From Acaryochloris marina S15 (lineage in GTDB: Bacteria > Cyanobacteriota > Cyanobacteriia > Thermosynechococcales > Thermosynechococcaceae): DNA of 32,000 bases. The notes below the pieces were generated by a model. The model ran no database searches, had not been told where the DNA came from, and saw only the letters and a program-made list of their open reading frames with translations. A program made the position numbers and the translations under genes. Below, piece by piece: positions 1-32,000 of this stretch (position 1 is the first letter of the stretch; every line of letters starts with the position of its first letter). The DNA lies in the NCBI RefSeq assembly GCF_018336915.1, contig NZ_CP064923.1, forward strand, positions 210,001 through 242,000, read 5' to 3'.

Positions 1-422
1 ATCGTCTGAAAATCATTGCTTTATGGACCGCATTTCTTTTAGGGATGCTTTTCCATACCCCATTGGCTTTAATGCCTTTGTTTCACGGTTTGAGTGTTGC
101 CCACTCTCATACCCATGATTATTTACCCCTCAACACCCTCTTTGGGTTGATGTTAGGACTGTTTGGTATTGCCATGGCTGCCATCGTCACTACGGCCTTG
201 GTGAATGGACAAAGATACAAAACGCTACATTTTGGCTTGACCTTGTTATACACCGCCATTAACGGCAGCCATCTGATCTTCGATGTCCTGGTAGGCGTTC
301 CCAGCTATCTGCTTTGCCGGATGGGCTATCTGCTGATTATGGGTCTCCTGCTTAACGTTGTGGCTTTTCAATGGTTTGACTCAGAGTCGAATAAACAACC
401 GGTCTTGAGGTCAGTCCATTGA
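1..422 (+). CDS. Hypothetical integral membrane protein; 5' end probably lies outside the window
   Basis: ORF 45..422. The same frame stays open back to nt 3 (..RLKIIALWTAFLLG before MLFH..). Hydrophobic helices are present (GLMLGLFGIAMAAIVTTALV, GYLLIMGLLLNVVAF). No family recognised. Confidence 0.45.
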   Translation, partial: RLKIIALWTAFLLGMLFHTPLALMPLFHGLSVAHSHTHDYLPLNTLFGLMLGLFGIAMAAIVTTALVNGQRYKTLHFGLTLLYTAINGSHLIFDVLVGVPSYLLCRMGYLLIMGLLLNVVAFQWFDSESNKQPVLRSVH

Positions 423-544
423 CTGTTAAGACCGGTTTTCCTGACCGTTCGATAGACGTCTCCCTGGTGCGATCGCAAAAATTTGCCCATAATTGGAGTG
501 GCGATTCCTTCAGAGATTCAATCGGACCCAACGTCAGGAGGCCG

Positions 545-2827
545 ATGATGAAAATACTTGTTGTTGAGGATGATCAGGCCACGTCTGAAACCTTAACTAC
601 ACTCCTCAACCAGTGCAGCTATGCGGTGGAAACTGCGACTGATGGTGAAACGGCTGCTGATCTGGTGGCTGCTTTTGAGTATGATTTACTCTTGCTCGAT
701 GTCATGTTGCCGAAGATAGATGGCATCACCCTCTGTCGGCAGCTGCGCAATCAAGGCCATACCATGCCGATTTTGCTGCTGACGGGGAAGGGTGATAGCC
801 ATGACAAGGCGGTCGGCCTAGATGCGGGTGCTGATGATTATGTGGTCAAACCCTTTGACCTGGAAGAATTAGAAGCTCGCATTCGGGCCTTACTGCGGCG
901 GGGGCATCTCTATACAACACCTATCTTGGAATGGGGCCAGATCCAGCTCGATCCCAGTTCCACCCAGGTGAGCTACCGTCAGCAACTCCTAGCCCTTACC
1001 CCCAAAGAATATGCTCTTTTAGAATTGCTCATGCGTAACCCTCGGCGGGTCTATAGCTGCGGTATGTTGCTAGAACATCTATGGACCTATGAGGATATGC
1101 CAGGGGAAGAGGCCGTTAGAACTCATATTAAAGGTCTCCGCCACAAGCTGCGTGACGCCGATGCTCCCGCCGATATGATCACAACCGTCTATGGGATTGG
1201 CTATCGCCTCAAACCTTTAGCAGAATTAGAGAAGGAGGCACCGTCGTTTCAGGAAGAAAATCAAGCAGCCATTGCTAATATTTGGCAGCGGTATCAAGCC
1301 CGTATTAGTCGTCAGGTGCAGGTTTTGGAACAAGCCAGTGCCGCCTTCCAAACCCACCAAGGCCAGCTGAACCCTGAACAGCAGCAGCGGGCCGAACAAG
1401 AGGCCCATACTTTGGCTGGTGCCCTGGGGATGTTTGGCATTCATGCCGGTACTGACCTTGCCCGTCAGATTGAGCAGCTACTGCGGCTGCCTCAACCCCT
1501 AGGGATGGAGCATATCAAGCAATTCCAGGCTCAGGTAGAGACCCTCAGACAGACGATTGAGGCCTATGGACCTTTCACCCCCACTGATGTGAGCGAGTCG
1601 CTGCCTCCCCTCCCCTCCTTACTGGTGATTGATGCGGATCGAGACTGGATTAAGGATTTAACGGGGCAAGCTAGCCATTGGGACTGGACGGTGCGAGCCG
1701 TGATGGATTTAGACGCTGCCCAAACAGCACTGACCCAGGATCTGCCCCAGGTGATTTTGCTCGATCCAGCAGTGGCTGACCATAAAAATCAAACGATTGC
1801 TTTCCTAGAAAAGGTTACACATTTTACGCCTCCGATTCCGGTGCTCTTTTATGGATCTCCGAATGGATTGCACTCCCGTTTAGAAGTGGCTCGCCTCGGT
1901 GGCAAAGCTTATTTAGAAAAGCCCATTGTTCCCAAGCAGGTGTTGCATGAAGTTGATCGGGTCCTGCACCAGTCCCAAGCCATTACCGCCAAAGTAATGA
2001 TTGTGGATGATGATCCGCATTTACTGCAATTTCTGCCGCCGTTACTGGAGCCTTGGGGGTTTAAAGTGAGTACTCTCGCTGATTCCAGGCTGTTTTGGCA
2101 AACCTTGGTCGCGGCTGCCCCTGATTTACTAATCCTCGATGTTGAAATGCCCGATGTCAGCGGCATGGAACTCTGCCAAATCGTTCGCAATGATCCGTAC
2201 TGGCAGAATCTGCCGATTATCTTTTTAACGGCCCATACGGAAGCTGAAATAGTGAATCAGATTTTCGTCCTGGGTGCGGATGATTTTGTCAGTAAACCCG
2301 TCGTCGGCCCCGAACTCGTCGTGCGCCTGGTCAATCGCCTCGAGCGGATGCAGCTATCGCAACAGTTATGGCAGGTGGATACCCTCACAAAAGCCTATAA
2401 GCGGCAACCCGCTATTCCTCGCCTAGAGCAGATGATGAAACGGGCCCAAGAGTCACAGCAACCCTTGAGTTTGGGTTTAGTGAAGGTGATGAATCTGCGG
2501 AACATTAATGCTGAGTTTGACTTGGAAACTGGAGACTCTGTTTTGCGTCAGGTGGGCTATGCCCTATGCCAAGGCTGTGGGCAAGAAGATGTGGTTGCTC
2601 GCTGGAGTAGCAATGAATTCTTGATGGGGCTCCAGGGGATCCGGAGCGATGATGCAGAGCATCATATTCAGCATCTATGTCAGGACTATCTCCAGACTCA
2701 CCAACAGACGGATGATGCTGTTCCGATTCAGCTTGACTTAGGGGTTGTACAATATCCCGAGGCTGGGAAAACCTTATCTGCGCTATACAAAGCAGCAGAT
2801 CAGCGCCGGCAACGTGAGGCAGACTGA
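545..2827 (+). CDS. Multidomain response regulator: REC, OmpR-type winged helix, HPt, receiver-like domain, REC, degenerate GGDEF
   Basis: ORF 419..2827 trimmed to ATG 545 or 548, just after AGGAGG at 536-541. REC1 is MMKILVVEDD..LLLDVMLPKIDG..VVKPF. The wHTH is LTPKEYALLELLMRNP..VYGIGYRLK. The HPt motif is AHTLAGALGMFG, with His at 1406-1408. The second receiver-like domain is LLVIDADRD..VILLD..LEKPI. The third REC is KVMIVDDD..LILDVEMPDVSG..VSKPV. The C-terminal GGDEF fold has SSNEF in place of GG(D/E)EF at 2606-2620. Confidence 0.85.
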   Translation: MMKILVVEDDQATSETLTTLLNQCSYAVETATDGETAADLVAAFEYDLLLLDVMLPKIDGITLCRQLRNQGHTMPILLLTGKGDSHDKAVGLDAGADDYVVKPFDLEELEARIRALLRRGHLYTTPILEWGQIQLDPSSTQVSYRQQLLALTPKEYALLELLMRNPRRVYSCGMLLEHLWTYEDMPGEEAVRTHIKGLRHKLRDADAPADMITTVYGIGYRLKPLAELEKEAPSFQEENQAAIANIWQRYQARISRQVQVLEQASAAFQTHQGQLNPEQQQRAEQEAHTLAGALGMFGIHAGTDLARQIEQLLRLPQPLGMEHIKQFQAQVETLRQTIEAYGPFTPTDVSESLPPLPSLLVIDADRDWIKDLTGQASHWDWTVRAVMDLDAAQTALTQDLPQVILLDPAVADHKNQTIAFLEKVTHFTPPIPVLFYGSPNGLHSRLEVARLGGKAYLEKPIVPKQVLHEVDRVLHQSQAITAKVMIVDDDPHLLQFLPPLLEPWGFKVSTLADSRLFWQTLVAAAPDLLILDVEMPDVSGMELCQIVRNDPYWQNLPIIFLTAHTEAEIVNQIFVLGADDFVSKPVVGPELVVRLVNRLERMQLSQQLWQVDTLTKAYKRQPAIPRLEQMMKRAQESQQPLSLGLVKVMNLRNINAEFDLETGDSVLRQVGYALCQGCGQEDVVARWSSNEFLMGLQGIRSDDAEHHIQHLCQDYLQTHQQTDDAVPIQLDLGVVQYPEAGKTLSALYKAADQRRQREAD

Positions 2828-5454
2828 TGATGATTGAGCAAGTCCACCTTCTTCCTGAACAACAGAGCTGGATGACTTCGCTGTTGAATACTTTGCCAGC
2901 GCTGGTGGTGATTTTGGATGCGAAAGGTCGGATTGTCGGCTTCAATCAGGCTTGTGAGCAGGTTTCTGGGTATACCTTTGCTGAGGTGAAAGAGCGATTT
3001 CTTTGGCAGGATTTGCTGTTGCCAGAGGAACGAGCAGGGGTACAAGCCGTTTTTGAACAATTGCTCTCCCATCAAGGCCCCAAACAATATCAAAATCACT
3101 GGCAGACGAAAACAGGAGAGCGCCATTTGATTGCCTGGTCCAATTCAGTGATTCAGCAGGGACAGGCGGTCCAATTTGTGATTGGGACAGGGATTGATAT
3201 TACCGAGCAGCAGCAGTCGGCGTTGGCCTTGCAGCAGCAAATTGAGCATGAGCAGCTTTTGAGTGGGATCGCAGCTCGGATTCGCCAATCTCTAGATCTC
3301 CACACTATCCTCAACACCACCGTTGATGAAGTCCGGCAAGTGTTAGAGACGGATCGCGTTTTGATCTTCCGCCTTGAACGAAATTGGGACGGTATTGTCT
3401 TGGTGGAATCCGTGGATACGGACCAATGGCCTTCCATTCTGGGGGTTAAAATTCACGATCCGTGTTTTCCCGATATCTATAGTGGGGCACCTGAGCAAAT
3501 CCGTGCCAGCGCTGTTGATAATATCTACACCGCTAACCTTTCACCCTGCCATCAAGAGCTACTGAAGGAATTTCAGATTCAAGCCAATTTAGTGGTCCCC
3601 ATTATTTTGGAGAATCGAGTCTGGGGACTGCTGATGGCCCATCATTGTCGTGAACCGCGCCATTGGAAATCTCTAGAGATTAAGTTGCTGAGTCGGCTGG
3701 CGATTCAACTTGCGATCGCAATTCAGCAATCGGAACTGTACTGCCAGCTGCAGGCGGAATTGACCGAACGCGAGCAAGTAGAAGTCGTTCTGCAAGAAGC
3801 CAAACATAATCTAGAACAGCGGGTTGCCGAACGAACAGCAGCCCTACGCCAGGCCAACCAACAATTACGGTCTGAACTGCTGACGCGCCAGCAGGCAGAA
3901 GCTGCCTTACAACATTCTCAAAAACGGATCTCCGGCATTTTGGAAATTGCCGATGACGCCATCATTTCCGTGGATGCCTCGCATATCATCACGCTGTTTA
4001 ATCAAGGGGCAGAGAAAATGTTTGGGTATCGCCGTCAAGATATCCTCGGCCAACCTTTGAATCTCCTATTGCCTGATGATTTGGTGAATTATGCTCAGAC
4101 TCCGACAGACGGCATTTCAACGACAACCTACCAGATGGGGGCACGACGACGTCCGATTACAGCGCAGCGCCGAGATGGCACCTACTTTACGGCAGAGGCC
4201 TCTATCTCTAAACTACAGCTGGGGGATGAACAGGTCTTTACCGCCATTCTGCGAGATATTACAGATCGCTTAGAAGCCCAAGCCTCCCTAACTAAGCTCA
4301 CCCGCCAAAACGAATTAATCCTCAATTCCATGGGTGAAGGACTTTGTGGGGTGGATCTGCAATATCACATCACCTTTGTTAATCCCGCTGCGGCTGACAT
4401 GCTAGGCTATGCGATCCCTGAGCTGATTGGTCAACCCGTAGAGACCATCTTGGGGACGAATCCTCAGCACCTTGATGGGGATCTAGATGCCCTGTATCCC
4501 TTTGAGGATTCGTTGATTTCTGGCACAATCCATCGGTTTATTACCGATGAATTTCAACGATGGGACGGCACGATGTTTCCAGTGGAATATGTGAGTACCC
4601 CCATTCGTGAAAACGACATCATTATGGGGGCAGTGATCACCTTCAAAGATGTGAGTGATCGTCAGGTGGTTGAACGCATGAAGGATGAATTTATTTCCGT
4701 GGTTAGCCATGAACTGCGTACTCCCCTCACCTCGATTCACGGGTCCCTGCGGATGCTCACCAGTGGACTATTAACCGCTCACCCGGACAAGAGTCAACGA
4801 CTCCTCCAAATTGCCGTGGATAGTACGGATCGCCTGGTGCGCCTGATCAATGACATTCTAGATGTAGAACGGATTGAGTCGGGTGAGGTCGGTATGACAA
4901 CATACCCGTATAATATTGCCGATTTAATGACCCAAGCTACCAATACCATGCAGGGCATGGCTGCTCAGATGAAAGTCGAATTGGCGGTGACGCCTTTAGC
5001 CGTATTGACAGATGTGGCTGGCGATCGGATTGTCCAAACCCTCACTAATCTCCTGAGCAACGCCATCAAATTTTCCCGTCCAGGGGGCACCGTTGCCATG
5101 AGTGCACACCTCATGCCCCAACAGCCCCCTAGCTGTTCTTTGACCTCAACCACCACTGAGCTATCTCTTTCCCCGGCAGATGCGCCTCAGGTTTGTATAT
5201 GGGTCCGGGATCAAGGCAGAGGGATTCCTCCAGATAAAATTGACACCATCTTTGAACGGTTTCAACAAGCTGATTCTTCAGATGCTCGTGATCATGAAGG
5301 TACGGGGTTAGGCCTAGCCATTTGCCAAAGTATTGTGCACCAACATGGCGGCCACATTTGGGTAGAAAGTCAACTGGGTAAAGGCAGTACCTTTTCCTTC
5401 ACATTACCCATTCAACGAGACGATATTGCAAACAAAGGTAGACCGGTTACATGA
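2827..5454 (+). CDS. Sensor histidine kinase, PAS-GAF-PAS-PAS-HisKA-HATPase; the GAF is cyanobacteriochrome-like
   Basis: ATG 2827 overlaps the upstream TGA (2825-2827). H-box is FISVVSHELRTPLTSIHG. ATPase boxes are LLSNAIKFS, DQGRGIP and GTGLGLAICQ. Two PAS domains lie after a coiled coil (QAELTEREQVE..). No C-terminal receiver. Confidence 0.9.
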   Translation: MMIEQVHLLPEQQSWMTSLLNTLPALVVILDAKGRIVGFNQACEQVSGYTFAEVKERFLWQDLLLPEERAGVQAVFEQLLSHQGPKQYQNHWQTKTGERHLIAWSNSVIQQGQAVQFVIGTGIDITEQQQSALALQQQIEHEQLLSGIAARIRQSLDLHTILNTTVDEVRQVLETDRVLIFRLERNWDGIVLVESVDTDQWPSILGVKIHDPCFPDIYSGAPEQIRASAVDNIYTANLSPCHQELLKEFQIQANLVVPIILENRVWGLLMAHHCREPRHWKSLEIKLLSRLAIQLAIAIQQSELYCQLQAELTEREQVEVVLQEAKHNLEQRVAERTAALRQANQQLRSELLTRQQAEAALQHSQKRISGILEIADDAIISVDASHIITLFNQGAEKMFGYRRQDILGQPLNLLLPDDLVNYAQTPTDGISTTTYQMGARRRPITAQRRDGTYFTAEASISKLQLGDEQVFTAILRDITDRLEAQASLTKLTRQNELILNSMGEGLCGVDLQYHITFVNPAAADMLGYAIPELIGQPVETILGTNPQHLDGDLDALYPFEDSLISGTIHRFITDEFQRWDGTMFPVEYVSTPIRENDIIMGAVITFKDVSDRQVVERMKDEFISVVSHELRTPLTSIHGSLRMLTSGLLTAHPDKSQRLLQIAVDSTDRLVRLINDILDVERIESGEVGMTTYPYNIADLMTQATNTMQGMAAQMKVELAVTPLAVLTDVAGDRIVQTLTNLLSNAIKFSRPGGTVAMSAHLMPQQPPSCSLTSTTTELSLSPADAPQVCIWVRDQGRGIPPDKIDTIFERFQQADSSDARDHEGTGLGLAICQSIVHQHGGHIWVESQLGKGSTFSFTLPIQRDDIANKGRPVT
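3274..3726 (+). other. GAF domain with DXCF-class cyanobacteriochrome signature (putative bilin-binding photosensor)
   Basis: Sequence is DRVLIFRLERNWDGIVLVESV..IHDPCFPDIY..VDNIYTANLSPCHQELLKEFQIQANLVVPI..VWGLLMAHHC. The DPCF Cys codon is at 3463-3465. The canonical CH Cys codon is at 3547-3549. Confidence 0.6.
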
Positions 5455-5831
5455 CAGCAAAGTGCATCCTCGTAGTGGATAACGAGCTATACATTCAAGA
5501 AGTGGTCCAGATTGCGTTAGAGACCATCAAAAATTGGCGCGTTGTCACCGCCAGTTCAGGTGCTGAAGGTCTGCTGAAGGCGGAGAAAGTCCGTCCCGAT
5601 GCCATTCTTCTGGATATGATGATGCCGGATATGGATGGGGCCACCACCTTTCAGAAACTCCAGGCCAATCCCCTGACTCAAGCCATTCCGGTGCTGTTAC
5701 TGACCGCTAAAATTCAAACAGCGGATCAAAAACGTTATCAGGAGATGGGGGTGCATTCCACCATCGCCAAACCCTTCGATCCTTTACAGCTTCCCGCTCA
5801 GATTGCAGATGTATTAGGCTGGCAGTTATAG
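5451..5831 (+). CDS. Single-domain CheY-like response regulator
   Basis: ATGA start/stop overlap with the kinase at 5451-5454. Motifs are ILVVDNE, ILLDMMMPDMDG, LLLTAK and IAKPF. Confidence 0.9.
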   Translation: MTAKCILVVDNELYIQEVVQIALETIKNWRVVTASSGAEGLLKAEKVRPDAILLDMMMPDMDGATTFQKLQANPLTQAIPVLLLTAKIQTADQKRYQEMGVHSTIAKPFDPLQLPAQIADVLGWQL

Positions 5832-5865
5832 CCTCTTAAAAGCCTGATCCTTACTCTCTTTCCGC

Positions 5866-6963
5866 ATGAAGCCATCTGAATCTTCTCTCACTTTTTCGAT
5901 TGCCAGTTTGCTGCGTTTGGGAGTCATCAGTTTAGGGCTGCTGTTATTGTGGCAACTCCAAAATCTAGTGGTGGTGTTGATGATTTCTATCGTCTTGGCA
6001 TCCACCCTTGCCCCCATTATTCAACAGGTAGAATCGTTGCGAGCCCCTCGGTGGCTGGCAGTTTTGGGGGTGTATGTCAGCCTGATTGGTGCGGCCATTA
6101 CGGCAACCTTGGTGATTGGTCCCACGATTACAGAGCAAATTCAGCGAATTTTCATTGCCCTACCCGGATACCTAGATACCCTCACTACGCTGATTGAGGA
6201 ATCGATCATGCAGATGGGCATTAGTAAGCCAGAAGATTTGGGCATGATCAATCAATTGTTCGATCTACAAGCCCTAACCGCCTGGACCTTTCGATCCAGT
6301 CAAAAGCTGATTCTTCAGTCTGTAGATATCACCAAAGGTTTATTGGGAGGCGTCTTTAATTTACTCTTGGCCTTGATTTTGTCAGCCTATATGTTGTCAG
6401 ATTCCCAACGATTACTGAATGGCCTCGTATCGCTTTTTCCTCAACCCTGGGAGCAGCGGCTGGCTGACCAAGTGCATCCGGTGAGTCAACGCATGGGGGC
6501 CTATATTCAAGGGAGATTGTTGGTCTCGCTGATCTTGGGGACAACGGTCAGCATTGGCTTGAAGCTGATTGGGATCGCCGAAGTGGCTTTGGGACTAGGT
6601 GCGATTGCAGGACTAACGAACCTGATTCCCTTTTTTGGACCGGTGCTGGGTGCTATTCCTGCCTTACTGGTGGCTGTTGCCCAGGGGGGGTGGACCGTGG
6701 TGTGGGTGTTTTTACTGTTTGTGTTGATCCAAAATCTGGAAACCTATGTTCTCGATCCGTTAGTGGTGAGTCCGTCGGTGAATGTGCCGCCACTTTACCA
6801 ACTGCTAGCAGTCTTGGGTGGCACCCAAGTCTTAGGGATTATTGGGGCGTTAATTGCTCCACCTTGGGTAGCTGCAGGGGGAGTCTTGATCGAGAATTTA
6901 TATCTGCACCCCAAACGTGAAGCAGAGCAAAATACTCAGCCTGCTGTGGAAACCGTCAGTTGA
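5866..6963 (+). CDS. AI-2E family (PerM/UPF0118) membrane transporter
   Basis: 365-aa polytopic protein. It has the typical GLTNLIPFFGPVLGAIPALLVAV motif and the family's size and organisation. Confidence 0.75.
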   Translation: MKPSESSLTFSIASLLRLGVISLGLLLLWQLQNLVVVLMISIVLASTLAPIIQQVESLRAPRWLAVLGVYVSLIGAAITATLVIGPTITEQIQRIFIALPGYLDTLTTLIEESIMQMGISKPEDLGMINQLFDLQALTAWTFRSSQKLILQSVDITKGLLGGVFNLLLALILSAYMLSDSQRLLNGLVSLFPQPWEQRLADQVHPVSQRMGAYIQGRLLVSLILGTTVSIGLKLIGIAEVALGLGAIAGLTNLIPFFGPVLGAIPALLVAVAQGGWTVVWVFLLFVLIQNLETYVLDPLVVSPSVNVPPLYQLLAVLGGTQVLGIIGALIAPPWVAAGGVLIENLYLHPKREAEQNTQPAVETVS

Positions 6964-7073
6964 CTATGGTTCAGGCGATCTGATCCCTGATTGCCAGGCT
7001 TGCCCAGCTATCCTCACAGTTTCCCCAAGTTTAGAGAGTATTCTCCACATAAAGGATACTAGCCAGCTTTGGC

Positions 7074-7436
7074 ATGGCAGTAGGTCCTAATCTGAATAGC
7101 TGCGTTCGACCCCCCAAAACACTAATGACTACAACACTGATTAATCTCACCCTTGCCATTGTGCATGAAGAGGCGGAGTTACTCGCAGAGTATTGTCCCA
7201 ATCCTATTTACCAGGATGTGCTCGGGAATCCCATTGCTAAACAGGAACTGATGACCTATGTTCTGAGTCGAATTCCCAATACCTATGTGCTTACAGCGGC
7301 ACCCAAGACGATGAATGCTCGTGGACAAACCACTGCTTACCGTCTCCAAATCGAGACTCTGCTTAAACAAGGGATAGATTCAGTTTGCTGCTATCGTCCC
7401 ATGAAGGCTGATTTTAGGGAGACTCAGAAGGTTTGA
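7074..7436 (+). CDS. Hypothetical protein (weak ComFB-like pattern); alternative start at 7125
   Basis: 120-aa ORF. LINLTLAIVHEEAE..ELMTYVLSRIPNTYVL loosely recalls the ComFB N-terminal and LNxLPPxY pattern. No clear RBS at either start. Confidence 0.4.
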   Translation: MAVGPNLNSCVRPPKTLMTTTLINLTLAIVHEEAELLAEYCPNPIYQDVLGNPIAKQELMTYVLSRIPNTYVLTAAPKTMNARGQTTAYRLQIETLLKQGIDSVCCYRPMKADFRETQKV

Positions 7437-7561
7437 GTAGCGGTTATACAATACTTTTTTTCTCTAGATAGAATAAAATGCTGAATACTATCCTGACTAT
7501 TTTTGTTTATAGATACGATTTTTTAACCTAACCAAGCATTAAGCCTGCTGGGGTGCTGGAG

Positions 7562-7798
7562 ATGCCTACTAACCGATATCAACAACTGATTAACTTTTTG
7601 ACCCAAGAGGTAGGGATTTCGACGGAGTCGATCAATATTGCCCTCAAGTCTTGCCAGCAACAGCAGGGGCCATTGCCCATAATCCTTTGGCAGTACGGTT
7701 TGATTACCTTAGAGCAGCTCAATGATGTCTTCCATTGGATCGAGACATCGTTTAGTCCAGATGAGACCTACAACATTACAATCACTTGTGAAAAATGA
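7562..7798 (+). CDS. DUF2949-type small cyanobacterial protein
   Basis: LINFLTQEVGIS..GPLPIILWQYGLITLEQLNDVFHWIE matches my memory of the DUF2949 consensus. ORF-track start 7553 is GTG; ATG 7562 is preferred. Confidence 0.6.
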   Translation: MPTNRYQQLINFLTQEVGISTESINIALKSCQQQQGPLPIILWQYGLITLEQLNDVFHWIETSFSPDETYNITITCEK

Positions 7799-7805
7799 GG
7801 TTTTT

Positions 7806-8090
7806 ATGTTCTCTTTAACAACCAAACATCAACCGTGGTGGGTGCATATTCAAACCACGATTCCTGATTGTCAATATTATTTTGGTCCGTTTGACAGTAT
7901 TGAAGAGGCGGAAGCCCATCAGTCAGGTTATGTGGAAGATTTAGTTCAAGAGCAGGCCTTGGAAATTGTGGTCAAAGTCAGCCGCTGCCAACCTGAAATG
8001 TTGACCCTATGCGATGAAGAAGAGGTCTATCCCATCAGCCTGCGGGATCTGTCCCCTTACGACCGACCAACGGTTTTATGCTACAGCTAG
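7806..8090 (+). CDS. DUF1816-type cyanobacterial protein
   Basis: WWVHIQTTIPDCQYYFGPFDSIEEAEAHQSGYVEDLVQEQA fits the DUF1816 pattern. ATG 7806 is preceded by GAGG at 7797-7800. The 5' part of ORF 7722..8090 overlaps the previous gene and is discarded. Confidence 0.6.
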   Translation: MFSLTTKHQPWWVHIQTTIPDCQYYFGPFDSIEEAEAHQSGYVEDLVQEQALEIVVKVSRCQPEMLTLCDEEEVYPISLRDLSPYDRPTVLCYS

Positions 8091-8093
8091 CCC

Positions 8094-8408
8094 TTAATCG
8101 GCGGTAATCCAGAAAAAGCCTGGATCTGTACGCCGTTGATCATCTAATAATTCAGATTCCCAAATATCAGGATTGGCTGTGGCTTCTAAGGGGCGCTTGC
8201 CCGACATTTGCAGATTTAGGTCGGGGGTCTTGGAGGAGGTCTCGCTGTTTTCAGAGAATAGGGTAATGGAGGGCTTCACTTCACCCCCCAAGGCTTTAGC
8301 AGACTCTCGCTGCGGGTTGGGGTTGCTAGAGGCGGTTGTTCCTGCCCAGGCTGGGCTGGCGAACGTGGTGAGCAGACTGGCAAACAGGATGAGTTTGAGG
8401 GAAGTCAT
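8094..8408 (-). CDS. Small secreted hypothetical protein
   Basis: N-terminal signal peptide MTSLKLILFASLLTTFASPAWA followed by a low-complexity Ser/Thr/Pro-rich region. Preferred over antisense ORF 8173..8496. Confidence 0.45.
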   Translation of the reverse strand: MTSLKLILFASLLTTFASPAWAGTTASSNPNPQRESAKALGGEVKPSITLFSENSETSSKTPDLNLQMSGKRPLEATANPDIWESELLDDQRRTDPGFFWITAD

Positions 8409-8597
8409 GGTGGTTGTGAGGATTTCAGATACTGGCAGTCTAGAAACTCGCTGCAGAAATTGGGGTGTCTCAGCCCAGCCTGTGATAGCGATCTAGATCA
8501 TTGCTAGGATGCCCACTCTCTCGGGAGAGAGATCTTGGGGATTGATTTGCGATCTCATCCCCCAACCATCAGAACTTCAGGACAATAGCCAGAATCT

Positions 8598-9407
8598 TTA
8601 GCCCCGGCGACCACTAACATAGGCTGCGGTGAGCGGATCTTGAGGGTTGGCAAAAATATCTTTGGCTGGGCCAAATTCAACCAATTGACCCACATCATGT
8701 TGCACCCAGAAAAAGGCCACATCGTCGGCAATGCGGGAAGCTTGGCCCAGATTGTGAGTGACGATCAGAATAGTATAGGTGCCTTTTAACCGCAGAATTA
8801 AATCTTCAATCACTTCGCTGGAGAGGGGGTCGAGGGCGCTACAGGGCTCGTCCATTAGCAGCACTTGAGGTTTTAAGGCCAGTGCCCTCGCTAAGCAAAG
8901 ACGTTGCTGCTGCCCTCCAGATAGAGAAAGGGCGGGGGCTTTGAGCCGATCTTTAACTTCTGTCCACAGGCCCACATCCGTGAGGGTGGTTTCGATGATG
9001 TGGTGAATATGGTTGCGATCGCAAATCCCATGCTCTTTTAAGGGAAACGCTAAATTGCGGTAAATGGAGAGGGGAAAGGGATTAGGCTTTTGGAACAGCA
9101 TTCCTACCTGGCGGCGCAGGGGGGTTAGGGGCATCGTCGCCGTATCGCACTCATTAAGATAAACTCGACCCGATAATTGGGCTGTTGGGGTCAATTCATG
9201 GAGACGATTTAAACAGCTCAAAAAGCTGGTTTTACCACAGCCGGATGGACCGATTAAGGCCGTAATCTGTCCTGCTCGGAACTGAGCCTCCACATTAGCA
9301 AAGGCCACCTTGCGACCATAGCGCAAACTCAGTTGCTCCACTCGGATGCTGGGAGGCTGGTGATGATCCGTGGTTAAGGATTGGGGGCTCAAGGTGGGAG
9401 AGGTCAT
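8598..9407 (-). CDS. pstB: Phosphate ABC transporter ATP-binding protein PstB
   Basis: Walker A is GPSGCGKTS, signature is LSGGQQQRL, Walker B is LLMDEP. The PstB-typical LFQKPNPFP is present. 4-nt overlap with pstA. Confidence 0.9.
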   Translation of the reverse strand: MTSPTLSPQSLTTDHHQPPSIRVEQLSLRYGRKVAFANVEAQFRAGQITALIGPSGCGKTSFLSCLNRLHELTPTAQLSGRVYLNECDTATMPLTPLRRQVGMLFQKPNPFPLSIYRNLAFPLKEHGICDRNHIHHIIETTLTDVGLWTEVKDRLKAPALSLSGGQQQRLCLARALALKPQVLLMDEPCSALDPLSSEVIEDLILRLKGTYTILIVTHNLGQASRIADDVAFFWVQHDVGQLVEFGPAKDIFANPQDPLTAAYVSGRRG

Positions 9408-10288
9408 AGAATTTGAAGCTTGGATTGGCGAAAACGTTCGGCTAACCCGGAGACAAGAGTATTGATCAAAATGAGAAGAATCACGAGGACCAGGGCCGTT
9501 CCATAAGCATTCTGTTCACCCCCAGGAATATTCATGGCGAGATCGAAAATATGAATCGATAGTACCCGCCCAGAATCTAATACTGATGTGGGCATCCGGT
9601 CAACATAGCCACTGGTGAAAATTAAGGCTGCCGTTTCGGCGATGGCCCGCCCAATCCCCAGCAAAATCCCCACGGCAATCCCTGGCAACGCTGCCGGTAA
9701 AATCAACGTTTTCAGGGTGCCGAAGCGAGACAACCCCAATGCTGCCGATGCTTGGCGATATTCACCGGGCACATTGACGAGTCCTACCTGAATAGAGCGA
9801 ATGAGGATGGGCAGCACCATACAGGCTAGGGTTAATCCCCCTGACAGGATAGAGAACCCTAATCCTAAAACCTTGGAGAAAAAGGCATTGCCAAACAGGC
9901 CAAACACAATGGACGGCACGCCTGCCAAAATATCTAAACTTAGCCGAATGGCGCGATGGGATTGCTGGGGACTGAATTCGGTCAGGAACAAGGCCGTGCC
10001 TAATCCCAAGGGTAGGGATACTCCCATACAAACCCCTAACACCCACCCCGTGGACACCAAAATGGGAGCAATGCCGCCTTCTCGTCCGGCTTTAGCAGGC
10101 ACTTGGGTTAAAAAAGCACCATTGATAGCTTGTCCCCCTTGCCAAATCACGTCACTGAGCAGCCAGATAAACAAAGCGGTAATGCCCAAGGCCACGAGCC
10201 ATACCATCAGGGTTGCGACTTGCTCCTTGCCAACAGGGCGGAGATGACGATTAGACCAAGGACAAACCATTTTAAACCTCCGGGGCAT
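9404..10288 (-). CDS. pstA: Phosphate ABC transporter permease PstA
   Basis: Polytopic permease with an EAA-like loop (GRAIAETAALIFTSG). It occupies the position after pstC in a pstSCAB array. Confidence 0.85.
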   Translation of the reverse strand: MPRRFKMVCPWSNRHLRPVGKEQVATLMVWLVALGITALFIWLLSDVIWQGGQAINGAFLTQVPAKAGREGGIAPILVSTGWVLGVCMGVSLPLGLGTALFLTEFSPQQSHRAIRLSLDILAGVPSIVFGLFGNAFFSKVLGLGFSILSGGLTLACMVLPILIRSIQVGLVNVPGEYRQASAALGLSRFGTLKTLILPAALPGIAVGILLGIGRAIAETAALIFTSGYVDRMPTSVLDSGRVLSIHIFDLAMNIPGGEQNAYGTALVLVILLILINTLVSGLAERFRQSKLQIL

Positions 10289-11168
10289 CCGTCCACCGAT
10301 CGGTGAACATCACCAGTCCGGTCACCACCAGCATCAGGACTAGACCACTGGCAAATAAGGCTGACCGATGGAGGTCTAAAGCGTAGGCCATTTCTAGGGC
10401 AATATTGGCAGTCAGGGTGCGGACGGGGGCAAAGATGGAATTGGGCACCTGCACGACATTGCCACAGACCATCAGTACAGCCATAGTTTCCCCTAGGGCA
10501 CGAGCAGTGGCGAGCATGATAGCCGTCAAAATACCGGAACGAATCGCTGGTAAACAGACCCCTTGCACCGTTGCCCAAGTGCCCAGTCCCAAGGCAGCTG
10601 ATCCTTGCCAGTAGGTCGGAGGGATACTCGCCAAGCTGGCATCAGTGACCAGGGCAATGGTGGGCAAAATCATCAGGGCCAAAATCAGAATTCCGGCGAG
10701 GAGGCTAGGGCCAGGAGGCTGAACTTTGGCAATCAAAGGCACAAGGACGACCAATCCCCACAAGCCATAGACTACAGAAGGAATGCCAGCCAGCAGCTCG
10801 ATCAAGCGTCGATAAATTTGTGCTAATCCCTTCGGAGCGTAGTATTGGCAAAACACAGCCGATAAGATGCCTAGAGGCGTGGCTATAGATACCGCTCCAA
10901 CGGTGACTCCCAGAGTGCCCAGAATCATGGGGGTGAGATTGTAGGACTGTTCGCTAGGATGCCAGCCTGGATCACGCCAAAATTGATCGAGGGAAATGGT
11001 GCGTAGAATTGGCAGGGTTTCCCAAATGAGAAAGCCCAGAATCAACAGTAAGATAGCCCCTGACCCCAAGGCCAGGAGTTGCAAGAGGACGGCCCCTGGT
11101 CCTTCACTCTTGAACCGGAACAAGGGACTGCTCTTGGACAATATCCTTGACCTGGGACGATTGGGCAA
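10272..11168 (-). CDS. pstC: Phosphate ABC transporter permease PstC
   Basis: Permease with ARALGETMAVLMVCGN. Start is uncertain. Codon 11168 is TTG, with further in-frame TTGs at 11141 and 11123. All of them overlap the pstS 3' end. Confidence 0.8.
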   Translation of the reverse strand: MPNRPRSRILSKSSPLFRFKSEGPGAVLLQLLALGSGAILLLILGFLIWETLPILRTISLDQFWRDPGWHPSEQSYNLTPMILGTLGVTVGAVSIATPLGILSAVFCQYYAPKGLAQIYRRLIELLAGIPSVVYGLWGLVVLVPLIAKVQPPGPSLLAGILILALMILPTIALVTDASLASIPPTYWQGSAALGLGTWATVQGVCLPAIRSGILTAIMLATARALGETMAVLMVCGNVVQVPNSIFAPVRTLTANIALEMAYALDLHRSALFASGLVLMLVVTGLVMFTDRWTDAPEV

Positions 11169-11940
11169 AGTCGATAAATTTTTGCTGTTGAGGATTGAGA
11201 GACCCTTGGGTTACCAAGTTAAGGGGACGTGATAAGGGAAAAGACCCATCCCGAACGGTTTGGGCCGTCGCCTGAATCCCTTCTAAGGGCAGAACTTTAA
11301 TGGGGGTGCCCTGTTCGACATTGACTTTCGCTGCGCCAACAGAGACGTAGCCAATGGCGAGGGGATTGCCTGCTACGGTTTTAATGCCCTGCTCGTTATC
11401 GCCAATCACTACATCGGCTTTGATTTGTGAGGATTTGAGCTGGAAGTGCTGGGTAAAGACTTCTAGGGTGGAGCGACCTTCAGCTTTATTGACGACGGTA
11501 ATCGCCTGGGATTTCCCCCCAGCGTCCTGCCAGTTGTTGAGCTGGTCTGTGTAGATATCGGTAATTTGCTGGCGGGTGAGCCGCTGAATCGGGTTATCCC
11601 GATGGACAATCACCACGACGCCATCTTTAGCGATGGTGTGGAAGTTTAGGCCCTGGTCTTCTGACTTGGCAGCTCGGGACACCATGCCAATATCAGCCAC
11701 CTGTTGGCGCACATCAGCAATCCCCCGCGAAGACCCACCTGTTTGCACATCAATCCGCACCTGGGGATTTTGGGCTTCATAGCGTTTGGCAATTTCGGAA
11801 GCAATGGGGGCAACGGTACTGGATCCCGTAATCACTAGTTTTTGCGGGGCGTTACCGGAGCTGGACGCTTGTAATGTACTACAGGCTTGCAATCCCAGAG
11901 ATAAACCCAAAAAAACGCCTGCAATGACTCGACCAGACAT
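11104..11940 (-). CDS. pstS: Phosphate-binding protein PstS (PBP-like-2 / PhoT type), probable lipoprotein
   Basis: Motifs are ITGSSTVAPI and IGYVSVG. ORF-track start is 11964, but ATG 11940 has AGGA about 8 nt upstream. It yields the signal MSGRVIAGVFLGLSLGLQAC, with a possible lipobox. Confidence 0.8.
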   Translation of the reverse strand: MSGRVIAGVFLGLSLGLQACSTLQASSSGNAPQKLVITGSSTVAPIASEIAKRYEAQNPQVRIDVQTGGSSRGIADVRQQVADIGMVSRAAKSEDQGLNFHTIAKDGVVVIVHRDNPIQRLTRQQITDIYTDQLNNWQDAGGKSQAITVVNKAEGRSTLEVFTQHFQLKSSQIKADVVIGDNEQGIKTVAGNPLAIGYVSVGAAKVNVEQGTPIKVLPLEGIQATAQTVRDGSFPLSRPLNLVTQGSLNPQQQKFIDFAQSSQVKDIVQEQSLVPVQE

Positions 11941-12020
11941 AATTGTTCCTGCTAATGACTCCATAAAAATTCGGTGACCCCTGGGTTCAAGGGCCGCTTA
12001 AAAGTTTGAATTGGTCGTGG

Positions 12021-12062
12021 GGTAACGACCTAGGATAACGAGCTTAATAACACCGGTAAATA
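12021..12062 (-). promoter_or_regulatory. Candidate Pho-box-like direct repeats upstream of pstS
   Basis: Read on the minus strand: TTTACCGG TGT TATTAAGC TCG TTATCCTA GGTCG TTACCCCA. That is four TTA(A/T/C)(C/G)C-type cores at spacings of about 9-13 nt. It resembles the cyanobacterial SphR PyTTAAPyPy(T/A) repeat, but imperfectly. Confidence 0.25.
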
Positions 12063-12114
12063 TAGTTGAACACGGCTCTACTTCCTATCCTCTACAGCCT
12101 TAACGCTACTGATG

Positions 12115-12269
12115 GCCCCCTAAATCCCCCACTAGTGGGGGACTTGTCTGCTCGATCCAAACAGGATCTGTGACAGCGTTGAACCTCAGCAGCTCTAGAG
12201 GTCTTACTGTCTAGATTTATCAGCCTAGACATAGGCTCGAAGTCCCCCAGAATGGGGGATTTAGGGGGC
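12115..12269. mobile_element. MITE-like element with 30/31-bp terminal inverted repeats
   Basis: Left arm 12115-12145 is GCCCCCTAAATCCCCCACTAGTGGGGGACTT. Right arm 12240-12269 reverse-complements to GCCCCCTAAATCCCCCATTCTGGGGGACTT. The arms are identical except for the loop of an internal hairpin. There is no coding capacity and no clear target-site duplication. Confidence 0.6.
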
Positions 12270-12334
12270 GAGTGCAAAAGCTGATGTTGCCAAAAGAGAC
12301 GGCAGAAATCTCGGTATCGATCACTTTTCATTCC

Positions 12335-12643
12335 CTAAATAGAAAAGGAGGTAAATGAGAATTCGCAACAACCCAAATCTAATCCGTCTTGTGATGCCTG
12401 ACTTTGGACGTCGGGAACCAGGGCATAGAGCACGGCTTTGCCATCACGGGTGGCTTGTACAAATCCGGCCTGCCGCAACACCTTTAAATGGTGGGACAGT
12501 AGACTTTGCTCGACGTTCAACACGGCATTGATTTCATTGACGTGTTGAGGGCCATTCATCAATAGTTTGAGAATCGAGAGCCGAGTGGCGTCTGCTAAGG
12601 TTTTGAGCTTGTTGGCACAAGATTGAGATGTGTTCATGCTCAC
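12335..12643 (-). CDS. ArsR/SmtB-family HTH transcriptional regulator
   Basis: LADATRLSILKLLMNGPQHVNEINAVLNVEQSLLSHHLKVLRQAGFV..DGKAVLYAL. SD-like AAGGTGA lies upstream of ATG 12643. The C-terminal Cys-Cys codons are at 12365-12370. Confidence 0.85.
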   Translation of the reverse strand: MSMNTSQSCANKLKTLADATRLSILKLLMNGPQHVNEINAVLNVEQSLLSHHLKVLRQAGFVQATRDGKAVLYALVPDVQSQASQDGLDLGCCEFSFTSFSI

Positions 12644-12696
12644 CTTGTTTTAATAGAACCTAGGATGTTGCTATTTATATTAGTTTTTATCTGTGT

Positions 12697-12726
12697 TGAA
12701 TATATCTTGATATCAATTGTGATTCA
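12697..12726. promoter_or_regulatory. Imperfect 30-bp palindrome in the arsR/exonuclease divergent promoter region (candidate operator)
   Basis: Sequence is TGAATATATCTTGATATCAATTGTGATTCA. The outer TGAAT/ATTCA and the inner perfect palindrome TTGATATCAA (12707-12716) share the same centre. The surrounding intergenic DNA is AT-rich. Confidence 0.3.
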
Positions 12727-12834
12727 TTAATCATAGATTAAATTTTCCTGAATCCTGCCTATGACTGATATGCAACAGGTGAGTTAGGCTATCGTGGACA
12801 GGTTTGCGTGGATGCAGTGCATCCTGGAAAGGTT

Positions 12835-13353
12835 ATGAGTTTTGTGATGGTCGATGTGGAGTCTGATGGCTCTATTCCTGGTGACTATTCGATGGTTTGT
12901 TTTGGGGCCATTATTGTAGAGCCGACGTTGTCAAAGACGTTTTATGGGCAGTTAAAGCCAATTTCTGAGCAGTGGGTTCCAGAAGCGTTAGCAGTCAGTG
13001 GTTTCAGTCGAGAAGATACCCTTGGATTTGAGGAGCCGACGACTGTGATGCAGGGGTTTGCAGACTGGATTGCAGCCAATAGTAAGGGTCGTCCGTTCTT
13101 TATCTCTGACAACAATGGGTTCGACTGGCAATTTATCAATTGGTACTTCCACCATTTCATGGGCAGTAATCCGTTTGGCCATACGTCTGCCAATCTCGGC
13201 TCTTTGTACAAGGGACTGGTAAAGGACACGTTTACGAATTTCAAGCATTTACGGAAAACTGCCCATACTCACCACCCTGTGGATGATGCACGGGGTAATG
13301 CAGAAGCGCTATTAATGATGAAGGAACAGGGCTTGAGCATTAGCCTGAAGTAA
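12835..13353 (+). CDS. DEDDh (DnaQ-like) 3'-5' exonuclease
   Basis: Exo I is VMVDVESDG, Exo II is FISDNNGFDWQF, Exo III is HHPVDDARGNA. ATG 12835 is preferred over GTG 12808. Confidence 0.75.
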   Translation: MSFVMVDVESDGSIPGDYSMVCFGAIIVEPTLSKTFYGQLKPISEQWVPEALAVSGFSREDTLGFEEPTTVMQGFADWIAANSKGRPFFISDNNGFDWQFINWYFHHFMGSNPFGHTSANLGSLYKGLVKDTFTNFKHLRKTAHTHHPVDDARGNAEALLMMKEQGLSISLK

Positions 13354-13389
13354 ACGGCTCACTCATTTAGACACTCTCAAACAAACACT

Positions 13390-14499
13390 ATGCCTCTCGA
13401 TCTTCATGTCAACCTGGTCAATTTTTTGATCGTGATGGCTGTAGAGCTGGGTATTGGACTGCTGAGTGGCCTAATCAGAAAAGTATTAGCGAAGCAACAA
13501 GCCCATCATCATCCAGAATGCTATCAAGTGGTGCAATGTAATGACTACAAATCAGTAGGATATGGAATCCAAACGCCTGACAATTCTTTCAATGCCTTCG
13601 GCATGGATTACAGCTTTGTCATTGTTGAATTTAAGGAAAGAGAGGTTATTCGAGAACGATTCTTCACCTCTTTAGGAGACTCTATTAAAGTTGAATATAC
13701 CGATGGTCGGCTAACAGCTAGAACATCATTTTTATCAGCGCCGATATATACGGTGACAGTTGTTGTCCCTATTGTGATCGGTATTGTGGCAGTCCTGGGT
13801 ATTGCCGAGCTGGGAGACGATAGCTCTGATAACGCTTATGAAGTAGCCTCCATTATTGGCAATTACGCTATATATTTTGTGGCGTCTGGCCTATTGTGGT
13901 CTACGGTGTTGACCGCTATCTCTAGCAAGATGGCGATGGACAACATCGGAAGAAGAGACTCTACGAGCAATACTGAGGGTCACATTTCTCCGCAGATTCA
14001 AGCAATACCAATCTCCACAGAGCATCAGAACAGCGAACCTCATGGGCTTGGGCGCTACTTTTGGGCGTTATTAATCGCTGTCACAGTTGTCAACGGATTA
14101 ACGCTGTATTTCCAAGGATGGAGTGATATGGCGACCCTTGACCTGAAGTTGAGTTATGCAAAACTGACGCTCTATATACTGTTTTGGGCAACGGTTCCGT
14201 GGATGGTTGTGGGTATCAGTTGTATGCGGAATCAATTGTCTTTAAATGATTATCTGGAACCCCCGACGTTGCACCCTGATCTCATTGCTTTTTTTGCCTC
14301 GCTGATTGGTGTATTTGCGATGGGCAGTTATTGGATATTTGCTGCTGGCGGTGCTGAACAGCTTTTGCATTACCCCGGTCTTGATATTCAAGCCTGGAGT
14401 GTAGAGCAAGTCCAACAGACGTGGAGCTTGGGGGTGATATCAGGAATCGTGACGATGGCCGTTATCGTTGCTCGAACGCATCGTACTTCCGGTGATTGA
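13390..14499 (+). CDS. Hypothetical polytopic (about 7 TM) membrane protein
   Basis: 369-aa ORF. It has an N-terminal TM, a soluble insert of about 100 aa, then six hydrophobic helices. Lower GC than neighbouring DNA. No family recognised. Confidence 0.55.
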   Translation: MPLDLHVNLVNFLIVMAVELGIGLLSGLIRKVLAKQQAHHHPECYQVVQCNDYKSVGYGIQTPDNSFNAFGMDYSFVIVEFKEREVIRERFFTSLGDSIKVEYTDGRLTARTSFLSAPIYTVTVVVPIVIGIVAVLGIAELGDDSSDNAYEVASIIGNYAIYFVASGLLWSTVLTAISSKMAMDNIGRRDSTSNTEGHISPQIQAIPISTEHQNSEPHGLGRYFWALLIAVTVVNGLTLYFQGWSDMATLDLKLSYAKLTLYILFWATVPWMVVGISCMRNQLSLNDYLEPPTLHPDLIAFFASLIGVFAMGSYWIFAAGGAEQLLHYPGLDIQAWSVEQVQQTWSLGVISGIVTMAVIVARTHRTSGD

Positions 14500-14535
14500 G
14501 TTTATGGTTCTTGACTAGTTATTTGATCATAGTGA

Positions 14536-14826
14536 TCACGAGAATTCACTACTTCTGGGAAATGGGTGCGAGACCAAGTTGCGTATCAAGGGGGCATGAT
14601 CACGAATGGAGGCTATACCAAATCGAAAGACACTCAAGTTCTGAAGAGTGGACAGGCAGAATTGGTCTCCTTTGGTCAATTGTTTATTGCTAATCCTGAT
14701 CTACCGGACCGTCTGGCCAGAGATGCCTCTTTAAATGCGCCTGACTTTGCTACTGTTTATGGCAAAGGCGATCAAAATCTCGCTCAAGGCTATACCGACT
14801 ACTCAAGGCTAGGGTCGGAGCCATAA
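14536..14826 (+). pseudogene. C-terminal remnant of an Old Yellow Enzyme-family NADH:flavin oxidoreductase
   Basis: GGMITNGGYTKSKDTQVLKSGQAELVSFGQLFIANPDLPDRLARDASLNAPDFATVYGKG..QGYTDY matches the conserved OYE/NemA C-terminus. About 280 N-terminal residues are missing. There is an in-frame stop at 14533-14535. Confidence 0.6.
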
Positions 14827-14858
14827 GATTAGTCGTTGGGTCGTTTCTCTATTGGTTC

Positions 14859-16739
14859 ATGATGTCTGCACAAGATTTAATCCATACCCTAGAACAAACA
14901 ACCCAGAAACGACTCAAGCAAATCTCTGTTGAAGACTTGAGTAAAAGTCTGGATGACATCTATAACCATTTGCAGATTCAGCCCAATGCTTATGCCCTGA
15001 ATGATGAAAATCAAATCGTTGGACTGAGTTTGCAAGGGGTGGATGGCCATGAATTATTGGCAGCATCAATCGAGCAATTTCACCATCTCTCCGCCTTGTA
15101 TTTATTCGATATTGTCTCGCCAGAAATCATCCCATTTGCCAGTCTTCAAAGACTCTCAGCCATTGCGCTGTCGGGACAAGATGTGAAGACTGCCTCCTAT
15201 CTCCAACAAGCAGAGAATCTCAAAACGGTTTATTTGAATGCCACCCATATTTCTGATTACTCCTGCTTGTCGGACCTCAAGAACCTGACCCACCTCGACT
15301 TAAGCAACAATCTGATTGCTGATATTTCCTTTATCCAGGACCTCAAGCAACTCACCTACCTGGGATTAGGGTCTAACAAAATTGTTGATATTTCAGCACT
15401 CAAACACCTGACGAAACTGGTCAGCCTAAATTTACGCTCTAATGCAACAGCGGATTATTCAGTGTTGCGAGATCTCCAAGACCTCACCCATCTAGCAATT
15501 AGCGTTAGCGAGGAAATGGGGATTTCCTTCCTACAAAATCTTAAAGGCCTCACCCATCTGGATCTCAGCTACAACCACTGGATTTCGGATATTTCTGTGT
15601 TACGAGATCTGCAAGGACTCGCCCACCTGGATTTAGGGTCTAACCAGATTTCTGATATTGCAGTTTTGCAAGATCTACAGCAACTCACCTATCTGTCTTT
15701 AAGTTGCAATCAGCTTGCAGATATTTCAGTATTACCAACCCTCCAAGGACTTGAAAGTCTGGATGTCAGTGCTAACGAGATTGCTGATATTGCAATTCTG
15801 CAAAACCTCACAGGGTTGACCCATCTGGATATCAGCTCCAATGAAGTGTCTGATATTTCAGCTTTGCAGGATCTCACGACGCTCACTCATCTGAACATCA
15901 GTTCAAACGAGATGATTGATTATGCAGTGTTACAAGGTCTGACAGAACTTACTAGCCTAGATATCAGTGACAATCAGATGGCTGAGATCTCAGACTTACA
16001 GGGACTCCAAGCACTGACCAGTCTGAACTTAAGCTATAACCAGCTGTCTGATATTTCAGTCCTAAAGGATTTCAAGCAACTGGCTAATCTGAATTTAAGC
16101 TACAACCCCCTATCAGATATTGCGGCTCTGCAAAACTGCATGAACCTCACCACCCTAAATTTAAGTTTCACCCAAATTACCGACCTTTCCACCCTGCCAG
16201 ATCTGAAGAGTCTAACCAGTTTAGATTTACATAGCAATCAGATTACGGATATCTCAGCGTTGCAAGACCTTGAGGGCCTATATAGGCTGAATGTCAGTGA
16301 CAATAAGCTGTCTGACATTTCAGCTATCAAGAGACTCACGGGACTCTTCAGCCTGAATTTAAGTATTAACCAGCTTTCTGATATTTCAGTTCTGCACGAT
16401 CTAACAAGACTGACCAGTTTGAATGTCAGTCATAATCAGCTGTCTGATATTTCAGTTTTGCAGGGACTTACAAGACTGTTCAGTCTAGATTTAGGGGCCA
16501 ATCAGGTTGCTGATATCTCAGCCCTGCAAAATATTCCAGGTCTCTTTAGTCTAGATTTGCGATTTTCTGATGTGTCCGTGTTTCAGGACTTCAAAGGACT
16601 CACCAGCCTAAATTTAAGTTCTAATCAGATTTCAAGCGTTCCTGAATGGTTGAGTGAGCAAGGCCTTCCTATTCAAACAGAGGATGAAGAGGCCTTATTC
16701 TGCATTAACTTATGTGATAATCCCATCCCACCTGTGTAG
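14859..16739 (+). CDS. Leucine-rich repeat protein (about 21 tandem 22-residue LRRs); no signal peptide and no other domain
   Basis: Repeats follow the form LxxLTxLxLSxNQIsDISxLQx, for example LQGLAHLDLGSNQISDIAVLQD and LTRLTSLNVSHNQLSDISVLQG. Confidence 0.9.
   Translation: MMSAQDLIHTLEQTTQKRLKQISVEDLSKSLDDIYNHLQIQPNAYALNDENQIVGLSLQGVDGHELLAASIEQFHHLSALYLFDIVSPEIIPFASLQRLSAIALSGQDVKTASYLQQAENLKTVYLNATHISDYSCLSDLKNLTHLDLSNNLIADISFIQDLKQLTYLGLGSNKIVDISALKHLTKLVSLNLRSNATADYSVLRDLQDLTHLAISVSEEMGISFLQNLKGLTHLDLSYNHWISDISVLRDLQGLAHLDLGSNQISDIAVLQDLQQLTYLSLSCNQLADISVLPTLQGLESLDVSANEIADIAILQNLTGLTHLDISSNEVSDISALQDLTTLTHLNISSNEMIDYAVLQGLTELTSLDISDNQMAEISDLQGLQALTSLNLSYNQLSDISVLKDFKQLANLNLSYNPLSDIAALQNCMNLTTLNLSFTQITDLSTLPDLKSLTSLDLHSNQITDISALQDLEGLYRLNVSDNKLSDISAIKRLTGLFSLNLSINQLSDISVLHDLTRLTSLNVSHNQLSDISVLQGLTRLFSLDLGANQVADISALQNIPGLFSLDLRFSDVSVFQDFKGLTSLNLSSNQISSVPEWLSEQGLPIQTEDEEALFCINLCDNPIPPV
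15276..16650 (+). repeat. Intragenic tandem 66-bp periodicity encoding the LRR units
   Basis: DNA strings such as ctcacccatctggat and tctgatatttcagt recur at 66-nt intervals, in frame with the LRR CDS. Confidence 0.8.
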
Positions 16740-16831
16740 TGATAGTGATTTAACACTGTCCAGATCGCCATTTTAAGCCTTTTTATGTTGCGTCTTGTGT
16801 CTGAACCTAAACGTTGGGCCAGCAATCAACA

Positions 16832-19800
16832 TCATTCGGAACACTGCCGTTGCGAGGGCAGCAGATTAGCAGTGGTTGTGAGATAGCTGGAGAGGTGACG
16901 ACACCCCTTCTCTAATAAAACGTCCAGATCGATATTTGCCTTCTGGAGTGTCGCTCCTGTGCCCACCCATATTTGCTTATCCTTTACATTGACCCGCGTC
17001 ACAGGACCCAACCTATCCAGCGTCTTGAGCAACGTTCCCTGATCTACCTGCCAAACCTTAACCGACTGATCCGGACTGCCTGAGATTAAAATTGGCTGAT
17101 TGGGAAGAAATGCTAGACTCATCACCCCATTTTGATGGCCCGTCAAGGTTTGTACTAACGTCTTGTCTTGCCATAGCTTGATCGTATTGTCCCAACTAGC
17201 AGACGCTAAAATATCACCTGCAGAATTGAACTGGACTTGAGCGATCGCCAAGCCATGGCCCGTCAACGTTTTGACTGGAGTGCCGTCCAGCTGCCACAGC
17301 TTCACCGTCTCGTCATCACTACCCGACGCTAGATAGCGAGGTCCAAAATCAACACTCGTCACGGGGCCATCGTGGGCCTGAATCGTTTTGACGGTTTTTC
17401 CCGTTGCCGCATCCCATAGGCGAATGGTTTGGTCATCACTGCCCGATACTAGGGTTTTGCCATTCGGACTGAAATCGAGACTATTGATTTTGCCCCTATG
17501 GCCGGAGAGAGTGCGTTGCACCGTCCCCTCATGGATATCCCACACCCTAATCGCTTTGTCATGTCCTGATACCAGCTGTTGGCTATCGGCACTAAACCGG
17601 AGGGCATAAACGGGCTTTAGATCGCCGTTGAAGCTTTTGAACGGTAGCTTACCCACTTGTGGATCGGACCGCCAGAGCTGAATCTTGCCGTCTAGACTGG
17701 CTATCGCTAAGGTCTGTTGGTCTGGACTAACGGCCATTGCCAGGATGATTGATACAGCCTCAAAAATAGAGGGTGTGGCCCAAACTCGGACCTGTTTATC
17801 AACACTGGCAGAGACTAAAGTTTTGCCATTGGGATGAAAGGCAGCATCTAGGGTTGCAGCACCATGCCCTTGCAGCACTGACAAGGGCTTACCTGTTTCC
17901 ACTTGCCAAAGTCGGAGACTGTGATCGGCATGGGTCGAGACTAAGGTGTTGCCATCCGGGCTAAAGGCCACGCTAGTTACAACAACATTCTCTGTTTGAA
18001 ACGTACGCAGTCGCTTGCCTGTTAGGGTCCATAACTGAATTGTGCCGTCTTCTGTAGAAGAGGCGATGGTCTGACCATCTGAACTAATGGCGATATCGGT
18101 GACTGCAGTGGTCTGTTGAGGCAATGTGCGGAGCGTTTGCCCCTGCGCCACATCCCAAATCCGTACAGTTTTATCTTCACTGGCAGACACGAGGATATTG
18201 CCAGTGGGATTAAAGGCAACGGCATTGACCCAACCCTGATGCCCAGACAAGGTTTTCACTGGCTTGCCTGTACTGGCCTCCCAGAGCTTAATCACGGATT
18301 CTCGGCCTGCGGTCGCCAGCTGGTTGCCTTGGGGATGGAAGGCTAAGCCTGTTCCATGAGACGCGGCAGTAAAGCTGGCAAGCTGTTTCCCTGTTTTGGG
18401 AGACCAGCGTTGCACCGTTCCCTGAGTAGTGATCACTGCAATGGATTGATCGTCAGGACTAAAAGCAACATCATTGACTTTCTCGCCAATTTCCAGAGTA
18501 TGGAGTCGCTTGCCATTCGCCTGCCAAATCCTCACAGTTTGATCATCACTGCCCGATGCAATCCACTGCCCCGATGAGCTAATGCTAACGGAAGTGACTC
18601 GTTGGGTATGGCCTTCCAGGCGATTTCTTTCTTGGGTTTTTGCGATCGCATCTCCTAACGTCAGGGCGGTTTGGGTGCGTATCGCTCCTAAGGTATTGCC
18701 ATCAATACCCCAACCCCAAAGGCCTTGGAACTGTCTTGCAGCTTGGGTACTGGTGAGAAGCGCTTCGAGTTGCTGATGCGATCGCAACTGGGATTCCGAC
18801 AAGGCATTTAAGGCCCGAATCTCACTCAGCTGGGTTTGCTGACGCTGAAGAAAAGCCATGCCCGCCAGTCCCGTCGCTGCTGCTCCCAGCAAGCTAATAA
18901 CGCCCACTGCAACCTGCGCCTGTCTCAGCTGCTGTTTGGCCTGTTTCTGTTCCTGCTCTTGGGCCGATAAACCTGCTTGAACAAAGGCTTGTACTTCCGC
19001 CGATAGCTCGTCTGTGTACTTCACATACAGCTCTGCTGCCGCATCCAGTCGCACTCCTCGCAACAGGAAATCTGGTGACTGCTGACTCTGCTGCCAATTT
19101 TCAGCAGCTTGCTCAATTTGACGCTGCGTTTGTAGCCGAACCCGGTTTTCTTCTAGCCACCAGCGCAAGGTGGACCAATGGCGAATCAAAATTTCATGGA
19201 CCACTTCCACAGTCACATCCTGCTTGATCCATTCCAGCCAATCCTCGGGTTCAGAGGGTTCGGATGCATCATTGCCTTTACTGCTTAAGGTCTGGGCTGG
19301 AGAAAGATCCTGCTCCAAACTAACAATCACTAATTTGGCATCCGTCAGCGTCTTGAGCGTTCGCTCTACTAATTCAGCCGGATATTTAGGCACGACTAAA
19401 TCAGACTTCTTGATTCGGCGGCGGGTATCTTCCGTTCCATCTCCCAATTGAGTCAAAGCCAGGAAAATCCACTGGGCACAGGCTTGACCCTCCGCATCAA
19501 AACCATCGTAAATGTCTTGGGCTTTCCGTTCTAAAGCGCCTTTTAGGCCACCGATTTGCTGTTGATAAATGGCCAGGGTCAAGGCACCAGGCTGCCGCTG
19601 TTCCCAAAGCTGTTCTAGGACAAACTCCAGCAGCGGTAAATCACCCGCTAGATTGCTGAGTTCTTCCAGCAATACCGCTACGAGTTCCGGGTCCACCGCT
19701 AGTCCCACCTGCTCCGCTGGATTCAGAATGACGTGGCGATAACTGCCCGTCGTCAGGGCAGGAGGCACCAGAATATTCGACTCAGGCAACCGCTGAGCTA

Positions 19801-21958
19801 AGACTGGATATTCCAGACAAGGCGCAATAAAATCGCTGCGCAGGGTGATGATCAGCTTGAAGCGATCACCTGCATGATCTATAGCTCCAAAAATTAGGTC
19901 CAAGAATTGCTGACGATCTTCAGGAGCCGCGAGGGTAAATAATTCCTCGAACTGATCGATAACCAGGACGATGGTGGATTGAGGTTGCGATCGCAACCAG
20001 TAGACAAACCCTTCAGTGCCCTGATAGAGCATCCCTTCCAGCTGCAGCCGCTGATACTGCTGTTCTTTGGCGGTCCCACTTTCGATTAACCGTTCCACTA
20101 ATACTTGTACTGGTTTGGCCCCTGGCCGCAAGCTCCGCATCCACCATTGGTCGCTGCCAGGAATATGCTGTCCCTGCTGGAGTTGGGCCATCAACCCCGC
20201 CTGCACCACTGAGGATTTACCGCTCCCCGAAGCTCCCACAACAGCCAGAAAAGACTGCTCTCGCACCGCCTCAATCAGTTGCTGAATTAAGACATCTCGC
20301 CCAAAGAAAAATGGTGCATCATCGGTTCCAAAGGCTCGCAGGCCCATATAGGGACAAATCCCTAAATCAAAATCGGATGTGGTGCTGCGCGCCCCCATGC
20401 CGCCAGGCAAAACCTCAATTACTCCTTGCACCCCCGATAGCCAGGTATGCAACTGCATGTCACTCCCCGCTAGTTGAATCTGCAACTGGGCGATCCAGCT
20501 TGCAACTGGCATCCCGTCCTGGGGATTGGCCTGGGTCAGCGTCTGGTTCAACTTCTCTGCAAACTGGTCTGGCTGATCTGCTGGAGCCGCTGCGGCTAAC
20601 AAACATTGCCCCTGGTAATGAGTCTGCAGATCTTCAATCCAATCCAGAAGATCTGTAGCTCCTGGACAATCCAAAATCACGACTTGTTGGGCTAGAGGCG
20701 AACGTTTGAGCATCTGCCGCAACCAAGATCGACTGATTGCTACCCCTTCTGGCAAGACCAGATTGGCTTCGCCCGTTTCCGTTTGCTCCGTTTTGCCGCG
20801 CAAGTAGAGGAGTGCGGTCGTTACCGTAGTCGGAGCAACAGCCTGAGCCTCTGCCACCTGTAGACAGCTCTGAATCGCCTCTCGTACCTCCTGCCATGTT
20901 TGTTCGGCTTTGGGGAAATAGGTGAGCTCAAAGGCTCCTGTACCTCGTAATACTTTTCCTAACGCCAAAGCCGTGGGATTATCCGCTAATCCCGCCACCA
21001 TTAGGGCCTGTCGAGGATAGGCATGGACGGGCAACTCTGGCTGCAGGCCCAACACCAATTCCCCTACCCCTTCCACAATCCGCTTCGGTGTTTGTTGGGG
21101 ATATTCGGCATCGAGCTGGGTTTCACCTCGCCCTCGCTTTTGCTGATTAATCAGGCGGAGCTGCTGATTAACCTTATCGATATAGCGCAGGGTTTGGTAG
21201 TAGACGTACTTGTAGAGGGTATCGGCTTCAATCACTCCGTCGTCATCTGCAGCTTCTCCTAACAGTCCCTGAATCAGGTAATAGGTAAACACCCCATGTT
21301 CTAGCTCTGGGAACTCCCAAGACTGTTGGTTTTGATCGCAAGACAGCAGGGCATAAAACCCCTTGCTCTGGGCCGCCCGCTGCCGCAGCAGAGCCATCAA
21401 TTGGGGGGTAGGATTGGGCAATATTTCTGGGGTTTCATCTTTACTCCCCAACCGCATACTCATACCGCCGCTATGGCAAGCATCCAGCCATACCAATTGC
21501 TGATGAGCTGCGCTATCCGCCAAGGTGGCCAGCAGTTCCTGCACAGGAAGCCCCGTCTGCAGTAGCTGTTCTTTTTGGGTATTGGCTAGGCATAAAAAGG
21601 TCTGCTGCGTCGGCTGATCAACGACGCCATGTCCTGAGAAATAAACAAGAATGGTGTCTTGAGGTTTGGCCTGATCGATAATCTGCTGCAGACTGGTGCG
21701 AACGCTCGCTAAGTCTGGTGATGAGTTGCTTGGTGCTTGCGGATGATCGTGATGCAAGACAATGGATTTTTGCGGAAATGCCTCAGTCGCAGTCGCAAGG
21801 GCATCTCCCAACCCCTGGCAATCTAAAGCCGGATAGGCCAGATTTGACAGTTGTGCATCAGCATAATGATTGACCCCCACCAACACGACCCATAGCTTGG
21901 TTTCTCCCGATTCTAAAGCTCGGGTGGATCGACTCGTGTTAACACTAACTGGTGACAT
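16832..21958 (-). CDS. Caspase (peptidase C14 orthocaspase), caspase-like domain, STAND P-loop NTPase, hydrophobic segment, WD40 x about 13-14 (NLR-like)
   Basis: Caspase motifs are YFSGHG (His codon 21629-21631) and WLDACHSGG (Cys codon 21476-21478). The NTPase has CPYMGLRAFGTDDAPFFFGRD, Walker A GASGSGKS (20213-20236) and Walker B VLVIDQFEE. The hydrophobic segment VAVGVISLLGAAATGLAGMAFL is at 18848-18913. WD repeats end in TVRIWQ, VIKLWE, TVRIWD, TIQLWT, SLRLWQ, QVRVWA, KIQLWR, AIRVWD, TIRLWD, TVKLWQ, TIKLWQ, SVKVWQ and similar. Confidence 0.9.
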   Translation of the reverse strand: MSPVSVNTSRSTRALESGETKLWVVLVGVNHYADAQLSNLAYPALDCQGLGDALATATEAFPQKSIVLHHDHPQAPSNSSPDLASVRTSLQQIIDQAKPQDTILVYFSGHGVVDQPTQQTFLCLANTQKEQLLQTGLPVQELLATLADSAAHQQLVWLDACHSGGMSMRLGSKDETPEILPNPTPQLMALLRQRAAQSKGFYALLSCDQNQQSWEFPELEHGVFTYYLIQGLLGEAADDDGVIEADTLYKYVYYQTLRYIDKVNQQLRLINQQKRGRGETQLDAEYPQQTPKRIVEGVGELVLGLQPELPVHAYPRQALMVAGLADNPTALALGKVLRGTGAFELTYFPKAEQTWQEVREAIQSCLQVAEAQAVAPTTVTTALLYLRGKTEQTETGEANLVLPEGVAISRSWLRQMLKRSPLAQQVVILDCPGATDLLDWIEDLQTHYQGQCLLAAAAPADQPDQFAEKLNQTLTQANPQDGMPVASWIAQLQIQLAGSDMQLHTWLSGVQGVIEVLPGGMGARSTTSDFDLGICPYMGLRAFGTDDAPFFFGRDVLIQQLIEAVREQSFLAVVGASGSGKSSVVQAGLMAQLQQGQHIPGSDQWWMRSLRPGAKPVQVLVERLIESGTAKEQQYQRLQLEGMLYQGTEGFVYWLRSQPQSTIVLVIDQFEELFTLAAPEDRQQFLDLIFGAIDHAGDRFKLIITLRSDFIAPCLEYPVLAQRLPESNILVPPALTTGSYRHVILNPAEQVGLAVDPELVAVLLEELSNLAGDLPLLEFVLEQLWEQRQPGALTLAIYQQQIGGLKGALERKAQDIYDGFDAEGQACAQWIFLALTQLGDGTEDTRRRIKKSDLVVPKYPAELVERTLKTLTDAKLVIVSLEQDLSPAQTLSSKGNDASEPSEPEDWLEWIKQDVTVEVVHEILIRHWSTLRWWLEENRVRLQTQRQIEQAAENWQQSQQSPDFLLRGVRLDAAAELYVKYTDELSAEVQAFVQAGLSAQEQEQKQAKQQLRQAQVAVGVISLLGAAATGLAGMAFLQRQQTQLSEIRALNALSESQLRSHQQLEALLTSTQAARQFQGLWGWGIDGNTLGAIRTQTALTLGDAIAKTQERNRLEGHTQRVTSVSISSSGQWIASGSDDQTVRIWQANGKRLHTLEIGEKVNDVAFSPDDQSIAVITTQGTVQRWSPKTGKQLASFTAASHGTGLAFHPQGNQLATAGRESVIKLWEASTGKPVKTLSGHQGWVNAVAFNPTGNILVSASEDKTVRIWDVAQGQTLRTLPQQTTAVTDIAISSDGQTIASSTEDGTIQLWTLTGKRLRTFQTENVVVTSVAFSPDGNTLVSTHADHSLRLWQVETGKPLSVLQGHGAATLDAAFHPNGKTLVSASVDKQVRVWATPSIFEAVSIILAMAVSPDQQTLAIASLDGKIQLWRSDPQVGKLPFKSFNGDLKPVYALRFSADSQQLVSGHDKAIRVWDIHEGTVQRTLSGHRGKINSLDFSPNGKTLVSGSDDQTIRLWDAATGKTVKTIQAHDGPVTSVDFGPRYLASGSDDETVKLWQLDGTPVKTLTGHGLAIAQVQFNSAGDILASASWDNTIKLWQDKTLVQTLTGHQNGVMSLAFLPNQPILISGSPDQSVKVWQVDQGTLLKTLDRLGPVTRVNVKDKQIWVGTGATLQKANIDLDVLLEKGCRHLSSYLTTTANLLPSQRQCSE

Positions 21959-22337
21959 AACGATGGGTAGATTTTACGCTTTTCCCTGGCTGGAGTGGCT
22001 GAGGGGCATGTAGTTCTGTTCTACAGTCAGCCCAGGACGGACAAGCGCCTTCTCCAACTTATAGGGTTCAGTCTCCAGATTTATGCCATCAGATCAGATT
22101 TTGATGGATCAGGGCTGATGATGAGCGTGAGCGGTCTAGAAAGGAGGGGCCAGCTTGCCCATGAGCAGATAGCGAATAAGGTTGGCATAGGCTAGATTTG
22201 GAACTCAGACCTCTATTTAGAAGTCAGCGAGAGGAGTGGTTCCTCAACATAGAAGTCTACCAATAGGCTGATAGATCAATCAGTGGCTGATATTTTTAGC
22301 TACACATCATTTGTTGTTGGAATTTTGAGGATTAAGA

Positions 22338-23243
22338 ATGAGCTTACAAGGGAAGAGATGGTTGTCTGGCATTGCAGTAGGCAGCATTCTCAGTGGGCTG
22401 TTCATTCAACCTGTCTTAGCAGGAACGAATTTAACCAGTGCCAAAGTCTATGACTTTGACTCCCAAGTGCAACTAGAGCCAGTTAAGCAAAAGTCTCGTC
22501 TTGCCAAAATCGGTGACGTGATGGTGCCGATGGATATTCTCAAAACGGGGTCTAGTGCTTGGGCCAAGCTGCTGTTTAATGAAGGCACCTTATTTAGGAT
22601 TCATGCCAACGCCAAGTTCTTTTTTGTCCCGAATACTCGGAGCTTTCAGCTCAAGCATGGATTAGTCTTATCGATGATTCAGCCGGGACAGGGAATCACG
22701 ACGGTGATTACGCCGACGGCCAAAATCGTGGCTTTTGGCACAGCCCTAACGGTTCGCCATGATTCCACTAAAAATACAACGATCGTTAGTGCTCTAACGG
22801 AGAAACCCGGTCGGCCTATCTTTGTCTCCAACGATAATGGCGCAGGACAAATTCGGCTGAAAGCCGGCGAACAAGTCGAAATTAAAGATAATGTGGTGGG
22901 TCCTGTCCAATCCTTTAGTCTGCCAGCCTTCTATCAGGCCTGTCCGATGAGTAGGGTATTAGCCCCTGAGCAAGAACAGCTAGTCGCCCTAGAACCGACG
23001 GAAGTGCAAACTCCCTTATTAGTTATTCGGGAGGAAACAGCGGAAGCTGTGGCAAGCCAATCTGTCACCCCTGCCTCCTCATCTACTGAACTGACTAAAC
23101 TGTGCGCACCGGTTGCAGAATTACCGGAAGAGAAAAAACAGCGACCTAACAGTGGCCCTAGGATTGGCATTGGCGGTTGTATTCCTTTCCTCACCTGCGG
23201 AACAGGCAGACCCAATCCCCGCGTCCCTGGACAACGACCCTAA
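22338..23243 (+). CDS. Secreted FecR-domain protein
   Basis: GAGGA RBS at 22327-22331. Signal peptide is GIAVGSILSGLFIQPVLAG. FecR-like core is IGDVMVPMDILKTGSSAWAKLLFNEGTLFRIHANAKFFF. The C-terminal tail is Cys/Gly/Pro-rich (GIGGCIPFLTCGTGRPNPRVPGQRP). Confidence 0.65.
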   Translation: MSLQGKRWLSGIAVGSILSGLFIQPVLAGTNLTSAKVYDFDSQVQLEPVKQKSRLAKIGDVMVPMDILKTGSSAWAKLLFNEGTLFRIHANAKFFFVPNTRSFQLKHGLVLSMIQPGQGITTVITPTAKIVAFGTALTVRHDSTKNTTIVSALTEKPGRPIFVSNDNGAGQIRLKAGEQVEIKDNVVGPVQSFSLPAFYQACPMSRVLAPEQEQLVALEPTEVQTPLLVIREETAEAVASQSVTPASSSTELTKLCAPVAELPEEKKQRPNSGPRIGIGGCIPFLTCGTGRPNPRVPGQRP

Positions 23244-24493
23244 TTGGAGGTCGCTGCTGGTTTTTCTTTGGGTTTAGACTTAAGGCTGTCGATTAAGCCG
23301 CTATATAGAGCCGTAAACTTCGCTTCTTCAAGGGGCTGGTTGTTGTTCCAGGTGGCAGACACGCAGTAGGTCTTGCCGTCTTTGCTTTGCATCTGGGTGG
23401 TGAAATTAAGCACTCCAGGCTCTGATCCCCCTTTAAAGGAAAGGGTCTGCCAATCTTGGGGACGGGCTAAACCGGGATTAATTTGCGTGACGGGCAAGTC
23501 GGCAACGCTTGCCATGAGTTGACAGAGTTCTGTCGTGGTATAGAACCACTCAATCTCTGGGGACAGGACTCCTGAGGTTAGATCTGAAACGGAGGGGAGT
23601 GGAGCCGAGTCAGTGAGCAGGGCTTGACGCTGTTTGGTGTCGGTAGCAAGATAGCGATCGCGCAGTGATACATTGCTAGGATTCTTGAGCACAAACGCTT
23701 CTCGTGTCATCAGAAACGGCGTATTGCGCGGAGAAAGTTTTTCCAAGGCGGGTTTGCCCACCAGTTTAATCAGATGGTCTGTAGCAGTGTTATCACTTTG
23801 AGAAATCATCAAAGCCGCCAGACTATACACCGTTAAGGCTGCATTGTCGGGCCAGGTGTGCAAGAACCCAGACGGTAAGCTTTTTAACTGCGGCTGTAGC
23901 TTCACCACCGCATCCCAAGACGTTTGCTTGGCAGCAATCTGCGTCTTCAGCACATTCAGCACAGCCAGTTTAAAGGTAGAACCAACGGCGAGGGGCTGAT
24001 CGGGGTTGTGGGACAGTTTGGGCGTTCCATTTTCCAGCACCAATAGGCTAACTTTGCCGGGGAGCGCCTTAAAAGCAGAGGTTGGATCCTGAGAGGGCTT
24101 AGGATGCGCTCGCGGTGCTTGAAACAGTAATCCAGAAATCAACCCTTGCTGATTGAGCACCAAGCGGGTGGGGACGATGCCTTTTTCAAACACCACCACA
24201 AAACCAGTGCCATCCTCTCGCACCCCTTGGTAAGGACCGAGTTGCTGCTTCATATTGTTAATAATGGTCTGGACCTGGGGAGCCGCCACTTGTGACAAAA
24301 AAGTGGGCGTAAACCAATTGGCCAACACCACGGAACTGGTAAATAAGCGGGTGAGCATTTTGCCTTGCGGCGTTTGGGGAGTGGTCTGGGGGGCAGAAGT
24401 TTGAGGGTTGGCATATCCCCTAGGACTCATCAACATCCCTGATGTCGTGATCAAAAGACTGAGCAATACAACCAACCGAGTGTGATATTTCAT
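23240..24493 (-). CDS. Secreted serine hydrolase, class A beta-lactamase-like, with an N-terminal extension of about 130 aa
   Basis: Signal peptide is MKYHTRLVVLLSLLITTSGMLMSPRGYA. The SxxK motif is GSTFKLAVL, the SDN motif is SQSDNTATDHL, and FKGGSEPG stands in for KTG. AGAGG RBS is upstream. Confidence 0.7.
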   Translation of the reverse strand: MKYHTRLVVLLSLLITTSGMLMSPRGYANPQTSAPQTTPQTPQGKMLTRLFTSSVVLANWFTPTFLSQVAAPQVQTIINNMKQQLGPYQGVREDGTGFVVVFEKGIVPTRLVLNQQGLISGLLFQAPRAHPKPSQDPTSAFKALPGKVSLLVLENGTPKLSHNPDQPLAVGSTFKLAVLNVLKTQIAAKQTSWDAVVKLQPQLKSLPSGFLHTWPDNAALTVYSLAALMISQSDNTATDHLIKLVGKPALEKLSPRNTPFLMTREAFVLKNPSNVSLRDRYLATDTKQRQALLTDSAPLPSVSDLTSGVLSPEIEWFYTTTELCQLMASVADLPVTQINPGLARPQDWQTLSFKGGSEPGVLNFTTQMQSKDGKTYCVSATWNNNQPLEEAKFTALYSGLIDSLKSKPKEKPAATSN

Positions 24494-24595
24494 GGATTAA
24501 ACCTCTGGGTCCAGAACAAATGTCTGATGACAGCAACGGATTCCAACTCCTGAAGTATAATCTTGCCCAAATGGTAGTTGAGAGTATCAATCGTT

Positions 24596-25387
24596 ATGGG
24601 TGTTGGGATTATTCTGGTGTGTGCACTCTTCATCCTTGTGATCTGGTTGGCATTTCAACCCAAGCAGGGAGAAACCGCAGCAAACTCGCCAGACCAGCCC
24701 GACCCACCCTATATCCCCCCTCCACCAAAGACCGGAAATTTCTCCGATGATTTCTCTCAGTTGCCCCCAGGCCCACCGAATTTAGATCATCTCTCTGATT
24801 CGCCAGAAGACAAGCCCCACCCAGACGATGAATTCTCACCTCTTATCGTTGATTCCTCTGTATTAGATCTCAACGTGATAAGCGACGGCATAGATGATTC
24901 CTCTGGGCAAGGCCCCATCGTCATTAGCGATGATCTCCGCCAGCAGGTCCAACAACTTGTGGCAGAAGGACGTGAGATTACTGCGGTTAAACAGTTGCGG
25001 CAACAGGGCATGGAGCTGGACGAAGCTCGACGATATCTTGACGCTTTGCCCACCCCTCCTCCCATCGATGTAGTAGACGACTCATCCAAACAGCAGAATT
25101 ACGCGCAGGTTGAAGCTGAAGTCCGGCGATTCCTGGCCAAAGACCAAAAAATCAACGCTATCAACTATGTTCTTGAACAATGGGGATATGGCCTCAAAGC
25201 GGCAAAAGCCTATATTGAATCACTAGAAGAAACAAGCAACCCATCACCCAGTCGAGCTGAGCTAGACGCTGAGGTTCGTCTGCTGTTGTCTCAAGACCGC
25301 AAAATCTCGGCAGTTAAATTGGTGCGGTTGCACTTAGGCTATGACCTGAAAGACGCTAAACAGTATGTGGAATCTCTCGAAGACTAA
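24596..25387 (+). CDS. Membrane-anchored protein with a Pro/Asp-rich linker and three L7/L12-C-terminal-like repeats
   Basis: The TM is MGVGIILVCALFILVIWLAF. The repeats are EITAVKQLRQQGMELDEARRYLDAL, KINAINYVLEQWGYGLKAAKAYIESLEE and KISAVKLVRLHLGYDLKDAKQYVESLED. Compare ribosomal L7/L12 [25 protein letters not shown]. ORF-track start 24578 is TTG. Confidence 0.7.
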   Translation: MGVGIILVCALFILVIWLAFQPKQGETAANSPDQPDPPYIPPPPKTGNFSDDFSQLPPGPPNLDHLSDSPEDKPHPDDEFSPLIVDSSVLDLNVISDGIDDSSGQGPIVISDDLRQQVQQLVAEGREITAVKQLRQQGMELDEARRYLDALPTPPPIDVVDDSSKQQNYAQVEAEVRRFLAKDQKINAINYVLEQWGYGLKAAKAYIESLEETSNPSPSRAELDAEVRLLLSQDRKISAVKLVRLHLGYDLKDAKQYVESLED

Positions 25388-25405
25388 GCCAACGGCGTCG
25401 CTGTT

Positions 25406-26068
25406 CTAATCCAGAATCAACTCTCTTTGAGCAATCTGTTGTCTGAGTAGCTCTTTGTTCCCTTGGGTCACCACTAAACGGGCATCTCGCAGGGCTTTGG
25501 GATTGGTCTCAATTTTATAGGTCACATCGCCATTCACGGCTTCGTAGGACAAGGCATAGTATTCGCCTGAGGTCTTGGCCGGTAGGACAATCTTTGACCC
25601 CGTCTTTTTCTCAATGCCTACATAGCGATAGTTTTTAGCAGTTTGGCTGGGCTGATTCAAACAGATAAAAATCTGATAGTCGGGGGTATTCATGCTTTCA
25701 AACAGATGATCATTCCCGCAGAACTGCCGTGGGTTTTGGGAGTTCGCGGCAACGGTCGGTGCTGGCGCAACCACACTGTCCTCAGGGTCGAGATTGGGTG
25801 GAGGCTGACTCGAAGGATTGGCGACAGGGGGCAATTGTGCAGGTAAGGGTTGGCTCGGGTTGGCTGCTGGAGGCTGTTGATTCGTTTTTGGGGTATCGGT
25901 AGGCAGCGCCCCATTGAGTTCTGGAACTCCCGGCGGTGCGGGGGTATTTTGGCTTACCGATTCACTTGGCGTTTCTGGAGGCAGATCACTTTCTTCGATG
26001 GGTTGAGAACAGGCCGTAATCAGTCCCAGACTCAGGACACATAAGCTAGAGAGCCAAACTCTTTTCAT
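25406..26068 (-). CDS. Hypothetical lipoprotein with a Pro-rich linker
   Basis: Internal ATG 26068 gives MKRVWLSSLCVLSLGLITAC, a signal plus lipobox. A Pro/Gln-rich spacer and a C-terminal domain of about 110 aa follow. The upstream 87 codons of ORF 25406..26329 are treated as non-coding. Confidence 0.55.
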   Translation of the reverse strand: MKRVWLSSLCVLSLGLITACSQPIEESDLPPETPSESVSQNTPAPPGVPELNGALPTDTPKTNQQPPAANPSQPLPAQLPPVANPSSQPPPNLDPEDSVVAPAPTVAANSQNPRQFCGNDHLFESMNTPDYQIFICLNQPSQTAKNYRYVGIEKKTGSKIVLPAKTSGEYYALSYEAVNGDVTYKIETNPKALRDARLVVTQGNKELLRQQIAQRELILD

Positions 26069-26302
26069 AATTCTAAATCGCGCGCAGTCTTCCTTTAAAG
26101 CTAACCGATCGAGTTCGATATTTTGATCTGGGTTCAGGGGCTGCCTGGAATAATGGCCAGCCAAACTTGAAGATGTTTTACAACCAGAGTTGCGATATGT
26201 TTCTATCTCCAGCTTGGCTGAACTGATCCAGTTTAAAAAGGGCCACGGTGCCCGATAATATTTGAGGTTGTTACGGATAGTCTGACAGACGAGGTAAAGC
26301 AC

Positions 26303-27322
26303 GTGACCAATATAGCCAATCCACTGCAAACATCAGACCAGCCGATTCCCGTTGGTGTGTTAGGGTTTGGCGGGCTCGGACAGGCCGCAGCTAGGGTTTT
26401 AGCGCCCAAACAGCAAATGAAGCTGGTCGCGGCTGCAGACCAAAAAGGCTTTGCCCTCAATCCCGAAGGCTTGGATTTGCAAAGTGCGATCGCAACCTAT
26501 CAAACCCAAGGATCTCTCGGTTACCTCGATCCGGGTGGCACCCTCAGTACCCAAAGCATTGCCGATCTGATTCAGCAAAGTCAGAACGTTGCCGGTTTTT
26601 TCCTGGCTCTGCCGAACTTACCCAATACCTTTATGGCCTCGGTAGCTAAACAGTTTATTGACCTAGGTTGGAAAGGTGTTTTAATCGATGCCATCAAGCG
26701 AACCAGCGCTGTGGAGCAGCTCGTTGACCTCCGGGCCGAATTAGCCAACGCGGGCATTACCTATGTCACAGGCTGTGGCGCGACCCCCGGTTTACTCACC
26801 GCTGCCGCTGCCCTAGCCGCCCAAAGCTATGCGGAAATCCATCAAGTCAAAATCACCTTTGGGGTCGGTATTGCCAACTGGGAAGCCTATCGGGCTACCA
26901 TTCGCGAAGACATTGGCCATTTACCGGGTTATACCGTCGAAACGGCTAAAGCCATGACCGATGCTGAGGTGGAGACTCTGTTGGAGACAACCAACGGCAT
27001 CCTCAGCTTGGAAAATATGGAACATGCCGATGACATCATCCTAGAAATGGCTGGGATTTGTGGTCGCGATCGCGTCACTGTTGGTGGTGTCGTCGATACC
27101 CGCAACCCCAAGAAACCCCTCAGCACGAACGTACAGCTGACCGGCCGGACTTTTGAAGGCAAAATCTCTACCCATACCTTTACCCTAGGGGATGAAACTA
27201 GCATGGCTGCTAATGTTTGTGGCCCTGCCTTTGGTTATCTCAAAGCCGGAATTGCACTCCACCAACAAGGGATGTGTGGTCTTCTCACTTCCGCTCAGGT
27301 CATGCCACATTTTGTGTCTTAA
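26303..27322 (+). CDS. NAD(P)-binding Rossmann-fold oxidoreductase (saccharopine dehydrogenase-like)
   Basis: GxGxxG is present at [15 protein letters not shown] near the N-terminus, and [17 protein letters not shown] later. GTG start at 26303. The function assignment is tentative. Confidence 0.5.
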
Positions 27323-27355
27323 CCTGCCACAGTAAAATTTATTTCCATCTAGAAA

Positions 27356-27387
27356 CCTAGCCATAGAACTGTTGCTTTATGGCTAGG
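27356..27387 (+). terminator. Candidate stem-loop terminator downstream of the oxidoreductase gene
   Basis: CCTAGCCATA (27356-27365) pairs with TATGGCTAGG (27378-27387) around a 12-nt loop. The trailing TATTTGCG is only weakly T-rich. Confidence 0.35.
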
Positions 27388-27925
27388 TATTTGCGTGATC
27401 ATGGACTGTGACTAGATTGCCTTGCGGTTATCGTAAAAAGTATCCAATTGTTAGGTCGGCTACGGCATACGAATGTGGATCCTAATGTAGTGGATGTAAT
27501 TGCCTAACACGTTTGCCAGTTTGCTTCCTAGCCCTTTCAGTTTGGCCATCATTCTCCATGCTGAGTCCATTTGTGCCAGCAGAGAGGAAAGAACGTCAAT
27601 GCCAAGAGTAGATGCTTATGGGCTAATAGGTTTGGGCTGGTAGATCGATATTTCTGGGAATTACTGGCACTCTATAGAAAATTACTTCTAGAAATATTGT
27701 CAAAATCTTTAGATGTGTTTACAAATACCATTTTGGTCTTCAGAATATGGTAGCGAGGATGGGTTTGTTTATGACGATTCTGAATTGTTGATGCTCTTTA
27801 TTTATCTCTATCCTGAGATTCACTGACCTTTGCTCATTGCACACACTCGTGAACCTGAGAAGAGTGGCAGAGCTAAGGGGGGTATGAAAGTTACGTTCCT
27901 CATTTCTTGAAGATGGAGTTCATCT

Positions 27926-28735
27926 ATGTCAATTACAAAAAAAGTTTTTGCTGAGTTTTTTGGCACGTTCTGGCTCACCTTTGGAGGCTGTGGCAGTGCT
28001 ATTTTTGCTGCTGTATACACCACCAGCTTAGAAGTTGGTGAAGCCAAAGAAGCCTTTCCTTTTTCTTTGGGCATTGGCTTTACAGGGGTGTCCCTGGCCT
28101 TTGGTTTAACCGTTTTGACGATGGCCTATGCCGTAGGTCACATTTCTGGCGGGCATTTCAACCCAGCCGTCTCTTTTGGACTTTGGGCTGGCAAACGTTT
28201 TCCTAGCTCAGAATTGTTGCCTTACATCATTGCTCAAGTGGTGGGTGCGATTGTTGCAGCTGGACTGTTATTCGTGATTGCTAGTGGAAACGGAACTGAT
28301 TTAATCGGTGATCCCGCAGTCAATCTAAATCCCCTAGCCACAAATGGTTATGGCAATCATTCTCCGGGGCAATATAGTCTTGTTGCTTGCTTGATTGCAG
28401 AATTCTTGTTAACTATGATGTTCTTGCTGATCATCTTAGGTGCAACAGATAAACGTGCGCCTCAAGGGTTTGCTCCCGTTGCCATTGGTTTAGGCCTCAC
28501 TCTGATTCATTTAATCAGTATTCCGATTACCAATACATCCGTTAACCCTGCTCGTAGTACCGGCCCCGCCTTGATTGTGGCTTTAGCTGGCAACATGCAG
28601 TTATTTCAGCAAGTTTGGCTTTTTTGGGTCGCGCCGATTGCAGGCGCGATCGCAGCTGGTTTCATCTACAACGTCTTTTTCGAAGCAGATACAACTGCAA
28701 CCTCAAATGCAGATCGGAGTTTCGCAGAGCGATAA
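27926..28735 (+). CDS. aqpZ: Aquaporin Z
   Basis: Two NPA boxes ([11 protein letters not shown] and [12 protein letters not shown]) and the typical [18 protein letters not shown]-terminus. GGAG RBS upstream. Confidence 0.9.
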
Positions 28736-28799
28736 TGAGAGAGAACATGGATTGTTCCGGTTCTTCTCAAATACTTTGCTGACTTTTCAATAACGATCA

Positions 28800-29030
28800 A
28801 TGTTTGTATTGCGAGGCTATCTCGCGGCTTTAATAGATCCCATCTATCGGACCAATGCCTTAAAAGTTGCGGCCATAGTGGGGTCTATTTTATTTGCCAT
28901 CAACCATGGCACAGCCCTAACCCAAAACAAAATGACCCGTACGCGCTGGATCTCAGCGGTGCTCACCTATTGCGTGCCTTATATGGTGAGTGTTCATGGT
29001 CAATATGTCAGCCGCTCTCAACAGCGGTAA
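28800..29030 (+). CDS. Small membrane protein, NrtS-like (putative nitrate/nitrite transporter family)
   Basis: ALKVAAIVGSILFAINHGTAL....LTYCVPYMVSVHG matches the remembered NrtS pattern (ALKxAxxVGxILxxINHGDAL ... LVPYCVS). Confidence 0.5.
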   Translation: MFVLRGYLAALIDPIYRTNALKVAAIVGSILFAINHGTALTQNKMTRTRWISAVLTYCVPYMVSVHGQYVSRSQQR

Positions 29031-29035
29031 TCGAG

Positions 29036-29905
29036 TTATTCCAAATCTAGGGTGAGCTGGTAAATTTGGCGACGAGACATGTCGTGTTTCTCTGCCAATT
29101 GCCGACTGGCCCGCGACTTAGACCATCCTTGAGCTAATAACGCGTGCAATTCTGCACGTAAATCTGTGTCCGTTGGTAAGGTCTTGCTCACTACTTCCCC
29201 CGCTAATACCAACGTAAATTCACCTTTTGGTTCATGGCTTTGATAGTGGGTGATGGCAGCTTGCACCGACCCTCGCCAAAACTCTTCAAACCGTTTCGTT
29301 AATTCCCGCGCTAATACAATCTGTCGATCATCTCCCACCTGCTCTGCTAAATCTTGTAAGGTCTGGCGTAAGCGATGAGGGGCTTCATATAGGACAACGG
29401 TGCGCGATTCCGTCGCTATATCCTGTAACCGCTGTTGACGTGCTTTCCCCTTCGCGGGCAGAAACCCTTCAAAACAAAAGCGATCGCAGGGTAATCCCGA
29501 TGCTACCAACGCTGCGATCGCAGCATTGGCACCAGGAATCGGTATCACTTCTATCCCAGCCTCGACACAAGCTTGTACAAGATCCACTCCCGGATCAGAA
29601 ATTCCCGGCATCCCCGCATCGCTAACGAGGGCTAAATCTTGCCCTGACTGTAATCGTTCAATTAGTTCGGGTGTACGGGTTTGAGTGTTGTGCTGATGAT
29701 AGCTGATTTGCGGGGTTTTGACCTGAAAGTGATGGAGCAGTTTGCCCGTGTGGCGCGTATCTTCGGCTGCGATCGCAGCCACGGTTTGCAAAATCCGTAC
29801 CGCTCGAAAACTCATATCTTCTAAATTCCCAATTGGCGTTGCCACAATGTACAAGCTGCCATTTTGGGACGCATTGGTTTTAGAAGATGTCATGTGTTCA
29901 TTCAT
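29036..29905 (-). CDS. rsmI: 16S rRNA (cytidine1402-2'-O)-methyltransferase RsmI
   Basis: LYIVATPIGNLEDMSFRAVRIL..AAEDTRHTGKLL, SDAGMPGISDPG and the C-terminal HTH-like tail are typical of RsmI. Confidence 0.9.
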   Translation of the reverse strand: MNEHMTSSKTNASQNGSLYIVATPIGNLEDMSFRAVRILQTVAAIAAEDTRHTGKLLHHFQVKTPQISYHQHNTQTRTPELIERLQSGQDLALVSDAGMPGISDPGVDLVQACVEAGIEVIPIPGANAAIAALVASGLPCDRFCFEGFLPAKGKARQQRLQDIATESRTVVLYEAPHRLRQTLQDLAEQVGDDRQIVLARELTKRFEEFWRGSVQAAITHYQSHEPKGEFTLVLAGEVVSKTLPTDTDLRAELHALLAQGWSKSRASRQLAEKHDMSRRQIYQLTLDLE

Positions 29906-30175
29906 CTATTGCATTGGGGGACTGACTTAATTCCTAAGCAATAGCCAAGGACGATCGATCACTAGCCATCTTCTACGGAAAGTTATACACCACTCTGAAG
30001 CTGCACCAAAAGCGAGCGCTATCTGCTGGATAACAATTGTGCCATCTTCTGAGAGTGTCTCAACCTGCTTATTGAGTTACCTATGCTTAACGGTTGCGGT
30101 TAGCGATTGTCATCGATATTACATGCAAATTTAAGTCGTCGTAATGATTATATGGCTGTCAAACTTTAAGCCTTT

Positions 30176-30793
30176 TTACGCTGCCTTCCAAATCTGGAAG
30201 CAATGATCAAATTTCTGAAATAACTTATTAGACCCTGCAAAGCTAATGTCTTGCGCCCAGCTTTCGATAGAAAATAGAAACGCTTGCAGCTCTCGCTCCA
30301 CACATATCAATGCTTTCTCAAAATCAGGTCGTGAAACCTCAACATAAAACGCATCTCGAGTTGGTTCAGTATAACCATCTGACCAAATACGAATAATATT
30401 GCCTTGATGCTCAACCCATGGACTTGGATCATGCCCTAACCAAGGAGAATGGCCTGTTTGTAGAAAATCAATCCATTCGTGCCATGTTTCCAGCCCACAA
30501 CAACAACTTGGAGGAATAACTTTATCTTCAGATACGATTTGTATACCACCTGGTAACACTAAACTTTCTATTTCCAGGATCTGTTCCAAAACAGTTTGTT
30601 TCTTCTTTGCGAGTTTTATTTGGTTGTATTTCGCCAATTGAGCAAACACCAAACCGATTTCTGGATATGTCATTTCTCCGCATAAACGGATCATCGACAA
30701 AGGCTTGAATTTTGGAATCGGCCAAGGACAAAGAAATTCACCTTCGTAATAAGGTAACTCTACGACCGCCTGCATCTGAATCAACGAATTCAT
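30176..30793 (-). CDS. Hypothetical protein (orphan, lower-GC)
   Basis: 205-aa ORF with no recognisable motifs. It has a CCC triplet (PPSCCCGLETWHEW) and is Trp/His-rich. The flanks are AT-rich. Confidence 0.45.
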   Translation of the reverse strand: MNSLIQMQAVVELPYYEGEFLCPWPIPKFKPLSMIRLCGEMTYPEIGLVFAQLAKYNQIKLAKKKQTVLEQILEIESLVLPGGIQIVSEDKVIPPSCCCGLETWHEWIDFLQTGHSPWLGHDPSPWVEHQGNIIRIWSDGYTEPTRDAFYVEVSRPDFEKALICVERELQAFLFSIESWAQDISFAGSNKLFQKFDHCFQIWKAA

Positions 30794-30909
30794 AGGTGCT
30801 TACAGTTCTAAAAAACCGACATATCTGCACGTTATTTGCAGAATGTACCCATATCAAAACCCTCAACCAGATAATAACTCTGGCCATCTGCCATTAACCT
30901 GAATGATTT

Positions 30910-31575
30910 ATGAAACGGGCTAAATCTTTCACTCCCCGCAAAAGCCTTCTTCTACTAACTGTAGTGTGTGTGATCGCAACAGGCATTGCTCTATTGGTAA
31001 TGGGTAAGCTCGATACCACTCAAATTAAAACACTGGTTCATGGTGCAGGGATTTGGGGGCCGATTTATTACATCTTGGCCTATGTGATTGCTACCCTATT
31101 GGTTCTTCCTTCTACTGCTCTAAACCTTACAGGAGGTGGTTTGTTCGGCCCTTGGCTAGGGACCCTTTGGACAAGTCTTGCCGCCATTATTGCCGCCGTT
31201 GTGGCCTTTTACTTTAGCCGCACCATCGGTCGCGAACCCATTGCCAAACGGTTGGCAGGACGCTGGCAAAAAATGGATGCTGAGGTCAAACGGGGCGGCC
31301 TCTTCTATATGTTTGCGATTCGGTTAGTGCCGATTATGCCCTACGGCCTGGTTAACTTTGCGGCGGGTCTCACCTCTATCCGCTTTCGTGATTTTTTGAT
31401 CGGTACAATCTTAGGCACGGTTCCTAGCGTTTTGCCCTTTGTTCTCTTGGGTAGTTCTAGCGTTCAAGCTCTTAATTCCGGCAACCTTGCTCCTTTAATA
31501 GGTGCTTTAGCGTTGACTGGAATACTGGTCGCAGGATCAACCTATTGGCGTCAAAAACGGTTCAAACGGAGTTGA
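30910..31575 (+). CDS. TVP38/TMEM64 (DedA/SNARE-associated) family membrane protein
   Basis: VLPSTALNLTGGGLFGPWLGTLWTSLAAIIAAVVAFYFSRTIGR and LRLVPIMPYGLVNFAAGLT are typical of the family. Confidence 0.75.
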   Translation: MKRAKSFTPRKSLLLLTVVCVIATGIALLVMGKLDTTQIKTLVHGAGIWGPIYYILAYVIATLLVLPSTALNLTGGGLFGPWLGTLWTSLAAIIAAVVAFYFSRTIGREPIAKRLAGRWQKMDAEVKRGGLFYMFAIRLVPIMPYGLVNFAAGLTSIRFRDFLIGTILGTVPSVLPFVLLGSSSVQALNSGNLAPLIGALALTGILVAGSTYWRQKRFKRS

Positions 31576-31651
31576 TGCCCCGAAAAATTGTCATGAACGC
31601 TACCGTTCAGTGCAAGACTGGAAGGTGGAGCTGACACAATAATCAGAAGAT

Positions 31652-32000
31652 ATGACCAAAACAGCATGGGTATTTCCTGGACAAGGGTCCCAGGCGCTTG
31701 GAATGGGCCTAGACCTACTCGATACCGAAATCGGTAAACAGCGGTTTGCAGCCGCAGAAAGCATCTTGGGATGGTCTGTCCCCGAGGTATGCCGAGAAGA
31801 TGAAACCCGCCTGTCCCAAACCAATTACACCCAGCCCTGCTTATATGTAGTAGCTGCTATTTTTTCCGATCTACTGACTGAGAAAGGACTGAAACCCGAT
31901 TTGGTTGCTGGTCATAGCTTAGGAGAATATGTTGCTCTATACTCAGCCCAGGTTTTTGACTTTGAATCGGGCTTAAAGCTGGTGCAAAAACGTTCAACCC
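31652..32000 (+). CDS. fabD: Malonyl-CoA:ACP transacylase FabD (3' end outside the window)
   Basis: ATG 31652 gives MTKTAWVFPGQGSQALGMG..YTQPCLYVVAA..VAGHSLGEYVALY. The ORF is open to the window end, so it is absent from the ORF track. Confidence 0.85.
   Translation, partial: MTKTAWVFPGQGSQALGMGLDLLDTEIGKQRFAAAESILGWSVPEVCREDETRLSQTNYTQPCLYVVAAIFSDLLTEKGLKPDLVAGHSLGEYVALYSAQVFDFESGLKLVQKRST

Follow-up and report, generated by a model that had tools for sequence, protein, structure and literature searches.

A sensor histidine kinase of Acaryochloris marina S15 with a predicted dual-cysteine, DXCF-type cyanobacteriochrome GAF domain

The window, a stretch of 32,000 nucleotides of Acaryochloris marina S15 DNA, encodes at 2827..5454 a sensor histidine kinase of 875 amino acids that is probably regulated by light, its single GAF domain being a dual-Cys cyanobacteriochrome (CBCR) of the DXCF type. 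Because this domain carries the DXCF sequence hallmarks, the protein is very probably a light sensor for the blue region that belongs to a familiar class and does not represent a new type of system. A DXCF-class photoreceptor kinase had already been proposed in a sequence-only reading of this DNA, and the CBCR type of the GAF domain, the lack of a PHY domain, the register of both Cys residues with those of TePixJ, the predicted fold, the conservation of the domain, and the intact catalytic boxes of the kinase and phospho-acceptor residues of the CheY-like protein all lend support to that prediction.

The open reading frame list and Pfam gave the kinase the architecture PAS-GAF-PAS-PAS-HisKA-HATPase_c; this and all other features described here are on the forward strand. 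An N-terminal PAS domain (residues 20-129; 2884..3213; Pfam PAS_4, PAS_3) is followed by the CBCR-type GAF domain, the presumed bilin-binding photosensory module (residues 157-299; 3295..3723; Pfam GAF, 1.8e-24), which falls within the span 3274-3726 originally assigned to it. A helical linker (residues 300-366; 3724..3924), recognized by a helix in the structural model and by its conservation, joins the GAF domain to the PAS-PAS-kinase part. The linker is modelled as an unbroken helix from the last helix of the GAF domain to residue 318, the end of the modelled fragment, and no other segment of the protein is as strongly conserved, with 97% identity and a dN/dS of 0.01 against the ortholog of A. 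marina MBIC11017. Two further PAS domains (residues 367-478 and 497-609; 3925..4653; Pfam PAS_9, PAS, PAS_8) precede the kinase core (4678..5415), made up of HisKA (residues 618-686; 3e-19) and HATPase_c (residues 733-863; 5e-29). The predicted phospho-acceptor is His628 (codon 4708-4710), located in HELRTPL, and a motif check found the N (NLLSNAIKF), G1 (DQGRGI), F (FERF) and G2 (GTGLGL) boxes all intact. An exact-sequence look-up showed the protein to be identical to A. marina QUY42915.1 / WP_212664061.1; the sole database label of QUY42915.1 is "PAS domain S-box protein". A search against NCBIfam returned no equivalog-level kinase name: all kinase models scored far below their cut-offs and the generic PAS domain model 'sensory_box' alone passed.

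The core strings that had marked the GAF domain as CBCR-like (DRVLIFR, W.G..L.ESV, FQIQANLVVPI and VWGLLMAHHC) are all present in the translation, and the pair of Cys residues was located where it had been claimed, Cys213 (codon TGT, 3463-3465) and Cys241 (codon TGC, 3547-3549) lying 28 residues apart. Cys213 belongs to the DXCF motif Asp211-Pro212-Cys213-Phe214 (3457..3468; H-D-P-C-F in its context by codon check), identified by its codons, by its invariance in orthologs and by gap-free alignment to D492-P-C494-F of TePixJ; it is predicted to be the 'second Cys', which would form a reversible thioether to C10 of the bilin. Cys241-His242 (3547..3552), in which the CAT codon of His directly follows the Cys codon, aligns with C522-H523 of TePixJ and would provide the canonical bilin-anchoring Cys (A-ring C3^1) and its adjoining His. 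The arrangement of the two Cys is no coincidence: a core of 51 residues could be aligned to TePixJ without gaps (IEDPCFREHWVEAYRQGRIQATTDIFKAGLTECH... aligned to IHDPCFPDIYSGAPEQIRASAVDNIYTANLSPCH...), with D211, C213, F214, R226, C241, H242, L246 and N254 in register with D492, C494, F495, R507, C522, H523, L527 and N535, respectively.

The GAF domain of TePixJ from Thermosynechococcus (PDB 3VV4, 4GLQ, 4FOF, 2M7U, 6P58) is the structural prototype of blue/green DXCF CBCRs. Common to both domains are the D-P-C-F motif, Cys-His, the spacing of 28, the Arg, Leu and Asn positions of the pocket, and an extra Cys in the 'AH(H/Q)C' strand. Overall identity is, however, 36%, and after the DXCF motif TePixJ reads W-V-E-A-Y-R-Q-G-R where the kinase studied here reads Y-S-G-A-P-E-Q-I-R. 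The two proteins also differ in output, TePixJ being a chemotaxis-type (MCP) receptor and not a histidine kinase. On the helix that follows the canonical Cys, the alignment positions Leu246, Phe249 and Asn254 (3562..3588). Phe249, at +8 from that Cys and replaced by Leu in TePixJ, occupies the 'helix Phe' position, the role of which was reportedly described by Rockwell et al. 2014. An assignment of colour from the Phe positions was considered and judged not decisive: the helix Phe249 is present, but at the β2 position this domain, like TePixJ, has Val. Leu246 and Asn254, at +5 and +13, correspond to the pair that acts at the D-ring, L527/N535 in TePixJ and L132/N140 in AM1_6305g1 (bioRxiv 10.1101/2020.12.27.424465).

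The closest structures in the PDB were CBCRs. The best phmmer matches to the GAF domain were PPHK (6OAP, 1.6e-43), miRFP670nano (3e-36), NpR6012g4 (3e-31) and TePixJ (3e-29), and CBCRs as a whole gave values from 1e-43 to 1e-23, whereas phytochromes gave about 1e-9 or weaker. An AlphaFold (AF2) model of the GAF domain built from an alignment of 29 sequences had a mean pLDDT of 92.3; a model from the single sequence, with a pLDDT of 36, was discarded. The best 50 Foldseek matches listed for the former model were all bilin-binding GAF domains. TePixJ 4GLQ superposed on it with an rmsd of 1.6 Å and a TM of 0.88 normalised to the target, and the predicted fold also agrees with those of PPHK and miRFP670nano. 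A scan of the kinase with Pfam detected PAS, GAF, HisKA and HATPase_c domains and no PHY domain. Because PHY is absent and CBCR matches are far stronger, a reading of the protein as a Cph1-like phytochrome was rejected.

Cys213 and Cys241 are invariant in the orthologs of four other Acaryochloris genomes, which have whole-protein identities of 72-87%. Where dS could be estimated, dN/dS of the GAF domain was 0.04-0.13, indicating strong purifying selection. Compared to the MBIC11017 ortholog, the domain showed 94% identity and a dN/dS of 0.04, and it ranks among the best-conserved regions of the kinase. For a census of the family, an exhaustive search of representatives yielded a set of 532 related GAF domains; a word-indexed protein search gave 10 matches. 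Within this set, a Cys at the canonical position was found in 406 domains and the dual-Cys arrangement in 239, of which 212 have the spacing of 28, making dual-Cys at this spacing the commonest class. In a neighbour-joining tree of 527 GAF domains, the 11 nearest to the domain of interest were all dual-Cys. Because bootstrap support for that small clade was only 5-12%, no specific DXCF sub-lineage is claimed. The wider neighbourhood is a mixture of dual-Cys and single-Cys (PPHK/NpR3784-like) domains, and the canonical Cys is kept in 25 of 27 neighbours. In 78% of bootstrap replicates the domain clustered with the single-Cys PPHK while TePixJ and NpR6012g4 fell outside the group. It does not belong to the TePixJ lineage, TePixJ being distant in the tree.

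The stretch that follows the DXCF motif, Pro215-Ser228 (PDIYSGAPEQIRAS; 3469..3510), is remodelled with respect to the family alignment, where the usual pattern is x-x-x-Y-x-x-x-Y-x-x-G-R. Divergence of the Y-x-x-G-R part (IYSGAPEQIRASAV) had been flagged as a caveat in the sequence-only reading; it is real, and specific to Acaryochloridaceae orthologs. Between the two Cys motifs the protein reads A-P-E-Q-I-R, with Pro222 in place of Tyr and Ile225 in place of Gly. Arg226 aligns with the arginine of 'GR', at which the orthologs have H, H, H and Q, plus G in Acaryochloridaceae SU_2_1. YxxGR is a frequent and not a defining feature of DXCF domains, since the Arg position varies in the 532-domain set (R in 243, E in 105, Q in 55) and AM1_6305g1, with Gln, still binds bilin. 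This stretch is also the least confident block of the AlphaFold model, with a pLDDT of 76. There is a small chance that the Acaryochloridaceae-specific rewriting of the helix gives atypical behaviour within the dual-Cys class. Such behaviour could be an unusually labile or unusually stable C10 adduct, which would make the receptor a sensor of intensity or of redox/thiol state and not a two-colour switch; it could also be a changed choice of bilin in this chlorophyll-d organism. The consensus over residues 215-228 is KDSYIAPYQQGRIK. The position of the propionate-binding Arg was seen to vary freely while its surroundings are strongly constrained.

The genes flanking the kinase, both announced in the earlier reading, are present and closely linked to it. 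Upstream, 419..2827 encodes a multi-domain response regulator of 802 amino acids, for which Pfam and motif searches indicated the order REC - OmpR-type winged helix - Hpt - REC - REC - degenerate GGDEF (SSNEF), and the stop codon of this gene overlaps the start of the kinase. Downstream, 5451..5831 encodes a single-domain, CheY-like response regulator of 126 amino acids (open reading frame; Pfam Response_reg, 2e-22), with D10, Asp55, Thr85 and Lys107 intact by motif check; its start overlaps the stop codon of the kinase (ATGA). The CheY-like gene is directly downstream of the kinase and the multi-domain regulator is conserved upstream of it at all four Acaryochloris loci, so that the order regulator-kinase-CheY is kept. 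As in the phytochrome two-component pair Cph1-Rcp1, the sensor kinase, presumably bilin-binding, is followed by a CheY-like regulator of a single domain. Unlike Cph1, however, the kinase lacks PHY and the knotted PAS-GAF-PHY core and has a lone CBCR GAF among PAS domains, and unlike Cph1-Rcp1 the unit includes a second, multi-domain regulator upstream of the kinase. The gene order suggests that the DNA-binding regulator may receive phosphate from the kinase.

Published summaries describe how DXCF CBCRs behave (PMC6628166; bioRxiv 10.1101/2020.12.27.424465). A. marina strains share a conserved chromosomal pcyA, which makes phycocyanobilin (PCB), presumably for use by CBCRs (PMC9324425). In the mechanism proposed for the kinase, PCB would be attached autocatalytically at its A-ring by Cys241 of the Cys-His pair. 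In the dark-adapted 15Z state, Cys213 of Asp-Pro-Cys-Phe would add to the C10 methine bridge, halving the conjugated system and giving a form that absorbs in the blue/violet. Light would then drive 15Z-to-15E isomerisation and release of the second thioether, to yield a photoproduct of longer wavelength, teal to orange, whose exact colour would be set by whether or not the bilin is isomerised to phycoviolobilin (PVB). The change would be transmitted through the conserved helical linker to the two PAS domains and the DHp/ATPase core, where the autophosphorylation of His628 would be altered. The phosphate may finally be passed to the co-transcribed CheY-like protein, to receivers of the upstream REC-wHTH-Hpt-REC-REC-GGDEF* protein, or to both. 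The blue/green type suggested in the earlier reading goes beyond the evidence: colour is not predictable from the DXCF motif, because photocycles of the blue/teal, blue/orange or green/teal type also occur among domains with this motif (bioRxiv 10.1101/2020.12.27.424465) and the GAF domain is not of the TePixJ lineage.

A bilin-binding DXCF domain that forms no stable C10 adduct, and that would therefore switch between two visible-absorbing states, green/teal for example, with no blue dark state, is an unlikely alternative. AM1_6305g1 provides the precedent: it keeps the Cys of the DXCF motif, isomerises PCB to PVB and runs a green/teal photocycle in which the second Cys does not ligate C10, and it has Gln at the 'GR' Arg position and the same Leu/Asn pair at the D-ring (bioRxiv 10.1101/2020.12.27.424465). 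Lack of conservation of that Arg position among the orthologs, and the place of the domain in the tree, apart from TePixJ and near single-Cys PPHK/NpR3784-like GAFs, would fit the same behaviour. However, Cys213 is invariant in orthologs although the residues just after it vary freely, and TePixJ, which does ligate C10, shares the D-P-C-F tetrad as well as His242.

It is rather improbable that the GAF domain has lost efficient chromophore binding and acts as a structural/dimerisation module or one sensitive to thiol/redox state, the real input coming from the PAS domains. The stretch in which the conserved Tyr and Gly-Arg normally lie over the bilin has been remodelled in this ortholog group and varies within it, three PAS domains offer alternative inputs, and Hasegawa et al. 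2018 reportedly studied seven DXCF domains of A. marina, of which one did not bind chromophore in E. coli. By contrast, the other TePixJ pocket residues compared (Asp211, Cys213, Phe214, Cys241, His242, Leu246 and Asn254) are all kept, as is the canonical Cys in nearly all tree neighbours, and the domain's identity and dN/dS against MBIC11017 point to constraint; AM1_6305g1, moreover, lacks the Arg yet binds bilin (bioRxiv 10.1101/2020.12.27.424465). Operation as a blue-light 'power sensor' in the manner of AM1_1870g4, which reportedly is converted in one direction by blue light, reverts fast in a thermal reaction and undergoes no Z/E isomerisation, is very improbable, even though that domain is also dual-Cys and from the same genus. 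According to what is reported of this class in Hasegawa et al. 2018, the behaviour of AM1_1870g4 depends on a swapped G-D-C-F motif, but here D-P-C-F has its standard form, Asp lying two positions ahead of the Cys.

Among proteins of solved structure, the closest relative of the GAF domain is PPHK, the dual-sensor histidine kinase of Leptolyngbya sp. JSC-1 (PDB 6OAP, 6OAQ, 6OB8), with 47% identity and a Foldseek TM of 0.82. PPHK is likewise a CBCR-GAF histidine kinase, but it has D-Q-Y-F and no second Cys; it binds PCB, and its Pg state absorbs in the green, at 562 nm. In front of its GAF, PPHK carries a receiver domain in place of the PAS domain found here. The NpR3784 group, parent of miRFP670nano (PDB 6MGH), shows 45% identity and falls in the same broad cluster of the tree; its members are single-Cys red/green CBCRs with D-R-Y-F. 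DXCF CBCRs of A. marina MBIC11017, such as AM1_6305g1 and AM1_1870g4, share both genus and motif class, and were reportedly surveyed by Hasegawa et al. 2018 (J Biol Chem 293:1713). The MBIC11017 ortholog of the kinase (WP_049783743.1; NC_009925.1, about 3,514,490-3,517,105), being of the same genus and having a 94%-identical GAF domain with both Cys, is probably within the scope of that survey and may already have been characterised there. A search of full-text literature and supplements, whose scope did not extend to Hasegawa et al. 2018 and Fushimi et al. 2020 PNAS, found neither an AM1_ locus tag nor published spectra for WP_049783743.1.

The receptor class is common and well studied, the DXCF CBCRs of the genus Acaryochloris have already been surveyed, and the current understanding of cyanobacteriochromes is unchanged. 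If confirmed, the assignment would correct the generic annotation "PAS domain S-box protein" and enlarge the small set of Acaryochloris photoreceptors, which in MBIC11017 have been counted as 12 (PMC7332365), by another photoreceptor kinase for the blue region. The variable helix after the DXCF motif represents a natural series of variants for the control of second-linkage stability. The conserved three-gene unit, in turn, would be a tractable case of one CBCR kinase whose signal is split between a CheY-like protein and a DNA-binding/Hpt/dead-GGDEF regulator.

The candidate bilin sensor is the GAF domain of an 875-aa sensor histidine kinase whose ORF occupies 2827..5454 (+). Pfam placed PAS domains at residues 20-129, 367-478 and 497-609, the GAF domain at 157-299, HisKA at 618-686 and HATPase_c at 733-863, and the same scan found no PHY domain in the kinase. 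The span 3274-3726, in which a sequence-only reading had recognized a DXCF-class GAF domain, corresponds to residues 150-300 and therefore to this GAF; every motif string cited there was present in the translated kinase. Catalytic motifs are preserved: His628 sits within HELRTPL, and the N, G1, F and G2 boxes are all intact. An exact-sequence look-up returned a 100% identical Acaryochloris marina protein (QUY42915.1 / WP_212664061.1) labelled merely "PAS domain S-box protein". Orthologs were found in A. marina MBIC11017 (NC_009925.1; best-segment identity 88%) and in three Acaryochloris MAGs (74-77%). By comparison with the MBIC11017 ortholog, the most conserved portion of the kinase comprised the GAF domain (94% identity, dN/dS 0.04 at dS 0.89) and the helical linker 3' of it (97% identity, dN/dS 0.01).

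Direct reading of the codons gave Asp211-Pro-Cys213-Phe at 3457-3468 (GAT-CCG-TGT-TTT) and Cys241-His242 at 3547-3552 (TGC-CAT), the two cysteines lying 28 residues apart as originally stated. Both cysteines and the Asp, Phe and His residues of these motifs were unchanged in all four orthologs. A 51-residue core could be aligned to TePixJ with zero gaps (TePixJ, IEDPCFREHWVEAYRQGRIQATTDIFKAGLTECHLNQLRPLKVRANLVVPM; kinase GAF, IHDPCFPDIYSGAPEQIRASAVDNIYTANLSPCHQELLKEFQIQANLVVPI), and the complete TePixJ GAF sequence was obtained via a chimeric query. In this register, D211, C213 (the second cysteine) and F214 of the DXCF motif match TePixJ D492, C494 and F495, the 'GR' arginine R226 matches R507, the canonical cysteine C241 and the adjoining H242 match C522 and H523, and the D-ring residues L246 and N254 match L527 and N535. 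Phe249, at the 'helix Phe' position, differs from the Leu of TePixJ, and the β2 position is Val in both proteins. The L246/N254 pair is the same as L132/N140 of AM1_6305g1, a Leu/Asn pair that holds the D-ring according to Fushimi and Narikawa (bioRxiv 10.1101/2020.12.27.424465). A third cysteine, Cys274 (3646-3648, in 'AHHC'), occupies the position of the Cys of TePixJ 'AHQC', whose place is taken by Ala in the variants crystallised as 4FOF, 2M7U and 6P58; cysteine at this position is near-invariant (at least 90%) in a 29-sequence alignment of relatives.

When all PDB sequences were searched with phmmer, the best matches of the GAF domain were bilin-binding GAFs, namely the PPHK/dual-sensor kinase 6OAP (1.6e-43), the NpR3784-derived miRFP670nano (3e-36), NpR6012g4 (3e-31) and TePixJ (3e-29), with phytochromes reaching ~1e-9 at best. 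An AlphaFold model from the single sequence (pLDDT 36) was replaced by one built on the 29-sequence alignment (pLDDT 92.3, pTM 0.87). All 50 best matches listed by Foldseek for this model against the PDB were cyanobacteriochrome or phytochrome GAFs, led by 6OAP (TM 0.82); superposition on TePixJ 4GLQ gave an rmsd of 1.6 Å and a TM of 0.88 normalised to the target. The original identification of a DXCF cyanobacteriochrome is right. The domain probably binds a bilin, and a blue-absorbing adduct state is favoured with more reserve.

HMMER, run exhaustively over 1.84 billion representatives, yielded 15,750 relatives (2,484 with E≤1e-30), and 532 full-length GAF domains were cut from the best 150 proteins and those fetched before. 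Cysteine was found at the DXCF position in 264 of these domains, at the canonical position in 406, and at both in 239, with a spacing of 28 in 212 of the latter. The nearest non-Acaryochloris domains (54-62% identity) mainly carry D-P-C-F plus C-H or C-Y, and D-R-Y-F single-Cys domains are interspersed among the dual-Cys ones.

The divergence of the YxxGR stretch, raised as a caveat in the sequence-only reading, is real, and the family alignment showed it to be lineage-specific. Relatives have (K/E)-D-x-Y-x-x-P-Y-Q-Q-G-R-(I/V) after DXCF, whereas the Acaryochloris proteins have P-D-I-Y-S-G-A-P-E-Q-I-R, so that the second Tyr is gone and Gly is replaced by Ile. At the Arg226 position three orthologs carry His, another carries Gln and an Acaryochloridaceae fragment carries Gly; Y-R-A-G-R is retained in a relative from the Thermosynechococcaceae. 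This stretch is also the least confident block of the GAF model (pLDDT 76). Such divergence does not disqualify the domain as a DXCF cyanobacteriochrome, since R (243), E (105) and Q (55) all occur at this position among the 532 domains and AM1_6305g1, with Gln there, yet binds and isomerises bilin (bioRxiv 10.1101/2020.12.27.424465).

Because of this stretch, it is uncertain how stable the second linkage is and, in consequence, which colours result. A DXCF-motif protein whose C10 ligation is not stable, as in the green/teal AM1_6305g1 with which the kinase shares its Leu/Asn pair, is conceivable, and we regard it as unlikely, the second cysteine being present in every ortholog. Loss of bilin binding altogether, to which the remodelled stretch might point, is less likely still; the other pocket residues compared with TePixJ, Cys241 and His242 among them, are kept. 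A power sensor of the AM1_1870g4 type would also bear a DXCF-position cysteine, but that protein reportedly carries G-D-C-F, and the D-P-C-F motif of the kinase makes this reading highly improbable.

We propose a mechanism modelled on DXCF cyanobacteriochrome behaviour (PMC6628166; bioRxiv 10.1101/2020.12.27.424465). Cys241 would anchor PCB, and in the 15Z dark state Cys213 would add to C10 to give a blue-absorbing form; light would isomerise C15=C16 and free Cys213, generating a teal-to-orange photoproduct, and the signal would reach the kinase by way of the helical linker and the two PAS domains. The exact colour and pathway wiring are inferred. Chromosomal pcyA is conserved across A. marina strains (PMC9324425), which makes a supply of PCB plausible.

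The kinase start is overlapped by the stop codon of an 802-aa regulator (419..2827, +), an unusual fusion in which Pfam identified REC, OmpR-type winged helix, Hpt, REC, REC and GGDEF domains, with the Hpt His330 in AHTLAG. A 43-residue N-terminal extension, beginning at a TTG start, lies ahead of the first REC, and the MBIC11017 ortholog shares it at the level of protein sequence. With SSNEF (residues 730-734) as its degenerate GGDEF signature, the regulator is probably inactive as a diguanylate cyclase. Downstream, a 126-aa CheY-like protein with Asp55, Thr85 and Lys107 is encoded at 5451..5831 (+), starting within the kinase stop codon. The trio occurs in identical order in all four Acaryochloris loci, and from this arrangement we infer co-transcription and phosphotransfer between the products. 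Directly 3' lies a gene for a 365-aa AI-2E family transporter (5866-6963, +); it occupies this place in three of the loci (L001-L003), and L004 gave no match.

Elsewhere in the window, four successive ORFs at 8598-11964 (-) resemble, by eye, a phosphate ABC transporter operon (PstB-, PstA-, PstC- and PstS-like). A 626-aa leucine-rich-repeat protein (14859-16739, +) adjoins a 1708-aa protein (16832-21958, -) in which numerous WD40 repeats come after an nSTAND1 NTPase domain (1.2e-118). An ORF of 269 aa that opens with TTG (24578-25387, +) has a C-terminal end weakly similar to the ribosomal L7/L12 C-terminal domain (9e-11, over 35 residues only).

DXCF cyanobacteriochromes are a large, well-studied class, and Hasegawa et al. 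2018 reportedly surveyed biochemically the DXCF subset of A. marina MBIC11017 photoreceptors. The locus tag of the MBIC11017 kinase ortholog was not found in the literature searched, which comprised sources other than that survey. Twelve phytochrome-superfamily photoreceptors have been counted in this strain (PMC7332365).

In the closest non-Acaryochloris relatives (P0033, P0058, P0068, P0085 and P0128) the most similar DXCF GAF lies within tandem arrays of 2-4 GAFs, whereas the Acaryochloris kinase retains a single one; in these other cyanobacteria that DXCF GAF often sits right behind a D-R-Y-F single-Cys (NpR3784/PPHK-like) GAF of the same protein. In an NJ tree, the kinase GAF and its MBIC11017 ortholog, paired in 100% of bootstrap replicates, fell inside an 11-member clade of dual-Cys domains; PPHK and miRFP670nano entered at a 38-member clade, and TePixJ just near the root of the sample. 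The kinase GAF and PPHK formed a group without TePixJ and NpR6012g4 in 78% of replicates, and the small all-dual-Cys clades were weakly supported (5-12%). Membership of the DXCF class is therefore solid at the level of motif, and the domain lies clearly outside the PixJ lineage, in agreement with the spread of DXCF-bearing GAFs over several lineages (bioRxiv 10.1101/2020.12.27.424465).

What the first reader, a model, noticed from the sequence alone, without database searches (positions are those of the whole stretch)
16832..21958. 1708-aa caspase-STAND NTPase-WD40 protein: an NLR/apoptosome-like death or immunity machine with an intact protease dyad
This single ORF combines several parts:
- A C14 caspase-fold domain with both catalytic residues (SGHG His110, DACHSG Cys161).
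- A second caspase-like domain.
- A STAND-type P-loop NTPase with the CPYxGLxxFxxxDAxFFFGR N-terminal motif, Walker A GASGSGKS and Walker B VLVIDQFEE.
- A winged-helix/helical region, a coiled coil and a hydrophobic segment.
- About 13-14 WD40 repeats, enough for two beta-propellers.

This effector-switch-sensor logic matches Apaf-1/NLR proteins and bacterial Avs/NACHT antiphage systems. Caspase- and WD40-linked STAND NTPases have been catalogued computationally in multicellular bacteria. As far as I know, the trigger, the substrates and the physiological role (phage defence, programmed cell death or stress) of this cyanobacterial architecture have not been established experimentally.
Basis: partly seen in the sequence, partly recalled or inferred. 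Interest (0 to 1): 0.85.

Follow-up and report, generated by a model that had tools for sequence, protein, structure and literature searches.

The report
Membrane-spanning caspase–STAND–WD40 receptor protein
This Acaryochloris gene encodes a 1708-residue protein, already catalogued but never tested, that fuses a caspase-type protease and an NLR-like ATP switch to a predicted membrane-spanning helix, so its two WD40 propellers probably face outside the cytoplasm rather than sensing inside the cell.

Summary
There is one intact 1708-aa ORF (16832-21958, minus strand). It has a C14 caspase with His110/Cys161, a second caspase-like domain, an nSTAND1 NTPase (Pfam E 1e-118) and 14 WD40 blades.

It is not new as an object. 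The exact protein is NCBI WP_212664075.1 (Acaryochloris marina). The p20–AAA_16–TM–WD40 architecture is among the commonest catalogued cyanobacterial orthocaspase architectures, and a 2020 review predicted its WD40 to be extracellular. No experiments were found.

What I add:
- The second domain is a duplicated pseudo-caspase lacking the catalytic His.
- The "hydrophobic segment" is a transmembrane helix present in 183/183 orthologues. Its positive-inside bias is strong. The post-TM part is 4-fold depleted in Cys and carries an almost invariant terminal Cys pair. This predicts caspase and NTPase in the cytoplasm and WD40 outside.
- The gene has collinear orthologues across cyanobacterial orders, under purifying selection (dN/dS 0.05-0.18), outside defence islands and without an EACC1 partner.
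- WD40 blade surfaces are not conserved between genera.
- The caspase–pseudo-caspase unit is a portable output module.

The Apaf-1/Avs analogy therefore holds for the switch-effector logic, but probably not for cytosolic sensing.

The parts
16832..21958 (-). Whole ORF, 1708 aa plus stop. It is identical to NCBI WP_212664075.1 / QUY42928.1.
21131..21901 (-). Active caspase/orthocaspase domain, aa 20-276 (p20 plus a p10-like part). His110 is the codon at 21629-21631 and Cys161 the codon at 21476-21478. Asp46 and Ser206-Cys207-Asp208 are metacaspase-like S1 pocket candidates.
   Evidence: Pfam C14. NCBIfam NF047832 scores 140.5 bits against a cutoff of 140. AlphaFold model. Foldseek hits MALT1 and metacaspases at 1e-8. 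Alignment to metacaspase-9/-4. Residue invariance.
21059..21175 (-). Most conserved stretch of the protein, aa 262-300, about 80% identity between genera. It comprises the end of a long helix and an exposed basic linker (KRGRGE...TPKRIVEG). It is a candidate autoprocessing or pseudo-substrate site; this is an inference.
   Evidence: Conservation profile. Low pLDDT over 277-315. R268 and R293 are in 116/116 sequences, K292 in 115/116 and R277 in 114/116.
20408..21013 (-). Duplicated pseudo-caspase domain, aa 316-517. The His position is replaced (Y385-L-R387-G388-K/R389). The motif ILD430-C431-P432 stands in place of LDAC161H.
   Evidence: AlphaFold pLDDT 85-94. hhalign gives 86-88% probability, E 3e-6 to 5e-6. 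Residue counts. No Pfam or PDB sequence hit.
19073..20356 (-). nSTAND1 NTPase module, aa 535-962. It contains the CPYxGL...FFGR N-terminal motif, Walker A at aa 575-582 (20213-20236), Walker B at aa 664-672 (19943-19969), sensor-1-like Arg707, the G772-x-L774-P775-L776 motif, a helical domain and a winged helix.
   Evidence: Pfam E 4e-120 over the full model. Model pLDDT 85.6. Foldseek top hit is CED-4 at 5e-6, followed by archaeal ATPases, ORC/Cdc6 and EfAvs5. Residue invariance.
18782..19000 (-). One continuous predicted helix, aa 987-1059: a juxtamembrane coiled segment, the TM segment and a post-TM helix.
   Evidence: model residues 463-535
18848..18913 (-). Predicted transmembrane helix, aa 1016-1037, rich in Gly and Ala. 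It has a basic N-terminal flank.
   Evidence: Kyte-Doolittle hydropathy is about 2.0 over 19 aa. The segment is present at the same place in 183/183 unique orthologues. The N flank averages 5.3 K+R against 2.0 for the C flank, and 98% of sequences have more K+R on the N side.
17780..18628 (-). WD40 blades 1-7, aa 1111-1393 (first propeller).
16943..17779 (-). WD40 blades 8-14, aa 1394-1672 (second propeller; blade 14 is degenerate).
16835..16942 (-). C-terminal tail, aa 1673-1708, with the conserved pair Cys1686 and Cys1706. This is a candidate disulfide.
   Evidence: Both Cys are present in 115/116 sequences. 181/183 orthologues have exactly two Cys in the last 45 aa, with a modal spacing of 21.

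Best explanation
The gene encodes a single-pass, membrane-anchored STAND 'receptor-caspase'.

Shown by computation:
- An N-terminal active metacaspase-like domain is followed by a duplicated, His-less pseudo-caspase domain.
- Next come an nSTAND1 NTPase with all nucleotide-binding residues intact, one long helix containing a conserved TM segment, 14 WD40 blades and a C-terminal Cys pair.

Inferred topology: the caspase, pseudo-caspase and NTPase lie in the cytoplasm. The double propeller and its disulfide-stapled tail lie outside it, in the periplasm or the thylakoid lumen.

Inferred mechanism:
1. A ligand binds the extracytoplasmic propellers.
2. The signal passes through the continuous TM and juxtamembrane helix.
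3. Autoinhibition of nSTAND1 is released, and the NTPase oligomerises on the inner face of the membrane in an NTP-dependent way.
4. Crowding activates the caspase. The pseudo-caspase serves as a built-in partner or regulator. The highly conserved basic linker (aa 262-300) and Arg169 are likely autoprocessing or pseudo-substrate sites.
5. The caspase then cleaves substrates encoded elsewhere in the genome, probably after Arg or Lys.

The outcome (cell death, growth arrest or stress signalling) and the ligand are unknown. I favour a conserved envelope- or population-level stress or death signal over a classical phage-protein sensor.
For: - Domains and motifs.
- Invariance of His110, Cys161, Lys581, Asp668, Glu671/672 and Arg707 in 116/116 sequences.
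- Caspase fold.
- Pseudo-caspase duplication.
- STAND fold, with CED-4 the top hit.
- TM helix in 183/183 orthologues at a fixed offset.
- Charge bias: N flank net +4.2 against C flank net +0.7.
- Cys density is 1.30 per 100 aa before the TM and 0.33 after it. 147/183 orthologues have exactly two post-TM Cys. The post-TM Cys count is even in 84% of sequences, against 53% for the pre-TM part.
- Sister architectures keep the same TM position but replace WD40 with a roughly 250-aa domain that has exactly four Cys.
- TMHMM-based prediction of extracellular WD40 for the same architecture in PMC7475262.
- Asp46 and Ser-Cys-Asp 206-208 align with metacaspase S1 and p10 motifs.
- Purifying selection acts on all domains, so the gene is functional.
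Against: - No experimental topology exists. The hydropathy and charge rules are heuristics, and I had no dedicated TM predictor.
- The Cys depletion could partly reflect WD40 composition, and I had no cytoplasmic WD40 control set. The orthologues are also phylogenetically non-independent.
- Exporting about 670 aa after a 1015-aa cytoplasmic part is unusual.
- The orientation between the caspase and the pseudo-caspase is uncertain (pTM 0.53).
- The S1 pocket inference rests on weak alignments (E about 1e-3) and on pocket residues I recalled from memory. The one characterised EACC1-type caspase was modelled as cutting after Asp (PMC12642450).
- No substrate gene is linked to the locus.
Confidence: 0.5

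Rival explanations
1. One reading: a fully cytosolic Apaf-1/Avs-like sensor. The WD40 propellers bind an intracellular trigger such as a phage protein. The hydrophobic helix is only a peripheral tether or an oligomerisation helix. Activation leads to abortive-infection cell death.
For: - The protein has a STAND fold and an effector-switch-repeat architecture.
- Bacterial caspase-STAND proteins do act in antiphage defence: KrAvs12 with EACC1 (PMC12642450).
- Apaf-1-like WD40 STANDs with N-terminal caspases are reported in cyanobacteria (PMC13581612).
- WD40 blade surfaces are not conserved between genera, and blades homogenise within genes, as in diversifying immune sensors.
Against: - The 21-aa hydrophobic helix is conserved and has a strong positive-inside asymmetry.
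- The C-terminal part is depleted in Cys and keeps a conserved Cys pair.
- The ectodomain is swapped behind a fixed TM in sister architectures.
- PADLOC gives no Avs or NACHT hit.
- The neighbours are housekeeping genes.
- The family shows long-term orthology, old paralogue lineages and purifying selection.
Confidence: 0.2
2. The topology is as in the best explanation, but the role is specifically antiphage or anti-invader surveillance of the cell envelope. Examples would be sensing phage adsorption or injection proteins, or lysis products of neighbouring cells. The caspase would activate an unlinked pore-forming or other death effector, such as an EACC1-type protein.
For: - The caspase scores as the 'EACC1-associated type', just above the curated cutoff (140.5 against 140).
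- nSTAND1 occurs in EACC1 conflict systems (PMC8195603).
- A third of EACC1-system caspase proteins carry TM helices (PMC7159879).
- 'Transmembrane STAND ATPases' are listed among protease-linked defence sensors (PMC12642450).
- The sensor surfaces vary.
Against: - No EACC1-like ORF lies upstream here or in 81 orthologous loci.
- There is no defence-island context.
- Average dN/dS in the WD40 region is only 0.13-0.18.
- The family looks vertically inherited, not patchy.
Confidence: 0.25
3. The ORF is a decaying or non-functional relic, a large multidomain gene on its way to becoming a pseudogene.
For: In Acaryochloris sp. 'Moss Beach' the gene is annotated as two ORFs, split by a frameshift in the aa 521-534 linker.
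Against: - The reading frame here is intact over 5.1 kb.
- dN/dS is 0.05-0.18 in every domain.
- Catalytic residues are invariant in 116 sequences.
- Full-length collinear orthologues were found: 438 related loci in species-representative genomes, of which the best 80 are all full-length.
- The 'Moss Beach' halves are otherwise intact, so the split is either a sequencing error or a very recent fission at a domain boundary.
Confidence: 0.02

Closest known systems
Catalogued cyanobacterial orthocaspases with a p20–AAA_16–TM–WD40 architecture (for example Ava_0039, Ava_3079, Glo7428_1095; Bhattacharjee & Mishra 2020, PMC7475262; PMC8283722)
   Same: The domain order is the same, the His-Cys dyad is intact, there is a single TM between the ATPase and the WD40 region, and an extracellular WD40 was predicted. 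WD40 and AAA_16 are the most frequent accessory domains of cyanobacterial orthocaspases. The present protein is a member of this group; a Gloeocapsa PCC 7428 orthologue is P0044.
   Different: Those surveys do not report the second (pseudo-caspase) domain, the nSTAND1 assignment, the C-terminal Cys pair, the orthology and selection pattern, or the ectodomain swapping. None of these proteins has been studied experimentally.
KrAvs12 with EACC1, a caspase-STAND antiphage system from Ktedonobacter (Evans et al. 2025 preprint, PMC12642450), and the EACC1–caspase two-gene system of Kaur et al. 2020 (PMC7159879)
   Same: An N-terminal caspase is fused to a STAND NTPase with a C-terminal sensor. The caspase here passes the NCBIfam 'EACC1-associated type' model. 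Both are membrane-associated systems.
   Different: No adjacent EACC1 gene exists here. The sensor is WD40 behind a TM helix, not a cytosolic sensor of a phage tail connector protein. There is an extra pseudo-caspase domain. The context is not defence-related.
Apaf-1 / CED-4 apoptosome (AP-ATPase STANDs)
   Same: CED-4 is the best structural match of the NTPase module. Both have a double WD40 propeller sensor and a caspase output activated by induced proximity.
   Different: The NTPase clade differs: nSTAND1, with no NB-ARC hit. The caspase is fused directly instead of being recruited through CARD. The propellers are 7+7 blades; from memory, Apaf-1 has 7+8. A predicted TM places the sensor outside the cytoplasm.
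Metacaspases and the MALT1 paracaspase (clan CD, family C14)
   Same: The fold and the catalytic motifs match. The metacaspase-like Asp46 and the S-C-D p10 motif suggest a basic P1 preference.
   Different: Sequence similarity is very low (E about 1e-3 by profile). The domain is embedded in a 1708-aa receptor-like protein and is followed by a duplicated inactive copy.
Active/inactive caspase-fold pairs such as caspase-8 with cFLIP(L), and separase with its pseudo-protease domain (from general knowledge; not tested here)
   Same: An inactive caspase-fold domain sits next to an active one and is likely to regulate it.
   Different: Here both domains are in one bacterial polypeptide and arose by internal duplication. 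No interface could be established (pTM 0.53).

Membership tests
Caspase/metacaspase family C14 (orthocaspase) | Pfam PF00656 match above the gathering score | tested here: met
   58.6 bits against 21.4, aa 23-237
Caspase/metacaspase family C14 (orthocaspase) | Catalytic His-Cys dyad in SGHG and D-x-C-H-S-G contexts | tested here: met
   His110 and Cys161 are present and invariant in 116/116 sequences
Caspase/metacaspase family C14 (orthocaspase) | Caspase-hemoglobinase alpha/beta fold | tested here: met
   AlphaFold model. Foldseek hits MALT1, AtMC9, TbMCA2 and GSU0716 at E 1e-8 to 1e-6.
Caspase/metacaspase family C14 (orthocaspase) | Acidic S1 pocket giving Arg/Lys specificity | tested here: inconclusive
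   Invariant Asp46 aligns with the metacaspase-9 C-x-x-D Asp, and S206-C207-D208 resembles the metacaspase SGCxD motif. The alignments are weak, and the identity of the pocket residues is from memory.
Caspase/metacaspase family C14 (orthocaspase) | Proteolytic activity | not testable with these tools
   This needs biochemistry.
STAND NTPase, nSTAND1 clade (PF20703) | Full-length match to the nSTAND1 model | tested here: met
   E 4e-120, model positions 1-378 of 379
STAND NTPase, nSTAND1 clade (PF20703) | Walker A Lys, Walker B acidic residues, sensor-1 Arg and a GxP-like motif of the helical domain | tested here: met
   K581, D668, E671, E672 and R707 are in 116/116 sequences. In the G772-x-L774-P775-L776 motif, L774 and P775 are in 116/116, G772 in 107/116 and L776 in 112/116.
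STAND NTPase, nSTAND1 clade (PF20703) | NBD, helical domain and winged-helix arrangement similar to solved STANDs | tested here: met
   Model pLDDT 85.6. CED-4 is the top hit at 5e-6 and EfAvs5 is also hit. AAA+ ORC and RFC proteins score similarly, and the TM-scores are low at 0.3-0.5.
STAND NTPase, nSTAND1 clade (PF20703) | NTP-dependent oligomerisation on ligand binding | not testable with these tools
   This needs biochemistry or cryo-EM.
Apaf-1-type apoptosome (AP-ATPase) | NB-ARC (AP-ATPase) nucleotide-binding domain | tested here: not met
   No NB-ARC hit at E<=1. nSTAND1 is the only hit above its cutoff. NACHT (24.0 against 26.7) and AAA_16 (29.0 against 32.6) fall below their cutoffs.
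Apaf-1-type apoptosome (AP-ATPase) | CARD or death-fold adaptor that recruits a separate caspase | tested here: not met
   No such domain was found. The caspase is fused directly.
Apaf-1-type apoptosome (AP-ATPase) | Cytosolic WD40 sensor | tested here: not met
   A conserved TM helix with N-in/C-out signatures precedes the WD40 region. This is a prediction only.
EACC1–caspase two-gene conflict system (Kaur et al. 2020) | Caspase of the EACC1-associated type | tested here: met
   NF047832 scores 140.5 bits against a cutoff of 140, a borderline pass.
EACC1–caspase two-gene conflict system (Kaur et al. 2020) | EACC1 gene immediately 5' of the caspase gene | tested here: not met
   The 380-bp upstream gap holds no conserved ORF. 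No conserved small upstream ORF occurs in 81 orthologous loci either. An unlinked EACC1 elsewhere in the genome could not be tested.
Avs / bNACHT antiphage STAND systems | Match to curated defence-system models | tested here: not met
   PADLOC gives only a generic 'caspase' hit, a WD40-driven HEAT-ARM_XIII hit and weak P-loop hits.
Avs / bNACHT antiphage STAND systems | Defence-island genomic context | tested here: not met
   The neighbours are pst transport genes, BioU, a beta-lactamase-like gene, an LRR gene and a FecR-domain gene. One DEDDh exonuclease 3.5 kb away hits a PADLOC effector model.
Avs / bNACHT antiphage STAND systems | Phage-protein-triggered defence phenotype | not testable with these tools
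   This needs phage challenge or co-expression assays.

The most novel reading that the evidence does not exclude
This family would be an outside-in STAND receptor: an NLR-like NTPase switch that reads a signal on the far side of a membrane through an extracytoplasmic, disulfide-stapled double WD40 propeller. It would transmit that signal through one TM helix to a cytoplasmic caspase/pseudo-caspase pair. The family has been conserved across cyanobacterial orders, and the sensor head is exchangeable (WD40 or a four-Cys domain). If so, it would be a bacterial counterpart of 'extrinsic' death-receptor signalling, not of the cytosolic apoptosome. It would probably link envelope or population cues, such as lysis of neighbours, phage attack at the surface or lumenal stress, to regulated proteolysis.
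Probability: 0.35. Interest if true: 0.75.

Novelty: new member of a known kind. Interest (0 to 1): 0.45.

Why it matters
Every STAND/NLR switch characterised so far, in the literature I could search, senses ligands in the cytoplasm. A family in which the sensor sits across a membrane from the NTPase and the caspase would extend that paradigm. It would also give cyanobacterial 'programmed cell death' research a concrete, widely conserved and genetically tractable candidate.

The specific predictions made here turn a catalogue entry into testable hypotheses:
- N-in/C-out topology.
- A Cys1686-Cys1706 disulfide.
- A His-less pseudo-caspase acting as a regulator.
- Basic-residue autoprocessing sites.
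- No linked substrate gene.

As an observation, though, the gene is already annotated and its architecture has been described repeatedly since the early comparative-genomics papers. The surprise for a specialist is therefore moderate.

Tried and rejected
- Conserved operon partner. Clustering of all flanking ORFs of 81 orthologous loci found nothing tightly linked. The best family was a sigma70_r4 gene with a DUF1822 gene in 21 and 16 loci, 1-8 kb away. The LRR neighbour is specific to Acaryochloris (3/81 loci).
- Adjacent EACC1. No conserved small ORF lies upstream, and no EACC1 or defence family appears among the neighbours.
- Solved-structure homologues by sequence. None was found for aa 1-1115 or for the pseudo-caspase profile. 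Only weak metacaspase hits came up for the caspase profile.
- Gross positive selection on WD40. It was not seen: dN/dS is 0.13-0.18 within Acaryochloris. Within-genus variability is low and spread over the repeat register.
- Pseudogene hypothesis. Rejected.
- RNA genes, tRNAs, promoters and terminators around the gene. Nothing informative.
- Domain interface between the caspase and the pseudo-caspase.
- The internal TM helix as an embedded EACC1-like element (small-residue patch). No family hit on aa 940-1115 at E<=1, so this remains speculation.
Full report
OBSERVATION. The window contains one uninterrupted ORF at 16832..21958 on the minus strand, 1708 aa with an ATG start. Pfam gives three matches. 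Peptidase_C14 covers aa 23-237 at 58.6 bits. nSTAND1 (PF20703) covers aa 536-962 at E 1e-118 over the whole model. WD40 scores E 2e-121. By sequence there are 13 clear WD40 blades and one degenerate blade, aa 1111-1672, enough for two 7-bladed propellers. NCBIfam places the protease in 'caspase, EACC1-associated type' at 140.5 bits against a cutoff of 140. The exact protein is already public as WP_212664075.1 / QUY42928.1, 'caspase family protein [Acaryochloris marina]'. UniRef calls it 'nSTAND1 domain-containing NTPase'. It sits on a 5.88-Mb contig.

THE UNANNOTATED PARTS. The region aa 300-535 has no Pfam hit, and its profile finds nothing in PDB sequences. AlphaFold2, run on a 55-sequence alignment, predicts a confident alpha/beta domain at aa 316-517 (pLDDT about 85-94). 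Its strand and helix order mirrors the caspase domain. Two independent profile-profile comparisons align it to the caspase core at 86% and 88% probability, E 5e-6 and 3e-6. DTILVYFSGHG pairs with TTALLYLRGK, and QQLVWLDAC with QQVVILD-C. Lys or Arg occupies the His position (K/R389), while Y385, R387, G388, D430, C431 and P432 are nearly invariant. The whole N-terminal model matches MALT1 paracaspase, Arabidopsis metacaspase-9, TbMCA2 and Geobacter GSU0716 (E 1e-8 to 1e-6).

The most conserved stretch of the entire protein, about 80% identity between genera, is aa 181-300. It comprises the p10-like half and an exposed basic linker (KRGRGE...TPKRIVEG) between the two caspase-fold domains. A caspase-domain profile aligns weakly to metacaspases. 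In that alignment, invariant Asp46 falls on the metacaspase C-x-x-D Asp, and S206-C207-D208-x-x-Q-x-S-x-E resembles the metacaspase SGCxDxQTSxD motif. I read this as a probable Arg/Lys P1 preference. This is an inference, because the pocket residues come from my memory of metacaspase structures.

THE NTPase AND THE HELIX. The model of aa 525-1115 (pLDDT 85.6) shows a P-loop core, a helical domain and a winged helix. It then shows a single continuous helix spanning protein residues 987-1059. CED-4 is the best PDB match at 5e-6. The archaeal ATPases PAB2304 and SSO1545, ORC/Cdc6/RFC proteins and EfAvs5 follow. Only nSTAND1 passes its Pfam cutoff. NACHT and AAA_16 fall below theirs, and NB-ARC is absent. 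K581, D668, E671, E672 and R707 are invariant in 116 sequences. In the G-x-L-P-L motif at 772-776, L774 and P775 are also invariant, while G772 (107/116) and L776 (112/116) are nearly so.

TOPOLOGY. Its Kyte-Doolittle hydropathy is about 2.0 over 19 residues. Its sequence varies, but it stays rich in Gly and Ala. The 15-residue N-terminal flank averages 5.3 Lys+Arg (net +4.2). The C-terminal flank averages 2.0 (net +0.7). In 98% of sequences the N side has more Lys+Arg. Cys density is 1.30 per 100 aa before the helix and 0.33 after it. 147 of 183 orthologues have exactly two Cys in the roughly 670 post-TM residues. 181 of 183 have exactly two in the last 45 residues, with a modal spacing of 21. 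The post-TM Cys count is even in 84% of sequences, against 53% for the pre-TM part. Cys1686 and Cys1706 are each conserved in 115 of 116 sequences. Together these features predict an N-in/C-out protein. The caspase, pseudo-caspase and NTPase would be cytoplasmic, and the propellers and a disulfide-stapled tail would be extracytoplasmic. The caveats are heuristic rules, related sequences and no cytoplasmic WD40 control set. A 2020 review reached the same topology with TMHMM for proteins of this architecture, such as Ava_0039, Ava_3079 and Glo7428_1095 (PMC7475262).

DISTRIBUTION AND EVOLUTION. A search with aa 1-1115 found 955 homologues. The top 120 are almost all proteins of 1600-1850 aa from cyanobacteria, 55-68% identical outside Acaryochloris. 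They come from Gloeocapsa, Gloeocapsopsis, Nodularia, Nostoc, Anabaena, Coleofasciculus, Phormidesmis and others. A scan of one genome per species found 438 related loci, and the best 80 are all full-length and collinear. A 116-sequence alignment is almost gap-free over all 1708 residues. Nostocales carry two old paralogue lineages: about 78-80% identity within a lineage and about 66% between them.

Within Acaryochloris, dN/dS is 0.05-0.09 for the caspase, pseudo-caspase, NTPase and TM regions, and 0.13-0.18 for WD40. The gene is therefore maintained by selection. One strain ('Moss Beach') has a frameshift in the disordered linker at aa 521-534 that splits effector from switch and sensor, with both halves otherwise intact.

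The WD40 region evolves differently from the rest. Identity between orthologous blades (0.39) barely exceeds identity between non-orthologous blades (0.35). 35 of 116 orthologues have blade pairs at 70% identity or more, and 11 at 80% or more, up to 95%. Variability between genera is concentrated at the non-scaffold repeat positions. So the scaffold and the blade number are fixed, while the blade surfaces turn over.

CONTEXT. The neighbours are a pstSCAB-like transporter, a DEDDh exonuclease, an unknown 369-aa protein, a convergent LRR protein, a divergent FecR-domain protein, a beta-lactamase-like protein and BioU. PADLOC hits only the exonuclease. Across genera the context is not conserved. 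No small conserved ORF lies upstream here or in 81 orthologous loci, so the defining 5' EACC1 gene of the EACC1-caspase system is missing. No tRNA genes were found, no Rfam families, and no informative promoter or terminator signals.

THE EFFECTOR IS A PORTABLE MODULE. A phmmer search with aa 256-534 (linker plus pseudo-caspase) against 1.84 billion representative proteins returned only 102 clusters. The match is always at about residues 250-540, just behind an N-terminal caspase. Besides the present architecture there are three others:
- Proteins with the same nSTAND1 and a TM at the same place, but with a roughly 250-aa non-WD40 C-terminal domain containing exactly four Cys.
- Proteins with three 'IGPIA' helical repeats and no STAND or TM.
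- One protein with a GUN4-like domain.
A sensor head exchanged behind a fixed TM fits the receptor reading.

LITERATURE. nSTAND1 was defined by Kaur et al. 2021 and is noted to occur in EACC1 systems (PMC8195603). Kaur et al. 2020 describe the EACC1-caspase system, with a third of its caspase proteins carrying TM helices (PMC7159879). Evans et al. 2025 show that a caspase-STAND (KrAvs12) cleaves EACC1 into a pore former, and they mention 'transmembrane STAND ATPases' (PMC12642450). A 2026 Nature paper reports Apaf-1-like WD40 STANDs with N-terminal caspases in cyanobacteria (PMC13581612). Orthocaspase surveys list WD40 and AAA_16 as the commonest accessory domains (PMC8283722). I found no experimental study of this family and no description of its tandem pseudo-caspase.

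MECHANISM (best estimate, confidence about 0.5). This is a single-pass STAND receptor-caspase.
1. A ligand binds the extracytoplasmic double propeller.
2. The continuous TM and juxtamembrane helix transmits the change.
3. nSTAND1 exchanges or binds nucleotide and oligomerises at the inner membrane face.
4. The caspase is activated by proximity. The pseudo-caspase acts as an intramolecular partner or regulator. The conserved basic linker and Arg169 (R in 89/116 sequences) are candidate processing sites.
5. Unlinked substrates are then cleaved.
The domain anatomy, the conservation and the predicted topology are computed results. Signal direction, oligomerisation, specificity, substrates and outcome are inferred.

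RIVALS. The rivals are a cytosolic Apaf-1/Avs-like sensor (0.2), an envelope-surveillance antiphage role with an unlinked death effector (0.25; this is compatible with the topology model) and a decaying gene (0.02).

VERDICT. The gene is a member of an already catalogued but uncharacterised family. Its interest lies in the testable idea of an outside-in STAND receptor with a built-in caspase/pseudo-caspase pair.

Noticed in passing
Proteins P0223 and P0224 (Acaryochloris sp. 'Moss Beach'); equivalent to window aa ~521-534, nt ~20357-20398: In this related strain the gene is split into a 530-aa caspase/pseudo-caspase protein and a 1192-aa nSTAND1-TM-WD40 protein. The cause is a frameshift in the disordered inter-domain linker, and both halves are otherwise intact. 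This is either a sequencing error or a natural fission of effector from switch and sensor.
   Followed up: partly
window 14859-16739 (+): A 626-aa internalin-like LRR protein with no obvious signal peptide lies convergent with the caspase gene, 92 bp from it. It is a neighbour in Acaryochloris only (3 of 81 orthologous loci).
   Followed up: partly
window 22338-23243 (+); L001 3971-9715: A divergent FecR-domain protein with a signal-peptide-like N-terminus lies 380 bp upstream. In A. marina NIES-2412, three extra genes (neutral ceramidase, PhoD, Mpo1-like) sit between it and the caspase gene, so this junction is an indel hotspot between strains.
   Followed up: no
window 12808-13353 (+): A DEDDh-type exonuclease matches the PADLOC model PDLC00753 'Effector Exonuclease' at E 1e-37. 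It is the only defence-library hit among the neighbours.
   Followed up: no
L003 1-1541, and equivalent positions in about 20 other loci (for example L024, L027, L028, L030, L036): A sigma70_r4 sigma-factor gene and a DUF1822 gene lie within 1-8 kb of the orthologue in 21 and 16 of 81 loci, from several cyanobacterial orders. This may be plain synteny. It is worth noting because other caspase-like systems signal by releasing sigma factors.
   Followed up: partly
L020, L029, L038, L044, L045, L046, L048, L050, L062: 47-160 bp downstream of the orthologue. L004: same family, 2.2 kb downstream.: A roughly 165-aa MsrB/SelR gene with an export-signal-like N-terminus lies downstream on the same strand in 11 loci. 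In ten of them it is immediately downstream.
   Followed up: no
Proteins P0124, P0137, P0139, P0140, P0151 (C-terminal ~250 aa): Sister architectures replace WD40 with a four-Cys domain carrying the motif PCxTLxxIxxLW...RCGWYG. The motif is reminiscent of GUN4, but no Pfam hit was found at 1e-5.
   Followed up: partly
L065 (contig JAAUUT010000002.1): A full-length orthologue lies on a 108-kb contig binned as 'Candidatus Gracilibacteria'. This is most likely a mis-binned cyanobacterial contig.
   Followed up: no
window 17722-17778, aa 1394-1412 (WD40 blade 8): An Acaryochloris-specific hydrophobic stretch (IFEAVSIILAMAV, Kyte-Doolittle 1.76) lies inside the first blade of the second propeller. 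I take it to be a buried beta-strand, not a second TM.
   Followed up: no
window 419-5831 (+) and 26303-27322 (+): A signalling cluster: a triple-receiver/OmpR/Hpt/GGDEF protein, a PAS-GAF histidine kinase and a single-domain response regulator. Separately, a BioU-type (S)-8-amino-7-oxononanoate synthase (636.9 bits against a cutoff of 600).
   Followed up: no
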